Shown here in pieces: positions 1 to 64,000 of a stretch of DNA of 64,000 nucleotides. The translations under genes and the position numbers were made by a program. This DNA is from Cenarchaeum sp. (GTDB lineage Archaea; Thermoproteota; Nitrososphaeria; Nitrososphaerales; Nitrosopumilaceae): assembly GCA_963693095.2 (NCBI GenBank), contig OY843768.1, positions 64,001 to 128,000 on the forward strand, read 5' to 3'. The notes beneath the pieces were generated by a model. The model worked only from the letters and a program-made list of their open reading frames with translations, had not been told where the DNA came from and ran no database searches. Each line of letters opens with the position of its first letter. Position 1 is the first letter of the stretch.

Positions 1-17
1 TCAACTGGCTCTTTGAC

Positions 18-3000
18 GTGACTGATGGCACGCCTGGCGCGACGCCTGTGACTGTCCGGCCCACGACAATAGCGCTGAATTCGGATTCCGTGACACTCCT
101 CCTTGGCATCACGCGCGCCGACCTCGACTCGGCAACAGTTGATGCCTACTATGCGGTTCGCAGCCAGGCCGAGCCCACGTTCCTTGACCTCGCCGGCAAC
201 GCAGTCAGCCAGGCCGAGTCGCCCTCGGTGATGGAGAATGAACCGACGTTTACGGCCAGGACTGCCAGCTCGACGCGCATAGACGTCACGTTTGACAGGG
301 CAGTCAGGACAATGGAGGGAGCCCTCGCGCAGGCCTCGGACTGGCGCGTGTACCCCGATGCGTCATCATCAGACCATGTCGTCCCCACACTGGTGTCTGC
401 CCCCTCTGGCCAGAGCCTCGCCGCCGGCGGGACTGGCACGACCCTGCTATCGCTCGCCTTGGCCCCCGGCGATGCGCTTGACACGGATGTCACGCCGCGC
501 ATCGAGTATGTTGCCACGCCGCCGACGCTCGAGGGCGTCGTGACTGCGACGATCCTCGTTACGCATCCTCTTCGCGCCGGCACGGACGCGACTGCGCTCG
601 ATGGCGCGCCACCACAGCCGGCCTCGGCGACCACAAACTCGCCCGAGCAGACAACTGTCACGTTTAGCGAGCCGGTGAACTTTGCCGGCAACAGTTTCAT
701 AGTCCGCATGGCGCACTGGGCAATCGACGAGAGCGTGGGCGGCCTGACACAGCGGAGAGCCGTCACGTCAGTCACGCCACACGCGACTGACACAGAATCG
801 CTGGTTCTCGCCCACGGGACACTCGAGTCGACGAGCGTCAGGCCGCGCATCACGTACATTGCGGGCAATGATGATGACGGAAGGATCGTGGATCGCGCAG
901 TTGATGCTGCCGGCATGCCAAGCCCAAACGAGCTTGACGTGGACAGGTTCGTGGTGGCCGAGGACGGCACCTCGCCTGCCGCAGCATGCCTCTCGGTGGC
1001 AGTTATCAGGGACGGCTCGGAGCGCACGGGCCCGTTTGCGCAGTACGCGCGAGCCGGCGACAGGATACAGGTCGGCCTCGCCCTAGTCGAGGCCGTTCCG
1101 CGCCTCACGCCGCCGACGGTGAGGTTCATGGGCGGCGACGACGTGACGGTGATGGCCCACGGGAGCGCGGGGTCGTTTTGCACCGCCACGTTTGCGCAGG
1201 CGTGGGCCGCCGAGCACACCATACCTGACTATGAGACGGATCCCGCCGAGTTTGCGTTTGTCGTCACTGGTGCTGACCCACGGGGCAACACGTTCACATT
1301 CATGCAGGACTCACTTGACACGGCCAATGTCATTATAGACACCGATGCGCCGGGCCTTGACGGCAGTGCCGCCGACGCGCTGCGCATGGACCAGGTGGAG
1401 GCCGGCGCGCGGGTCGACGGGCCAAACCGCCTTCCGGCGCGCGTCGGCTCGGAGGTTCGCGTTGTGGCCACAGCAGACGAGCCACTCGACACGCTAGCCG
1501 GCGACATGGCCCTCTTTGGCGGCGCGCGGCTCTCGACGTCAGTTGCGGCCGTGGCCGGAGTGTCGCCGAACACGCACGCCTGGTCGACGACCCTGCGCAC
1601 CGGCGATCCCGAGGGCCCTGCCGAGTTTACGCTCATCCTGCGCGATCGCGCCTCCAACACGATAACGCTGACAGAGGCCGACCTGACCGTCAACTCGCTG
1701 GACTCGTCACGGGGACATCGCGTCACAGTCGACACGACACCGCCGCGCCTCCTGGCCGCAATGCCCACCTCGCAGTCGATGGCCACGCTCACGTTCAGCG
1801 AGCCCCTCCGCGCCTCGACGGTGAGGGCACCGGCGGCCTTCAGCGTTGCTGCCCCGACCGGCGTGGCGTCACCGACTAGCGTGTATGACACGGACGCCAC
1901 ACCGCTGGATCCCGCCCACGCCGAGGCGACACTCACACGCGGCTCGGGTGTGCTGACGCTGACTGGAGCGACATATGCCAGCGACACGTCAGTCCTCGTC
2001 ACGTTCAGCGAGGATCTCGATGGCACATCAGTCACAGACGGCGCGCTTGTCATCACGGGACCGGCTCCGTCGATGGCGACTCGCGCCATAATGTCGAGCA
2101 GCCCATCGCGCAATGCAGTCACGCTCACGCTGGACTCACCAGGACTTGACACCGATGGAGTCTATGCGGTGCGGGCCCTGGCCGCCTCCTCCTCCCAGGC
2201 AGGCGTGCGCGACACGGCCGGCCTGGCCCTGGCCACTGATGGCACCGTCGAGCTGCGCCGCACGACGGCTGCGCCATCGATTGCCGGTGCGGCGTACATT
2301 GATGACACGTCAGTCTCTGTCACGTTCAGCGAGGGTATCGACGCCTCGTCAGTGAGCGCAGGCGCGTTCTCTGTCACCGGACCGGCGCCGGCTGTGACAG
2401 CTCGCACAGTGACGTCAGCCACACTCGATGCGGCGTCTCCTGCCAACGCGATCCGCAATGTCATCACGCTCGGCCTCGCCGGGCCTGGACTGGACGCTGA
2501 CGGGACGTACACGGTGATGGCCCTGGCCGCCGCGTCGGCCGGTGATCCCGGCGTGCGCGACACGACGGGCACGGCCCTCGCTGGCCTCGGCACTGCCACG
2601 TTCGAGCGCGGTCCGGCACTCACGGCCGCGGCATACGTGAGTGACACGCAGATCACGCTCACATTCAGCGGCCCACTTGATGCCGCAACGCTTGGCGCCG
2701 GGAACTTTGCAGTCACCGGACCGGCGCCGGCTGCGACGCCGCGAACCGTCGCCTCGGCCACGCAGGGCAGCAGCGCCTCGGCCAACACCGTCACGCTCAC
2801 GCTCTCTGGCGCCGGCATGGAGACTGATGGCGTCTATACGGCCACGGCCTCGCCGCGCGTGGCCGGCACCGGCGGCGTGCCGCTCAACGCCGACCTTCGC
2901 GCCTCCACGCTGGGCAGGGACACAAGTGCCCCCACGCTAGTCAGCGCCGAGCATCTTGGCGACACGCTGATTCGCCTGACGTTCAGCGAGGGCATCGACG

Positions 3001-6000
3001 CCGCATCAGTGGGCGCAAATGCGTTCATGGTTGTCGGACCGTCGCCGATGTCGACAGTTCTCACCGTGACGTCGGCCACACTCGATGCGGCATCTGCTGC
3101 CAACGCGCACCAGACTGTCGTCACGCTCACGCTCGCCTCTCCTGGACTGGACGCCGACGGCACGTACCTGGTGACTACCCTGGCCGCCGCGTCTGCCGGT
3201 GATCCCGGCGTGCGCGACACGACGGGCACGGCACTCTCGACGGTCGGCACGGCGTTTGCCCTGCGCACCCAGGCGGCGCCGCGCCTCCTCGGCGCCGAGT
3301 ATGTGAGCGGGACGTCTGCGACACTCACGTTTAGCGCCGAGCCCGGTGCTGCGCTGGCAGTGCCTGCGACATTTACCGTCACCGGACCGGCACCGGCCAC
3401 GACACCGCGCACCGTCGCATCGGCCATGCAGGGCAGCGGCGCCTCGGCCAACACGCTCACGCTCACGTTTGCGAGCCCCGGACTTGATGCAGAGGGCACA
3501 TACACGCTTCGCGCGTCTGGTTCGGCCACGCTCATAGATCCTGCCCATGCCGAGGCGATGATTGTGCGCGACACCGTCGCGCCGACGCTCATAGGCGCCA
3601 CATACCTGAATGACGCGTCGATTCGCCTGACGTTCAGCGAGGGCCTTGATGCGCATACCGTCCTGGCATCAGCCTTTGCCGTCACCGGTCCGGCTCCGGG
3701 CGAGGACGGCATAGGGGTCGTCGGCGCGACACTTGACGCGGCGCCTGCGTCCAACGCGCAGAGGACCACTGTCACGCTCACACTCGCGCCGCCGGGACTG
3801 GACGCTGACGGGACGTACACGGTGACTGCCCTGGCCTCCGAACACCCTGGTGATCCCGGCGTGCGCGACACGACAGGGACCGCACTCGAGTCAGCCGCGC
3901 AGGGCACTGTGGTGAGAACCATGACCTCACCGCGCCTCCTTGGCGCCTCATACGTGAGTGACACGTCGATCACACTAGAGTTCAGCGAGAGCCTTGATGC
4001 GGCCTCGGTGAGCGGCGCGGCCTTTGCGGTCTCCGGCCCGCTGCACTCTAGCGCGTCGTTGCCGGTGGACTCGGCGACGCTGGATACTGCCGCCCCGGAC
4101 GGCTCGCGCCGCACCGTCACGCTCACGCTCGCCTCGCCGGGACTTGACACTGATGGCACGTACACAATAACAGCATCGGCGATCATGGCGTCATATTCAG
4201 AGGGTTCGCGCGAGGCGCGCATTTTGCTCAGCCCTGACCTTGGCATGGGCGTGTACACGATCACGCCGCCGGCGACTGTCGCAGACATTGCGGGCAACGT
4301 GCCGGCGGCGTATGGCGCCGGCGAGATCCACTATGAAGATGTCGCCTCGACAGTCACCGTGATGACGCGCGTCCTAGTCGACGGCGAGCTCGTCGCGGCC
4401 GACGCAAAGGCCGGCGCGACGCTTGTCATCGTGCTAGAGGCTGATGAGCCCATATCCGTGGTCAGCGCATCGCTCCTTGGCGACGCGGCCCTCCCGCCCA
4501 CGTCGATCGTGGGCGAGGGCACGTCGTGGCAGATACGCCGGACGATAGCAGACGGTGACGCCGAGGGTCCAGTCGAGTTTGCGATCACGGTTCGTGACAC
4601 GGCCCTCGTGCCAAACGAGACGATGCTGACGCACGAGGACATTGCCGACGGCGAGCATCATGTCGAGATCGACACGACGCCCCTGACGTTTACGGCAGTC
4701 ACAAGGCCCGGACCATGGCCAATTCCGGCATCTAGGACAGCAGCCAGTGTTCCGCCTGATGCAACGAGAACCATAGTGACGATCAGCGAGGCACTCCAGC
4801 CCTCTGTCGACGTGGGAATGTCAATCGACACGAACAAGTGGATTCTCCTTGACAATCCTTTCTCCTTTCAATCGCCGACGGCAACCTCGACTAGACTGCC
4901 AACCGTTGGCGGAACCCTCCTCGTTTCAAGTGCGACGGTTCTCACGCTGGGTGACTCGCCGACAATAGAGCTGATTCACCCCCCATCTTTTGGAACGCAT
5001 CAACCCATTGTGACCTATCATCCAGAGGCCGGCGACGCGCCGCCTCTTTTGCTCGACACCGCACTTAACGGCCCGTCCCTCCGTGATTTGATGGGCAGCG
5101 GCCTTGTTCATTTTGAGGACGTGGCCTGGACTGTCTCTGCTGATGAGGTTCCGCCATACCTTTATGCCTTTATCCGAGATGACAACACAATACTGTGGCT
5201 TGCGACCGAGTATATAGAACGGCCACCCCCTCAATCCATCTGCGACACACCCCGCACGACATGCACCAATCCTGCCTTGCTTGCCTATGAGGACTGGACA
5301 ATCGAGCTCGTCGATCACCACTCCCACGACACGCCGGCGCGCCACGTGGCTCACTTTCACCCTGACAGGAGCGCCTCCTTTAGTGGTATAGGTTTGGATC
5401 AAGGCATCCCCAACACAGGGTCAAGTTCCTTCAGTTATGTATACCCGGAGGGCGCTATGAGGTCGCAGGACTTTGTCTACTTTACATACTCGCCCCCGGA
5501 GCAAGGTGCTTTTGAGCACCCTTCGTCGTGGTGGGATCGTTCAGGCAACTACATGGAGGCACAGACATGGCTAGTTGGCCGTAACGTGGCTCCCGGCGCA
5601 GCCGAACTTGGGCTCACCGTCCTGCGTGATGACACTGATGACGGCATGGAGAACTATGTCGCTCGCACGGGGCCGTTTGCGTCGTATGCGCGAGCCGGCG
5701 ACAGGATTGCCATAGATCTCGTGCTGGATGGGTCGCCTAGCCGACAAGTCCGGCCAACGATGTCGTTCTTTGGCGGCGTGACGTGGTCTGCTGCGCCACT
5801 AGAGACCCGAAATGACCAAGGGCAAATCAGCGCGGAAACCAACCCATTCCCCTTGTGGTCCGGACCTGAGCCGGGACTCAGAGTCGACAACAGGATTCCG
5901 ATGGTGGCCTTGCTGGAGCTCAGGGAGTGGTCTGGCACGCTCAACGTCTCGGACGGGCGGCCAAGCACGGAGGGCCGCGTGCCCTTTGCGATAGGCGTCA

Positions 6001-9000
6001 CAGGCATCGGGGGCGCGAGTCGCACGATTGCCAACGACGCCATCACTGATGACTCGTTCGCCGAGATCGACCTTACGCCGCCATCGAGGCCGATCGCGGC
6101 GTTTGGGGCCGGCGGGAGGACCATAGTGCTCTCCTTTGATGAGCCCCTGGACTTTTCGCGCGCGGCCTCGGCGTTTGGCGTGGCAGTCGAGGATACGCCA
6201 GTGGCCCTTGATGCTGATACGCCGCCGGCATATGACGCCGTGACGCAGAGCGTGACGATATCCCTCGAGGAGGCAGCCAGCGACGGGATTTACACCGTGA
6301 GCATATCAAGGGACCTGACTGACAGGGCGACGAACGCGTACGTCGACGGCGACGTTATGCTCAGCATTGACACGAACGCGCCGACTGCGTCAAACGCGAG
6401 GTTCTCTGATGCGGCAACGATCCTGTTTGACGTGAGCGAGCCGCTTGATGACTCGACGCTCAACAATGGCAACGTTTCTGTCGTGACCGTCTCGGATCTC
6501 AATGCGCTCTCCTCCGGGAGAGCCGGCCTTGTCGTGTCAGTTGCCACGGAGTTCAGGGCAACAGAGGGCCAGACCGTCACAGTCGGCATACCGGCTGCGG
6601 TGACGGACTCTTCAGGGCGCGCCTTTGTGCCAACAGAGCTCGAGGCAACATACGGGGGCGATCCGCCCGAGCTGATTCGTGCCGCGTACGTTTCTGACAC
6701 GTCGGTTCGCCTGACGTTCAACGAGGATCTCCTTGCGACATCAGTCACGCCGACTGCGTTTAGCGCAATGGGTCCGGCAAGGGACTCCGAAGCGCTCCGA
6801 GTCGTTGGCGCAACACCTGTCGCCGGCTCTCCGGCCTCCACGATGGTCATGCTAGAGTCACCGGGCATGGATTCTGACGGGACGTACACGTTCACTGCGA
6901 TCGCCGCCATGGACGAGACGGCCGTCGGGGTTCGTGATGCCATCCGCCTGCCACTTGCGGTGGCAGCCACTGCTGACGTTATGCGCAATCCTCTCTCGCC
7001 TTCGATCGAGTCGGCCGCATATGTCAGCAACACGGGGATCACAGTCACGATCACCGAGGACGTCAGTGCTGCCACAGTCAGGCCTGCAGCCTTTACGCTC
7101 ACAGGCCCAAAACCGTCAACAGAGGCACGCGACATAATGACTGCGACGCTCAATTCGGAGGCTGCCGAAGGGGAGCGAAGGGTCATAACGCTTGGTCTAG
7201 TGTCACCAGGCATGATATTTGACGGCATATACGAGCTCACCGCACTCGAGGCCGCCGCCGACGGTGATGCCGGACTGCGTGACCTAGTAGACACGCCAGT
7301 ATCGCCTCCAGACAAGGTTGACATCACCCGCTCGGAGGACGACCTGACGCTCGTCTCGGCGGCGCGCGTCGACGACACCACGATCGACGTCACGTTCAGC
7401 GAGGGCATCGCCTCGGACTCGATCGCGCCGGCGGCCTTTGAGCTGCACGGCCCGAGGCCCTCGGGCCAGCCCGACGGCGTCAACGGCGCCGAGATCGGCA
7501 TCACGGGCGCCGCGCTCCGCACGACGGACAACGCGCGCTCGGAGGTCGTCAGGCTCACGCTGGCCGCCGGCGCGGGGCTCATGCACGACGGCGTGTACAC
7601 GGTCACGGCGCTCGAGGACGACGCGGACGACGACGGCGTGCGCTCCGTGACGGGCGAGGCCCTGGACGACGACGAGACGGCCGAGTTCACCCGCTCGGAG
7701 GACGACCTGACGCTCGTCTCGGCGGCGCGCGTCGACGACACCACGATCGACGTCACGTTCAGCGAGGGCATCGCCTCGGACTCGATCGCGCCGGCGGCCT
7801 TTGAGCTGCACGGCCCGAGGCCCTCGGGCCAGCCCGACGGCGTCAACGGCGCCGAGATCGGCATCACGGGCGCCGCGCTCCGCACGACGGACAACGCGCG
7901 CTCGGAGGTCGTCAGGCTCACGCTGGCCGCCGGCGCGGGGCTCATGCACGACGGCGTGTACACGGTCACGGCGCTCGAGGACGACGCGGACGACGACGGC
8001 GTGCGCTCCGTGACGGGCGAGGCCCTGGACGACGACGAGACGGCCGAGTTCACCCGCTCGGAGGACGACCTGACGCTCGTCTCGGCGGCGCGCGTCGACG
8101 ACACCACGATCGACGTCACGTTCAGCGAGGGCATCGCCTCGGACTCGATCGCGCCGGCGGCCTTTGAGCTGCACGGCCCGAGGCCCTCGGGCCAGCCCGA
8201 CGGCGTCAACGGCGCCGAGATCGGCATCACGGGCGCCGCGCTCCGCACGACGGACAACGCGCGCTCGGAGGTCGTCAGGCTCACGCTGGCCGCCGGCGCG
8301 GGGCTCATGCACGACGGCGTGTACACGGTCACGGCGCTCGAGGACGACGCGGACGACGACGGCGTGCGCTCCGTGACGGGCATGGCCCTGGACGACGACG
8401 AGACGGCCGAGTTCACCCGCTCGGAGGACGACCTGACGCTCGTCTCGGCGGCGCGCGTCGACGACACCACGATCGACGTCACGTTCAGCGAGGGCATCGC
8501 CTCGGACTCGATCGCGCCGGCGGCCTTTGAGCTGCACGGCCCGAGGCCCTCGGGCCAGCCCGACGGCGTCAACGGCGCCGAGATCGGCATCACGGGCGCC
8601 GCGCTCCGCACGACGGACAACGCGCGCTCGGAGGTCGTCAGGCTCACGCTGGCCGCCGGCGCGGGGCTCATGCACGACGGCGTGTACACGGTCACGGCGC
8701 TCGAGGACGACGCGGACGACGACGGCGTGCGCTCCGTGACGGGCGAGGCCCTGGACGACGACGAGACGGCCGAGTTCACCCGCTCGGAGGACGACCTGAC
8801 GCTCGTCTCGGCGGCGCGCGTCGACGACACCACGATCGACGTCACGTTCAGCGAGGGCATCGCCTCGGACTCGATCGCGCCGGCGGCCTTTGAGCTGCAC
8901 GGCCCGAGGCCCTCGGGCCAGCCCGACGGCGTCAACGGCGCCGAGATCGGCATCACGGGCGCCGCGCTCCGCACGACGGACAACGCGCGCTCGGAGGTCG

Positions 9001-12000
9001 TCAGGCTCACGCTGGCCGCCGGCGCGGGGCTCATGCACGACGGCGTGTACACGGTCACGGCGCTCGAGGACGACGCGGACGACGACGGCGTGCGCTCCGT
9101 GACGGGCATGGCCCTGGACGACGACGAGACGGCCGAGTTCACCCGCTCGGAGGACGACCTGACGCTCGTCTCGGCGGCGCGCGTCGACGACACCACGATC
9201 GACGTCACGTTCAGCGAGGGCATCGCCTCGGACTCGATCGCGCCGGCGGCCTTTGAGCTGCACGGCCCGAGGCCCTCGGGCCAGCCCGACGGCGTCAACG
9301 GCGCCGAGATCGGCATCACGGGCGCCGCGCTCCGCACGACGGACAACGCGCGCTCGGAGGTCGTCAGGCTCACGCTGGCCGCCGGCGCGGGGCTCATGCA
9401 CGACGGCGTGTACACGGTCACGGCGCTCGAGGACGACGCGGACGACGACGGCGTGCGCTCCGTGACGGGCATGGCCCTGGACGACGACGAGACGGCCGAG
9501 TTCACCCGCTCGGAGGACGACCTGACGCTCGTCTCGGCGGCGCGCGTCGACGACACCACGATCGACGTCACGTTCAGCGAGGGCATCGCCTCGGACTCGA
9601 TCGCGCCGGCGGCCTTTGAGCTGCACGGCCCGAGGCCCTCGGGCCAGCCCGACGGCGTCAACGGCGCCGAGATCGGCATCACGGGCGCCGCGCTCCGCAC
9701 GACGGACAACGCGCGCTCGGAGGTCGTCAGGCTCACGCTGGCCGCCGGCGCGGGGCTCATGCACGACGGCGTGTACACGGTCACGGCGCTCGAGGACGAC
9801 GCGGACGACGACGGCGTGCGCTCCGTGACGGGCGAGGCCCTGGACGACGACGAGACGGCCGAGTTCACCCGCTCGGAGGACGACCTGACGCTCGTCTCGG
9901 CGGCGCGCGTCGACGACACCACGATCGACGTCACGTTCAGCGAGGGCATCGCCTCGGACTCGATCGCGCCGGCGGCCTTTGAGCTGCACGGCCCGAGGCC
10001 CTCGGGCCAGCCCGACGGCGTCAACGGCGCCGAGATCGGCATCACGGGCGCCGCGCTCCGCACGACGGACAACGCGCGCTCGGAGGTCGTCAGGCTCACG
10101 CTGGCCGCCGGCGCGGGGCTCATGCACGACGGCGTGTACACGGTCACGGCGCTCGAGGACGACGCGGACGACGACGGCGTGCGCTCCGTGACGGGCGAGG
10201 CCCTGGACGACGACGAGACGGCCGAGTTCACCCGCTCGGAGGACGACCTGACGCTCGTCTCGGCGGCGCGCGTCGACGACACCACGATCGACGTCACGTT
10301 CAGCGAGGGCATCGCCTCGGACTCGATCGCGCCGGCGGCCTTTGAGCTGCACGGCCCGAGGCCCTCGGGCCAGCCCGACGGCGTCAACGGCGCCGAGATC
10401 GGCATCACGGGCGCCGCGCTCCGCACGACGGACAACGCGCGCTCGGAGGTCGTCAGGCTCACGCTGGCCGCCGGCGCGGGGCTAATGCACGACGGCGTGT
10501 ACACGGTCACGGCGCTCGAGGACGACGCGGACGACGACGGCGTGCGCTCCGTGACGGGCGAGGCCCTGGACGACGACGAGACGGCCGAGTTCACCCGCTC
10601 GGAGGACGACCTGACGCTCGTCTCGGCGGCGCGCGTCGACGACACCACGATCGACGTCACGTTCAGCGAGGGCATCGCCTCGGACTCGATCGCGCCGGCG
10701 GCCTTTGAGCTGCACGGCCCGAGGCCCTCGGGCCAGCCCGACGGCGTCAACGGCGCCGAGATCGGCATCACGGGCGCCGCGCTCCGCACGACGGACAACG
10801 CGCGCTCGGAGGTCGTCAGGCTCACGCTGGCCGCCGGCGCGGGGCTAATGCACGACGGCGTGTACACGGTCACGGCGCTCGAGGACGACGCGGACGACGA
10901 CGGCGTGCGCTCCGTGACGGGCGAGGCCCTGGACGACGACGAGACGGCCGAGTTCACCCGCTCGGAGGACGACCTGACGCTCGTCTCGGCGGCGCGCGTC
11001 GACGACACCACGATCGACGTCACGTTCAGCGAGGGCATCGCCTCGGACTCGATCGCGCCGGCGGCCTTTGAGCTGCACGGCCCGAGGCCCTCGGGCCAGC
11101 CCGACGGCGTCAACGGCGCCGAGATCGGCATCACGGGCGCCGCGCTCCGCACGACGGACAACGCGCGCTCGGAGGTCGTCAGGCTCACGCTGGCCGCCGG
11201 CGCGGGGCTCATGCACGACGGCGTGTACACGGTCACGGCGCTCGAGGACGACGCGGACGACGACGGCGTGCGCTCCGTGACGGGCGAGGCCCTGGACGAC
11301 GACGAGACGGCCGAGTTCACCCGCTCGGAGGACGACCTGACGCTCGTCTCGGCGGCGCGCGTCGACGACACCACGATCGACGTCACGTTCAGCGAGGGCA
11401 TCGCCTCGGACTCGATCGCGCCGGCGGCCTTTGAGCTGCACGGCCCGAGGCCCTCGGGCCAGCCCGACGGCGTCAACGGCGCCGAGATCGGCATCACGGG
11501 CGCCGCGCTCCGCACGACGGACAACGCGCGCTCGGAGGTCGTCAGGCTCACGCTGGCCGCCGGCGCGGGGCTAATGCACGACGGCGTGTACACGGTCACG
11601 GCGCTCGAGGACGACGCGGACGACGACGGCGTGCGCTCCGTGACGGGCGAGGCCCTGGACGACGACGAGACGGCCGAGTTCACCCGCTCGGAGGACGACC
11701 TGACGCTCGTCTCGGCGGCGCGCGTCGACGACACCACGATCGACGTCACGTTCAGCGAGGGCATCGCCTCGGACTCGATCGCGCCGGCGGCCTTTGAGCT
11801 GCACGGCCCGAGGCCCTCGGGCCAGCCCGACGGCGTCAACGGCGCCGAGATCGGCATCACGGGCGCCGCGCTCCGCACGACGGACAACGCGCGCTCGGAG
11901 GTCGTCAGGCTCACGCTGGCCGCCGGCGCGGGGCTCATGCACGACGGCGTGTACACGGTCACGGCGCTCGAGGACGACGCGGACGACGACGGCGTGCGCT

Positions 12001-15000
12001 CCGTGACGGGCATGGCCCTGGACGACGACGAGACGGCCGAGTTCACCCGCTCGGAGGACGACCTGACGCTCGTCTCGGCGGCGCGCGTCGACGACACCAC
12101 GATCGACGTCACGTTCAGCGAGGGCATCGCCTCGGACTCGATCGCGCCGGCGGCCTTTGAGCTGCACGGCCCGAGGCCCTCGGGCCAGCCCGACGGCGTC
12201 AACGGCGCCGAGATCGGCATCACGGGCGCCGCGCTCCGCACGACGGACAACGCGCGCTCGGAGGTCGTCAGGCTCACGCTGGCCGCCGGCGCGGGGCTCA
12301 TGCACGACGGCGTGTACACGGTCACGGCGCTCGAGGACGACGCGGACGACGACGGCGTGCGCTCCGTGACGGGCGAGGCCCTGGACGACGACGAGACGGC
12401 CGAGTTCACCCGCTCGGAGGACGACCTGACGCTCGTCTCGGCGGCGCGCGTCGACGACACCACGATCGACGTCACGTTCAGCGAGGGCATCGCCTCGGAC
12501 TCGATCGCGCCGGCGGCCTTTGAGCTGCACGGCCCGAGGCCCTCGGGCCAGCCCGACGGCGTCAACGGCGCCGAGATCGGCATCACGGGCGCCGCGCTCC
12601 GCACGACGGACAACGCGCGCTCGGAGGTCGTCAGGCTCACGCTGGCCGCCGGCGCGGGGCTCATGCACGACGGCGTGTACACGGTCACGGCGCTCGAGGA
12701 CGACGCGGACGACGACGGCGTGCGCTCCGTGACGGGCATGGCCCTGGACGACGACGAGACGGCCGAGTTCACCCGCTCGGAGGACGACCTGACGCTCGTC
12801 TCGGCGGCGCGCGTCGACGACACCACGATCGACGTCACGTTCAGCGAGGGCATCGCCTCGGACTCGATCGCGCCGGCGGCCTTTGAGCTGCACGGCCCGA
12901 GGCCCTCGGGCCAGCCCGACGGCGTCAACGGCGCCGAGATCGGCATCACGGGCGCCGCGCTCCGCACGACGGACAACGCGCGCTCGGAGATCGTCAGGCT
13001 CACGCTGGCCGCCGGCGCGGGGCTCATGCACGACGGCGTGTACACGGTCACGGCGCTCGAGGACGACGCGGACGACGACGGCGTGCGCTCCGTGACGGGC
13101 GAGGCCCTGGACGACGACGAGACGGCCGAGTTCACCCGCTCGGAGGACGACCTGTCGCTCGTCTCGGCGGCGCGCGTCGACGACACCACGATCGACGTCA
13201 CGTTCAGCGAGGGCATCGCCTCGGACTCGATCGCGCCGGCGGCCTTTGAGCTGCACGGCCCGAGGCCCTCGGGCCAGCCCGACGGCGTCAACGGCGCCGA
13301 GATCGGCATCACGGGCGCCGCGCTCCGCACGACGGACAACGCGCGCTCGGAGGTCGTCAGGCTCACGCTGGCCGCCGGCGCGGGGCTCATGCACGACGGC
13401 GTGTACACGGTCACGGCGCTCGAGGACGACGCGGACGACGACGGCGTGCGCTCCGTGACGGGCATGGCCCTGGACGACGACGAGACGGCCGAGTTCACCC
13501 GCTCGGAGGACGACCTGACGCTCGTCTCGGCGGCGCGCGTCGACGACACCACGATCGACGTCACGTTCAGCGAGGGCATCGCCTCGGACTCGATCGCGCC
13601 GGCGGCCTTTGAGCTGCACGGCCCGAGGCCCTCGGGCCAGCCCGACGGCGTCAACGGCGCCGAGATCGGCATCACGGGCGCCGCGCTCCGCACGACGGAC
13701 AACGCGCGCTCGGAGGTCGTCAGGCTCACGCTGGCCGCCGGCGCGGGGCTCATGCACGACGGCGTGTACACGGTCACGGCGCTCGAGGACGACGCGGACG
13801 ACGACGGCGTGCGCTCCGTGACGGGCGAGGCCCTGGACGACGACGAGACGGCCGAGTTCACCCGCTCGGAGGACGACCTGACGCTCGTCTCGGCGGCGCG
13901 CGTCGACGACACCACGATCGACGTCACGTTCAGCGAGGGCATCGCCTCGGACTCGATCGCGCCGGCGGCCTTTGAGCTGCACGGCCCGAGGCCCTCGGGC
14001 CAGCCCGACGGCGTCAACGGCGCCGAGATCGGCATCACGGGCGCCGCGCTCCGCACGACGGACAACGCGCGCTCGGAGGTCGTCAGGCTCACGCTGGCCG
14101 CCGGCGCGGGGCTCATGCACGACGGCGTGTACACGGTCACGGCGCTCGAGGACGACGCGGACGACGACGGCGTGCGCTCCGTGACGGGCGAGGCCCTGGA
14201 CGACGACGAGACGGCCGAGTTCACCCGCTCGGAGGACGACCTGACGCTCGTCTCGGCGGCGCGCGTCGACGACACCACGATCGACGTCACGTTCAGCGAG
14301 GGCATCGCCTCGGACTCGATCGCGCCGGCGGCCTTTGAGCTGCACGGCCCGAGGCCCTCGGGCCAGCCCGACGGCGTCAACGGCGCCGAGATCGGCATCA
14401 CGGGCGCCGCGCTCCGCACGACGGACAACGCGCGCTCGGAGGTCGTCAGGCTCACGCTGGCCGCCGGCGCGGGGCTCATGCACGACGGCGTGTACACGGT
14501 CACGGCGCTCGAGGACGACGCGGACGACGACGGCGTGCGCTCCGTGACGGGCGAGGCCCTGGACGACGACGAGACGGCCGAGTTCACCCGCTCGGAGGAC
14601 GACCTGACGCTCGTCTCGGCGGCGCGCGTCGACGACACCACGATCGACGTCACGTTCAGCGAGGGCATCGCCTCGGACTCGATCGCGCCGGCGGCCTTTG
14701 AGCTGCACGGCCCGAGGCCCTCGGGCCAGCCCGACGGCGTCAACGGCGCCGAGATCGGCATCACGGGCGCCGCGCTCCGCACGACGGACAACGCGCGCTC
14801 GGAGGTCGTCAGGCTCACGCTGGCCGCCGGCGCGGGGCTCATGCACGACGGCGTGTACACGGTCACGGCGCTCGAGGACGACGCGGACGACGACGGCGTG
14901 CGCTCCGTGACGGGCGAGGCCCTGGACGACGACGAGACGGCCGAGTTCACCCGCTCGGAGGACGACCTGACGCTCGTCTCGGCGGCGCGCGTCGACGACA

Positions 15001-18000
15001 CCACGATCGACGTCACGTTCAGCGAGGGCATCGCCTCGGACTCGATCGCGCCGGCGGCCTTTGAGCTGCACGGCCCGAGGCCCTCGGGCCAGCCCGACGG
15101 CGTCAACGGCGCCGAGATCGGCATCACGGGCGCCGCGCTCCGCACGACGGACAACGCGCGCTCGGAGGTCGTCAGGCTCACGCTGGCCGCCGGCGCGGGG
15201 CTAATGCACGACGGCGTGTACACGGTCACGGCGCTCGAGGACGACGCGGACGACGACGGCGTGCGCTCCGTGACGGGCGAGGCCCTGGACGACGACGAGA
15301 CGGCCGAGTTCACCCGCTCGGAGGACGACCTGTCGCTCGTCTCGGCGGCGCGCGTCGACGACACCACGATCGACGTCACGTTCAGCGAGGGCATCGCCTC
15401 GGACTCGATCGCGCCGGCGGCCTTTGAGCTGCACGGCCCGAGGCCCTCGGGCCAGCCCGACGGCGTCAACGGCGCCGAGATCGGCATCACGGGCGCCGCG
15501 CTCCGCACGACGGACAACGCGCGCTCGGAGGTCGTCAGGCTCACGCTGGCCGCCGGCGCGGGGCTAATGCACGACGGCGTGTACACGGTCACGGCGCTCG
15601 AGGACGACGCGGACGACGACGGCGTGCGCTCCGTGACGGGCGAGGCCCTGGACGACGACGAGACGGCCGAGTTCACCCGCTCGGAGGACGACCTGACGCT
15701 CGTCTCGGCGGCGCGCGTCGACGACACCACGATCGACGTCACGTTCAGCGAGGGCATCGCCTCGGACTCGATCGCGCCGGCGGCCTTTGAGCTGCACGGC
15801 CCGAGGCCCTCGGGCCAGCCCGACGGCGTCAACGGCGCCGAGATCGGCATCACGGGCGCCGCGCTCCGCACGACGGACAACGCGCGCTCGGAGGTCGTCA
15901 GGCTCACGCTGGCCGCCGGCGCGGGGCTAATGCACGACGGCGTGTACACGGTCACGGCGCTCGAGGACGACGCGGACGACGACGGCGTGCGCTCCGTGAC
16001 GGGCGAGGCCCTGGACGACGACGAGACGGCCGAGTTCACCCGCTCGGAGGACGACCTGTCGCTCGTCTCGGCGGCGCGCGTCGACGACACCACGATCGAC
16101 GTCACGTTCAGCGAGGGCATCGCCTCGGACTCGATCGCGCCGGCGGCCTTTGAGCTGCACGGCCCGAGGCCCTCGGGCCAGCCCGACGGCGTCAACGGCG
16201 CCGAGATCGGCATCACGGGCGCCGCGCTCCGCACGACGGACAACGCGCGCTCGGAGGTCGTCAGGCTCACGCTGGCCGCCGGCGCGGGGCTCATGCACGA
16301 CGGCGTGTACACGGTCACGGCGCTCGAGGACGACGCGGACGACGACGGCGTGCGCTCCGTGACGGGCATGGCCCTGGACGACGACGAGACGGCCGAGTTC
16401 ACCCGCTCGGAGGACGACCTGTCGCTCGTCTCGGCGCGCTATATCAGTGACACGTCCGTCGGCCTCACGTTCAACGAGGGACTCCTAGAGTCCTCGGTCG
16501 TCAAGGACGCCTTTACGCTGCACGGCCCGCTGCCGACTACGACACCGGTGCTCATCGACACGGCCACGCTCGACACGGCCAGCGCGGACAACCCGCACCG
16601 CCGGACAGTCACGCTTGCGCTGGTCGACCCTGGCATGACGATCGACGGCACATACAGGGCCACGGCGCTCGTAAACGACCTCACCGACGCCGCCGACTTT
16701 GGCGTGCTCGACTTAACAGGCGTGCCGCTTCTCGAGCGCGGCACGGCAGACCTGGAGCGCGCCCTGGGAGCGCCGACGCTCGAGTCGGCGACGTACGTGG
16801 ATGACAACACGATCACCCTGACGTTCAGCGAGGCAATAGACTCGGGCACGATCGATCCAGAAGACTTTGAGCTGCACGGCCCAAGACCGTCAGGTGCCGA
16901 TGAAGGCGTCAACGGCGCGACTGTTGCCATCATGGGCGCCGATCTTGACGGTGACTCGACGTCCAACCCGCAATCCACAATCATCAGGCTCACGCTTGCC
17001 GGCATGGGGATGGTGTACGACGGCATATACACGGTCACGGCCCTGGCAGACGACCCTGATGACGATACTGACCACGGCGTGCACGCCGTGTCAGGCGAGG
17101 CCCTGGCCGAGGACGACACGGCCGAGGTGAGCCGTGGCGCTGACAACCCACCAACGCTAGTCTCGGCAGTATACATTGATGACAACACGATCCGCCTCAC
17201 GTTCAGCGAGGGAATAGACTCGGGCACGCTCGACCGCGAGGACTTTACGCTGCACGGCCCAAGACCGTCAAGTGCCGCCGAGGGCGTCAACGGCGCACCC
17301 GTTGAGATCATGACTGCCCTGCTCTATGGCGATCTGGCGTCCAACCCGCGCTCAGAGATCGTCATGCTCACGCTGGCAGGCATGGGAATGATGTACGACG
17401 GCACCTACACGGTCACGGCCCTGGCCGATGACCCCGGCGACGCAGCAGACCACGGCGTGCACGCCACGACAGGAGAGGCCCTGACCGAGGACGGCACGGC
17501 CGAGGTTAACAGGGGTGATGGCCCGCCGACACTAGAGTCAGCAACGTACGTCAGCGACGTGGAGATCACGCTCACGTTCAGCGAGGGCCTCCTAGAGTCC
17601 TCAGTCATGACGGACGCCTTTACGCTGCACGGTCCGCTGCCGGCGACGACGGCGGTGACCATCGACACGGCCACGCTCGACGCGGCCAGTGCGGAAAACC
17701 CGCACCGACGGACAGTCATGCTTGCGCTGGTCAGCCCCGGCATGACGATCGACGGCATATACAGGGTCACGGCGCTCGTGAACGACGTGACCGACGCGGA
17801 TATCCACGGCGTGCTCGACACAACAGGCGTGCCGCTCCTAGAGCGCGCCACGGCAGACCTGGAGCGCGCCCTGGGCGCACCCACCCTCGTCTCGGCGACA
17901 TATGTCGATGACCACAATATCCGCCTCACGTTCAGCGAGGGCATCGACTCGGCCACGCTCGGGCCGGAGGACTTTACGGTGACAGGTCCGGAGCCATCAA

Positions 18001-19907
18001 CCACGGGGCTGCTAGTCACGCGCGCAGCCCTCCACCAGCCCATGGGCGCAAACCCGTTTGGCAGGGTCATCACGCTGACCCTTGGCCTTGAGGGCATGGA
18101 CATCGACGGCACCTACACCGTCACGGCCCTGGCAGACGACCCCGGCGACTCTATTGACGCCGGCGTGCGCTCCACGACAGGCGAGCCGCTGGACAACAAT
18201 GGCGTGGCGCAAGTCCTGCGCGACGAGGCTGCCCTCACGTTTGATCGCGCGCGCGCGCGCCTCGTAGGCGACGTGACTGCCTTTGTGCTGACGTTTAGCG
18301 ACGGCCTGTCAGGCACATCAGTCACGCTAGGCACGACGATCACAGTCGCCGACCCTGACGGCAACGCGCTCTCGCCGACCCTCTCGCACACGGACGGCTC
18401 AGACACAGTCACGCTCACGTTTGGCTCCATACTGCCTGATGGCATATACACGGCGACTGCCACCACTGGCATCCTTAGCATGTATAATGATGCGCTCGAT
18501 GAGGAGACGACGCGCAACATTAACTGGTTCGTGCAGCGCCCAGAGTTCTGCTGCGCGAGGTTCGTCGAGGCCAACGAGATACTCTTTAGGGCAGAGCACG
18601 CCCTTGATCCGGCAACGCTCTCCGCAATGACTGTCTCGCTCGTGGACTCTGAGGAGGAGCCTGTCGCACTGTCCGCAGACACGCCAATAGTGTACAACGA
18701 TGATGCCCTAACCATCACGCTCAACCTCGCCGAGGATGCCGAGTATGGCGTGTACCATGTCCTGACAACGGATGACATCATCGACACGCGCTCAATAGAG
18801 TACGAGCCATCAAGGCTTCGCGCGGTCCACATGAGGCAGACGTCAAGCTGTGATGACTGCACGCCGCCGACACTGGGCCTCAACGACAACGCAAAGCGCC
18901 TCGTCACGGGCGGATTCTCGTACAACGGGAGGATGCTAGACGTCGAGTACTATTACACGCCAATGCCGATCCAGCGCGTCAACGTGGGAGACGAGAATGT
19001 CGTCACGCTAAAGATATACGAGAACAATGGCCCGCGCGCAATAAGGCATGCGGGAATCGCCTTTGGGCTCACCGATGGCCAGCACTTTGCCGAGTCACGC
19101 GCAAGCATCGGCGTCGACAGGTCATTTGAGGGCGAGCTCGAGCTCACACTTGACGATCCGGACAACGTCATTGACAACACGTCGATGCGCATAGAGGCGT
19201 TCACGTCACCATGCATGGTGGGCGCTGACTATCTCTGCCTAGTCGTCTCGATATACCACACGTTCCGCGAGCCACTAGAGTTCACCGACATCTCGACAGT
19301 CGTCTGGGACGACCGGCGCAACGCGTGGCAAAACTTTTTCAACCACGGCGTGGAGATACTAGGCGAGTCGCTAAACCCCGAGCGCGGAATACCGGTCAAT
19401 GACGGCAGCCTCGTGCTATATCCGCTCGTCTCGGGCGACTCGGATTCTGATGCAGACGGCCTGTATGACTTTGACGTGAGGCACGTGACGTACATGATCG
19501 ACGAGGGCGGCGCGCTATACCGTCTTGCGTCAGACGGGTCGTACCGGCCGACATCGAACCTCTATTCCATGCACCACGTGCTAGACGAGTCAATGTACCG
19601 CGTGTATGGGCATGCCACGTCGTATCGCCTTGACCGCCAGGGCGAGAACTTTGAGGCAGAAAAGCGCGCGCAGGAGGCACTGGCAAAGGAGATCATGGCG
19701 AGGCTCCACATAGAGGTCGCAAGGGGAGGCATTGGCGATGCGCCCTCTGAGGACGATGTGGACGGCCCTGCTCCGGCTCCTGCAGTCAACTATGCGGATC
19801 GCCTCTCGGCCCTGCGCGACATACTCGTAAAGGAGGTCAACCTCGCCGAGCTTGCCTTTAGGGGACTGTATCCGGCACTAGCCGACCCAGTAGAGCCTGC
19901 GCCCTAG
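18..19907 (+). CDS. Giant acidic cell-surface/adhesin-like protein with many Ig-like (SbsA/Big-type) beta-sandwich repeats and a non-repetitive C-terminal domain; 5' end lies upstream of the window
   Basis: Single 6629-aa ORF, with the frame already open from position 3 (N-W-L-F-D-V). The motif 'PTLxSAxYVxDxxIxLTFSEGID...F.V.GP...VxLTL...G.YTVTA' recurs throughout. Rich in D/T/A/V. C-terminal 'DCTPPTLG...YTPMP...VWDDRRNAWQNFFNHG...GESLNP' block resembles the tails of large thaumarchaeal surface proteins. Confidence 0.85.
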   Translation: MTDGTPGATPVTVRPTTIALNSDSVTLLLGITRADLDSATVDAYYAVRSQAEPTFLDLAGNAVSQAESPSVMENEPTFTARTASSTRIDVTFDRAVRTMEGALAQASDWRVYPDASSSDHVVPTLVSAPSGQSLAAGGTGTTLLSLALAPGDALDTDVTPRIEYVATPPTLEGVVTATILVTHPLRAGTDATALDGAPPQPASATTNSPEQTTVTFSEPVNFAGNSFIVRMAHWAIDESVGGLTQRRAVTSVTPHATDTESLVLAHGTLESTSVRPRITYIAGNDDDGRIVDRAVDAAGMPSPNELDVDRFVVAEDGTSPAAACLSVAVIRDGSERTGPFAQYARAGDRIQVGLALVEAVPRLTPPTVRFMGGDDVTVMAHGSAGSFCTATFAQAWAAEHTIPDYETDPAEFAFVVTGADPRGNTFTFMQDSLDTANVIIDTDAPGLDGSAADALRMDQVEAGARVDGPNRLPARVGSEVRVVATADEPLDTLAGDMALFGGARLSTSVAAVAGVSPNTHAWSTTLRTGDPEGPAEFTLILRDRASNTITLTEADLTVNSLDSSRGHRVTVDTTPPRLLAAMPTSQSMATLTFSEPLRASTVRAPAAFSVAAPTGVASPTSVYDTDATPLDPAHAEATLTRGSGVLTLTGATYASDTSVLVTFSEDLDGTSVTDGALVITGPAPSMATRAIMSSSPSRNAVTLTLDSPGLDTDGVYAVRALAASSSQAGVRDTAGLALATDGTVELRRTTAAPSIAGAAYIDDTSVSVTFSEGIDASSVSAGAFSVTGPAPAVTARTVTSATLDAASPANAIRNVITLGLAGPGLDADGTYTVMALAAASAGDPGVRDTTGTALAGLGTATFERGPALTAAAYVSDTQITLTFSGPLDAATLGAGNFAVTGPAPAATPRTVASATQGSSASANTVTLTLSGAGMETDGVYTATASPRVAGTGGVPLNADLRASTLGRDTSAPTLVSAEHLGDTLIRLTFSEGIDAASVGANAFMVVGPSPMSTVLTVTSATLDAASAANAHQTVVTLTLASPGLDADGTYLVTTLAAASAGDPGVRDTTGTALSTVGTAFALRTQAAPRLLGAEYVSGTSATLTFSAEPGAALAVPATFTVTGPAPATTPRTVASAMQGSGASANTLTLTFASPGLDAEGTYTLRASGSATLIDPAHAEAMIVRDTVAPTLIGATYLNDASIRLTFSEGLDAHTVLASAFAVTGPAPGEDGIGVVGATLDAAPASNAQRTTVTLTLAPPGLDADGTYTVTALASEHPGDPGVRDTTGTALESAAQGTVVRTMTSPRLLGASYVSDTSITLEFSESLDAASVSGAAFAVSGPLHSSASLPVDSATLDTAAPDGSRRTVTLTLASPGLDTDGTYTITASAIMASYSEGSREARILLSPDLGMGVYTITPPATVADIAGNVPAAYGAGEIHYEDVASTVTVMTRVLVDGELVAADAKAGATLVIVLEADEPISVVSASLLGDAALPPTSIVGEGTSWQIRRTIADGDAEGPVEFAITVRDTALVPNETMLTHEDIADGEHHVEIDTTPLTFTAVTRPGPWPIPASRTAASVPPDATRTIVTISEALQPSVDVGMSIDTNKWILLDNPFSFQSPTATSTRLPTVGGTLLVSSATVLTLGDSPTIELIHPPSFGTHQPIVTYHPEAGDAPPLLLDTALNGPSLRDLMGSGLVHFEDVAWTVSADEVPPYLYAFIRDDNTILWLATEYIERPPPQSICDTPRTTCTNPALLAYEDWTIELVDHHSHDTPARHVAHFHPDRSASFSGIGLDQGIPNTGSSSFSYVYPEGAMRSQDFVYFTYSPPEQGAFEHPSSWWDRSGNYMEAQTWLVGRNVAPGAAELGLTVLRDDTDDGMENYVARTGPFASYARAGDRIAIDLVLDGSPSRQVRPTMSFFGGVTWSAAPLETRNDQGQISAETNPFPLWSGPEPGLRVDNRIPMVALLELREWSGTLNVSDGRPSTEGRVPFAIGVTGIGGASRTIANDAITDDSFAEIDLTPPSRPIAAFGAGGRTIVLSFDEPLDFSRAASAFGVAVEDTPVALDADTPPAYDAVTQSVTISLEEAASDGIYTVSISRDLTDRATNAYVDGDVMLSIDTNAPTASNARFSDAATILFDVSEPLDDSTLNNGNVSVVTVSDLNALSSGRAGLVVSVATEFRATEGQTVTVGIPAAVTDSSGRAFVPTELEATYGGDPPELIRAAYVSDTSVRLTFNEDLLATSVTPTAFSAMGPARDSEALRVVGATPVAGSPASTMVMLESPGMDSDGTYTFTAIAAMDETAVGVRDAIRLPLAVAATADVMRNPLSPSIESAAYVSNTGITVTITEDVSAATVRPAAFTLTGPKPSTEARDIMTATLNSEAAEGERRVITLGLVSPGMIFDGIYELTALEAAADGDAGLRDLVDTPVSPPDKVDITRSEDDLTLVSAARVDDTTIDVTFSEGIASDSIAPAAFELHGPRPSGQPDGVNGAEIGITGAALRTTDNARSEVVRLTLAAGAGLMHDGVYTVTALEDDADDDGVRSVTGEALDDDETAEFTRSEDDLTLVSAARVDDTTIDVTFSEGIASDSIAPAAFELHGPRPSGQPDGVNGAEIGITGAALRTTDNARSEVVRLTLAAGAGLMHDGVYTVTALEDDADDDGVRSVTGEALDDDETAEFTRSEDDLTLVSAARVDDTTIDVTFSEGIASDSIAPAAFELHGPRPSGQPDGVNGAEIGITGAALRTTDNARSEVVRLTLAAGAGLMHDGVYTVTALEDDADDDGVRSVTGMALDDDETAEFTRSEDDLTLVSAARVDDTTIDVTFSEGIASDSIAPAAFELHGPRPSGQPDGVNGAEIGITGAALRTTDNARSEVVRLTLAAGAGLMHDGVYTVTALEDDADDDGVRSVTGEALDDDETAEFTRSEDDLTLVSAARVDDTTIDVTFSEGIASDSIAPAAFELHGPRPSGQPDGVNGAEIGITGAALRTTDNARSEVVRLTLAAGAGLMHDGVYTVTALEDDADDDGVRSVTGMALDDDETAEFTRSEDDLTLVSAARVDDTTIDVTFSEGIASDSIAPAAFELHGPRPSGQPDGVNGAEIGITGAALRTTDNARSEVVRLTLAAGAGLMHDGVYTVTALEDDADDDGVRSVTGMALDDDETAEFTRSEDDLTLVSAARVDDTTIDVTFSEGIASDSIAPAAFELHGPRPSGQPDGVNGAEIGITGAALRTTDNARSEVVRLTLAAGAGLMHDGVYTVTALEDDADDDGVRSVTGEALDDDETAEFTRSEDDLTLVSAARVDDTTIDVTFSEGIASDSIAPAAFELHGPRPSGQPDGVNGAEIGITGAALRTTDNARSEVVRLTLAAGAGLMHDGVYTVTALEDDADDDGVRSVTGEALDDDETAEFTRSEDDLTLVSAARVDDTTIDVTFSEGIASDSIAPAAFELHGPRPSGQPDGVNGAEIGITGAALRTTDNARSEVVRLTLAAGAGLMHDGVYTVTALEDDADDDGVRSVTGEALDDDETAEFTRSEDDLTLVSAARVDDTTIDVTFSEGIASDSIAPAAFELHGPRPSGQPDGVNGAEIGITGAALRTTDNARSEVVRLTLAAGAGLMHDGVYTVTALEDDADDDGVRSVTGEALDDDETAEFTRSEDDLTLVSAARVDDTTIDVTFSEGIASDSIAPAAFELHGPRPSGQPDGVNGAEIGITGAALRTTDNARSEVVRLTLAAGAGLMHDGVYTVTALEDDADDDGVRSVTGEALDDDETAEFTRSEDDLTLVSAARVDDTTIDVTFSEGIASDSIAPAAFELHGPRPSGQPDGVNGAEIGITGAALRTTDNARSEVVRLTLAAGAGLMHDGVYTVTALEDDADDDGVRSVTGEALDDDETAEFTRSEDDLTLVSAARVDDTTIDVTFSEGIASDSIAPAAFELHGPRPSGQPDGVNGAEIGITGAALRTTDNARSEVVRLTLAAGAGLMHDGVYTVTALEDDADDDGVRSVTGMALDDDETAEFTRSEDDLTLVSAARVDDTTIDVTFSEGIASDSIAPAAFELHGPRPSGQPDGVNGAEIGITGAALRTTDNARSEVVRLTLAAGAGLMHDGVYTVTALEDDADDDGVRSVTGEALDDDETAEFTRSEDDLTLVSAARVDDTTIDVTFSEGIASDSIAPAAFELHGPRPSGQPDGVNGAEIGITGAALRTTDNARSEVVRLTLAAGAGLMHDGVYTVTALEDDADDDGVRSVTGMALDDDETAEFTRSEDDLTLVSAARVDDTTIDVTFSEGIASDSIAPAAFELHGPRPSGQPDGVNGAEIGITGAALRTTDNARSEIVRLTLAAGAGLMHDGVYTVTALEDDADDDGVRSVTGEALDDDETAEFTRSEDDLSLVSAARVDDTTIDVTFSEGIASDSIAPAAFELHGPRPSGQPDGVNGAEIGITGAALRTTDNARSEVVRLTLAAGAGLMHDGVYTVTALEDDADDDGVRSVTGMALDDDETAEFTRSEDDLTLVSAARVDDTTIDVTFSEGIASDSIAPAAFELHGPRPSGQPDGVNGAEIGITGAALRTTDNARSEVVRLTLAAGAGLMHDGVYTVTALEDDADDDGVRSVTGEALDDDETAEFTRSEDDLTLVSAARVDDTTIDVTFSEGIASDSIAPAAFELHGPRPSGQPDGVNGAEIGITGAALRTTDNARSEVVRLTLAAGAGLMHDGVYTVTALEDDADDDGVRSVTGEALDDDETAEFTRSEDDLTLVSAARVDDTTIDVTFSEGIASDSIAPAAFELHGPRPSGQPDGVNGAEIGITGAALRTTDNARSEVVRLTLAAGAGLMHDGVYTVTALEDDADDDGVRSVTGEALDDDETAEFTRSEDDLTLVSAARVDDTTIDVTFSEGIASDSIAPAAFELHGPRPSGQPDGVNGAEIGITGAALRTTDNARSEVVRLTLAAGAGLMHDGVYTVTALEDDADDDGVRSVTGEALDDDETAEFTRSEDDLTLVSAARVDDTTIDVTFSEGIASDSIAPAAFELHGPRPSGQPDGVNGAEIGITGAALRTTDNARSEVVRLTLAAGAGLMHDGVYTVTALEDDADDDGVRSVTGEALDDDETAEFTRSEDDLSLVSAARVDDTTIDVTFSEGIASDSIAPAAFELHGPRPSGQPDGVNGAEIGITGAALRTTDNARSEVVRLTLAAGAGLMHDGVYTVTALEDDADDDGVRSVTGEALDDDETAEFTRSEDDLTLVSAARVDDTTIDVTFSEGIASDSIAPAAFELHGPRPSGQPDGVNGAEIGITGAALRTTDNARSEVVRLTLAAGAGLMHDGVYTVTALEDDADDDGVRSVTGEALDDDETAEFTRSEDDLSLVSAARVDDTTIDVTFSEGIASDSIAPAAFELHGPRPSGQPDGVNGAEIGITGAALRTTDNARSEVVRLTLAAGAGLMHDGVYTVTALEDDADDDGVRSVTGMALDDDETAEFTRSEDDLSLVSARYISDTSVGLTFNEGLLESSVVKDAFTLHGPLPTTTPVLIDTATLDTASADNPHRRTVTLALVDPGMTIDGTYRATALVNDLTDAADFGVLDLTGVPLLERGTADLERALGAPTLESATYVDDNTITLTFSEAIDSGTIDPEDFELHGPRPSGADEGVNGATVAIMGADLDGDSTSNPQSTIIRLTLAGMGMVYDGIYTVTALADDPDDDTDHGVHAVSGEALAEDDTAEVSRGADNPPTLVSAVYIDDNTIRLTFSEGIDSGTLDREDFTLHGPRPSSAAEGVNGAPVEIMTALLYGDLASNPRSEIVMLTLAGMGMMYDGTYTVTALADDPGDAADHGVHATTGEALTEDGTAEVNRGDGPPTLESATYVSDVEITLTFSEGLLESSVMTDAFTLHGPLPATTAVTIDTATLDAASAENPHRRTVMLALVSPGMTIDGIYRVTALVNDVTDADIHGVLDTTGVPLLERATADLERALGAPTLVSATYVDDHNIRLTFSEGIDSATLGPEDFTVTGPEPSTTGLLVTRAALHQPMGANPFGRVITLTLGLEGMDIDGTYTVTALADDPGDSIDAGVRSTTGEPLDNNGVAQVLRDEAALTFDRARARLVGDVTAFVLTFSDGLSGTSVTLGTTITVADPDGNALSPTLSHTDGSDTVTLTFGSILPDGIYTATATTGILSMYNDALDEETTRNINWFVQRPEFCCARFVEANEILFRAEHALDPATLSAMTVSLVDSEEEPVALSADTPIVYNDDALTITLNLAEDAEYGVYHVLTTDDIIDTRSIEYEPSRLRAVHMRQTSSCDDCTPPTLGLNDNAKRLVTGGFSYNGRMLDVEYYYTPMPIQRVNVGDENVVTLKIYENNGPRAIRHAGIAFGLTDGQHFAESRASIGVDRSFEGELELTLDDPDNVIDNTSMRIEAFTSPCMVGADYLCLVVSIYHTFREPLEFTDISTVVWDDRRNAWQNFFNHGVEILGESLNPERGIPVNDGSLVLYPLVSGDSDSDADGLYDFDVRHVTYMIDEGGALYRLASDGSYRPTSNLYSMHHVLDESMYRVYGHATSYRLDRQGENFEAEKRAQEALAKEIMARLHIEVARGGIGDAPSEDDVDGPAPAPAVNYADRLSALRDILVKEVNLAELAFRGLYPALADPVEPAP
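7324..16436 (+). repeat. Intragenic tandem array: 25 full copies plus a 38-bp partial copy of a 363-bp (121-aa) unit
   Basis: Unit starts TCACCCGCTCGGAGGACGAC. The period of 363 is confirmed by the recurring small ORFs at 7438, 7801 ... 16150 (24 intervals of 363). Only four polymorphic sites were seen. Confidence 0.97.
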
Positions 19908-20776
19908 CGCACAATCCTGACGGGGTTTCGCAGCGTGCCGAGGCCTGATATGGCCGACTCGACGATATCCCCGTCACCGAGGTACTCGCAGCCCTCGACG
20001 TCAAGTGCCGTCCCGCCCGGCGTGCCCGTGGAGATAATGTCGCCGCGCTCTAGTGTCATCGAGCGGCTAAGCTCCGATATGAGGCGTTCAGGCCCGAGCT
20101 TCATCTCGCCGGCGAGGGCGTCCTGGCGCGACTCGCCGTTGACGCGCGTGGTTATGCGCACGTCCCGCCAGTCGGCAACCTCATCGCGAGTCGTTATCCA
20201 CGGCCCGCACGGCGCAAACGTGTCAAACCCCTTTGCCCTCGTGAACTGCCCGTCGCCAAACTGGATATCGCGCGCCGAGACGTCATTTAGGATCATGTAT
20301 CCAAATATCGACTCGGCGGCCTCCTCGAGGCTCGCGCGCCTTGTGCGCCGTCCCACAATTACTGCAAGCTCGGTCTCATAGTCGAGCTCGCGCACGAACG
20401 ACGGGCAGACAATGTCAGCTCTTGCGCCGGCTAGCGCAGTTGACGGCTTCATGACGACAACAGGGCGCGCACTAGAGGCCGCCGTGTCGTGGCCAGACGC
20501 ATGGCTCCCATAGTTGAACGCCGAGCAGAGTATCTTTGGCGGCGTAGGTATCGGCGCGAGGAGCTCACACTCGGATATTGCATGCGCGTGCTCTATCGAG
20601 CCGGCCACGCCGCTGACCTCCTCGACCCATCCGCCAAAGAGAAACTCTGTCACGCTAGCCGGCACGGGAATGCCAGTCTGCGCCCTAATGTCCTCCATCG
20701 TCGCAACTGCGTCACCGGACACTATCGCGTACGTCTCGGCATTGCCAACCACCACTCTTGCAATCCTCACCGCCAT
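19904..20776 (-). CDS. Fumarylacetoacetate hydrolase family protein
   Basis: Motifs 'PPKILCSAFNY', 'LDYETELAVIVG', 'NDVSARDIQ', 'KGFDTFAPCGPWI', 'GDIISTGTPGG'. Confidence 0.93.
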   Translation of the reverse strand: MAVRIARVVVGNAETYAIVSGDAVATMEDIRAQTGIPVPASVTEFLFGGWVEEVSGVAGSIEHAHAISECELLAPIPTPPKILCSAFNYGSHASGHDTAASSARPVVVMKPSTALAGARADIVCPSFVRELDYETELAVIVGRRTRRASLEEAAESIFGYMILNDVSARDIQFGDGQFTRAKGFDTFAPCGPWITTRDEVADWRDVRITTRVNGESRQDALAGEMKLGPERLISELSRSMTLERGDIISTGTPGGTALDVEGCEYLGDGDIVESAISGLGTLRNPVRIVR

Positions 20777-22483
20777 TCACCTGTGCGTAAATATCGCCTG
20801 CGACCTTGCGTCCTTTCTGCAATACCCATACCTGACAAACTGGACGGTCTCTCCCTCATCAAGGCTCGCCCAGCGGGCCTCGACTGCGCCGGACTCCTCT
20901 GTAAGGCTCTCGGCATTGTATTGGCCGTCCTTGAAGAGCGGGCCGGGAACTGCTATCGATATGCCGATCGCACCGGCCTTTGGAACCCACTGGACCTTTG
21001 CGTTGCCGGCGCCAATGTCATCATCGACATATGTGCCGCGCAGCGCGCCGCCCTCGCGCATCACCTCAATGTTGCCCAGGCCGATGAGCCAGAGCGAGCG
21101 AGTCTCCTCACCGACATCATCGCCTCCGAGCATGAGCGTCCCGTCGCCGAGGCTGACTTTGCGCTCGCCGAGCTCTGCAGTCGGGTGGTTGCGCAGGGTC
21201 ACCTCGCCGGACGGCAGGCCACCAACGCGGATCTCTTGCGCATTGCGGACCATGTGCAGGCGTGGGCACGAGGCGTCGATCTCTGTCCTGTTTATGGCCT
21301 CTAGTGCCCCAAAGGGCGCCATCGTGTCGGCCTTTGTGAATCCCAGCGAGAGCACGAACGCCCTGATCGCCGCAGGCACTATGCCGCGACGGCGCATGGC
21401 CTCAAGCGTTGGCAGGCGTGGGTCGTCATACCACGAGACGGCCCCGCCCTCGATTAGGGGCCTGATGGCCCTCTTGGACACTGGCATGCCCTCAAACTCT
21501 AGGCGCGAAAAGACGGCCATCTCGGGCCGGCGCATGCCAAGCGCGCCGAGGAGCGACGCATAGAGCTCGCCGCGCAGCTCGTACTCTTTTGATCGAAACG
21601 CGTGCGTCACGCCATCGAGGCTGTCCTCGACGGCGACGGCAAAGTCATAGCTTGGCCACACCCTGTGCACCGCACCGAGTATGGGATGGCGCGCGTCAAT
21701 TATGCGAAAGAGCGACGGATCGCGCATCGTCGTGTTCGCCGATGACATGTCGCCGCGAAACCTCACTATTGCCTCGCCCGCATGGTATGAGGAGAACATC
21801 TTTTCCCAGCGCCGGCCGTGGTCGGCCGCATCGCGCCTGCTGCACGCGCACGCCCTCATCTCGCGCCGGCCCTTTGAGATGTCGTCCTTTTTGCATGTGC
21901 ACACATACGCGCCGCCTGACTCTATGAGCGCCCTGCCCCTCGAGTGGAGCTCGTCCATGTCATCTGACGTGTTCTTTTTGCGCGCAAACTCGACGCCGAG
22001 CCACTCGAGGCCGACGTTTATGGCAGCATAGTACTCGAGGCGCTCGGACTCGGGGTTTGTGTCATCCATGCGCAGTATGCACGACCCGCCGTACATTCTG
22101 GCATACTCGTGGTTTATTATCGCCGCCTTTGCGTGGCCAATGTGCGGATACCCGCTTGGCTCGGGCGGAAATCGCGTGATGACCCCGCCCTGCACGGCGC
22201 CGACTAGCGGCGGGAGCGCCCCCCTCTCAGGCTCGCTGCGCCCTGCCTCCTCGAGGCGCTCGGGATGCGAGGACTCTAGCTCTTTCCTGCGGGCCGACTC
22301 GGGCATTGCGTTGACCTCGTCGACTATGGCCTTTAGGGAGACTGCGACCTCGCCGGCCCGCGCGCGCAGCTCGGGCACCTCGCCGAGGAGCTTTGACATG
22401 ACAATGCCGACCTTGGTCTCGCCGTGCTCTAGGGCGTTCTGCAGCGCAATCCCGCGCGCGCGCCTCTCGGCCTCGCCGTCCAT
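20777..22483 (-). CDS. gltX: Glutamyl-tRNA synthetase (archaeal)
   Basis: 'TRFPPEPSGYPHIGHAKA' HIGH motif, 'LRMDDTNP', 'WYDDPRLPTL'. Start placed at the ATG in a TGATG overlap with the upstream gene (MDGEAERRARGIALQNALEHG). Confidence 0.95.
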   Translation of the reverse strand: MDGEAERRARGIALQNALEHGETKVGIVMSKLLGEVPELRARAGEVAVSLKAIVDEVNAMPESARRKELESSHPERLEEAGRSEPERGALPPLVGAVQGGVITRFPPEPSGYPHIGHAKAAIINHEYARMYGGSCILRMDDTNPESERLEYYAAINVGLEWLGVEFARKKNTSDDMDELHSRGRALIESGGAYVCTCKKDDISKGRREMRACACSRRDAADHGRRWEKMFSSYHAGEAIVRFRGDMSSANTTMRDPSLFRIIDARHPILGAVHRVWPSYDFAVAVEDSLDGVTHAFRSKEYELRGELYASLLGALGMRRPEMAVFSRLEFEGMPVSKRAIRPLIEGGAVSWYDDPRLPTLEAMRRRGIVPAAIRAFVLSLGFTKADTMAPFGALEAINRTEIDASCPRLHMVRNAQEIRVGGLPSGEVTLRNHPTAELGERKVSLGDGTLMLGGDDVGEETRSLWLIGLGNIEVMREGGALRGTYVDDDIGAGNAKVQWVPKAGAIGISIAVPGPLFKDGQYNAESLTEESGAVEARWASLDEGETVQFVRYGYCRKDARSQAIFTHR

Positions 22484-23466
22484 CACGAGCTCCTCTCGAC
22501 GATGCGCTCGATTAGGGATATCATTCCCCCGCCCGCCAGCGTGCCCGCATATGGGCGCAGCGCGGCCCTGGCCGCCGCAGCATGCCTGGATGCGACCCTC
22601 CGGGCCGCTGACTCTGCGCCCGAGTCCCTCATGGCCTCCACGGCGCGCGCAAGGGAGGCGCGGCTCGCGCGCGCATTGCCAAAGCACGCGCGTATTGCGC
22701 GCGCGTCGGCCCCGCTAGCGGCCCGCAGCGCAAGGAGTATGGGGAGTGACTTTTTGCCCTCGCGCAGGTCGTTCCCCACGGGCTTTTTGGAGACGCCGGG
22801 ATCGCCCATCGCGCCGATAATGTCATCTGTTATCTGGAACGCGACACCAAGGCTGCGCCCAAACCTCGAGACGCGCCTCTCCTCGCGCACGCCGGCGCGC
22901 GCCGATATCGCCCCCATCGCGCAGGCGGCCTCAAAGAGCGCAGACGTCTTTTTCTCGACCATCGTGATGTACTCTGCCCTAGTCGGAATTCCCCTGCGCG
23001 ATGCCATCTCTATGTCCATCATCTGCCCCTCGCACACGCTCACGCAAGCCGGCGCGAGTGCGCCGAGGAGGCGGGACTTTGTCTTTGCGTCGCGCATCGA
23101 GGACGCAATGTGCGCAAACGCGCCAGAAAAGAGCACGTCACCGGCAAGTATCGCAACTGGCATGCCAAACTTTTTGTGAACGGTTTTAACGCCGTGCCTC
23201 ACTGCATCATTGTCCATAATGTCATCATGGACGAGCGTAAAGTTGTGGACCATCTCTATTGCAGCAGCGGCGGCCATCGCGCCGGCCCGCGTTCCGCCGA
23301 GCATCTCGCAGCACTGGACAGTGAGGTGCGCCCTGAGCCTCTTGCCGCCGCTGGCGATGAGGTGGTGTGCGGCCTTGTATAGGACGGGCGGACGACCGCG
23401 CGACTGTGCGCCAAGGCGCGCGTTGACTAGTGCGGCATCGCGGGCCAGCGCGCCGGGCCGGCTCAT
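22483..23466 (-). CDS. Geranylgeranyl diphosphate synthase (polyprenyl synthetase)
   Basis: 'GGKRLR', first aspartate-rich motif 'FTLVHDDIMD', second motif 'FQITDD', 'NDLREGKKS'. ATGA overlap with idi. Confidence 0.93.
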   Translation of the reverse strand: MSRPGALARDAALVNARLGAQSRGRPPVLYKAAHHLIASGGKRLRAHLTVQCCEMLGGTRAGAMAAAAAIEMVHNFTLVHDDIMDNDAVRHGVKTVHKKFGMPVAILAGDVLFSGAFAHIASSMRDAKTKSRLLGALAPACVSVCEGQMMDIEMASRRGIPTRAEYITMVEKKTSALFEAACAMGAISARAGVREERRVSRFGRSLGVAFQITDDIIGAMGDPGVSKKPVGNDLREGKKSLPILLALRAASGADARAIRACFGNARASRASLARAVEAMRDSGAESAARRVASRHAAAARAALRPYAGTLAGGGMISLIERIVERSS

Positions 23467-24110
23467 TCGGCAACCATCCTCCACGTGCCGTCTGCCATGT
23501 GCGCGCGAACCCCGGTGAGCATCGCGTCCCTGACATCACTGTCGGTCCACGGCGCGACCTGCGCGCCATGGCGACTGAGGGCATCAGAACGAGGCGCCTC
23601 GCCGAGGAGCCAGAGCGCGGCGAGCATCCACGGGCAGTACGGCCTCGCGTTATCGCCGACTGCGCGCGCAAGGCTGACTGCGTCCTCCCAGGCGAGCTCG
23701 GATATCTCTGACGGGGCCGGCTCTAGGCGCGCATCGGCGCCGAGCGTGCCGATCAGCGTCCCGCAGACCTCGTTCTCGGTGCCGACATCAAGGTACTCGG
23801 CCCTATAGACAAACTTGAAGAGATAGTCCATCTCACACGAGGCGCCTGTCTCCTCGGGCATGCGCCGCACGCCGGCATGCGCGTATGGCTCCCCCGCGCG
23901 CGGGTGGCTCGCAAACGTCGCGTCCCAGTGGGCAGGCCAGAGCATCTTTGAGCCGCTCCGGCGCGTGAGGAGGAGCCTGCCGGTCTCGTCCATGACGAGT
24001 GCGGTGAATGCCCTGTGGAGCCGCCCGGACCCAACGTGGCACTCTAGCTTGCCTGCAGTGCCGACCTCGCGGTCGCACTCGTCAACTAGAACCAGCTGTT
24101 CCTCGGCCAT
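23463..24110 (-). CDS. idi: Isopentenyl-diphosphate delta-isomerase, type 1 (Nudix fold)
   Basis: 'LVDECD..G...K..CH...G.LHRAF', 'WPAHWDATFASHP', 'ENEVC', 'YCPWM'. Lies in the isoprenoid operon. Confidence 0.9.
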   Translation of the reverse strand: MAEEQLVLVDECDREVGTAGKLECHVGSGRLHRAFTALVMDETGRLLLTRRSGSKMLWPAHWDATFASHPRAGEPYAHAGVRRMPEETGASCEMDYLFKFVYRAEYLDVGTENEVCGTLIGTLGADARLEPAPSEISELAWEDAVSLARAVGDNARPYCPWMLAALWLLGEAPRSDALSRHGAQVAPWTDSDVRDAMLTGVRAHMADGTWRMVAE

Positions 24111-24858
24111 TCCTGCGTCCCCTGATCAGCGTTCCGCGATAGCGCCTTCTTTTAACCGCATCGACGATCCGCTCGGGCCGGTTGCCGTTGACGACAAAGA
24201 CGTCAGTCCCGCCGCGCGCGATCCTGCCAGACTCGACGAGCTTGCGGGCCATGCCGCCAGTCACGTCCATGCCGACGCGCCCGACCCTTGCCCTCGCGCC
24301 GGCGCGCATCTCGGCGATGACCTCGCGCGTTGCGGGATCCGCATACACGCCATCGGCATTTAGCGCAAAGACGCAGAGGCGCGGCTTTAGGACGGCGGCC
24401 ATCATTGACATTATGCGGTCACCAGAGAGTATGAACGTCTTGCGCGAGCCGGCCCACAGCGCGTCGCCAAACGTGACGGGCAGCATTCCGGCCTCGGCGA
24501 TTCGCGCTGCGTCGCGAATCGCGCCCTCGTCTGCCCTGGTTCTGCGCACTATGGCCGCCGGAGGGAGCGGGTACGGGCTCTGGCCGTGCGCAAGGAGCTC
24601 GCGCAGGACGATAGAGTTGAGCGTGACCATCGAGTCCTTTACGGCCGCAACGCCGCGCGCGCCGTACTTGGCCGGACGCGTGTGCATGCGGTGTTTCACG
24701 GACCAATAGTGGCCAAATGACCCGCCGCCGTGGACCGCGATGACTGGCTCGCCGAGCCGGCCCAGCGCATCGGCGAGCCGGCCCATTGCGGCCCTTCTCG
24801 GCGAGAGGGGCCGCTCCTTGTTGGTTATGACCGACCCACCAAGCTTTACGAGTATCAC
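24082..24858 (-). CDS. ipk: Isopentenyl phosphate kinase
   Basis: 'VKLGGSVITNK', 'HGGGSFGH', 'ILSGD', 'DVTGGMARK'. TATA-like CTTTATTAAC on the minus strand about 25 bp upstream (24882-24891). Confidence 0.92.
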   Translation of the reverse strand: MILVKLGGSVITNKERPLSPRRAAMGRLADALGRLGEPVIAVHGGGSFGHYWSVKHRMHTRPAKYGARGVAAVKDSMVTLNSIVLRELLAHGQSPYPLPPAAIVRRTRADEGAIRDAARIAEAGMLPVTFGDALWAGSRKTFILSGDRIMSMMAAVLKPRLCVFALNADGVYADPATREVIAEMRAGARARVGRVGMDVTGGMARKLVESGRIARGGTDVFVVNGNRPERIVDAVKRRRYRGTLIRGRRNGRGTAGSS

Positions 24859-25380
24859 GGTGCGCCTCGGCGCGCGCGTCAGTTAATAAAGTTGGCAGCG
24901 TGTGCCATGTATGGTGCGCCTAGGCGTGACTTGCAGGGGCGCAAGAGGCGCGCGCTGCGGCAGGCTTGGGGTTTGGCTCCCACTCGACCTGCAGGTCTAC
25001 TGCCCCGTAGAGGCACTCCACGACCCCGCCTATCGTCGCGCTGCTGCCTGCGTGCCTCTTTATGCGCCCCCGCCCCCTGACTACGTGTTAAATGCGCACG
25101 CACTCGATTACTGATCATGCCTTGTCTTCAACTTCATAACCTGTGCCATACGGGTTCATCTCATGCGCCATGACCGGCTTTTCTGTCCTGCCAAGATGTC
25201 CGAGTGGCCTCTTGCCCCACTGCATGTGGCCTCTATGAGACTGTCACGCTGTGGCGACTTGTCTATCTCTATCCTAGTCTCCGGAAGCGCTCTACTGACA
25301 TTTTCGCAATGCTGACCTGAATCCTGTTCTTTGCCATGTGGGATCTGCTCTTACAGGATGACAATTTTCTTTGGGCATCT

Positions 25381-25584
25381 TTACTTGTACAAACAGTCTC
25401 TGCAGTGTACTGACACAACTCCAAACAGTCTTTTTTGTTTTGCATCTTCATTATTTTTTGTATGTATGATTTTCTCCATTGCTTTTATTTCATAACCCAG
25501 CTCATACAAGATTGATGGCCATCCTTGCCCCCTCATGCATAGTCAGTTCATCATGTTCATGATCATTGTGTGTTCGGTTGTCAT
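25381..25584 (-). pseudogene. Decayed downstream partner of the low-GC gene at 25581-26697
   Basis: ATG overlaps the upstream stop (ATGA at 25584-25581) and reads MTTEHTMIMNMMN*LCMRGQGWPSILYELGYEIKAMEKIIHTK..., with an in-frame TGA at codon 14. AT-rich. Confidence 0.55.
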
Positions 25585-26697
25585 AACTTTAGCTCCTCGC
25601 AGGTCACCCTAGTGTCATAATGAATTTGTAAATTTGTGAATAGTCTAACTAGTGTATTGCCACAACTATTCTCGCTCATGTACATTCGCATCATGTCGTC
25701 GCCTATCTCAAAATTAATTCCACGACCCTCGTGTAGATCTATTGCTGTTACGCTGTAATAATTCTCGCTATTCTTCTGCTTTGTGCCCCATAACTTAAAC
25801 GGCTCACGAGCATTGAACACATAGTCGATAAACTGGTTTAGTTTATCAATTCTCTTTGAAAATTTGATAACAAATGGGTTTCCCACAACAGTTTTTGATC
25901 CCTTACTTGTACTAACTCCCAACCTCTGATCTTCGACACGTGAGATCAACTCTGAGTATCCTCCCTCCCTACACCTCGGTAACTACCTCTAGATGCTCTT
26001 GGATGGATTTTCCTCGCTGTATTGCAAAACACCCATTATTGGTTATGTGTTCTTTTATGTACTTGCTTGACAATTCTTCCTTACGTTTGACTTCGATCAG
26101 TTCATGTGAGATGCACCCTTGGAATTCTTCCATGCCTGCTAATTTATCATATAGGTCTCCTGAATTGTCTCCCTCGATACTCATCTTGAGTCTGTTCTTT
26201 TGCAGTGTTCCGGCATGATTGATAAAATATTTTCCATTCTTATCGTTCATCTCCTTTGACCATTTTTGTAGCATATCTGAATAAAACCACGCGTGGTCAA
26301 AAGAATAGTTGCGTTCTCCCACGAGGCTTCTGATCATGCTGTTTGCGTGGACTGCATTCTCATTTGTGTGCAATAATAGAAATCGCTTGTTGGTCTTGTC
26401 CAAATAAAATCTATGTTTCTGCTCTGGGTTATCGTTGCTGTGTATGTGTAGGATTTTGATCATGGGCATTCCGCCATCTTTGATCTCCCACGTTACTTTG
26501 TTTCCCTTGTTCGACTCGAATAGTTTGTTGGCCTCTAGCATGTATGTCTTCACCTTTTGAGTCTTGGGCTGCGCCTGTTTTTTGCTCTTGGGACTGACTG
26601 TGGATATTTTCGGCGACTCGTTCATCCTTGTAAGCTCCTCAACAAGCTCCCTCTTGTTGCTGACCTTGGCCAAACTTTGCTTATACTCTTGCGTCAT
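25581..26697 (-). pseudogene. Low-GC hypothetical gene split by a frameshift (ORFs 25969-26697 and 25581-25949)
   Basis: ...EHLEVVTEV TAG is followed directly in the +1 frame by REGGYSELISRVEDQRLG..., continuing to 'EPFKLWG...AIDLHEG...CGNTLVRLFTNLQIHYD'. Markedly AT-richer than the flanks. Confidence 0.6.
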
Positions 26698-26759
26698 ATG
26701 GGCTCGATACGTGACATGGGTGTGTATAAACCTGATCTAGTGGATCAGGTGAGGCGTGC

Positions 26760-26820
26760 CTCACTTGCGACCCTTTATGCGTGCCCTGCAGGTCTTTTTG
26801 GCAGCAATGCTGCCGACCTT
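26760..26820 (-). repeat. Displaced copy of the rpl2 3' end (att-like direct repeat with 27341-27401)
   Basis: 61 bp with 57 identical to 27341-27401. Encodes KVGSIAAKKTCRARIKGRK* versus rpl2 KVGSIAARKTGRARIKDRK*. Confidence 0.92.
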
Positions 26821-26988
26821 GTGATACATGCCTGTGCATTTCAGGCATGCGCGCTCACATGTTGAACCAGCTACCATGGTGACAGCGGCGCCCGAATCCA
26901 CAAGTCCCACAAGTTCATGGCCCGGCCACTCGTTCATCGTGCATCGGGCAAGAAACATCCCGCCATGTTCCTGCAGGAGAATGCTCAT
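26761..26988 (-). pseudogene. Truncated retropepsin-like aspartic protease fused in frame to the duplicated rpl2 tail
   Basis: 'LVGLVDSGAAVTMV' (D-S/T-G catalytic motif). ATGA overlap with the upstream DUF5678-like gene. The sequence switches to the rpl2 tail after 'CTGMYH'. Confidence 0.7.
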
Positions 26989-27335
26989 ACCCACGCTGAC
27001 GTGCATAGAACAGTATTGCCGTAAATGTATACCGGCTCGTCAGGGTGGGCGGCCATTGCCTTTTTGGCCGCTTCTGTCGGCCCGTTTGCTGCAAACACAT
27101 CGCCGCCACAGACGGCGATGTCCATGCCGGGGTACTTTGCAAGCAGCTCATCCTTTCGGCCTTCAAAGATCTCCTCTTGTGCGCTGAGTTTGGCCTCAAA
27201 TGCCTCTCCGTGTGACTGCGCGTCCTGAGCCTTGGAGGGCTTTGTGTCGGCACTATTGGCAGTGACGTGCGCCTTGTGCTTATGCTGTCGTACTGTCGAC
27301 GGGAATTTATCTTGACCTGGCCGCCTAGTGGGCAA
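26985..27335 (-). CDS. DUF5678-like small protein (family typically encoded just upstream of retropepsin-like proteases); start uncertain
   Basis: 'FEGRKDELLAKYPGMDIAVCGGDVFAANGPTEAAKKAMAAHPDEPVYIY' fits the DUF5678 pattern (L..Y.G.+VA+..G.++......+A...A...P....+I). Confidence 0.65.
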   Translation of the reverse strand: MPTRRPGQDKFPSTVRQHKHKAHVTANSADTKPSKAQDAQSHGEAFEAKLSAQEEIFEGRKDELLAKYPGMDIAVCGGDVFAANGPTEAAKKAMAAHPDEPVYIYGNTVLCTSAWV

Positions 27336-27341
27336 TGATGC

Positions 27342-28073
27342 TCACTTGCGGTCCTTTATGCGTGCCCTGCCGGTCTTTCTGGCAGCAATGCTGCCGACCT
27401 TTGCACCCGGTGGCGCATCGCGCGAGACAGTCGATGACTGGCCCACGTGCTGATGCCTTCCGCCGCCGTGCGGGTGGACGTAGGATGCCTGCGCGACGCC
27501 CCTGACGATCGGATACTTTCTGCCGCGCGAGCGAAACCTGCGCCACTTGCCGCCAGCACTCATGAACGGCCGCTCGCCTGCGCCCCCTCCGGCCAGCGTG
27601 CCTATCATTGCGCGGTTCTTTGGGTTTAGCGTGGCTCGCCTGCCTGACGGGAGCTTTACCACAACACCGTCATCACCATGCGAAAAGATCGTCGCGCTAC
27701 CGCCGGCGGCCTTTACGAGCGTGCCGCCGTCGCCATACCTTCGCTCGATATTGCAGACAGTCGTCCCGTCAGGTATGTTTTGCACGCTAATCACGTTGCC
27801 GTCCTCATGGCTCGACTCGAGGCCAAACGTGACAGTCGAGCCCTTTTTTGTCCCCAGGACCGCCGGCATATGGGCAGTCCGTCCGTCATCAAACCTCACC
27901 TTTGCGAGCGGCGCGTCTCGCCCCCGCTCGTGGACAAGGTCGATTACGGTGCCCGTGTGGGTCTCGGCGAGCGCAAAGTCGGGGTACTTTGCCGGTGCGA
28001 TCTTGCCGGTCTTGGCGGCCCGAAACTGCATGCCTCCGCGGCCGCGCCTCCTGACTAGGGGTCTCTTGCCCAT
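27342..28073 (-). CDS. rpl2: 50S ribosomal protein L2 (uL2)
   Basis: MGKRPLVRRRGRGG..., 'LPSG', 'VRGVAQASYVHPHGGGRHQH', 'APPGAKVGSIAARKTG'. Confidence 0.97.
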   Translation of the reverse strand: MGKRPLVRRRGRGGMQFRAAKTGKIAPAKYPDFALAETHTGTVIDLVHERGRDAPLAKVRFDDGRTAHMPAVLGTKKGSTVTFGLESSHEDGNVISVQNIPDGTTVCNIERRYGDGGTLVKAAGGSATIFSHGDDGVVVKLPSGRRATLNPKNRAMIGTLAGGGAGERPFMSAGGKWRRFRSRGRKYPIVRGVAQASYVHPHGGGRHQHVGQSSTVSRDAPPGAKVGSIAARKTGRARIKDRK

Positions 28074-28338
28074 GTTCGACAGGGCGCCGAATGTGTGGAT
28101 TTTAAGCTTGTGGGTGCCTGCGCGCGTGGGCCTGGAGGGGCCCGGCACGCTGATCGCAGGCGTGGCCTGCGCAGGCCATGCCCTGTCCGCAAAGGCTCGC
28201 CTGTGTGGCAATATGGCGCCCGGACGCCCCTGTGGGCGCCGGGATGCGCGGTGGGAGGCATGGTTTGAGGCCCAGGAGCCCAATTCACCAGAATTGGCCA
28301 TCGTCGCCTGAATATATCGACATTGGCTGCCCCCATGC

Positions 28339-29854
28339 GTATGAGGTCAGCACCTAGACCGCACGCATGACCTCCTCGACCACGCTCTTCCCCATGGCCC
28401 TCCACGTCAGGAAGCACGTCAGGAGGATAGACATGCGCCTGGCAGCCGGCGCGCCCCCCTTGAGCTGGCCGCTCACCTTGCGGCGCACGACCACGTCGCG
28501 CAGCTCCCTCTCGGCGGCGTTGTTCGTGGGCGCGACGCCGGCGTGCTCGCAGAACGCGAACATCTGCGGCGCGGCGCGGCGGAGCCTGGCCACGGCGCGC
28601 GCCAGCTCCCAGCCCCCGCCGTCGTCGTGCCGGTCCAGCAGCGACGCCAGGGCGTCCTCCATCGCGCGCCGCAGCTCCGCGCACGGCGCGACGGCGGTGT
28701 CCCTGGCGGCGCGGTACAGCGAGAGGAGGTCGGCGTGCAGCCCGGGCAGCGCCCCGCCGTGCATCCTGGCGGCGTGCTCCACGGCGCGCAGCTCGTGCGC
28801 CCAGCACCGCTGGTGCATCCCGCCGGCGTCGAACCTGTTGTACGCCGGGTGCCCGTCGGTTATCACCACGCCTTCGTACCCTGGGAGTATCACGTCGAGC
28901 ACCTGCGCGCCCCTGCTCTTGCTGAACTCCAACCCGACACGGTTCCCGCCCGTCGCCAGCCACATCCAGTGGCCCTCGCCGGAGCTTGGGAACCCCGTCT
29001 CGTCCACGTGCACGTGCGACGCCCTCCTGATCTCCGCCCATATGCGCTCGGCCTCCGGCTCCAGCGCGTCGGCCACGTTGTCCCTTATGCGCAGCACGGT
29101 CGCCTTTGACATGGAGACCCCGTGCACTTCCAGCATCTCGGCGGCGATCCGCTCGACGGGCGTCCGAGTGCGCACGGACGACGCCACGGTGCCGACGAGC
29201 CTCCTGCCGTAGGACCCGCGGGCCGGCAGGCCGGAGTCCGCCCGCCGCGTCGCGCCGCAGTCCGCGCACGTGGCCGACTCGACATAGTGCCGCGTCTCGA
29301 CCGGCCGCGGGGGCGGGATCTCGATGATGTCGCGCACCGCCGTCGTGACCTCCATGCGGCCGCCGCACTCGCACGGCCCGCGGTCGACGCGGTGCCGCTC
29401 CGTCCCCGTCGGCGCGTGCCGGCGCGACGTGCCGCGGTGGCCGGGCCTGCCGCCGGGCGTCCCGTGCGGCGGGAGCTCGCCGCGCTCCCTCGCCCGCCGC
29501 AGCTCGCGCTTCCTCCTCTTGTGCTCCAGCGACGCCGACGACGGCGGCGTGTTGGCGTTCTGGTAGTACGACAGCGTGCGCCTCATCGCCTCTACCTCCG
29601 CCTCCAGCTCGGCGATCCTCTCGTCCCTCGACCTGACGGTGTCCTCCAGCCCGTGGACCTCCCCCTGCAGCTCCTTGACCTGCAGGCCCAGCGCCCTGGA
29701 GATCCCCTCGACGGCCCTGAGCCTGCCATTGAGCTGTGCCAGCGTGCTGTCCTGCTTCCCGCGACCCCTCACGCCCCGGCGCGCGCCCCAGCGGTAAATG
29801 GATCGGTAGGATCGCGCCTATTTGACCAAATGGGCAGGGGTGCTGACCTCATAC
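28339..29854 (-). mobile_element. Intact IS66-family insertion sequence (single-ORF, ISBst12-like organisation), 1516 bp
   Basis: Perfect 16-bp terminal inverted repeats GTATGAGGTCAGCACC (28339-28354 and 29839-29854), flanked by an 8-bp target duplication CCCCATGC (28331-28338 and 29855-29862). Confidence 0.95.
28354..29772 (-). CDS. IS66 transposase (TnpC-like DDE)
   Basis: N-terminal coiled coil, 'NANTPPSS', Zn ribbon (CECGG...CADC), 'HVDETG', 'ITDGHPAY', 'HQRCWAHELR', 'PTNNAAERELR.VVVRRKVSG'. Confidence 0.93.
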   Translation of the reverse strand: MRGRGKQDSTLAQLNGRLRAVEGISRALGLQVKELQGEVHGLEDTVRSRDERIAELEAEVEAMRRTLSYYQNANTPPSSASLEHKRRKRELRRARERGELPPHGTPGGRPGHRGTSRRHAPTGTERHRVDRGPCECGGRMEVTTAVRDIIEIPPPRPVETRHYVESATCADCGATRRADSGLPARGSYGRRLVGTVASSVRTRTPVERIAAEMLEVHGVSMSKATVLRIRDNVADALEPEAERIWAEIRRASHVHVDETGFPSSGEGHWMWLATGGNRVGLEFSKSRGAQVLDVILPGYEGVVITDGHPAYNRFDAGGMHQRCWAHELRAVEHAARMHGGALPGLHADLLSLYRAARDTAVAPCAELRRAMEDALASLLDRHDDGGGWELARAVARLRRAAPQMFAFCEHAGVAPTNNAAERELRDVVVRRKVSGQLKGGAPAARRMSILLTCFLTWRAMGKSVVEEVMRAV

Positions 29855-29903
29855 CCCCATGCGCGCCAAAACTATAAAACCACAAGATAGGGCCGCGCCT
29901 GAC

Positions 29904-32087
29904 ATGGGGAGCACGATAAACCTCAAGGTGCTCGAGGCATACACGCGCGATGTTGGTCGTGGCGTGGCACGCATAGACTATGACTCGATGGACGGCATCA
30001 GCGCCTCGACGGGCGATGTCATCGAGATAAAGGGCAAGCGCCGCACGGTCGCAAAGTGCCTCCCGCTATACCCGTCTGATGAGGGCAAGGGCATAATCCG
30101 CATAGACGGCCTCGGCAGGAACAACTCGGGGATCGCCATAGGCGACACGATCACGGTCAAAAAGATAAACGCGGTTCCGGCCGAAAAGGTCGTAGTCGCC
30201 CCGCTTGAGGCGATCCCGCCCATAGACGAGCGATACCTTGCCGATGCGCTCGAGTCGGTCCCGCTCATAAAGGGAGACAATGTCATGGTTCCCTACTTTG
30301 GCGGGAGACTCACGTTCCAGGTCGTCGGCGTGACGCCAGCCGCTGATGCGATCCTCGTCGCGCAAAAGACGGTCTTTCACATCGCCGAAAAGGGAGAGAC
30401 GCTGCGCGGCGTGCCGCAGGTGACATACGAGGACATTGGCGGACTGACTGATGAGATCAAAAAGGTTCGCGAGATGATAGAGCTCCCGCTGCGCCACCCA
30501 GAGATATTCGAAAAGCTCGGCATAGAGGCGCCAAAGGGAGTTCTCCTGTACGGCCCGCCGGGCACGGGCAAGACGCTGCTCGCAAAGGCCGTTGCCAACG
30601 AGAGCAACGCGCACTTTATCAGCATATCAGGTCCGGAGATAATGAGCAAGTTCTACGGCGAGTCAGAGGCCCGCCTGCGCGAGATCTTCAAGGAGGCGCG
30701 CGAAAAGGCACCGTCGATAATCTTTGTCGACGAGATAGACTCGATAGCGCCAAAGCGCGAAGAGGTGACCGGCGAGGTCGAGCGCAGGGTCGTCTCGCAG
30801 ATGCTCTCGCTAATGGACGGACTGGAGGCTCGCGGCAAGGTCATCGTGATATCTGCCACAAACAGGCCAAATGCGATCGACCCCGCGCTGCGCCGGCCCG
30901 GCAGGTTTGATCGCGAGATCGAGATAAAGGTCCCAAACAAAAAGGGCCGCAAGGACATACTCGCCATACACACGCGCAACATGCCGCTCTCTGATGACGT
31001 GGATCTCGACCGCGTCGCCTCGATAAGCCATGGATATGTCGGGGCTGACCTCGAGTACCTATGCAAAGAGGCGGCGATGAAGTGCCTCCGGCGCCTCCTG
31101 CCCGAGCTCAACCTCGAGGACGAAAAGATCTCCCCCGAGACCCTTGACAAGCTCATCGTCAACAAGGACGACTATGAAAAGGCGTTTGTCGAGGTGACGC
31201 CCTCTGGCATGCGCGAAGTCTTTATCGAGAATCCGGATGTCCAGTGGGAGAGCGTCGGCGGCCTCGCCAGCGTAAAGCGCGAGCTCCAGGAGGCCATAGA
31301 GTGGCCCATGAAGTACCCCACGCTATACAACAACCTCGGCCACAAGATGCCGCGCGGAATACTCCTCCATGGGCCTAGCGGCACGGGCAAGACGCTCCTC
31401 GCCAAGGCCGTGGCGACGCAGAGCGAGGCCAACTTTGTCTCGGTTCGCGGTCCGGAGCTCCTCTCAAAGTGGGTCGGCGAGTCCGAGCGCGGCATCCGCG
31501 AGATATTTCGCCGTGCGCGCCAGGCCTCGCCATGCGTCATATTCTTTGACGAGATAGACTCGATAGCGCCGGCCCGCAGCCAGGGCGGCGAGAGCGCCGT
31601 GACTGAGCGTGTCGTCTCGCAACTGCTGACAGAGCTTGACGGAATGGAGAACATGCACGGAGTCGTAGTCCTTGCGGCAACAAACCGCGTCGACATGATA
31701 GATCCCGCCCTCCTGCGGCCCGGCAGGTTTGACAAGATCATCCACATCGACCTGCCTGACATGGAGAGCCGCAAGAGCATCCTCGAGATCAACATAAAGG
31801 ACATACCTGCAGTCACGGATCCCACAGACAGCGACTATGTCAACCTTGACGAGATTGCAAAGATGACTGACAAGATGAACGGGGCCGACGTCGCGTCGAT
31901 CACAAACACGGCAGTCTCACTCGTCATACACGAGTACCTTGACCGCAACCCCGACGTAAAGGAGGTGGAGGTAAAGTCTACTGAGGCACGCGTGACCATG
32001 GCAAACTTTATCGAGGCGGTGAAAAAGGTCTTTGAGCAAAAGAACCTAAAGATCGAGCCAAAGGCCATGATGCAGTACGTCTCGTAG
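29904..32087 (+). CDS. cdc48: CDC48/VCP AAA+ ATPase
   Basis: N-domain '[10 protein letters not shown]' and two AAA modules ([16 protein letters not shown]; '[11 protein letters not shown]', '[11 protein letters not shown]'). TATA CTATAAAA at about 29872. Confidence 0.96.
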
Positions 32088-32173
32088 GGCCAGCAACACT
32101 GGCGCATGGCGCGCCACACAATTGTGAAATCATCAGGCACAGATGGCTGTGCGCTGGCGGGATGGTCCCTGCG

Positions 32174-32515
32174 CTACCCGCCCTTTAGGAGCATTATCGC
32201 GCGCGCAAGCTCGCCGTCTGACTCGGCGAGTGCCTCGCGCGCCCTCTCGGCGTCGACTCCGGCCTGGTCGCACACTAGCTGCACGTCCTCATCCGAAAAG
32301 ACGGGCACCTCGAGCTCGCGCTCCTCGTATGACTCGGCAGTTATGGTGAATATCGAGCTGTCCTTTGCGACCATCTCGGCGACTTGCGGCTTTGGTATGA
32401 CGATCTCCTTCTTGTCAGTCTTTATGATGACCTCCTGCACGTTGGACATCTCCTTCATGTCGATGCCCATCTTGTCGAACATCCTGCGCGCCTGGCGGTT
32501 GCCGCCCCTCATCAT
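32174..32515 (-). CDS. nac: Nascent polypeptide-associated complex protein
   Basis: 'RRMFDKMGIDMKEM..V.EVII', with a C-terminal UBA-like 'EDVQLVCDQAGVD.ERAREALAES.GELARAIM'. Confidence 0.92.
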   Translation of the reverse strand: MMRGGNRQARRMFDKMGIDMKEMSNVQEVIIKTDKKEIVIPKPQVAEMVAKDSSIFTITAESYEERELEVPVFSDEDVQLVCDQAGVDAERAREALAESDGELARAIMLLKGG

Positions 32516-32988
32516 TGCGCGTCACCTGCCACATCGCGACCTTTTAAACTGTTCCTGACACGCACGGCAACTCCGCGCCCGAGCGTCATTATGAGCTCGT
32601 GCGGAACGACGGCACGGCCCACGGCGATGACGCGCCCGCCGTTGACCACTGCGACGTCAGACGATGCGCGAACGTCCTTGCCGCATCTCGTCACGTGCCT
32701 GCAAAAGACTGACCTGCCCTCGGAGATGAACCCCGCTGCGTCATCGCCGACCTCCACGCACGATCCGGCAAACGCGCGCGACTTTAGGAGCATCTGCGCA
32801 AAGCGCACCGTGAGCGCAATCCCGCCGTCTATGCGCAGCGTGCAGAGGAGCTCGCCGTCATGGAAGACTGACCTGATGCGGCCGTTCTTTCTTGAGCGCT
32901 CGAGCTCGACGCCGCGCGGGAGGTGGCGCGAGACGCCCCTCCCAAAGAGCGCATCTAGCGTGAGCCTGACCTTTAGCTCCCCGTCCAT
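32512..32988 (-). CDS. PUA-domain RNA-binding protein (similar to the archaeosine TGT C-terminal domains)
   Basis: 'SRKNGRIRSVF..G.LLCTLR.DGG', 'GRSVFCRHV', 'IAVGRA', 'RGVAVRVR'. Confidence 0.8.
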   Translation of the reverse strand: MDGELKVRLTLDALFGRGVSRHLPRGVELERSRKNGRIRSVFHDGELLCTLRIDGGIALTVRFAQMLLKSRAFAGSCVEVGDDAAGFISEGRSVFCRHVTRCGKDVRASSDVAVVNGGRVIAVGRAVVPHELIMTLGRGVAVRVRNSLKGRDVAGDAQ

Positions 32989-33108
32989 GGGTGCGCCGGC
33001 GCCGGCGGGTCGCTAAATACCGTTGCGCGCCGCCCGTGCCTAGCGTGGTGCCTGCGCCTTGCGCAGGCGTGGATTCTGCCATAGCTTTTTATAATTGCGC
33101 CTGCGCGT

Positions 33109-33468
33109 GTGCCACAAATGGCAACTGAACAGCTCCAAAAGCTCGTCTCGGTCACCCCAAAGGCGGCCGAGAAGATAAAGGAGTTCATGTCCCAAGAGGC
33201 CGAAAAGCCCCAGTACCTGCGCGTCTACGTGCAGGGCGGCGGCTGCTCTGGACTCTCGTACGGCATGGGCTTTGAAAAGGAGCCAGAGGAGGACGACAAG
33301 GTTCTAGAGGAGGCCGGAGTAAAGCTGCTCGTTGACAGCTATAGCATCGACCACCTCAACGGAGCCAGCGTTGACTATATCGAGAGCCTCATGGGCTCGG
33401 GGTTCAAGATAAACAACCCCAACGTCACAAAGTCGTGCTCCTGCGGCCACTCCTTTAGCACGGAATAG
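33109..33468 (+). CDS. A-type Fe-S cluster carrier (HesB/IscA/ErpA family)
   Basis: 'LRVYVQGGGCSGLSY', 'FKINNPNVTKSCSCGHSF'. Confidence 0.95.
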   Translation: MPQMATEQLQKLVSVTPKAAEKIKEFMSQEAEKPQYLRVYVQGGGCSGLSYGMGFEKEPEEDDKVLEEAGVKLLVDSYSIDHLNGASVDYIESLMGSGFKINNPNVTKSCSCGHSFSTE

Positions 33469-33503
33469 GCCAACGCGCCAAGAACGTGCATTGTTTTAAC
33501 TCC

Positions 33504-36230
33504 CTAGGGGGAGGCCATGCCGGCCGAGATGGCAGCCTCCCAAGGTGCGGCCAGCGCCACACCGTTTCTCCACGCAAACACCTGCGCAAACCGCTCCCCA
33601 CCGCCGTCACCGTCCCACATGATGGATGCGCGAAGCCTGCCGTCGCCCCCGATGGTGTGCTCTTCGGCGATTATGCGCCCTACGATGCCGTCCTTGCTGA
33701 CAACCTGCACGACAAGCTCAAACTCCGTTCCGGCAGCGCCGGTGAGGCCGACTGCGATGCGCTCGGTTCCTTGCGCATTCCCGAGGATCTCGACTCCAGA
33801 GATGGCAAGTGGCATGGTGCGGCCTGCCACGCGCGGCGACTCGTCACCGGCCACGTCAGCCGTGCCGCGGCTGTCAGCATAGTCCGCATACGTTATGCCG
33901 ATCTTTGCCCTCGCCGTGCTCACCGGACGCGCCGACTCGCCGTCGCACCACTCTTGTGGCACGCGCAGCTGGCCGACAAAGACGCCAGTCGCCGTGCCAG
34001 TCTCAAGAAGCGAGAGGCTCGGGCCTGGCGCGGGGCAGCCGGGCCTGTCTGTCCACTGGATGCCGTTTAGCGTGAGGACGAGGAGGCCGCCGCCTACCGG
34101 TCCCACGCGGTATGACTCGGCAGTGTCCTGATTCGTGTTTAGGTCAGCATCGCGCAGCGTCACAGTCACCGTGTCTGACGTGCCATACTCGTCACGATCA
34201 AAGGAGACCGAGCCGGTGTGCGAGGCCGTGCTTGCCATTCCCGAGACGATCCTCCTCGAGCCGTCAGCGGCACGGTCATCATATGTCATCGTGATGTCCT
34301 CGCCTCCGTCGACTGCGATCATTGATGCGCGCTCGCCTATTGTCGCAAGGTCAGCATACGTTGCCGCATCAGCTATGCTGAGCTGGTTTGCGAGTGTGTA
34401 CTCTAGCGTGCCAGCAAACGTTCCGGTGTCAGTGCCCGTCTCCTCGAGCTCCAGCCTGACGACCTGGTTGGCCACCCTCTGCCCGTCGGCGATTCCAAAG
34501 GAGAAAATGTCAGCCACCATGGCGATCGTGCCCCCCGGACCCACGGGCCGGCCCAGGTCAAACTCGAGGCCAAGACCCGTGCCGGCAAGCATCGCCTCTA
34601 CTGCGGCGTGCGGGATCTCGACGAGGCCGCGCGCCGGTCCAGAGGCCACGGCCACCCTCTGCGCGCCGGCCACGGCGTAAATGTCGACGGCCGTCGCGCC
34701 AGTCGAGCGGACGTCATAGTTGAGCAGGTTCGTCACCGTCCGTGCCGCATGGACGGGCACGCGCGCCTGCCCATAGTCGACTGCCAGGCTCGCAATGGGG
34801 CCTGCTGGCGTGACTAGTGCCCTTGCCCCATGCGCGTCAGTCTCGTGCGCAAGCTCCACAGGCTGCCCGCCGGCGTCCTGCGCGCTGATGGCCACGGCGT
34901 CGATGAGCGTGAGCGGCTCGCCAGTCACGATGGTCGGTATCGCCGCGCCCGCATCGGCGACGTCGAGGGTCTCGCGCTGCCGGCTGTTCTGGTTTGCGTC
35001 CGTGTCGCTGAGCGTCACATCAGCGCGCGTCCCTGACTGCCATGCGCCGCCTGCGCCAAGGTCGAGTGAGGCGTCCCCGTGGCCGATCAGTATGCTGCGC
35101 GCCGACCCGTACGAGACTGTCATCGCGACGCCGCGTGAGGCATCACGCGACACCTTTAGCGATGATGCGTTGGCCGAGTCGTATGACGCAAAGATTCCAG
35201 TGTTAGGACCGGTCTCGACTAGCGTGATGATGCCGCCAGAACTGCCGCTTCCGTCAAGCGAGCTCTTGCCGTTTCTGTTGGATACTGTTTCCAGTGCGCC
35301 GCCGCCCATGTCTATGCTCAACGAGCACGTCTCGTCGCAGCCGAGCGCACCAAACGAACCTGACACATCAGAAACGTTTCCCGTCGGCTCACCGCGCGAG
35401 TCAAACGCGCGGTATATTGCGCGCCCAATGCTGTCACCTTCGAGATCCCACGTCCACGAGTCCTCATCAGTGGGATCGACGTTGAGCCACGCGTCTGACA
35501 ACTCAATGTGGACATCGGCTCCCGGCGGATACACGCTGCGGTCAAGCGCAAGTGCTGCCACATCGCGCGTTGTCCCATACTCGAGGCGAACACTGTCATC
35601 CTCGTGTTTGACCTCGACGTTCCTTCCGAGGTCATAGAGCTGTATAAACGGCCACACACCTGAAGCTGAAGCGCGCGCATCATCGGCGCGCACACTCTGC
35701 CCTATGCCGAATGCCAAGTTTGCCGGCCGATCGTTGCGCAGGACCGACATTGCGCGCACGCCGTCCCCGTATCCCTCCGCGCATCCGCCGCCGAGTGGAA
35801 ACGCGACACCGTCAGTGTCGGCAAAATAGTCCTGGTCCGCACCGGTGAGCTGCGCGAGCAGCGTGTTTGCCTCCGAGTCGCCCCCGCAAATGGTGCCAAA
35901 GTCCAGGCCGGCGCCGTCTGAGCCCACAGTGGCCTCTGCGGCCCGTGCGGCCCGCGCGTCGGCAAAATATGCGTGCCACCTCGAATCGGCCCCCTGGACC
36001 ATCCTGAGCTCCATGGAGCCAACCGTCACGGTCGGCTCACCGGCCGGCTCGGCAGTCTCGGCCCCATCATCGACGGTGACGCGGATCACCTGCGCGCCGG
36101 CGACTATGCCTCCGGGCGCCCCGTCGGCTGACACCCAGAGCTCGGCTCCGGCGGTTCCTGTGAGCGTCGAGGCGACGGCTAGGGCTAGGATGGCCACAGT
36201 CTCCATCGCATTGTGGGCTCGCATGGCCAT
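33504..36230 (-). CDS. S-layer protein paralog (thaumarchaeal SlaA-like), secreted
   Basis: Signal peptide; N-terminal 'LWVSA...QVIRVTV...GEPTVTV..LRMVQG.D..WHAYFAD...GLDFG.IC'; repeated 'L.ETG..TG.F' and 'D.D.N' motifs; C-terminal 'VQV...GIV...I.W...AQVFAW'. Confidence 0.75.
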   Translation of the reverse strand: MAMRAHNAMETVAILALAVASTLTGTAGAELWVSADGAPGGIVAGAQVIRVTVDDGAETAEPAGEPTVTVGSMELRMVQGADSRWHAYFADARAARAAEATVGSDGAGLDFGTICGGDSEANTLLAQLTGADQDYFADTDGVAFPLGGGCAEGYGDGVRAMSVLRNDRPANLAFGIGQSVRADDARASASGVWPFIQLYDLGRNVEVKHEDDSVRLEYGTTRDVAALALDRSVYPPGADVHIELSDAWLNVDPTDEDSWTWDLEGDSIGRAIYRAFDSRGEPTGNVSDVSGSFGALGCDETCSLSIDMGGGALETVSNRNGKSSLDGSGSSGGIITLVETGPNTGIFASYDSANASSLKVSRDASRGVAMTVSYGSARSILIGHGDASLDLGAGGAWQSGTRADVTLSDTDANQNSRQRETLDVADAGAAIPTIVTGEPLTLIDAVAISAQDAGGQPVELAHETDAHGARALVTPAGPIASLAVDYGQARVPVHAARTVTNLLNYDVRSTGATAVDIYAVAGAQRVAVASGPARGLVEIPHAAVEAMLAGTGLGLEFDLGRPVGPGGTIAMVADIFSFGIADGQRVANQVVRLELEETGTDTGTFAGTLEYTLANQLSIADAATYADLATIGERASMIAVDGGEDITMTYDDRAADGSRRIVSGMASTASHTGSVSFDRDEYGTSDTVTVTLRDADLNTNQDTAESYRVGPVGGGLLVLTLNGIQWTDRPGCPAPGPSLSLLETGTATGVFVGQLRVPQEWCDGESARPVSTARAKIGITYADYADSRGTADVAGDESPRVAGRTMPLAISGVEILGNAQGTERIAVGLTGAAGTEFELVVQVVSKDGIVGRIIAEEHTIGGDGRLRASIMWDGDGGGERFAQVFAWRNGVALAAPWEAAISAGMASP

Positions 36231-36360
36231 ATTTAACGCTGGGGAGCCACGTGCGGCACCCCACGCCTGAAATGGGCCTCCAAATGGACCAATCCTCCAT
36301 TAAGGTCATATATGGGTAGGTGGACGGGGTGGTGTTGAATCTTCAGGAGTTGAGCTCACA

Positions 36361-37665
36361 TTGCCTTCATCAGGCATCATCAAGTATCATGTCAGGCTAT
36401 CGTATGATGTGGACGGCCTAGTTGGCAGAACCGACATAATCGGTGCCATCTTTGGGCAGACCGAAGGTCTGCTCGGGCCGGATATGAACCTCAACGAGCT
36501 CCAAAAAATATCCAAGATCGGACGCATAGACGTCACCACAAAGACGACTGCGCACGCCACGACAGGCGAGGTCCTCATACCCATGAGCACGGATATCGAC
36601 ACATGCTCGCTAGTCGCCGCCTCCCTTGAGAGCATCGACAAGGTGGGCGCCTTTGACAGCAAGTTCAAGATGCTCTCGATCGACGACATCCGCGCGGCCA
36701 AAAAGGACGACATTGTAAAGCGCGCCAAGGAGATAAAGCGCAAGTTTGCCATAAAGGCCGTGAGCGACGGTGACACGATGCGCCGTGACGTTCACGAGGG
36801 CACGCCGTCAAACTCGCGTGTCTCCTCGTACGGGCCCTCAAAGCTGCCGTGCGGCTCTGGCATGCTCGACTCGCCATGGATAATACTCGTCGAGGGCAGG
36901 GCAGACATCGTCAACCTGATCCGCGCCGGATACGACAACACGCTTGCCATTGACGGCGCGCGCGTTGACGAGTCGATAAAGGTCGCTTGCAGATCAAAGA
37001 AAAAGATCGTCGCGTTTCTTGACGGTGACCGCACCGGCGGCGCGCTAATGCGCGAGCTAAAGATGATGGTTCCCGTTGACGTCGAGCTGCGCGCAGATGA
37101 CGGTGTCGAAGTTGAGGAGCTCACGCCACAGCGCGTCGCCGAGCTGCTCGATCCCGCAGTCGCCGAGATCAAGGAGCAGTTTGCCGGCCAGGAGCTCCCG
37201 CGCCATGACGGCGGAAGAAACGGGCGCAACAGGGGACGTGACCGTGACAGGGGACGCGACAGGGATCGTGACAGGGGAAGAGACAGGGGACGCGGACGCG
37301 AGGATCGCCGCGATCGCGACGTCGAGATCCCCGAGCCAAAGCCTGCAGAGCCAAAGGAGGAGGATCGCCCGCTAATCACGCTAATCACGCCGGTCTACCA
37401 GAGGCTAAAGGACACACTAGAGGCCACCGCGCTCGACTCTGAAGGCAGCGAGGCGTTTCGCGTTCCGGTCAGCGAGCTAGTCTCAAAGCTAAAGGAGCAG
37501 GGCGGCGGCGTGCAGTGCATCGTCATGGACGGGATCATAACTGGTCGCCTCCTAGAGGCCGCCAAGGGAATCGGCGTCGAGACGATCGTGGGCAACCGCG
37601 CAGCGCACATCGAGGATGACATGGGCGTGCGCCTCAGGTCGTTCTCGGAGCTAGGCGTCTTCTAG
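36361..37665 (+). CDS. dnaG: Archaeal DnaG (TOPRIM; exosome-associated)
   Basis: 'DIIGAIFGQTEGLLG', 'IILVEGRADIVNL', 'AFLDGDRTG', 'EVEEL'. Confidence 0.93.
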   Translation: MPSSGIIKYHVRLSYDVDGLVGRTDIIGAIFGQTEGLLGPDMNLNELQKISKIGRIDVTTKTTAHATTGEVLIPMSTDIDTCSLVAASLESIDKVGAFDSKFKMLSIDDIRAAKKDDIVKRAKEIKRKFAIKAVSDGDTMRRDVHEGTPSNSRVSSYGPSKLPCGSGMLDSPWIILVEGRADIVNLIRAGYDNTLAIDGARVDESIKVACRSKKKIVAFLDGDRTGGALMRELKMMVPVDVELRADDGVEVEELTPQRVAELLDPAVAEIKEQFAGQELPRHDGGRNGRNRGRDRDRGRDRDRDRGRDRGRGREDRRDRDVEIPEPKPAEPKEEDRPLITLITPVYQRLKDTLEATALDSEGSEAFRVPVSELVSKLKEQGGGVQCIVMDGIITGRLLEAAKGIGVETIVGNRAAHIEDDMGVRLRSFSELGVF

Positions 37666-38346
37666 TTGGCATCGCGCACGCTAGAGGCGCGCCACGTGCC
37701 CACACTCGCATACCTCCTCTCGCGCGGCGCTCGCGCGGGGTATGTGCGGATCACGACGTCTGAGCTCGGCAGGAGCATATCGCGCTCGCAGCAGGCCGCC
37801 TCTGACCACCTCCGCGAGCTCGAGCGCGACGGCCTCGTGAGGCGGACGGTCCAGGGAAGGTCGCTCTCGGTCCTAGTCACGCCGGAGGGCTACTCGAGGG
37901 TCCTGCACCTCTACGAGTCGCTGCGCTCGTCGATCGAGTCGGCTCCCTCGTCGATGAACCTTGCCGGAAGGGTCGTCTCGGGCTCTGGCGAGGGCCGCTA
38001 CTATATGGCCCTGCGCGGGTACACGAGGCAGTTTCGCGCAAGGGTCGGCTATGTCCCGTTTCCCGGCACGCTCAACGTGCGCCTTGATGCGGCGTCTGCA
38101 TCAGAGGCCGAGCGCCTTGACTCGGCGCGCGGAACGATGATCGAGGGGTTCTCTGATGGCGCGCGCACGTACGGATGGGTTCGCTGCCACGCCGCAACGA
38201 TAAACGGCCGCGTGCCGTGCGAGCTCATCCGCCTCGAGCGCACGCACCACGAGCGCTCGATAGTCGAGCTCGTTGCCGCAACAAGCCTGCGCCGGCGGCT
38301 GCGCGTTACAGACGGCTCGCGCGTCACCGTCTCGGTATTTCCGTGA
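37666..38346 (+). CDS. ribK: CTP-dependent riboflavin kinase with N-terminal HTH (RbkR-type)
   Basis: HTH 'TSELGRSISRSQQAASDHLRELE', 'GRVVSGSGEGRYY', 'PFPGTLNV', 'ERTHH..SIVEL'. Confidence 0.92.
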   Translation: MASRTLEARHVPTLAYLLSRGARAGYVRITTSELGRSISRSQQAASDHLRELERDGLVRRTVQGRSLSVLVTPEGYSRVLHLYESLRSSIESAPSSMNLAGRVVSGSGEGRYYMALRGYTRQFRARVGYVPFPGTLNVRLDAASASEAERLDSARGTMIEGFSDGARTYGWVRCHAATINGRVPCELIRLERTHHERSIVELVAATSLRRRLRVTDGSRVTVSVFP

Positions 38347-38928
38347 CTATATGCCGTGTATCGTCTTGCCGTACGCCTTTTCTATCTCGCCACTCGACAT
38401 CTCGGGGTCAGTCGCGTCTAGCCTGACGACTTCTGCGCCAATGCCGACGCGCGAGCATCCGGCCACGACATAGTCGACCTGGTGGGCCTGGTCGTAGCCA
38501 AGCGCGATGGTGTCCGGCGATATCTTTTTGACGGTGTTGAACATGTCGAGCTCATCGCCTATGACGCACGTGTCGACCATCTCGAGTGACCTGACGAGAT
38601 CCTGCCGCTGGACCTGCGTGTGGAGCGGCGTGCGCCGCTTCATCTTTACTGCCGTGGCGTCAGTGGCGACAACGACGATGAGCACGTCGCCTAGCGCGCG
38701 CGCCTGCCTAAGCGTGTGTATGTGCCCAGGGTGTATTATGTCAAACACGCCGCCAGAGAGGACCACGCGAATGGTCCTTCTCCCGCGCGCCGTGAGTGCC
38801 GTGCGCGAACTGTCGACTAGCCCGTCCACGACTAGCCGGCCGATTGCGCCCACGCTCGCGCGCGGCTCCTCGCCTAGCAGGCCTCCAACGTACACGGCGC
38901 ACAGCGCCTCTATCCTCGGGGATCTCAA
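38347..38928 (-). CDS. ribL: FAD synthase (cytidylyltransferase family)
   Basis: 'GGVFDIIHPGHIHTL..A..LGD.LIVVVATD', 'PD.IALGYDQ'. Adjacent to ribK. Confidence 0.82.
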   Translation of the reverse strand: MRSPRIEALCAVYVGGLLGEEPRASVGAIGRLVVDGLVDSSRTALTARGRRTIRVVLSGGVFDIIHPGHIHTLRQARALGDVLIVVVATDATAVKMKRRTPLHTQVQRQDLVRSLEMVDTCVIGDELDMFNTVKKISPDTIALGYDQAHQVDYVVAGCSRVGIGAEVVRLDATDPEMSSGEIEKAYGKTIHGI

Positions 38929-40001
38929 TGCGCGCCACCCTCGCTGCCCTCCTTTATGCGCTCCCCCGCGTCACGCTCTAGGCCTGCGGCGACTCGCAGC
39001 GAGTCGACAAGGCCGTCGGCATAGCCGATGCTGAGTATGGCAAGCTCGTCCCTGTCGCACCTCAGGAACTCCTCGGCGTCAGCAACATAGTCCTGTGCGC
39101 AGTCTAGCACGCGCGCGACGCCCTCGCCGCCCCCGCGCAGGCGCGCCTCGCCTATGGCCTCGCCGACCATGGGGACATACTTTGCTATCATGCGGTGTGA
39201 CTCTTTTCTTGACGAGTCGGCGTTTGCGCGCGGCTCTCCGATGCAGCGTGTCAGGACGCGCAGCGCGTCGGCCTCTGTAAAGTGGAGCGAGCCGGGCACG
39301 ATGATGCTGTGCGGCGCCTCGCCAAACTCCTCGCCAAGGAGGCTCCCGACGTCCCCGCCCACCATCGCACAGTCATCACGGCCAACCCTTGAGGCTATGA
39401 CCGCAAACGTCTTGCGCGTGAGCGCAAGCTGGCGCCTCTCCTCCTCTATTGCGAGGAGTGACTCTAGCGCGCTGCGCGGGTCCAGGAACATGCCGGCGTC
39501 CTCGTCGTACTCGAGGAGGAGGACGGTGTGGCACCCGCGATCGAGGTTCTCCTGGATTATCGCGTATGGAGTGCTCGCCTCAGCACGCGTGACTGTCGTC
39601 GTTCGCCCGACCTTGTACTGGTGCAGGCCGCACTCGCCGACCATGCTAGTCAGCGCAGACGCCGCATGGACACTGCGCGTCGTCGTGCCGGCTGCCGCTG
39701 CGCGCGCACGCAGCTCAATGTGCGTCGTTGCGACATACGGATCCCCGTAGCAGACTAGGGCGACATCGCCGCTAGCGGCCGCACGCAGTATCTCGCCGCC
39801 GTCCTCAACGACCCACCTCGGCACGGTCCTAAATGTGGCGCCGCCGCCCTCTGCTATGCGCCTGAGCTCCCCGACCTCTGCGTCTGAGACGGGGCTCGTA
39901 AAGCGCTCCATGTAGACTGCGCCTGATGAGGCGATCGCCGCGCGCGCACCTTCGCCCATGGCTCGCGCGCCGCCGACTCCGATGCCGACAAAGCTCAGCA
40001 C
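38925..40001 (-). CDS. dph5: Diphthine synthase with C-terminal DUF357-like domain
   Basis: 'LSFVGIG', 'ERFTSP', 'GDPYVATTH.ELR', 'CGLHQYKVG', 'PHSIIVPG.LHFTE'; tail 'Y..DA..F.....ELAILSIGYADGLVD'. GTG start at 40001. Confidence 0.9.
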   Translation of the reverse strand: MLSFVGIGVGGARAMGEGARAAIASSGAVYMERFTSPVSDAEVGELRRIAEGGGATFRTVPRWVVEDGGEILRAAASGDVALVCYGDPYVATTHIELRARAAAAGTTTRSVHAASALTSMVGECGLHQYKVGRTTTVTRAEASTPYAIIQENLDRGCHTVLLLEYDEDAGMFLDPRSALESLLAIEEERRQLALTRKTFAVIASRVGRDDCAMVGGDVGSLLGEEFGEAPHSIIVPGSLHFTEADALRVLTRCIGEPRANADSSRKESHRMIAKYVPMVGEAIGEARLRGGGEGVARVLDCAQDYVADAEEFLRCDRDELAILSIGYADGLVDSLRVAAGLERDAGERIKEGSEGGAH

Positions 40002-41161
40002 TGGGCCTGTCCCCTGTCGTGAAGGCGCTTTAGGTGGCGCAGCGTGGACTTTAGTATCTCTATGGACTTTAGGTACTCGGCGATCGAGACGTGCTCGTTG
40101 GACATGTGGGCCAGGTGCGGGTCTCCGGGCCCCCACGTCACGACGGGTATGGCCAGCGTGTTGCCAACGACGTTCATGTCGCCTGTTCCGGTCTTTAGAA
40201 CGGGCATGGGGCTCGGCGAGCCGGACTCGACGGTCCCGATCTTTAGCGCGCGAACGAGAACCGAGTCGGCCTTTGCCTCAAAGGGCTCTGTCTCATCAAG
40301 TATGGAATAGAACGCCTCGACTCCCCGTTCGGCTGCAGTCTCCTTTACGCAAGAGGCGATGTCCTGCTCGACGTTCTTGCATGACATGGCCGGCGGGACG
40401 CGCACGTCCATCGTCGTCTCGCACTCTTGTGGCATCATGTTGTGGCTCGAGCCGCCCCTGATCTCGGTGACAGTCGCCGTGAGCGCCTTGATCCGCCTCT
40501 CCTCGGCGCTTCCGGCCTCGAGCTTGCCCTTTAGCGCAGAGATGAACATGGCGGACTCCTCGATGGCGTTCTTTGAGAGCCATGGCGCGCCGGCGTGGCC
40601 GCTGTTGCCAACGTCGACCTTGAGGTTAATGGCGAGGCGGCCCTTGTAGCCGACAGTTATCTTGCCGATCCCGCTAGGCTCGCCAAACATCGCATAGTCG
40701 AGCCTTATGGGCTGCCCCGCGCGGTCGCGCACGCCGTTCTTTGCTAGGCTCTTGGCGCCGGCTGCGTTTCCCTCCTCGTCTACTGCGCCCACAAAGACTA
40801 TCGTGCCGCCGTTCTCGGCTGCCGCTGCTGCCCCAAAGAGCATTGCCATGAGCGGGGCCTTTGCGTCAGACGCGCCGCGCCCGTACAGCCTGTCGCCCTC
40901 GCGCCTCACGCGTATCTTGCCGGGAACGGTGTCCATGTGGCCGCAGAGCATGGTCACGGGCCGGCCAGTCCCCTTTATCGCCACGACGTTGCCGACCTCG
41001 TCGTCTATGCGTATGTCGCCAAATCCCAGGTCATCGCACTTGTCGGCCAAAAACTCGGCCATGGGCCTCTCTGATAGCGAGACCGTATAGAGGCGAAGGG
41101 CCTTCTCGAGCATCTTTACGGCGTACCTGTCCGTCACGGGCACTTCCACATCGGAGCTCAT
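39995..41161 (-). CDS. lysK: [LysW]-lysine/[LysW]-ornithine hydrolase (M20 peptidase)
   Basis: 'LCGHMDTVPG', 'GRGASDAK', 'VDEEG', 'GEPSG', 'KTGTGDMN', 'GPGDPHLAH'. Lies in the lys operon. Confidence 0.9.
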   Translation of the reverse strand: MSSDVEVPVTDRYAVKMLEKALRLYTVSLSERPMAEFLADKCDDLGFGDIRIDDEVGNVVAIKGTGRPVTMLCGHMDTVPGKIRVRREGDRLYGRGASDAKAPLMAMLFGAAAAAENGGTIVFVGAVDEEGNAAGAKSLAKNGVRDRAGQPIRLDYAMFGEPSGIGKITVGYKGRLAINLKVDVGNSGHAGAPWLSKNAIEESAMFISALKGKLEAGSAEERRIKALTATVTEIRGGSSHNMMPQECETTMDVRVPPAMSCKNVEQDIASCVKETAAERGVEAFYSILDETEPFEAKADSVLVRALKIGTVESGSPSPMPVLKTGTGDMNVVGNTLAIPVVTWGPGDPHLAHMSNEHVSIAEYLKSIEILKSTLRHLKRLHDRGQAQC

Positions 41162-42003
41162 TCCCGTGACGCCTCCAGGACGTGCGCGATAATGAGGGCT
41201 GGTATGTCGACGCCGCAGACCCTGACGGTGTTCTTGAACTCTGTCGTGTTGTTGATCTCGTGGACGAGGAGGCCGCGCTCGTCATCCTCCATGATGTCGA
41301 CTCCGACGATCTCGCCGTGAACCGCATCGCGCGCCTTTATGCAAATCTCCTCCATCTCGCCGGTGACCTTGCACTCCTCGGCATGGCCCCCGAGGGCCAT
41401 GTTCGTCTTCCAGTCACTCGATGACCTGTATATCGCCGCGACGACTGCGTCACCTACGACTATGGCGCGAATGTCGCGCGGGGGCCTCTTTACAAACTCC
41501 TCGACATAGTGGATATGGTACAGTGGATGCATCGCCTCGCGCATCTCGAGTATGCCCTCGGCCGCATCCGCGTCACTGAGGCGCGAGACCATGCGGCCCC
41601 AGCTCCCGACTGTGGGCTTTATGACGCACGGATAGCCGATAGAGTCGGCAGCCTCGAGGGCCGCCTCCCTCGAGAACGAGACTGCGGCGCGCGGGGTGCG
41701 CACGCCGGACTTTTTGAGGAGCATGTGCGTGTAGAGCTTGTTGCCTGCGAGGATGCCTGTCTGCAGGCAGTTGATGACGCGCGCGCCCATTCCCTCAAGG
41801 GCCGCTGTCGAGTGGACATTCCTGTAATAGCTCACGCAGCGCTGCAGTATGGTGCCGTATCCGACCGCCTCGCCGTCAGTCTGCAGCGCGATCTTGCGGC
41901 AGTCAAGAACCTGGATCTCTGCGCCGGCCCTCTTTGCGGCCTCTGCGAGGGCCTTCTCCTCCCACCGAACAGTGTCGTAGAGGATTGTCGCAGCAGGGGT
42001 CAC
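41158..42003 (-). CDS. lysX: Alpha-aminoadipate--LysW ligase (RimK-like ATP-grasp)
   Basis: 'RWEEKAL', 'KPTVGSWGR', 'RDIR', 'WKTNMALG', 'EINNTTEFKN' (LysX-type FKN). Operonic with homocitrate synthase and lysK. GTG start overlaps the lysW stop. Confidence 0.88.
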   Translation of the reverse strand: MTPAATILYDTVRWEEKALAEAAKRAGAEIQVLDCRKIALQTDGEAVGYGTILQRCVSYYRNVHSTAALEGMGARVINCLQTGILAGNKLYTHMLLKKSGVRTPRAAVSFSREAALEAADSIGYPCVIKPTVGSWGRMVSRLSDADAAEGILEMREAMHPLYHIHYVEEFVKRPPRDIRAIVVGDAVVAAIYRSSSDWKTNMALGGHAEECKVTGEMEEICIKARDAVHGEIVGVDIMEDDERGLLVHEINNTTEFKNTVRVCGVDIPALIIAHVLEASRE

Positions 42004-42170
42004 TGCCCCCAATCCTCGCCCACGCTCTGCGCGGGCTTTAGCGTGAGGGAGTCGCCGGTCCCCTCGAGCTCAAAGCTCGAGCCGCACTCGGGGCATGTCA
42101 CGATCTCGCCGGCCATCGCATTGTCCGGAAGCCCTATCGTCGCGTCGCACTCGGAGCACTTGGCGGCCAT
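42000..42170 (-). CDS. lysW: LysW amino-group carrier protein, lysine branch (C-terminus EDWGQ); absent from the ORF track
   Basis: Manual translation: MAAKCSECDATIGLPDNAMAGEIVTCPECGSSFELEGTGDSLTLKPAQSVGEDWGQ* (56 aa, two CxxC motifs). Last codons TGG GGG CAG TGA. Confidence 0.93.
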   Translation of the reverse strand: MAAKCSECDATIGLPDNAMAGEIVTCPECGSSFELEGTGDSLTLKPAQSVGEDWGQ

Positions 42171-42171
42171 A

Positions 42172-43356
42172 TCAGCGTCCCCGGCGCGCGCGGCGGCTAT
42201 TTAACCTTCTTTCAATCCTGTCCTCCAGCGGCATCTCCAGGACGTCGCCCATGCGAAGCGACTTTAGGCCGTCGGCCAGGCTCCTTGCCTGCTCGTCATC
42301 TGCGCGCAGGCCGAGTATCGCTGCCAGGTGGGCAGCACCGGCGCGGCCGGCGAGCTCGCCGAAGACTATGGTCCGGCGGTTGCCCACTGCGTTTGGCGGT
42401 ATGGGCTCGTATGCTGCCGGATTGTTCAGGACTGCGGCCAGGTGCGTGCCGGCCTTGTGCTTGAATGCCGACGAGCCGACTAGCGGCGCGGACTCGTGCG
42501 TCTTTATCGGCGTGTACGCGTCTATTAGGCGCGAGAGGTCGCCTAGCATGTCGAGGTGGAACGAGTTCTTTAGCCCATAGAGGTAGTGTATCGCCGTTGC
42601 GACCTCGGCGAGTGCGGGTATGCCCGTTCGCTCGCCGATGCCGTTTATCGTCGTGTGTATCTGGTCAACTCCGGCCTCGCATGCGGCAAACGCGTTGGCT
42701 AGCGCAAAGCCGACGTCATTGTGGACATGGACGTCAAGGGGAACGTCACCTATTGCGTCACGGACGAGTGCGACATACCTGCGCATTCCGTGGGGAAGCA
42801 TAGCCCCTGCAGTGTCCGGCAGGCTTATCCTGTCGACTCCGGCGTCCCTGACTGCGGCGCACACGCGCACAAGGAACTGCGGATCGGCCCTGCTCCCGTC
42901 CTCGGCGGTAAAGCGAATCTTTAGGCCGTGGGCCTTTGCGTACTCTACTGCCTTTACTGCGCGCGAGATGGCCTCGTCGTGGTCTATGCGCAGCTTGTCC
43001 CTCATGTGAACCTCGGATATCCCGAGATACACCGCACACCATTTCGCGTCACAGTCGATTATCTTGTCAATGTCGGCCACTAGAGCGCGACCGTGCGCGA
43101 CAATGTCTGCGGCAAGGCCCTGCCTTATTATCGTGCGCGTCGCCTCCTCGTGGTCAGCGGATATGACCGGCGATATCTCTATCTGGTCGACGCCAAAGTG
43201 GTCAAGCTCCCACGCTATCTGTATGCGCTGCTTTACGCTAAAGGAGATGCCGGGGTGCTGCTCCCCCTCGCGAAGCGTGCTGTCGAGTATGCGTATCTTT
43301 GACGGGCCTGTCACCATTGCGTTGTACTCGTCGGCCCTGCGGTTTGCCTTTTCCAT
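42172..43356 (-). CDS. Homocitrate synthase (LeuA/DRE-TIM family)
   Basis: 'ILDSTLREGEQ', 'LPDTAG', 'HVHNDVG.A.AN', 'GIGERTG', 'AFKHKAGTH'. No LeuA regulatory domain; heads the lysW-lysX-lysK unit. Confidence 0.82.
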   Translation of the reverse strand: MEKANRRADEYNAMVTGPSKIRILDSTLREGEQHPGISFSVKQRIQIAWELDHFGVDQIEISPVISADHEEATRTIIRQGLAADIVAHGRALVADIDKIIDCDAKWCAVYLGISEVHMRDKLRIDHDEAISRAVKAVEYAKAHGLKIRFTAEDGSRADPQFLVRVCAAVRDAGVDRISLPDTAGAMLPHGMRRYVALVRDAIGDVPLDVHVHNDVGFALANAFAACEAGVDQIHTTINGIGERTGIPALAEVATAIHYLYGLKNSFHLDMLGDLSRLIDAYTPIKTHESAPLVGSSAFKHKAGTHLAAVLNNPAAYEPIPPNAVGNRRTIVFGELAGRAGAAHLAAILGLRADDEQARSLADGLKSLRMGDVLEMPLEDRIERRLNSRRARRGR

Positions 43357-43380
43357 TCCACGGTATGGGACTGCCGGGGC

Positions 43381-43447
43381 GTTATAAGGATAATCGTGCG
43401 TTTGTCGGCGTTTTTGGGCATTATGCGCTGATTTATGGCGTTTTACG
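43381..43447 (-). promoter_or_regulatory. Promoter of the homocitrate synthase-lysW-lysX-lysK unit with candidate Lrp/LysM operators
   Basis: TATA CTTATAAC (minus strand, 43388-43381) about 25 bp before ATG 43356. CG-N5-CG motifs CGTTTGTCG (43399-43407) and CGTTTTACG (43439-43447) lie upstream, next to an Lrp gene. Confidence 0.5.
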
Positions 43448-43471
43448 CATATGGCACGCCGAATAGCGCAC

Positions 43472-43888
43472 CTACTCGTATGTCCGCAGTATTATCGTCG
43501 TGTTCGTGTTCGTCACGCCCTGTATCTTGCGCAACTGGTCAATGCTCTCATTGACGTTCAGTATGCCCTGCGCGCTAAGCGAGGCGATGATGTCATAGCT
43601 TCCGGTTATCTCGTGAACCGTGACGACCCCGTCGAGCTTCATTATGCGCTGCGAGACCTTGGCGACGTCGGTTCCGGACTCGACGGTCACAAACGCGACG
43701 GCCTTTGTCATGCCCTCATCGCCCATCTCGACGGTAAATCGCTTTATCGCCCCAGAGTCGAGGAGCGTCTTTATTCTCCGCCGGACCGCTGACTCTGAAA
43801 GGCCAACCTCCTTGCCGATCTCGCTGTGCCCCATGCGCGAGTCCTTTTTGAGCAACGCAATTATCTTGCGGTCCTTTTCGCTATGCAA
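43472..43888 (-). CDS. lysM: Lrp/AsnC family regulator (LysM-type)
   Basis: 'DRKIIALLKKDSR...EIGKEVGLSESAVRRRIK.L', RAM domain 'HEITGSYDI'. Embedded in the lys/arg cluster; TTG start inferred. Confidence 0.85.
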   Translation of the reverse strand: MHSEKDRKIIALLKKDSRMGHSEIGKEVGLSESAVRRRIKTLLDSGAIKRFTVEMGDEGMTKAVAFVTVESGTDVAKVSQRIMKLDGVVTVHEITGSYDIIASLSAQGILNVNESIDQLRKIQGVTNTNTTIILRTYE

Positions 43889-45059
43889 CTCCTCTCCTTG
43901 CCTCCTCTGCGCCGAGGAGGTCATCTAGGACGCCTAAAACCCTTGCGACGTCAGCGGAGCCGACGACGAGCGGGGGCAAGAGGCGCAGTATGTTGCGCCC
44001 CGAGTAGAGGAGGAGGACGCCCTGCTCTATGCCGCCCATGATGATGTCGCGCACGTCAACCTTTAGCTCCACTCCCACCATGAGGCCGCGCCCCCTGACC
44101 TCCCTGATGATCGCGTGCTTTTCTGCCAGCGCACGCAGTCCAGAGATGAGCTCATCGCCCACGCTTGCCGCATTGTCGACTAGGCCGTCAGTCACCAGTG
44201 CGTCAAGTGTCGCCGTGCCGGCCGCGCACGAGAGCGCATTGCCGCCAAACGTGGAAGAGTGCTCGCCCTTTGACATGCTCGCGATGATCTCCGGCCTTGC
44301 GAGCGTGACGCCCATGGGAACGCCGCCGGCTATTCCCTTTGCGAGGCACAGTATGTCCGGTGCCGTGGAGTCATGGTCACACGCCCACATCTTTCCGGTC
44401 CTTCCGAGGCCCGCCTGTATCTCGTCGAACGCGAGGACGACGCCGCGCTCGTCGCAGACGCGCCGCACGTCGCGCAAAAACCCGTCAGGCGCAACGTGTA
44501 TGCCGCTCTCGCCCTGTATGGGCTCGAGTATCACCATGCCAGTCTCCTCGGTGATGGCCTCGCGCAGCGCGTCAATGTCGCCAAATGGCGAGAACGAGAC
44601 GCCGTCGAGGAGCGGCCCGAAGGCCTTGCGGTACTTTGGGTTGAACGTCAGCGAGAGCGCGCCCATGGACTTGCCGTGGTACGACCCGCGCATTGCCACC
44701 ATGTGGGACTTTTTGGTGAACTTGCGCGCGAACTTTATTGCCGCCTCGACGGCCTCTGCGCCGCTGTTGTTCAGGTGCGCGCACGTGAGGCCTTTAGGGG
44801 CCAGCGAGACTATCTTTTCGAGAAACCTCGCGCGAACATTGCTGTAGAGGGATCCGTGAACCGTGACGATCCTGTCGACCTGTTCCCTTATTGCCGCCGT
44901 GACGCGCTCGTTGCGGTGGCCGACTAGCGCTACGCCGTACCCGCCCATAAAGTCAAGGTACTCCTTTCCGGCCGTGTCCCACACGCGCACTCCCTGCCCG
45001 CGCTCGACGGTCACGGGGAACCTCTGGTACAGGCCGCCCATTATGGCATCCTCGCTCAT
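43881..45059 (-). CDS. lysJ: [LysW]-aminoadipate/glutamate semialdehyde transaminase (LysJ/ArgD)
   Basis: 'NSGAEAVEAAIKFAR', 'EPIQGESG', 'DEIQAGLGRTG', 'LAKGIAGG', 'STFGGN'. Confidence 0.92.
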   Translation of the reverse strand: MSEDAIMGGLYQRFPVTVERGQGVRVWDTAGKEYLDFMGGYGVALVGHRNERVTAAIREQVDRIVTVHGSLYSNVRARFLEKIVSLAPKGLTCAHLNNSGAEAVEAAIKFARKFTKKSHMVAMRGSYHGKSMGALSLTFNPKYRKAFGPLLDGVSFSPFGDIDALREAITEETGMVILEPIQGESGIHVAPDGFLRDVRRVCDERGVVLAFDEIQAGLGRTGKMWACDHDSTAPDILCLAKGIAGGVPMGVTLARPEIIASMSKGEHSSTFGGNALSCAAGTATLDALVTDGLVDNAASVGDELISGLRALAEKHAIIREVRGRGLMVGVELKVDVRDIIMGGIEQGVLLLYSGRNILRLLPPLVVGSADVARVLGVLDDLLGAEEARRGVA

Positions 45060-45859
45060 TGCCGGATCACCGTGCAGCGCTCATGCGCCATGGCCGCCGA
45101 TATTGGCCCCTCCCTCTTTCCGCTCGCGATGATCGCCTCTCCGACGCCGGCGTCTAGTGCCTCAAGTGCGGCGATGACCTTCTTTTCCATCCCCGCCCCT
45201 ATCCGCGGGCGCATCTCGCGCGCCTCAGCGGCGCTGATCCCCTCGACTAGCCTGTCATCCATGATTATCCCGTCGACATTGGTGACGAATATGACGCGAC
45301 TGGCGCGCATGGCGCCGGCAACACTGGCCGCCGCCCTGTCGCCGTCGACGTTGAGAAACTCGTTCTCCTCGCTGAGCGCAACGGGGGCGATGACTGGCGT
45401 AAAGCCTGACCCGATGAGCGAGGATATGAGGGCAGAGTTTACGTGCGATATCTTGCCCGTGTACCCGCCGTCGATCGCCTGCTTTCTGCCGCGCTCGTTG
45501 ACTATGAGGAGCCTCTTTTTCCGGTCGGCGCGAATGAGCCCGCCATCTATGCCGCACACGCCCACGGCGTTGACTCCGCCGGCCTGCAGCGAGCGCACTA
45601 TGGACTTGTTGACGCGTCCGGCCATGACCATCGTGAATATCTCGGCCGTCTCTTTGTCAGTATAGCGGCTCCTCACGCCGCTCGGTGACGTGATAAAGCG
45701 CGGCTCGTGGCCGAGGCGGCCCGACACGTCAGTCACGTCGCGCCCGCCGCCGTGGACGACTATGACGCCACCCTCGGACTCGGCTGCCTGCCGTATGTCC
45801 GCAATTGCCGTCTCGTGCAGGTCGCCGACCACGCTCCCGCCTATCTTTATCGTGATCAT
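45056..45859 (-). CDS. lysZ: [LysW]-aminoadipate/glutamate kinase (LysZ/ArgB)
   Basis: 'IKIGGS', 'VHGGG', 'SPSGVRSRYTD', 'GGYTGKI', 'NVDGDRAA', 'GMEKK'. Confidence 0.93.
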   Translation of the reverse strand: MITIKIGGSVVGDLHETAIADIRQAAESEGGVIVVHGGGRDVTDVSGRLGHEPRFITSPSGVRSRYTDKETAEIFTMVMAGRVNKSIVRSLQAGGVNAVGVCGIDGGLIRADRKKRLLIVNERGRKQAIDGGYTGKISHVNSALISSLIGSGFTPVIAPVALSEENEFLNVDGDRAAASVAGAMRASRVIFVTNVDGIIMDDRLVEGISAAEAREMRPRIGAGMEKKVIAALEALDAGVGEAIIASGKREGPISAAMAHERCTVIRQ

Positions 45860-45865
45860 CGTGGC

Positions 45866-46921
45866 TCACACCGGTGTGAGCGGCGAGTATAGCAGCCCCT
45901 CGGTCTCCTCGCCGCCTAGCATGACGTTCATGTTCTGTATCGCAGAACCCGCCGCGCCCTTCATCAGGTTGTCTGATGCGGAGAGCGCAATGAGCCTGTT
46001 GTTTGCGGGGTCGAGGTCAAAGCCAATGTCGCAAAAGTTCGATCCCACGACGAACTTTGGGTCAGGAAACTTGTAGAGTCCCTTTTTGTCGCGAATGAGC
46101 CTGATGAACCTCTCATCCCCATAGCGCTCGCGGTATATCCTCCAGATGTCCCTCTCATCGACGTCGCGCTCGAGGAACGTGTGGCTAGTGCAGAGTATGC
46201 CGCGCACGACGTCGACTGCGTGCGGGCTCATCGAGACGGGTATCTTTGAGCCGGCTGCCTCGGAGAGCTCTTGCTCTATCTCGCCGGTGTGCCGGTGCAT
46301 CGCCGGCTTGTACGGGCGTATGACGCCGGCCCTCATCGCGTGGTTTGTGCCGGCCTTTCCGCCCGCACCGGCGCCCGAGGAGCCGATCTTTGAGTCGACG
46401 ATTATGTGCTTTTTGTCGATGAGGCCCTCCTCCACTAGCGGGCGAAGCGCCAGTATCGACGTCACTGCCATGCAGCCCGGACACGAGACGAGCCTTGCGG
46501 TGCGTATGGCCTCGCGGTGGATCTCGGGCACGCCGTAGACTGAGCCCTTGAGGCCACCTGGGTTTGTGTGTGTCCAGCCATACCACCTGTCATAGTCGGC
46601 GGCGTTGTGGAGCCGATAGTCGGCGCTCAGGTCTATGACGCGCACGCCGCGATCGAGGAGCTCCTGGACGATGTCGACTGCGGTCCCGTGGGGGACGGCC
46701 GTAAAGACAATGTCGCACGCCTCGGCCATGCGGTCATAGTCGAGCTCGCTGAACTTTATGTCCCCGATTAGGCCCTTTAGGCTAGGCTGGACGCGGTGGA
46801 CATAGTCGCCGGCGTGCTGCCTCGAGGTGACCATGGCTATCTCGGCGCGCGGATGGCCCACTAGGAGACGCAGGACCTCCCCGCCAACATAGCCTGATGC
46901 ACCAACGACGCCGGCCTTCAT
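45866..46921 (-). CDS. lysY: [LysW]-aminoadipate/glutamyl phosphate reductase (LysY/ArgC)
   Basis: 'GASGYVGGE.LRLL..HP', 'IDLSADYRL', 'PGCMA', 'HRHTGEIEQEL', 'DNLMKGAAG.AIQNMN'. Confidence 0.93.
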   Translation of the reverse strand: MKAGVVGASGYVGGEVLRLLVGHPRAEIAMVTSRQHAGDYVHRVQPSLKGLIGDIKFSELDYDRMAEACDIVFTAVPHGTAVDIVQELLDRGVRVIDLSADYRLHNAADYDRWYGWTHTNPGGLKGSVYGVPEIHREAIRTARLVSCPGCMAVTSILALRPLVEEGLIDKKHIIVDSKIGSSGAGAGGKAGTNHAMRAGVIRPYKPAMHRHTGEIEQELSEAAGSKIPVSMSPHAVDVVRGILCTSHTFLERDVDERDIWRIYRERYGDERFIRLIRDKKGLYKFPDPKFVVGSNFCDIGFDLDPANNRLIALSASDNLMKGAAGSAIQNMNVMLGGEETEGLLYSPLTPV

Positions 46922-46967
46922 GCCGGTGGGCTTGCGCGCGCATAATTTATACTCAATGCGCGCAGCG

Positions 46968-47822
46968 TCATCCCCTCGCCGTGCGCGCGGCAAACTCGAT
47001 AATGGCCCCCGGCACGTCGGCCTGCCCAGTGCTTGCCATGCCCCTGAACTCGACTGTGTTGTTGACCTCGTGGACGACGATCCCGCGCTCGGCGTCCTCC
47101 ATCATGTCCACGCCGAGGACACCGCCGCCGACGGCCTCTGACGCTCGCGCGGCGAGCTCCCCGATCTCCGGCGTGATCGCGCATGGCTCGGGCCTGGCTC
47201 CGGCGGCAACGTTTGTCCTAAACCCTCCTGACTCGCGGTACATTGCGGCGACGGCCTCGCCGCCAACGGTTATGACGCGAATGTCGCGCGGCGGGCGCCT
47301 TATGCGCTCCTGGAGATAGTATAGGCGGTCATGCGGCGAGTCAGTCACCGCACGAGCCTCCATTATCGCATCAAGCGTGTCGCGATCATTTACGCTCATC
47401 ACTCCACGGCCCCAGCTTCCGACGAGCGGCTTTATGACGAGCGGATAGCCCTCGCGCCCAAAGCAGTCCACTGCACCCTCGGCCGAGAGCGCAAAGTGCG
47501 TTCGCGGCGTCGGCACGCGCGCCTTTTGGAGGAGGAGCGTCATGAACATCTTGTTGCCGCAGCGCGAGGCCACATCAAGGCTGTTTATCGACGTGACTCC
47601 GGCAAACTCGGCTATGGCAGTAAAGCACATTCCCCTGTGATAGCTCACGCATCTCTCTAGGACGACATCGCCGAGGCCCAGTGAGGCAGCACTACTCTGC
47701 GTGCTCGCGCTGACTGACTTTGCGTCGACCATGTGGGCCTCATGCCCCCTCTCTGAGGCGCTCTTTGCCAGCATCTTTTCCTCCACGCGGAGTCGGTCGT
47801 AGGCTATGCTTATTCTAACCAT
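46968..47822 (-). CDS. argX: Glutamate--LysW ligase (ArgX; LysX paralog)
   Basis: ATP-grasp 'KPLVGSWGRG', 'FRTNVA', 'EVNNTVEFRG' (ArgX-type F-K/R-G). Operonic with argG. Confidence 0.8.
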   Translation of the reverse strand: MVRISIAYDRLRVEEKMLAKSASERGHEAHMVDAKSVSASTQSSAASLGLGDVVLERCVSYHRGMCFTAIAEFAGVTSINSLDVASRCGNKMFMTLLLQKARVPTPRTHFALSAEGAVDCFGREGYPLVIKPLVGSWGRGVMSVNDRDTLDAIMEARAVTDSPHDRLYYLQERIRRPPRDIRVITVGGEAVAAMYRESGGFRTNVAAGARPEPCAITPEIGELAARASEAVGGGVLGVDMMEDAERGIVVHEVNNTVEFRGMASTGQADVPGAIIEFAARTARG

Positions 47823-47986
47823 CACTCGCCCCAGTCTTCGCCGACCTTTTCAGCCCTCTTTAGCTCCACCTCGGAGCCGCTTCTAGAGACCTCATAGTCG
47901 GCCCCGCAGTCAGGGCATGTGACAAGCTCGCCGGACATCGCGTCATCTGGAACGCTTAGGCCTGCGTCGCACTCGGGACACTTCAC
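47822..47986 (-). CDS. lysW: LysW/ArgW amino-group carrier protein (canonical EDWGE)
   Basis: GTG start; MKCPECDAGLSVPDDAMSGELVTCPDCGADYEVSRSGSEVELKRAEKVGEDWGE (54 aa). Confidence 0.94.
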   Translation of the reverse strand: MKCPECDAGLSVPDDAMSGELVTCPDCGADYEVSRSGSEVELKRAEKVGEDWGE

Positions 47987-49178
47987 GGCGCGCCGCACGC
48001 GATCCTTGTAATTTAACCGCTTCTGTGGACTGGAGGCCCCAGAGCTCCACAAAGCCCGTGGCACGCCTCTGATCAAACGTCGAGCCGCGCCCATACGTGG
48101 CCTCCTCGGCGCTGTATAGCGAGTTTGGCGACGAGCGCCCGACGACCCTGACTGCGCCCCTGTGGAGCCTCAGGCGCACGGTCCCGCTGACGGGCTCCTG
48201 CGAGCGCTCGATATACGACTCGAGGCTTGCGCGCAGGGGATCCTCCCAAAGTCCCGAGTATGCCAGCCACGTCCACTCGGCGTCAACTGTGCCCTTGAAG
48301 CGCGTCTCGTGCTTTGTGTGGACCATCTTTTCGAGGTCGGCGTGGGCCTCGATGACGCATGCTGCCGCCGGCGCCTCATAGACCTCCCTTGACTTTATCC
48401 CGACGGTGCGATCCTCTATGTGGTCGACGATTCCGACTCCTGCCCTGCCGGCCACTGCGTTGAGGCGCTCGATTAGCGCGCGCGCGCGCATTCTCCTCCC
48501 GTCAAGGGAGACGGGCACGCCGCGCTCAAAGCCGATCCTGACATACGTCGGCCTCGCCGGCGGGCTCGTGCTGACCCACTCAAAGGCGTCATCTGGCGGC
48601 TCGGCGGCCGCATCCTCGAGCACGCCGCCCTCTATGGCGCGCCCCCAGAGGTTCTGGTCAATGCTAAACCTTCTTGCGACGTTCTCTATGCGCACGCCGT
48701 GCTTGCGCGCAAAGTCCAGCTCTGTCGGGCGATCAAGGTTCATGTCGCGTATGGGCGCGACTATGGGGAGCGATGATGCGGCCCTCATCGTTACATCAAA
48801 GCGCACCTGGTCGTTTCCCTTTCCGGAACAGCCGTGCGCAAGTGATGTTGCGCGCTCTTTTCTTGCGACCTCGATGACCTTTTTTGCGATTAGTGGCCTG
48901 GCCAGCGCAGTGGCGAGGTTGTACTTTGACTGGTATAGCGCGTTTGCCTTTATGGCGACGAGCACATAGTCGCGCACAAACTCATCACGCGCATCTAGCG
49001 TGTAGTGCTTTTTGACGCCGAGCGCCCTGGCGCGCCGCCCAATCTCGGCACTGCTGCCGCCCTGGCCCACATCGACTGTGACAGTCACGACGTCCATGTC
49101 AAGATCCTCCTGGAGGTACTTTACGACGACTGACGTGTCTAGCCCGCCCGAGAACGCGAGAACTGCCTTGCCTGACAA
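47943..49178 (-). CDS. argG: Argininosuccinate synthase
   Basis: 'VLAFSGGLDTS', 'TALARPLIA', 'HGCSGKGNDQVRF', 'SIDQNLWGR.IEGG', 'GIKSREVYEAP'. Confidence 0.96.
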   Translation of the reverse strand: MSGKAVLAFSGGLDTSVVVKYLQEDLDMDVVTVTVDVGQGGSSAEIGRRARALGVKKHYTLDARDEFVRDYVLVAIKANALYQSKYNLATALARPLIAKKVIEVARKERATSLAHGCSGKGNDQVRFDVTMRAASSLPIVAPIRDMNLDRPTELDFARKHGVRIENVARRFSIDQNLWGRAIEGGVLEDAAAEPPDDAFEWVSTSPPARPTYVRIGFERGVPVSLDGRRMRARALIERLNAVAGRAGVGIVDHIEDRTVGIKSREVYEAPAAACVIEAHADLEKMVHTKHETRFKGTVDAEWTWLAYSGLWEDPLRASLESYIERSQEPVSGTVRLRLHRGAVRVVGRSSPNSLYSAEEATYGRGSTFDQRRATGFVELWGLQSTEAVKLQGSRAARREVSRVRRRPKRSR

Positions 49179-49515
49179 CGCGCGCGCGTGCGTATGCCTT
49201 GTGATTTATCTATTGCGCGTGGATCGGCATAATGTCAGCACCCATGCCCGTTCATGCCGGTGCAGGCGCTGCTGCGGCGAGTGGGCCGGGCCCGATGCCA
49301 CCATTTGGCCAAGTGGGCAAGAGGCGTGCCGGCCTAATGCCTGGGTTGGCCGCAAGCCGTTAAATATGCGCCTTGGGCACGCCTGCCATGTCGGCAGCAG
49401 TCGTGCTGGCGCCAGCCGTGCCAGCACTTTTCATGCAGTCGTTGGCCATTGCGAGCCAGCTCGGCATCATTTCAGCGTGGGAGAACACCATGCGCACGAT
49501 GGGGGATCCACAACA

Positions 49516-51504
49516 ATGATTCGCGTGCTTGCCGCCATCTCGATCGTTGCGGCCTGTGCGACCATTGCGGGTTACGGCGTGTTGTCCTGGGATGCAGGTG
49601 GGACTGTTGAATATGCCGACGTCGTGCCCGGCGCAGAGGCTGTGGACGACGGGGAGGTGTGGGGAACCGTCGAGCATTACGCGCAGCGCGCCGCCGAGCT
49701 GTACGCAAAGCGCACGCACGGGGAGCATCCGGAGGAATTTCCCGCAATTCGCACTGACGCCCTTGCGGACGGCATTGTGGAGCTGTACTGGGAGGTGCAG
49801 CGCGACGACGATCTGCGCCTCCGGCTGCCAGAGAGGCTCAGGGTGTCCATGGATGCCGCGAATCCCGACGAGCTGGCATCAGGGCTCATCGACCTGCACA
49901 ATGCGGTGCAGAGCGACGACGAGCTGCACCGCATGCTGCCCGAGGAGTTTCGCGTGCCGCTAAAGGCGGTTCGCTATTACTTTGCCACCGAGGCTCCGTT
50001 CTGCCTTGGGGATCCTTTTTGCGCTGATGTGGATTACATGGCAGGTTATCACGGTGCCGACGACGAGAGCTACCTTAGATCGTCCACGGAATCCATGGAG
50101 CCCTGGAACGAAGACAATGGCGTGCGCAAGATGTGCGAGGCTGCCCGCGATGATCTCACAGGGCAGCTTCCGTGGCTGGAGGGGGACGCAGAGTGGCTCT
50201 TTTTTATGGACATATGCAGGGACTGGCACAGCAGGCACGTCTCCTATTCCATCGTGGCATACCTGACCGAAAACGTCTCTGAGCGCTGCAGGAACCTGAT
50301 AGACTCCGGGTGGGTGGTGGGCAACAGTGGCGACTTTTATCGTCCAGGGGCGACCCCTCACGAGACGCGGCAAGAGTTCTACCCCGACGAGGTTCTGGAT
50401 CCTGAACACGATTACGGAAACACCTTGTTTAAATCAAGATGCCTGCCGTCAGGATTCCCGCCCTCCGAACTTCTCCTCCGCCACCCCCCAGAAGTAGAGC
50501 CGGTAGGTTGGGCTTCTGACCCTGCCGACGTCGTGCCCGGCGCAGAGTCCGAGGGGGACGACGGGGAAGTGTGGGGAACCGTTGAGCATTACGCGCAGCG
50601 CGCCGCCGAGCTGTACGCAAAGCGCACACACGGGGAGCATCCAGAGAAATTTCCCGCAATTAGCCCTGACGCCCTTGCGGACGGCATTGTGGAGCTGTAC
50701 TGGGAGGTGCAGCGCGACGACGATCTGCGCCTCCGGCTGCCAGAGAGGCTCAGGGTGTCCATGGATGCCGCGAATCCCGACGAGCTGGCATCCGGACTCC
50801 TCGACCTGCACAATGCGGTGCAGAGCGACGACGAGCTGCACCGCATGCTGCCCGAGGAGTTTCGCGTGCCGCTAAAGGCGGTGGTCTATCACTTTGATGC
50901 CCCGACCGTGTCTTGCTCTTTCTGGTATGTCTGTCAGGATGAGTTTGTGAGCGTCTATTCTGGTTCTGATGACGAGAGCTATCTTCGATCCGTTCAGCAC
51001 ACCACGAAGCTTTGGCAAGACAACAAGCAAAAAGTGTGCAGGGCCGCTAACGACAAGCTTGTGGGACAGCTTCCATGGCTGGAGGGCAACGCGGAATGGC
51101 TCGTGTTTATGGGCGGATGCGAGCACTGGCACAGCAAGCACATCTCCGAGTCCATCGTGGCATACCTGACCGAGAACGTCTCTGAGCGCTGCAGGGACCT
51201 GATAGACTCCGGGTGGGTGGTGGGCAACAGTGGCTCCTTTTATCGTCCAGTGATGCCCCACTACGAGCGGTGGCAAGAGTTTCTGACAAACATATTCACG
51301 CTGGGCTCCACGACGGTCACGTGCACGGAGACTGACGAGTCGGGCAAAACGGGCCGCGCCGCGTTCAGGGTGACTGTGAGCTCTACGGACGTCGTGCCGC
51401 CGGTGATCACGCTGTCGGCTGACATGTCGATTCCGGCGACGTCAAGCGTCGGCGCAACGGAGACGTTCACGGTGACTGCCCGCGGCGTAGACGGGGCAGT
51501 CTAG
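49516..51504 (+). CDS. Secreted or membrane-anchored hypothetical protein with two ~300-aa duplicated units and a fused HYR-domain tail
   Basis: Hydrophobic N-terminus MIRVLAAISIVAACATIAGYGVLSW (ATG 49516). Duplicated 'ADVVPGAE...GEVWGTVEHYAQRAAELY...VPLKAV' unit. Tail 'FTLGSTTVTCTETDESG...FRVTV..D..PPVIT' is HYR-like. Confidence 0.7.
   Translation: MIRVLAAISIVAACATIAGYGVLSWDAGGTVEYADVVPGAEAVDDGEVWGTVEHYAQRAAELYAKRTHGEHPEEFPAIRTDALADGIVELYWEVQRDDDLRLRLPERLRVSMDAANPDELASGLIDLHNAVQSDDELHRMLPEEFRVPLKAVRYYFATEAPFCLGDPFCADVDYMAGYHGADDESYLRSSTESMEPWNEDNGVRKMCEAARDDLTGQLPWLEGDAEWLFFMDICRDWHSRHVSYSIVAYLTENVSERCRNLIDSGWVVGNSGDFYRPGATPHETRQEFYPDEVLDPEHDYGNTLFKSRCLPSGFPPSELLLRHPPEVEPVGWASDPADVVPGAESEGDDGEVWGTVEHYAQRAAELYAKRTHGEHPEKFPAISPDALADGIVELYWEVQRDDDLRLRLPERLRVSMDAANPDELASGLLDLHNAVQSDDELHRMLPEEFRVPLKAVVYHFDAPTVSCSFWYVCQDEFVSVYSGSDDESYLRSVQHTTKLWQDNKQKVCRAANDKLVGQLPWLEGNAEWLVFMGGCEHWHSKHISESIVAYLTENVSERCRDLIDSGWVVGNSGSFYRPVMPHYERWQEFLTNIFTLGSTTVTCTETDESGKTGRAAFRVTVSSTDVVPPVITLSADMSIPATSSVGATETFTVTARGVDGAV
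49614..51250 (+). repeat. Intragenic duplication with near-identical blocks (49614-49970 vs 50523-50882; 50248-50347 vs 51151-51250) flanking a divergent segment
   Basis: Direct comparison: the second block pair is 96/100 identical and the first differs at only a few positions, while the intervening ~270 bp is strongly divergent with indels. Confidence 0.92.
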
Positions 51505-51720
51505 GTCGGCTGCTCGCATGCCAGCGGCAGCACGTTCAGCGCCGGCGCCACGACTGTCACGTGCTCGGCGACAGACAGCGCGGGCAACTGCGATAGCGCC
51601 CCGTTCACGGTAACCGTCAACGCGCTAGACACGGCGCCTGCGCGCTCGCCACGCGGACAGGTGAGGTGCTGCAATGGCAAGCGGAGAGACAGGATCACGC
51701 ACTCTGGCCAGATGGGTTGA
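51505..51720 (+). pseudogene. In-frame continuation of the HYR domain beyond a TAG stop
   Basis: ...VDGAV TAG VGCSHASGSTFSAGATTVTCSATDSAGNCDSAPFTVTVNALD... completes a canonical HYR repeat; next stop at 51718-51720. Confidence 0.75.
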
Positions 51721-51785
51721 GAGTGCTGATCTCGCAGTGCGCGCAATCAAAAACCTATATAGGCAGAGCGTCTACTGTGCCAACG

Positions 51786-53378
51786 ATGGCGCGAAGGGTG
51801 AGAATATTTGACACGACACTGCGTGACGGCGAGCAGACACCGCGCGTTGCCTTTTCCCCGGCCCAAAAGGTAGAGATAGCTAGCGCGCTCGACGCGCTAG
51901 GCGTGGATGCCATCGAGGCCGGATTTCCAGTGGTGTCAGCCGGAGAGCACGAGGCCGTTTCGGCGATTGCGGCGGCCGGACTCGGGGCGGACATATTTGG
52001 ACTTGCGCGCTCGACGCGCAAGGACGTCGATGCCATAGTGGATGCCGGACTGCAGTGTGTCCACACGTTCATCGCAACATCTGCAATCCACGCAAAGGAC
52101 AAGCTCGGCATGTCGCAGCAGGCCATACTCGATGCCGCAATTGATGCCATCGAGTACGCAAAGTCACGCGGCCTTGTCGTAGAGTTCTCTGCCGAGGACG
52201 CGACGCGCTCGGACCCAAAGTACCTGCACCGTGTCTACTCGGCAGCAGCACAGGCCGGCGCTGACAGGGCAAACATACCGGACACGACGGGATACTCGAC
52301 GCCTGAGCACATGGCGCAACTAGTCAGGAATGTCATCGACGCGTCCGGGCTTCCAGTTAGCGTGCACTGCCACAATGACTTTGGCCTCGCGACTGCAAAC
52401 ACGCTTGCCGGAATCGACGCTGGCGCCGCATCGGCACACGTGACGATAAACGGGATCGGCGAGCGCGCCGGCAACGCGTCACTGGAGGAGGTCGTCTCGG
52501 CACTCGAGTTCCTTGATCCCGAGTCGACTAGCGCCGGCGGGCATCCGCGATCGCGCCCACGGGGAGTTACGGGAATAAAGACGCGTCGCATATACGAGGT
52601 CTCACAGCTCGTATCGCACATGGCGCGCATGCAGGTGCAGAACAACAAGGCCATAGTCGGCGAGAACGCGTTTGGCCACGAGTCTGGCATACACACGCAC
52701 GGAATAGTGAAAAACCCGCTCACGTACGAGTCACTCGACCCGCGCCTCGTTGGGCGCAAGAGGTGGTTTGCGGCCGGCAAGCACGCCGGCACGCACGGTG
52801 TCGAGACGACGCTCTCCGAGTACGGGATGTCGCCCTCAGGCGACGAGCTTGCCGGGATACTCGAGCGAGTCAAGGAGATGGGCGACTCGGGCGCAAACGT
52901 GTCTGACATGCAGGTCGTCACGATCGCATCCGAGATTATGGGCAAGGATCCGCCAAAGAGGCTCGTGAGGCTGCGCGAGCTTGACGTCTCTACGAACGCG
53001 AGCCAGACGCCGCACGCCTACGTAAAGCTCGCCATAGGGGAGACTGACCATGACGAGACGGCATCTGGCGTGGGTCCGGTCGACGCCTCGCTTGCGGCCA
53101 TACAGGAGATAGTCGGCGGGATATACGAGACGCGCATAGCCGACTATTCGATAAACGCCGTGTCCGGGGGATCTGACGCGCTGTGCGAGGTGACCGTAAA
53201 GGTCGAGGACGCGCGCGGCAACACTGTGCGCGCAAAGTCAGTCGGCGAGGACATTGTCGTGACTAGCGTCAGGGCAGTCATCGAGGGAATAAACGAGATT
53301 GCGCTCCGGCGCGGTGCCGAGAGCTCGCCGCGCCCACGGCGCACGCGCAGCGCCGGCAGCCGGCGCAGGCGCGCCTAG
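51786..53378 (+). CDS. leuA: 2-isopropylmalate synthase (LeuA/CimA family with C-terminal regulatory domain)
   Basis: 'RIFDTTLRDGEQ', 'HCHNDFGLATAN', 'GIGERAGNASLEE', 'HESGIH', 'GVGPVDAS', 'DIVVTSV.A'. Confidence 0.85.
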   Translation: MARRVRIFDTTLRDGEQTPRVAFSPAQKVEIASALDALGVDAIEAGFPVVSAGEHEAVSAIAAAGLGADIFGLARSTRKDVDAIVDAGLQCVHTFIATSAIHAKDKLGMSQQAILDAAIDAIEYAKSRGLVVEFSAEDATRSDPKYLHRVYSAAAQAGADRANIPDTTGYSTPEHMAQLVRNVIDASGLPVSVHCHNDFGLATANTLAGIDAGAASAHVTINGIGERAGNASLEEVVSALEFLDPESTSAGGHPRSRPRGVTGIKTRRIYEVSQLVSHMARMQVQNNKAIVGENAFGHESGIHTHGIVKNPLTYESLDPRLVGRKRWFAAGKHAGTHGVETTLSEYGMSPSGDELAGILERVKEMGDSGANVSDMQVVTIASEIMGKDPPKRLVRLRELDVSTNASQTPHAYVKLAIGETDHDETASGVGPVDASLAAIQEIVGGIYETRIADYSINAVSGGSDALCEVTVKVEDARGNTVRAKSVGEDIVVTSVRAVIEGINEIALRRGAESSPRPRRTRSAGSRRRRA

Positions 53379-53420
53379 GCCGGAGATGGCCGTGCGCGGC
53401 TGCTGCGCGGGGCGACCCGC

Positions 53421-54422
53421 ATGATCATAGTCGACGAGGCGCGCATGCGCGATGAGATACGCAGGCGCAATCCGGCATCAGTGGCCCTCAACGGCCCGGA
53501 CGGCATGCTCCCGCAGGTTCAGGCCGCGGCCTCGCGCATCTCGGCCGAGTTTGGCATACCGGCGTACGTGCTCGCTGACACGACGTGGGGATCGTGTGAC
53601 ACAAACCACCTGGGCGCCAAGGTTCTCGGCGCCGGCGTTCTCTTTAACATTGGCCACACGATAAGCATGGGCGAGCTCGAGGGCGGCGACGTCATCATGG
53701 TCGACGCCTTTGATGACATTGAGTTTGACCGCGTCGCCGAGGAGTGCGCGCGCATGCTCGCCGGCCGGCGCGTCTCGCTGCTCACCGACAGCCAGCACCT
53801 GAGGCAGGTTGATGCTGTCCGCACTATCCTCGAGGAGGGCGGCGTGGACGTCGTGATCGGTGCCGGAAGCGGCCAGCTCAACGACGCGCAGGTGTTTGGG
53901 TGCGAGTTCTATCCCGCAGTTGCTGCAGTTGCCGAGGGTGCCGAGGCCAATGTCTTTCTGGGCCAGAGCGTCTTTCATGCGGCCGGAGTCGCGCTGTCGA
54001 CTGGCCTGCCAACATATGCGCTGGACCCGTACTTTGGCGAGGTTCGCGACGTCACCGAGTTTGCGCAAAAGACGCAAAAGCGCACGACTGCGGCAATCTA
54101 TGCGGCTTCAGAGGCGCGCACGTTTGGGATCATAGTAGGCCTCAAGGAGGGACAGCTCTCAAAGGTGACGGCCCTGCGCCTGCGCCGCGAGCTGGAAGCC
54201 GAGGGCAGGACGGTCCAGATGTTTGCGATGACGAGCATCACCTCGGATCGCCTCGAGTCACTCACGGGCATCGACGCGTTCATCCAGGTCGCGTGTCCGA
54301 GGATATCGACTGACAACCCGTTCCCAAAGCCGGTCCTCTCGACGCCGCAGGCAAACGCGCTCTTGCGCGTGATGCGCGGGGGCGAGCCCGAGGAGTACCT
54401 TCGCGTCCCGCACTGGCTCTAG
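53421..54422 (+). CDS. dph2: Diphthamide biosynthesis enzyme Dph2
   Basis: 'WGSCD', 'QVFGCEF', 'GLKEGQ', 'DAFIQVACPRIS' (three Fe-S cysteines). Confidence 0.93.
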   Translation: MIIVDEARMRDEIRRRNPASVALNGPDGMLPQVQAAASRISAEFGIPAYVLADTTWGSCDTNHLGAKVLGAGVLFNIGHTISMGELEGGDVIMVDAFDDIEFDRVAEECARMLAGRRVSLLTDSQHLRQVDAVRTILEEGGVDVVIGAGSGQLNDAQVFGCEFYPAVAAVAEGAEANVFLGQSVFHAAGVALSTGLPTYALDPYFGEVRDVTEFAQKTQKRTTAAIYAASEARTFGIIVGLKEGQLSKVTALRLRRELEAEGRTVQMFAMTSITSDRLESLTGIDAFIQVACPRISTDNPFPKPVLSTPQANALLRVMRGGEPEEYLRVPHWL

Positions 54423-54480
54423 CGCAAATTCTGCAATGCGCCTCTAGACTCTTATTTGTCATGCAAGGCCACCGTCGACC

Positions 54481-56985
54481 ATGCGCGTGCTTGCTTTCCT
54501 GGCCCTTTTGTCTGCCGCCTTGGCATTACCTGCAGTGGCGTTCGCTCCTGCTGTCGCTGAGATGGACGTGTTTGACCCTGATGCCATGGATATGGGCGTG
54601 TTCGACCCTGTTGGCATGGAACCAGACGAGTCCCCTATTCGTGCTGAGAGGATCCACGATCTCTACGCGGCACACAAGGATCTAACGGGCATAATGGCAG
54701 CACAGTCAGCAGGCGACTATGACACACCGGACTATCCATTCGTCATGACGTACGTCGACGAGGAAAATGAGGAGCTAGTCGTGATGATGCACGTGATTGC
54801 CGCACTGGCCGGCATAGAGTACGAGGAGCGCGAGCTCCAGATTGCGCTGGACAGTGATGTTGATATTAAAATAATTTATGGCGTCTTTGAGTTTGACTCT
54901 TCACACGCCTCCATTGAATCATGGGAGCAGTACTATGCCATGCACTGCACTCCGTTATACGAGATGGGCTACGAAGATGCCTGCGCGCTATATGCGAAAA
55001 CCCTGCGCGAGCATGGCGTGCATCTGGAAATGGCAGACATTACTGATATCCCCATGAAACCCGACATATATGATAACTCCACTACGCACAATATGCCCGT
55101 CGACCAGAAAGCACTTGCTGTGTACGTCACCGGCGCCTCGCAAGTCTCCATTACGTCATGGGAACAGTACTATGCCATGCGCTGCACGCCATCACACGAG
55201 TATGGCTACGAGCATGCCTGTCTTATACATGAAAAAAACCTCCGCGAGAATGAGGGACGTCCAACGTCCGCTGACACTCCCGTAACGCCCAAAACTAAGC
55301 GTAATGATCACCCTAACTGGCCATTTATCTGGTGGAGCGCACTTGAGCTGCAAAAGCCCCCATATGCCAGATCGGCTCCTTCTCTGCTGCCTCCCACAGT
55401 CTATGTCCCCAAGAACATATTTGTGACGGCCGCGCCGGATTCCAAAGTGCAAATAATGTTCACGTCCGTGGCACATGACGCTATGGGCAACACTATAGAG
55501 CCAGTCTGCCTGCCGCCCAGCGGGGCCACGTTTGGCTTTGGCTCTGGATATGTCATATGCACGGCTACAGACGCGATGGGAATCCAAAGTAGCGCAACAT
55601 TTGATGTCGTCATGACGCCCGAACCCCTTCAGGAAGCGGCCTTTTTGACCCACTTTGAGTATGGCATCGGGTGGTGGAATGAAGTAATCCGGACAGAGGG
55701 GGCAGACGCGCCCGTTTACGGGGAGACCAACTGGAGAGTTGTCGTGCATGATGACATGATCCCCTGGGGACGTCACCAGCTAAACAGGGCTGCTGAGGCC
55801 TATGACTGCCCTGGCGGGTGCGCAATAGAGACCAAGCCCACGATGGATCTCTCGAATAGGACTAATGCAACGCTAAAGTTCGCGTGGCATGCTAATGGCC
55901 CGCTGGGACGCGATGACTCTCTATCTGTCCAGCTGCACAAGAATGGCTCATGGCATACCGTCTACAGGTGGTTCGACGCGCCGGGCGGTGATCACCAGTG
56001 GGCGCACGTGACATATCCACTCGATGGCTTTATGGTGGACGACTTTAAGTTGCGCTTTGTTGCCCATCTGAGCACGCATGGTCGGACTATTGCCGTAGAC
56101 AGCGTCATGGTCAGGCCGTTGGCGGAGATTCCTGGCATTGTGCAGCGTCCTGCGATGCAGCCAGTGTACAAACTGTATGACTCGTCCGAGAGAACACACG
56201 AGTCACCGATCGAACTGCTGCTTCATGGGGGCTCCCAATTGGAGGTAACGGTGCCATCATCAGACGCATACGTGTCCCCACACATGGTCAACGCAGTGGC
56301 CAGCCTGGTCATAAATCACAATGACACCACGGCCATCCTTGTGCCATCCCATGCCATCGACATCACTGGGGCGTCAGACCAGAAACCTCCCAGCATTGCG
56401 CTTGCGGGCTCTGATGCCGAGGATCCTGGTACCGTCGTTGCCAACTCTGTTATTGCTACTACTGACGTCATGACAAACCACAAGGTGTTCTCTGATGCGG
56501 CACTTGTGAAGGTCTTGCCCGAGCGCTCAGTTGAGGTTGACACAGTCCGAAGTGGCACGCGTGTAATCGCCCTGGACGCCTTTGGTGCGACCGGGGATAT
56601 AAATGGCAGAACAGCTGAAATCTTTGGCGCCGGGCCAAAAAGCTCCGGAGACATACTCTCAGCCACCATGACTGTGCGTGCCACAACTGGGCAGATGGAC
56701 ACCACGCTCATAGACCAGGCTATGGCGACATACAGGTCTACAAAGGGCGACAGCGGCTCGCCGGTTCTCCATGTTGATGACGGTGGCGCCTCGGCGTTTC
56801 TTGGCATGCACATAGGGCGCATCCAGGTATTCCTGGGGGATCCTGCAGGTGTGCCGGCAGGCCCTGTGCCCACAGTTGATGATAACGACAATTCACTGCA
56901 GTTTGGCGTGTTCTCCAAGTGGGAGCACATTAGCCGTGATCTTGGGCTGACCTGCATGTCACTCTGCAATCCGGGCATCTCCTAG
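54481..56985 (+). CDS. Secreted multidomain protein: duplicated Cys motif, HYR domain, MAM/jelly-roll-like domain and C-terminal trypsin-like (S1) serine protease
   Basis: Signal peptide MRVLAFLALLSAALALPAVAFA. HYR 'PVCLPPSGATFGFGSGYVICTATDAMG...ATFDV'. Jelly-roll 'MDLS..TNATLKF.W.....L...D.L.VQ....GSW'. Triad candidates 'LVPSHA', 'SDAALV', 'KGDSGSP'. Confidence 0.72.
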   Translation: MRVLAFLALLSAALALPAVAFAPAVAEMDVFDPDAMDMGVFDPVGMEPDESPIRAERIHDLYAAHKDLTGIMAAQSAGDYDTPDYPFVMTYVDEENEELVVMMHVIAALAGIEYEERELQIALDSDVDIKIIYGVFEFDSSHASIESWEQYYAMHCTPLYEMGYEDACALYAKTLREHGVHLEMADITDIPMKPDIYDNSTTHNMPVDQKALAVYVTGASQVSITSWEQYYAMRCTPSHEYGYEHACLIHEKNLRENEGRPTSADTPVTPKTKRNDHPNWPFIWWSALELQKPPYARSAPSLLPPTVYVPKNIFVTAAPDSKVQIMFTSVAHDAMGNTIEPVCLPPSGATFGFGSGYVICTATDAMGIQSSATFDVVMTPEPLQEAAFLTHFEYGIGWWNEVIRTEGADAPVYGETNWRVVVHDDMIPWGRHQLNRAAEAYDCPGGCAIETKPTMDLSNRTNATLKFAWHANGPLGRDDSLSVQLHKNGSWHTVYRWFDAPGGDHQWAHVTYPLDGFMVDDFKLRFVAHLSTHGRTIAVDSVMVRPLAEIPGIVQRPAMQPVYKLYDSSERTHESPIELLLHGGSQLEVTVPSSDAYVSPHMVNAVASLVINHNDTTAILVPSHAIDITGASDQKPPSIALAGSDAEDPGTVVANSVIATTDVMTNHKVFSDAALVKVLPERSVEVDTVRSGTRVIALDAFGATGDINGRTAEIFGAGPKSSGDILSATMTVRATTGQMDTTLIDQAMATYRSTKGDSGSPVLHVDDGGASAFLGMHIGRIQVFLGDPAGVPAGPVPTVDDNDNSLQFGVFSKWEHISRDLGLTCMSLCNPGIS

Positions 56986-57108
56986 CCGCCATTGCCGGAT
57001 TTGGAGACTCTTGCCCGCAGCTCCCGCACCGCTGGGTGCCCTTGCATGCCCTGCGCGTCGGCTCGAGTGCCCAACAGTTATAACAATAGGCGCAGACACG
57101 CGCGCGCG

Positions 57109-57654
57109 ATGGCCAACGAGCACGTCTTTCCGGGGGATCGCCTAGCCTCAGTCGAGGAGTATGGCGTGGGCCATGGCGCCTTTGATGACGGCGAGCGCAT
57201 ATGCGCCGCAGTCGTTGGCACATCAGAGATAGACTCTGAAAAGCACACCGTCAGCGCAGTCGGCCCGCAGGTTCCGGTTCCCGTCGCCGGCGACATTATC
57301 ATCGGCGAGGTCGCCGCAACGCTCTCCTCTAGGATCGCCGTGTCGATACGCTACATCAATGGAAGGCAAGTCACGAACAACGTGGAGTGCATGCTCTCGA
57401 CGAGAAACCTGCGCATGAGGCTCGTCGCGCTAGTCGGTGACATTATTGCACTGCGAATCGTCGGGACGCTCAACGGCGACATACACGCCGAGGTCAACGA
57501 CCCTTCCCTCGGCGTGCTCTTCACAAAGTGCCGTCGCTGCGGCGATCGCGTAATGCTCCACCGTGATGTCGTAAAGTGCATCGAGTGCGGCTGGGTCGAT
57601 GAGCGCAAGCTCTCAAGGGACTTTGGCAAGGATGACTTTGCCAAGGCGCCGTGA
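57109..57654 (+). CDS. csl4: Exosome RNA-binding cap protein Csl4
   Basis: 'VFPGDRLASVEEY..G.G', S1 'P..GDIIIGEV', Zn ribbon 'LGVLFTKCRRCG...CIECG..DERKLS'. Confidence 0.92.
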   Translation: MANEHVFPGDRLASVEEYGVGHGAFDDGERICAAVVGTSEIDSEKHTVSAVGPQVPVPVAGDIIIGEVAATLSSRIAVSIRYINGRQVTNNVECMLSTRNLRMRLVALVGDIIALRIVGTLNGDIHAEVNDPSLGVLFTKCRRCGDRVMLHRDVVKCIECGWVDERKLSRDFGKDDFAKAP

Positions 57655-58463
57655 GCGCATTGAGGCGCGTGTCCTTTCAGGGCGAGCACGGAGCATACAG
57701 CGAGGGCGCGGCCCTTGCGCTGTTTCCTGACGCAAAGACGATTCCATGCGAGTCATTCGCCACCGCAGCTCATGCGGCCGAGTCAGGCGAGGGCGACTGT
57801 GCGCTCATCCCCGTGGAGAACTCGCTGGCCGGAAGCGTCGGGGAGAGCTATGACATACTGCGCACGACTGCGCTGCGCATAGTCGGCGAGACGTACCACC
57901 AGATCAGGCACTGCCTCATTGGGCGCGGATCCCTTGAGGACGTGCGGACAGTCTATTCGCACCCGCAGGCCCTGGGCCAGTGCAGGAGGTTCATCGAGTC
58001 GCGCCACATGCGCCGCGTTCCGACATATGACACGGCCGGAAGCGTGCGCATGGTCATGGAGATGGGAGACGATGCGGCCTGCATTGCCAGCGCCGAGGCC
58101 GCGCGCCTCTGCGGCATGCCAGTCATCATGGATGAGATTGCCAACGAGCCGCAAAACCACACGCGCTTTGTCGTTCTGTCGCGCGACGGCGTGCCGCCAG
58201 AAGGGGCAAACAAGACGTCCTTTATCGCCTCGATGCGCCACGAGCGCGGCGCGCTCCACGCGCTCCTTGGCGTCTTTGAGTCCCATGGCATCAACCTGAC
58301 GAGGATCGAGTCGAGGCCAAAGAGGGAGGGCACGTGGGAGTATGACTTTTTCATCGACGCCGAGTGCGATCCTGCGCTCGCAGCGGCGGCGACTGCGGGC
58401 GCCGTGGCCATCACGGCGGGCATAAAGTCACTTGGCTCGTACGTTGCGGCCCGCGCGCCCTAG
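57651..58463 (+). CDS. pheA: Prephenate dehydratase
   Basis: 'FQGEHGAYSE', 'PVENSLAGSV', 'YSHPQALGQC', 'NHTRF', ACT domain 'INLTRIESRP'. Confidence 0.95.
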   Translation: MSALRRVSFQGEHGAYSEGAALALFPDAKTIPCESFATAAHAAESGEGDCALIPVENSLAGSVGESYDILRTTALRIVGETYHQIRHCLIGRGSLEDVRTVYSHPQALGQCRRFIESRHMRRVPTYDTAGSVRMVMEMGDDAACIASAEAARLCGMPVIMDEIANEPQNHTRFVVLSRDGVPPEGANKTSFIASMRHERGALHALLGVFESHGINLTRIESRPKREGTWEYDFFIDAECDPALAAAATAGAVAITAGIKSLGSYVAARAP

Positions 58464-58918
58464 AACCCGCGCGGCTTGCGCTTTCCAAACCCTGCGCTAA
58501 AGCCCATGATTATGAGGCCCGATATCATGACAAACGCGTCGTACACCACGAATATCCAGTCAGTCTGCGAATAGAGCGTGCCGGCCACGGCGAGCTCAAA
58601 GCCGCTAGATACCATTAGCGTTGACCTGCCTGATGGGCCGTGTGCCCACTCCATGGTGTGGCCCCCCTCGTGCGGCGTGGTCACCTCGCCGTCCTCTGGA
58701 GTGGCGAGTGTGATCTCGAATGACTCGGCCGTTATGTCCAGGGACTGAACCGTGCCCTCTGGCGCAGTCAGGTCAAATGGCGCAATGGACACGCCAGGAT
58801 CGTACACCTCGTCGATCGTAAACTCGCGCAGCCCGAGGTTTGAGATGAGCGAGGCCGCACCAAGCGCAAGGACGACGGCCCCGATTGCAGTGCCCACTAT
58901 TGCGCGCCTTGCTGCCAT
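58460..58918 (-). CDS. Hypothetical membrane protein (N- and C-terminal transmembrane segments)
   Basis: Two hydrophobic segments and a C-terminal 'GF.AGF..RKPRGF'. Co-oriented and tightly packed behind guaB. Confidence 0.7.
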   Translation of the reverse strand: MAARRAIVGTAIGAVVLALGAASLISNLGLREFTIDEVYDPGVSIAPFDLTAPEGTVQSLDITAESFEITLATPEDGEVTTPHEGGHTMEWAHGPSGRSTLMVSSGFELAVAGTLYSQTDWIFVVYDAFVMISGLIIMGFSAGFGKRKPRGF

Positions 58919-58921
58919 GAC

Positions 58922-60349
58922 TCACACCACCGTGACGTCGTGCGGCTGGCTCTCGGCAAAGCCGGCGCGCGACATCCTGATAAACTCGGCGTTTTTCTGC
59001 ATCTGCGCAATGTCATGCGCGCCACAGTAGCTCAGTCCGGAGCGCAGCCCGCCGGCAAGCTGCGCGAGTATGTCCGTCACGCTCCCCTTGTACGGGACGA
59101 GGGCCTCGACGCCCTCGGCGACATAGTCGTTGATGTCAACGTCATCGCGGCCCTCCTTTGCGCGCCTGCCCATCGATGCAGCAAGCGAGGCCATGCCGCG
59201 ATACACCTTGAACCTCTTTGAGTCCTTTGTGATGACAGTTCCCGGCGACTCGTCGGTTCCGCCGAGCAGCCCGCCTAGCATGACTGAGGACGCGCCGGCG
59301 GCGAGGGCCTTTGTGACGTCACCGGACGTGCGCGTCCCGCCGTCTGATATGACCGGTATGCCGTGCTTGCGGCCGACAGCGGCGCAGTCAACGACGGCGC
59401 TGAGCTGCGGCACGCCCGAGCCGGTGATGACGCGCGTTATGCAGATGGATCCCGAGCCGACACCGACCTTTACTGCGTCGACTCCGGCCTTTATGAGAGC
59501 CTCGGCGCCTGCCGCAGTCGCCACGTTGCCCGCTATTATGTCGGCATCGGGAAACGCCTTTTTGAGGTTGCGAACCGCCGAGAGCGCGTTCTCGCTGTGA
59601 CCGTGCGCAATGTCGACGACGATGACGTCAGCGCCTGCGGCCAGGAGCGCCTCGGCGCGGTCCATAAAGTCGTCCTTTACGCCGACTGCAGCGCCCACTA
59701 GGGGCCGGCCCTTTTTGTCCTTTGATGCGTCCGGATACGCCTCGGTGTCAAGTATGTCAGTGCTAGTGACGAGGCCCGCCACGCGGCCGTCTGCGTCGAC
59801 TAGGGGGAGCTTTTCTATGCGATTGTCATGCAGCGTGCGCTTTGCCTCCTCGAGGTCGATCCCCGCCCTGCCCGTGACGACATTGGTGGTCATGACGTCG
59901 CGCACAAGCGCGTTGCGGTCTGGCGCCAGGACAATGTCGCGCCCCGTTATGATTCCTACAAGCTTTCGCGTCTGCGCGTCAGTGACGATGAGTCCCGAGA
60001 CGCCCATGTCGCGCTCGTAGGCCAGCGCGTCGGCGATCGACTGGTCAGGCGAGACGGTATAGGGGTTCTCGATCATGACGCTTCCTGACCTCTTTACCTT
60101 TAGGATCTCGTCGGCCTGCGTCTCTATGCTCAAAAATCGGTGGACTATGCCGATCCCGCCCTGGCGCGCCATGATCACTGCCATCGAGTGCTCGGTGACT
60201 GTGTCCATGTTCGCCGAGATGAGCGGCATGTTGATCTCGATGTTTCGCGTCAGGCGCGTTCGCAGGCTCACCTGCGAACGGCTCGCAATGTCCGAATACT
60301 TTGGAACTAGCAGCACGTCATCAAACGTAAGTCCTTCCCTGATCTCCAT
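58922..60349 (-). CDS. guaB: IMP dehydrogenase with CBS pair
   Basis: 'LTFDDVLLVP', 'SANMDTVTE', 'KVGVGSGSICITR', 'YRGMAS', 'AEGVEALVPYKG'. Confidence 0.97.
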   Translation of the reverse strand: MEIREGLTFDDVLLVPKYSDIASRSQVSLRTRLTRNIEINMPLISANMDTVTEHSMAVIMARQGGIGIVHRFLSIETQADEILKVKRSGSVMIENPYTVSPDQSIADALAYERDMGVSGLIVTDAQTRKLVGIITGRDIVLAPDRNALVRDVMTTNVVTGRAGIDLEEAKRTLHDNRIEKLPLVDADGRVAGLVTSTDILDTEAYPDASKDKKGRPLVGAAVGVKDDFMDRAEALLAAGADVIVVDIAHGHSENALSAVRNLKKAFPDADIIAGNVATAAGAEALIKAGVDAVKVGVGSGSICITRVITGSGVPQLSAVVDCAAVGRKHGIPVISDGGTRTSGDVTKALAAGASSVMLGGLLGGTDESPGTVITKDSKRFKVYRGMASLAASMGRRAKEGRDDVDINDYVAEGVEALVPYKGSVTDILAQLAGGLRSGLSYCGAHDIAQMQKNAEFIRMSRAGFAESQPHDVTVV

Positions 60350-60426
60350 CTGAAGCCTTGCGCACGCGGCGGCCAATTCGTTATAAGCTTTTGTGCGCGA
60401 TCAGGATCCACAGCGTCCGCTGGGGG

Positions 60427-60440
60427 ATAAAGAGAAAAAA
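60427..60440 (-). terminator. Oligo-T tract downstream of amoC (archaeal-type terminator candidate)
   Basis: Minus strand TTTTTTCTCTTTAT about 35 nt after the amoC stop. Confidence 0.5.
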
Positions 60441-60472
60441 CGACCCCTATCGGAGCCGTAGGTTGGTGTTTC

Positions 60473-61036
60473 CTATGGGATTGACCGACTGTACAGCTTG
60501 CCCTCGAGGGCCATCTTGTACATCTCGGCAACATAGGGGTTCTCACCGGGTGTCTCAGCACCGAGCTCGACGAGTCTTGCATAGACCCTGACCACGTAGG
60601 CCAGTGCGCCCATGAAGGCCACGACGACGCCCATGTTGAACATCCAGTGGTTTGGCACCGCAAATATCTCCTCGACGAACCAAAAGTGCCACATCTCATT
60701 GACCCCTATCGTAAACATCGTTGCGAGATAACCAAGGATGGTCATCTTTAGCCCCGTGTTTATCGAGTTGTTCGGGCCCCTGAGAACGGGTACCTTTCTG
60801 TCGTAGATCGCAGCCGCACCCCAGCCTAGAGGCAGGGCGACAAAGTGCGAGTAGAGCCACCAGTGGGCAGGCGTGAACGCGCTGTCCCTAATTGATGTCT
60901 GGTGTAGTGACCCGTCTACAAAGTTGTCCACTTCGACAGATGCTGCGGTGGATCCCATTGCGATTACGATGAGCCAGATTTTCTTTAGTCTCTGGATCTC
61001 GACCTCTTTTGGGATCAATGCCGGCATTTGTGCCAT
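60473..61036 (-). CDS. amoC: Ammonia monooxygenase subunit C (archaeal)
   Basis: MAQMPALIPKEVEIQRLKKIW..., 'DGSLHQTSIRDSAFTPAHWWLYSHF' (D/H/H metal site), 'VNEMWHFWFVEEIFAVPNHW'. Confidence 0.98.
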   Translation of the reverse strand: MAQMPALIPKEVEIQRLKKIWLIVIAMGSTAASVEVDNFVDGSLHQTSIRDSAFTPAHWWLYSHFVALPLGWGAAAIYDRKVPVLRGPNNSINTGLKMTILGYLATMFTIGVNEMWHFWFVEEIFAVPNHWMFNMGVVVAFMGALAYVVRVYARLVELGAETPGENPYVAEMYKMALEGKLYSRSIP

Positions 61037-61191
61037 TGTTACATACCTATACGTCGATCTCCTATAAAAGGAGGGGGTTTTTTGGGTGCGGATTTTTCTG
61101 TAATTTCTATATCATAAATGGCAATATTCACAAAATCTACCATACCTGCATAGATTATGTGGCCTTTTGCGCACTGGTTGCGGATATGGGT

Positions 61192-61221
61192 CTAATGCTA
61201 ATCATTAATGATTATCATTAG
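61192..61221. promoter_or_regulatory. 30-bp near-perfect palindrome built of two Fur-box-like cores, upstream of amoC and overlapping the folP stop
   Basis: CTAATGCTAATCATTAATGATTATCATTAG has one mismatched pair. It contains TAATGATTATCATTA (perfect 7-1-7) and TAATGCTAATCATTA. Confidence 0.5.
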
Positions 61222-62081
61222 GCGTGAACACTGCCCTGCAACGCCGCCAGCGCCTCGCGTGTCCTGGCCACATTGTGCGTGCGAATGGCCGCGGCTCCAT
61301 TGGCCACGGCGACGACCTCGGCGGCCAGCGAGCCGGCCATGCGCTCTCCGGCCTCGGCTCCTCCCATGATGCGCCCCAGGAAGGACTTGTTTGAGACCGA
61401 GACTAGGATCTCTGAGCGTGTGCCTGCGCGCAGCCCCTGCAGCCCACCGAGGACGAGGAGGTCGCGCGCAACCCAGTCCATCTCGTTGCGCGTAAAGAGG
61501 CCCCCGCGGCCTGTCCTTCTAAAAAAGCCGATGGCCGGATCGATGGCCGTCTGCGAGGCCGGAACGCCACACGAGGCAGCAGTCCGGAGGCTCTCTGCGA
61601 GTAGGCCTGCTGCCTGCGCGACAGGCTCTCCGCCCGCAAGGCGCGTCTCCGAGTGCGCACAGACGATGAGCGAGGGTGAGTGGGCCCTGACTGTCTCCCT
61701 CATGCGCTCATCATGCCGGAGGCCGGTGATGTCGTTGACTATTGATGCGCCCTCAGCCATGGCCGCCTCAGCCACGCCCCCCCGGCACGTGTCGACTGAT
61801 ATTGGCACGGCGGTGCTGCGCACGGCCGCACGGACCGCGGCGGCCACGCGTTCTACCTCTGTGCTCTCAGGCACCATCGTCGCAGCATACGGCGCGCTTG
61901 ACATGCCGCCGATGTCTATGATATCGGCGCCCTCGGCCTCCATGCGGGCCGCCGCGCGCGATATTGCCTGCGGCGTGGTACTCACCGAGGAGCGCAGGAA
62001 CGACTCGGGGCTCGCGTTGAGTATGCCGACTATTCTTGTGGGGTTGGAGCCGCCAAGGCCGACGCTCCCCAGCCTGATCAT
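61218..62081 (-). CDS. folP: Dihydropteroate synthase
   Basis: 'GILNASPESF', 'EGADIIDIGG.S', 'PISVDT', 'IVNDITG', 'IDPAIGF', 'SVSNKSF', 'IRTHNV'. Confidence 0.92.
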   Translation of the reverse strand: MIRLGSVGLGGSNPTRIVGILNASPESFLRSSVSTTPQAISRAAARMEAEGADIIDIGGMSSAPYAATMVPESTEVERVAAAVRAAVRSTAVPISVDTCRGGVAEAAMAEGASIVNDITGLRHDERMRETVRAHSPSLIVCAHSETRLAGGEPVAQAAGLLAESLRTAASCGVPASQTAIDPAIGFFRRTGRGGLFTRNEMDWVARDLLVLGGLQGLRAGTRSEILVSVSNKSFLGRIMGGAEAGERMAGSLAAEVVAVANGAAAIRTHNVARTREALAALQGSVHA

Positions 62082-62116
62082 AATGGTTTATGAGACGGGC
62101 CGATAATTTTAGTGAT

Positions 62117-62860
62117 ATGGTGCTGCGGGGGTGGTATGCGAGGTATGGCGAGATTCTCGCCGAGTTTGGATACAGCAGGGCGCACGATGCGGCGTCTGCG
62201 AGCACCCTGCATGCCATTCTGCGTGGGCGCTCGGCCATGGCGCGCCTGCGCCCCCTCGTCTCCTCGCGCGATGTCCTGGTTCTTGGCGCCGGCCCCTCTG
62301 CGCGAGCCGGCGCGGACGTGATGGCAAGGCACCCGCGCGCCACGCGCGTCGTGGCCGACGGTGCTGCAGCCGAGCTCGTGCGCAGGAGAATGCGCATAGA
62401 CGTCGTTGTCACCGACCTTGACGGCGACAGTCGTGCGCTGGGAGCCGCGGCCCGCTCGGGCGCAGTCATGGTGGTCCATGCGCACGGCGACAATGTGGAC
62501 AGGCTCGACATGGCCGCCGGCTATGCGCGTGTCGTGGCAAGCACGCAGGGTCGCCCCGTGGGGGGCGTACGCAACTTTGGCGGGTTTACCGACGGGGACA
62601 GGTGCGTCTTTATGTCACACGAGCTGCATGCGCGCAGCATTGTGCTCCTAGGGATGGACTTTGGGGGGCGCATTGGAGCACACTCGCTCACGACGGCGGC
62701 TCACCGCCCGACAAAGCTTAAAAAGCTGCGCCGTGCGCGCGCACTCCTAGAGTGGGCAGCGCCGCAGATGGCGCGACGCAGCAGGCTCTGCACGGCCTCG
62801 GGCAGAGTTGCGGGCTTTGAGGGGGTGTCGACGGCAGATGTGGCCAATATTTTGCTGTAA
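62117..62860 (+). CDS. mptE: 6-hydroxymethyl-7,8-dihydropterin pyrophosphokinase (DUF115)
   Basis: 'W..RY.EIL.EFGYSR..D', 'GAGPS', 'ADGA', 'VVTDLDG', 'VHAHGDN', 'NFGGFTDGDR', 'K.KKL..A'. Divergent from folP. Confidence 0.9.
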   Translation: MVLRGWYARYGEILAEFGYSRAHDAASASTLHAILRGRSAMARLRPLVSSRDVLVLGAGPSARAGADVMARHPRATRVVADGAAAELVRRRMRIDVVVTDLDGDSRALGAAARSGAVMVVHAHGDNVDRLDMAAGYARVVASTQGRPVGGVRNFGGFTDGDRCVFMSHELHARSIVLLGMDFGGRIGAHSLTTAAHRPTKLKKLRRARALLEWAAPQMARRSRLCTASGRVAGFEGVSTADVANILL

Positions 62861-62927
62861 CCGGATCTAGTGGGCATGTGTTGCGTTAGGAGCACACATG
62901 CTATACATTCTACTGTCTGTGCAAATA

Positions 62928-63392
62928 TTATGCAGATGGTGCTACGTTCACCAGCACAGCAGCAGCAGCAATAACCCCTGCCATGAATCCTACCGTTGTT
63001 AGGTATGACCATTTCATACGACGAATCTTGCGACCGAGATTTGCCTCGTTCTCTCCTATATCTTTTGCCAATACCCATGTGAGGTGATTTATTACCATCT
63101 CTTTATCCTCTGACGGTTTTTTAATATCGTTGCTTATTGGGTTTACTCTTGGTCCCGGACTTATATCTTGCATATGTAATACTCTGAATGATGCTGTTAT
63201 GGGCAGTGCAGCAATCACGGTTACTATGATTTTATACTGTGGGGTAAAAACGTCTGTGGGGCTTATGATAACTCCTGCTATTAATGCCATTACAATCGAT
63301 AAAAAGACTGATGCTCGTGTGTTCACACCAGCCCATATTTGGGCAAGTATTGCATTTTGGGCCACAAGATATGTTAGTATCTCATTCGTCAT
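62928..63392 (-). CDS. Low-GC three-TM membrane protein resembling Pycsar-effector (PycTM/DUF5706)-like proteins
   Basis: 'VNTRASVFLSIVMALI' TM1, TM2, hydrophilic loop, 'ENEANLGRKIRRMKWSY' then TM3. AT-rich relative to the flanks. Confidence 0.5.
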   Translation of the reverse strand: MTNEILTYLVAQNAILAQIWAGVNTRASVFLSIVMALIAGVIISPTDVFTPQYKIIVTVIAALPITASFRVLHMQDISPGPRVNPISNDIKKPSEDKEMVINHLTWVLAKDIGENEANLGRKIRRMKWSYLTTVGFMAGVIAAAAVLVNVAPSA

Positions 63393-63505
63393 AGGTCATC
63401 GCCGGGCGGCGCAAATAACGGCCCCCGATTATCAATTATGAATCCGCCCACCTTCGCACGTTTTCCTCTTGGTATGGGCACCACCACTTTCTCCTCTTCA
63501 GTCAT
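63389..63505 (-). CDS. 38-aa small protein translationally coupled to the membrane protein; absent from the ORF track
   Basis: MTEEEKVVVPIPRGKRAKVGGFIIDNRGPLFAPPGDDL*. Stop overlaps the next start (ATGA 63392-63389). TATA TTTTAAA about 25 bp upstream. Confidence 0.6.
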   Translation of the reverse strand: MTEEEKVVVPIPRGKRAKVGGFIIDNRGPLFAPPGDDL

Positions 63506-63520
63506 TGCCCACCCTATACC

Positions 63521-63548
63521 TAGTGGACTTTAAAAGCCTTGTCCACTA
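63521..63548. promoter_or_regulatory. Inverted repeat bracketing the TATA box of the peptide/TM operon (operator candidate)
   Basis: TAGTGGAC-TTTAAAAGCCTT-GTCCACTA: perfect 8-bp arms with a 12-bp spacer containing TTTAAAA. Confidence 0.5.
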
Positions 63549-63893
63549 TTGGCTCTGTCCACGAATGCGCACAGGCAGAGAACCCGATGCATTGTACGGC
63601 ACAAAATTCTTGTCCTGCAGAATTAGGTCGCGTCTCACCGCCACGGCCGGATTGATAATGGACACTTCGTCACCAGGCGCCAAACGGTAATATCATGTGG
63701 CTACAGCAGCCGACGGCACGAACGCCCAAAATACTGTTGACTTGGTTCCGGCGATGCTGATCGGGTGCCGCGATGACGTGGGAGCCGGTGGCCGACACCG
63801 GAGGGGGCATGCCTGCCTGTTGCATACGGGTGCCGTTCGGAGAATCCATGGCCGACTCTACCTGCGCCGACACTGGCAAGGAGAACCACTGCA

Positions 63894-64000
63894 ATGACCG
63901 GCGTCGACTGGTGGGAATTTGCCTCGTGGGTCCTTATCTCATTCTCGTACCCGCTAATACCTGTCTTTTTAGGCCTTAGAATACTGTATCCCTACAGTGA
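63894..64000 (+). CDS. Start of a probable membrane protein running off the window
   Basis: MTGVDWWEFASWVLISFSYPLIPVFLGLRILYPYS..., open to the window end. ATGA overlap with the ORF 63697-63897. Confidence 0.4.
   Translation, partial: MTGVDWWEFASWVLISFSYPLIPVFLGLRILYPYS

What the first reader, a model, noticed from the sequence alone, without database searches (positions are those of the whole stretch)
42000..42170. Lysine-branch LysW carrier ends in Gln (EDWGQ), lacking the Glu that carries the substrate
Seen: a hidden 56-aa LysW ending TGG GGG CAG TGA (EDWGQ), operonic with homocitrate synthase, lysX and lysK. A second LysW beside argG/argX has the canonical EDWGE. Established: in Thermus and Sulfolobus, LysX/ArgX ligate the amino group of aminoadipate or glutamate to the gamma-carboxyl of LysW's terminal Glu, so Gln cannot be activated that way. 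Inference: either (i) a maturation step deamidates Gln to Glu (LysK, a gamma-amide hydrolase, is a candidate), (ii) ligation is to the alpha-carboxyl, or (iii) LysW-Q is a decoy or regulator and the EDWGE carrier serves both pathways. Any of these would be a variant carrier chemistry that could insulate Lys from Arg synthesis while LysZ/Y/J/K are shared. The Q form may be general in Nitrosopumilaceae.
Basis: partly seen in the sequence, partly recalled or inferred. Interest (0 to 1): 0.72.

Follow-up and report, generated by a model that had tools for sequence, protein, structure and literature searches.

The report
Lysine carrier protein ending in glutamine
The small carrier protein that holds the growing lysine molecule in this ammonia-oxidising archaeon is encoded with a terminal glutamine where the textbook protein needs a glutamate, and this form is widespread in archaea, which points to an undescribed activation step.

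Summary
Window 42000..42170 (-) encodes a 56-aa LysW ending EDWGQ, between homocitrate synthase and lysX-lysK. A second LysW ending EDWGE lies between argG and argX. The CAG codon is not an error: contigs of 4 public runs keep it, and the EDWGQ-stop motif occurs in 305 of 401 genomes of the class.

It also occurs in Caldarchaeum-like Thermoproteota and in Asgard genomes. Some genomes encode only Gln-ended LysW: both copies, or a single copy serving two ligases. One genome has the reverse arrangement (Lys-branch Glu, Arg-branch Gln). These cases rule out a decoy there and argue against Lys/Arg insulation as a general role.

Across the family the last residue was Glu or Gln in all 122 complete tails examined. 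Gln and Glu switched about 9 times on a tree of 192 carrier-ligase pairs, with no matching change in the partner ligase.

Best reading, confidence 0.58: a Pup-like pro-carrier whose Gln is converted to Glu before or at first loading, most simply by LysK, after which the canonical gamma-linked cycle runs. This step is inferred, not shown. I found no published description.

The parts
42000..42170 (-). lysW, Lys-branch amino-group carrier protein, 56 aa, ending EDWGQ
   Evidence: PF21344, E 4.9e-13; NF041070, 83.6 bits against cut-off 75
42003..42005 (-). terminal CAG (Gln) codon in the position of the canonical GAR (Glu) codon
   Evidence: No other letter at these positions in contigs of 4 runs from 3 studies
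41158..42012 (-). lysX, ATP-grasp LysW--aminoadipate ligase. Its start overlaps the lysW stop (TTG at 42012 or GTG at 42003)
   Evidence: TIGR02144, 324 bits against cut-off 275.6
39995..41161 (-). lysK, M20 [LysW]-lysine/ornithine hydrolase. It is the only M20 peptidase in the genome and the candidate deamidase
   Evidence: PRK04443 259 bits, below its cut-off of 363; subfamily TIGR01902 232 bits against 163
42172..43356 (-). homocitrate-synthase-like gene (HMGL-like plus HCS_D2 domains)
   Evidence: TIGR02146 365 bits, below its cut-off of 413.55
43472..43924 (-). Lrp-family regulator resembling LysM
   Evidence: NF040947 166 bits, below its cut-off of 180
43881..45059 (-). lysJ/argD-type class-III aminotransferase
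45056..45859 (-). lysZ, [LysW]-aminoadipate/[LysW]-glutamate kinase
   Evidence: NF010662, 291 bits against cut-off 194
45866..46993 (-). lysY/argC-type semialdehyde dehydrogenase
46968..47825 (-). argX, second LysX-family ATP-grasp ligase
   Evidence: It falls in the ArgX clade of the ligase tree
47822..47986 (-). second lysW (Arg branch), ending EDWGE. The start is uncertain: GTG at 47986 or at 47998
   Evidence: NF041070, 91.3 bits
47943..49178 (-). argG-like gene (argininosuccinate synthase); named from its motif and from matches to neighbouring genes, not run through Pfam or NCBIfam here
   Evidence: used as the upstream context marker

Best explanation
The gene encodes a functional LysW carrier made as a pro-form. 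The gamma-carboxamide of the C-terminal Gln has to become the gamma-carboxyl of Glu before, or at, the first loading with alpha-aminoadipate. After that, LysX, LysZ, LysY, LysJ and LysK run the canonical gamma-linked cycle. LysK regenerates LysW-Glu at every turn, so the Gln matters only once per molecule.

The simplest catalyst is LysK. It already hydrolyses LysW-gamma-amide bonds (LysW-gamma-Lys and LysW-gamma-Orn), and LysW-Gln is the smallest such amide.

This parallels Pup. Pup is encoded with a terminal Gln in some species and Glu in others. PupGln is deamidated by Dop, the enzyme that also removes Pup from its targets.

Shown here: the sequence, its conservation, Gln-only genomes, Gln/Glu switching, and the restriction of the last residue to Glu or Gln.

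Inferred: the deamidation itself and which enzyme performs it.
For: 1. Real and inherited. EDWGQ-stop occurs in 305 of 401 class genomes, including f1 219/223 and f3 78/78, with the reversed-pattern control at 0 in every genome. 105 of the 120 best homologues end EDWGQ.

2. The Gln form must work as a carrier.
- G184 and G235 (single-contig genomes, 99% complete) have exactly two LysW, both Gln-ended. One sits in argG-lysW-argX, the other in HCS-lysW-lysX-lysK.
- Genus g27: 15/15 genomes have the Gln motif and 0/15 the Glu motif. Five of them were checked and each has one DWG[QE]-stop only. In the three with loci, argG abuts argX with no lysW between them. Two LysX-family ligases were found in each of the three searched.
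- G411, G569, G418, G564 and G552 each have one LysW above cut-off, and it is Gln-ended. In four of them it lies in a cluster with lysZ, lysY, lysX and lysK (lysJ as well in G411, G569 and G418); in the G552 locus only lysX was recognised beside it.

3. Only Glu or Gln. Among the 150 best family representatives (50% identity clusters), 122 have a complete ..WGx end: 105 Glu, 17 Gln, none other. This fits chemistry at the side-chain carbonyl.

4. Switching without partner adaptation.
- About 9 parsimony changes of Gln/Glu on a tree of 192 unique carrier-ligase pairs, in both the LysX and ArgX clades.
- In 5 independent Gln/Glu pairs, no ligase column tracks the state. The one apparent exception is the same nucleotide read in the overlapping frame. 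No column has a residue present in more than 90% of Gln partners and fewer than 20% of Glu partners.
That fits near-equivalence of the two forms.

5. No spare enzyme. The own genome has one M20 peptidase, which is LysK, and two LysX-type ligases.

6. Canonical chemistry, from passages of PMC10433800: AAA or Glu is linked to the gamma-carboxyl of the terminal Glu of the EDWGE motif, and the Natrinema argW(E54A) mutant is an arginine auxotroph.

7. Precedent, from passages of PMC5358908: PupGln must be deamidated by Dop. Dop is also the depupylase. The ligase PafA cannot deamidate.
Against: - No direct evidence of deamidation. No mass, proteomic or enzymatic data were available here.
- LysK-type M20 enzymes normally bind the alpha-carboxylate of the leaving amino acid. 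Ammonia offers no such handle, so LysK activity on a primary amide is unproven.
- No gene whose presence tracks the Gln state was found, but none was searched for systematically.
- If Gln were merely neutral, its retention in 219/223 (f1) and 78/78 (f3) must be put down to inheritance. Parsimony undercounts changes at fast sites, so some selection for Gln, and hence a function of its own, cannot be excluded.
- RimK, a LysX homologue, ligates at an alpha-carboxyl (recalled; the NCBIfam names agree). A different regiochemistry is therefore not chemically absurd.
- The 192-pair set is biased, because many of its loci were picked with the Gln pattern.
Confidence: 0.58

Rival explanations
1. Direct use of the amide. 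LysX/ArgX themselves convert LysW-Gln without a separate deamidase, by a glutamine-synthetase- or Dop-like gamma-glutamyl transfer. Phosphate attacks the amide with ADP bound, ammonia leaves, and aminoadipate or glutamate attacks the acyl phosphate. From the second cycle on the carrier is ordinary LysW-Glu.
For: - It explains Gln-only genomes without a new gene.
- It fits the Glu/Gln-only terminal residue.
- It fits the lack of an extra LysX paralogue.
- Dop, a homologue of the Pup ligase, works on PupGln (passages of PMC5358908).
- The glutamine-synthetase transferase reaction is a recalled precedent.
Against: - In the Pup system the ligase PafA cannot deamidate PupGln.
- ATP-grasp enzymes are not known to me to start from amides.
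- No ligase residue co-varies with the Gln state. That would be surprising if the ligase had gained a new half-reaction, though less so if the ability is ancestral.
Confidence: 0.12
2. Alpha-carboxyl chemistry. LysX/ArgX activate the free alpha-carboxyl of the terminal Gln, as RimK does on protein S6. The intermediates are alpha-linked, and LysK cleaves an ordinary peptide bond, so the Gln is kept through every cycle.
For: - The LysX family includes alpha-L-glutamate ligases (the rimK_fam, MptN and CofF names among the hits).
- The Gln would then act in every turnover, which could explain its retention in f1 and f3.
Against: - If the side chain were a bystander, other residues should appear. 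None does in 122 of 122 complete tails.
- Close relatives switch between Gln and Glu (G131 and G353 against other g3 genomes; 17 Gln against 12 Glu among Caldarchaeum-type homologues).
- One genome has Lys-Glu plus Arg-Gln. By my own bond count, the shared LysZ/Y/J/K would have to accept tethers differing by 2-3 bonds within one cell and between sister species.
- No ligase column tracks the state.
Confidence: 0.12
3. Decoy or regulator. In this genome LysW-Gln is not a carrier, and the EDWGE LysW serves both pathways.
For: In the window's genome a Glu-ended LysW does exist, so this cannot be excluded for this organism from sequence alone.
Against: - Orthologous Gln-ended LysW are the only carriers in many genomes.
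- The gene keeps its full zinc-ribbon and EDWG tail, and its start/stop overlap with lysX, across hundreds of genomes.
- A single LysW suffices in other archaea, so a conserved dead copy next to lysX is unparsimonious.
Confidence: 0.03
4. Artefact. The CAG is a sequencing or assembly error, or a strain-specific loss of function.
For: None found.
Against: - Contigs of 4 runs from 3 studies keep CAG.
- The same motif occurs in 305 of 401 class genomes, in 25 genomes of other families of the phylum and in 12 Asgard genomes with a true stop.
Confidence: 0.01

Closest known systems
LysW/ArgW amino-group carrier proteins of Thermus thermophilus, Sulfurisphaera tokodaii and Thermococcus kodakarensis (PDB 3wwl_A, 3vpb_E, 5k2m_E)
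   Same: - Same fold family: phmmer E 6.5e-10, 1.3e-8 and 7.4e-5.
- Four-Cys zinc ribbon and acidic EDWG tail.
- Same gene neighbours (lysX, lysZ, lysY, lysJ, lysK).
   Different: All three solved carriers end in Glu (alignments), and the substrate is attached to its gamma-carboxyl (PMC10433800 passages). Here the encoded last residue is Gln, which has no carboxyl to phosphorylate.
Pup(Gln)/Dop/PafA of actinobacteria
   Same: - A small protein is used through the gamma-carboxyl of a C-terminal Glu that is phosphorylated by an ATP-dependent ligase.
- It is encoded as Gln in some lineages and Glu in others.
- The Gln form is deamidated by the enzyme that also cleaves the isopeptide (PMC5358908 passages).
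   Different: - I expect no homology (Pup is a disordered tag ending GGQ, recalled; not tested here).
- The Pup ligase and deamidase are glutamine-synthetase-like paralogues. Here the ligase is an ATP-grasp enzyme and the amide hydrolase an M20 metallohydrolase.
- No third ligase paralogue that could act as a Dop was found.
- Deamidation of LysW is not shown.
RimK / ribosomal protein S6 and other alpha-L-glutamate ligases of the LysX family
   Same: Homologous ATP-grasp enzymes acting on a protein or cofactor terminus (family hits).
   Different: They ligate at an alpha-carboxyl. That this happens on LysW-Gln is only the rival reading, and the Glu/Gln-only terminus argues against it.

Membership tests
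LysW/ArgW amino-group carrier protein | Small zinc-ribbon globular domain (CxxC ... CxxC) | tested here: met
   PF21344, E 4.9e-13. NF041070, 83.6 bits against cut-off 75. Matches to solved LysW chains.
LysW/ArgW amino-group carrier protein | C-terminal EDWGE motif whose last Glu carries the substrate | tested here: not met
   EDWG is present but the encoded last residue is Gln. Whether the mature protein ends in Glu cannot be told from DNA.
LysW/ArgW amino-group carrier protein | Gene adjacent to a LysX/ArgX ATP-grasp ligase and to the LysZ/Y/J/K genes | tested here: met
   The same HCS-lysW-lysX order appears in 88 unique Gln-ended loci of 192 pairs.
LysW/ArgW amino-group carrier protein | Covalent gamma-linkage of aminoadipate or glutamate to the terminal residue | not testable with these tools
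   Needs mass spectrometry or an enzyme assay.
Pup-like pro-form logic (works like, not membership) | Terminal Gln and Glu alternate among orthologues, with no other residue | tested here: met
   (122 of 122 complete tails end in Glu or Gln).
Pup-like pro-form logic (works like, not membership) | Dedicated deamidase that is a paralogue of the ligase (Dop-like) | tested here: not met
   Only two LysX-type genes in each of the 5 genomes searched.
Pup-like pro-form logic (works like, not membership) | Deamidation of the terminal Gln demonstrated | not testable with these tools
   No proteomic or biochemical data were reachable.

The most novel reading that the evidence does not exclude
The terminal Gln is not a silent pro-form but a working part of the system. 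One possibility is that the carrier is charged directly from the amide: ligase-catalysed gamma-glutamyl transfer with release of ammonia, or alpha-carboxyl ligation that keeps the Gln. Another is that deamidation is a regulated licensing step that ties the supply of active Lys/Arg carrier to LysK activity or to nitrogen status. This would hold in organisms that live on ammonia and in several other archaeal lineages. Either way it would be a second, undescribed mode of amino-group-carrier chemistry in primary metabolism.
Probability: 0.2. Interest if true: 0.85.

Novelty: new variant of a known kind. Interest (0 to 1): 0.62.

Why it matters
LysW-mediated synthesis is the only recognised route to lysine, and in these genomes to arginine, in ammonia-oxidising archaea, which are among the most abundant microbes in oceans and soils. 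The textbook mechanism requires a terminal Glu, and an E54A carrier gives auxotrophy in Natrinema (PMC10433800). Yet most of these organisms, and Caldarchaeum-like and some Asgard archaea, encode Gln, sometimes on their only carrier.

So either an unrecognised maturation step exists, a metabolic counterpart of Pup deamidation, or the ligation chemistry differs. Both are directly testable with a 6-kDa protein and two or three enzymes.

There are practical consequences too:
- Metabolic models and pathway-gap tools should not treat Gln-ended LysW as defective.
- Heterologous reconstitution of these pathways may fail unless the activating enzyme is included.
- If LysK does the conversion, it gains a second predicted activity.

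Tried and rejected
- Ligase co-variation. I aligned 192 unique LysW-adjacent ligases and compared 5 independent Gln/Glu pairs (fixed differences 57/291, 68/302, 12/283, 72/281 and 25/284 columns). The only column that follows the state is the LysW codon itself, read in the overlapping lysX frame. So there is no sign that the ligase adapts.
- Extra enzymes. No second M20 peptidase in the own genome. No third LysX-type ligase in the 5 genomes searched. The 1.4-kb gap between lysJ and lysK in the Caldarchaeum-type cluster holds an opposite-strand P-loop-like gene, not an obvious amidase (judged by eye only). I did not scan for other amidase families, so a dedicated deamidase is not excluded.
- Expression. 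No RNA holder was listed for the stretch.
A homologue search with P0204 returned 2 proteins without names. Their taxa stay unknown, and whether bacteria have Gln-ended LysW is open.
Its few bacterial hits are chance matches that are not LysW-like.
- I did not run complex prediction or structure prediction. LysW binding to LysX and LysK is expected from the pathway, and a pass would not tell Gln from Glu chemistry.
- Read-through or recoding of the stop was considered and rejected. Gln-ended genes end in TGA, TAA and TAG in different lineages. The few 'run-on' database proteins are TGA read as Trp by a gene caller.
- Strong selection for Gln was considered.
- Literature. 0 papers hold LysW plus EDWGQ. 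LysW plus 'deamidat' gives one paper, irrelevant on reading the passage. AmCP or amino group carrier protein with C-terminal Gln or glutamine gives nothing relevant in the listing. LysW with Thaumarchaeota or AOA genus names gives only a metabolic model that does not discuss the terminus. The founding LysW papers are in subscription journals and were not searchable, and supplements are closed. A remark there could pre-empt the novelty claim.
Full report
WHAT IS THERE

The ORF at 42000..42170 on the minus strand encodes a 56-aa protein that ends ...KPAQSVGEDWGQ. Its last codons are GAG GAT TGG GGG CAG TGA. It is a LysW-type carrier: Pfam PF21344 at E 4.9e-13, NCBIfam NF041070 at 83.6 bits against a cut-off of 75, and matches to the three solved LysW chains, all of which end EDWGE.

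The genes on the minus strand run in this order: argG, lysW(EDWGE), argX, lysY, lysZ, lysJ, a LysM-like regulator, a homocitrate-synthase-like gene, lysW(EDWGQ), lysX, lysK. The lysW stop overlaps the lysX start.

The EDWG[QE] pattern occurs twice in the window, with 0.01 expected by chance. The 2.0-Mb genome has only these two LysW above the family cut-off. It has two LysX-type ligases and one M20 peptidase, which is LysK.

IS THE CAG REAL?

Contigs of four public runs from three studies cover the codon and show no other letter at 42003..42005. Two strain variants that differ at nearby positions both keep it. These are contigs, and the best holder may be the source sample, so the stronger argument is conservation, described next.

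HOW WIDE IS THE GLN FORM?

Close homologues. Of the 120 best homologues, 105 end EDWGQ and 11 end EDWGE. The other 4 are run-on or chimeric calls.

The window's class. The motif EDWGQ followed by a stop was found in 305 of 401 genomes. By family:
- f1, the window's family: 219/223
- f3: 78/78
- f2: 6/10
- f5: 1/4
- the other 16 families: none

The reversed-pattern control was 0 in every genome. EDWGE-stop was found in 321 of the same 401 genomes, but in only 25/78 of f3. Five unpublished genomes (G231, G132, G326, G282, G364) are part of these tallies only.

The bacterial hits of that scan are chance matches.

Beyond the class.
- In 401 genomes of the phylum, 90 have the motif. Those outside the window's order include f28 at 13/16 and f34 at 9/27.
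- Most of those loci hold lysY, lysZ, lysW(...AEDWGQ), lysX and lysK, some with lysJ as well.
- Sources name homologues of the f28 protein 'Candidatus Caldarchaeum' or 'Aigarchaeota'. Of 29 such homologues, 17 end in Gln and 12 in Glu.
- In 251 genomes of the Asgard phylum, 13 match and 12 of these have a true stop. Seven of the eight loci returned are LysW-like.

The whole family. A profile search of 1.84 billion representatives gave 1327 hits. Of the best 150, 122 have a complete ..WGx end: 105 Glu, 17 Gln and nothing else.

CONFIGURATIONS THAT CONSTRAIN FUNCTION

(a) Lys-branch Gln plus Arg-branch Glu. This is the window's arrangement and that of most of f1.

(b) Both copies Gln. G184 and G235 are single-contig genomes, 99% complete, with exactly two LysW. 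One lies in argG-lysW-argX and the other in HCS-lysW-lysX-lysK. By my reading of the tables, 23 of 24 genomes of their genus show two Gln motifs and no Glu motif. In f1, G070, G153 and G208 do the same.

(c) A single Gln-ended LysW.
- Genus g27 has the Gln motif in 15/15 genomes and the Glu motif in 0/15.
- In five genomes checked there is one true DWG[QE]-stop.
- In the three with loci, argG is followed directly by argX.
- Two ligases were found in each of the three searched.
- The LysW of this genus is identical to that of a record titled Ca. Nitrosocosmicus agrestis.
- Five non-AOA genomes also have one LysW above cut-off, and it is the Gln one.

(d) Both copies Glu inside f1: G131 and G353.

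(e) The reverse of the window: G402 has Lys-branch Glu and Arg-branch Gln.

Outgroup families of the order have two Glu-ended copies.

It follows that the Gln form is a working carrier, not a decoy, and that Gln is not tied to the lysine branch.

EVOLUTIONARY BEHAVIOUR

I collected 192 unique pairs of LysW and its downstream ligase. This set is biased towards Gln, because 119 loci were found with the Gln pattern. I built a ligase tree, which separates a LysX clade from an ArgX clade.

Parsimony gives about 9 Gln/Glu changes: 5 among 114 LysX-clade pairs and 4 among the other 78. Adjacent synonymous sites show 14 to 38 changes. In the LysX clade the comparison is 5 changes against 25 at the neighbouring four-fold Gly site. 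One specific transversion out of the changes possible at a four-fold site would be expected at roughly a fifth of that rate. The data therefore fit near-neutral switching with inheritance. Because parsimony undercounts fast sites, weak selection cannot be ruled out.

In five independent Gln/Glu pairs no ligase position follows the carrier's state. The apparent exception is the very nucleotide of the LysW codon, read in the overlapping lysX frame.

MECHANISM

Established chemistry, from passages of PMC10433800:
- LysX/ArgX link the amino group of aminoadipate or glutamate to the gamma-carboxyl of the terminal Glu of the EDWGE motif.
- An E54A carrier makes Natrinema an arginine auxotroph.

A carboxamide cannot be phosphorylated in that way. 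Three facts bear on what happens instead:
- Only Glu and Gln are seen at the terminus.
- The two forms interchange between sister species, and between the two carriers of one cell that share LysZ/Y/J/K.
- The ligases do not co-vary with the state.

The most economical explanation is that both forms converge on the same mature species, LysW-Glu. LysK regenerates LysW-Glu at each turn, so the Gln has to be dealt with only once per molecule.

LysK is the obvious candidate. It is the pathway's hydrolase of LysW-gamma-amides, it is present in every one of these clusters, and it is the only M20 enzyme in this genome.

The Pup system is an exact logical precedent, from passages of PMC5358908. The terminal residue is Gln in some species. 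It is deamidated by Dop, which is also the depupylase. The ligase PafA cannot do this.

All of this section is inference. Nothing here shows deamidation.

RIVALS

- Ligase-catalysed transfer from the amide is chemically conceivable and would need no extra enzyme. The Pup ligase, however, cannot do the analogous step.
- Alpha-carboxyl ligation has a family precedent in RimK. It predicts tolerance of other terminal residues, which is not seen in 122 of 122 tails. It would also require the shared downstream enzymes to accept tethers of very different length within one cell (G402) and between sister species.
- Decoy and artefact are excluded as general explanations by the data above.

COMPARISON AND NOVELTY

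This is a member of the LysW family in fold, tail and context. It fails one defining feature as encoded, the terminal Glu.

It works like Pup(Gln) in logic, without being related to it. I did not test Pup homology.

I found no paper that mentions a Gln-ended LysW. This covers search listings and the passages read. The founding papers in subscription journals and all supplements were out of reach, so prior notice cannot be excluded.

I rate it a new variant of a known kind. Interest is moderate to high because the organisms are globally important, the textbook mechanism cannot apply to the encoded protein, and the question is settled by a simple mass measurement.

Noticed in passing
window 18..19907 (+), repeats 7324..16436: A giant open frame of 6629 aa. 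It contains about 25 tandem copies of a 363-bp (121-aa) unit that are 99% identical. This region is also the stretch with 73% G+C and strong AT skew. It is probably a huge repetitive surface protein, and such near-identical repeats are also a likely place for assembly collapse.
   Followed up: partly
window 49012..51504 (+): An 830-aa ORF next to argG with a long internal duplication: two modules of roughly 300 aa sharing stretches such as ...GEVWGTVEHYAQRAAELYAKRTHGEHPE... Seen only in the ORF listing.
   Followed up: no
L012, L013, L174 (genomes G153, G070, G208): In one genus of the window's family the second LysW (ending SIGEDWGQ or TIGEDWGQ) stands alone, away from argG and argX, and is Gln-ended like the Lys-branch copy.
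   Followed up: partly
L204 and L206 (genome G402, reached through L115): A Nitrososphaerales-type genome with the reverse arrangement of the window: HCS-lysW(EDWGE)-lysX and argG-lysW(EDWGQ)-argX.
   Followed up: yes
window 42000..42012 and orthologous loci: The lysW stop and the lysX start overlap (GTGA). The Gln/Glu nucleotide is therefore also read in the lysX frame (Thr, Ala, Ser or Pro against Arg at ORF position 3), upstream of or at the lysX start. This creates a spurious 'co-varying' ligase column.
   Followed up: yes
P0150, P0180, P0162, P0202: The profile search also found long proteins (250 to 1052 aa) with 3 to 12 tandem LysW-like zinc-ribbon stretches. They lack the WGx end. Their function is unknown.
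   Followed up: no
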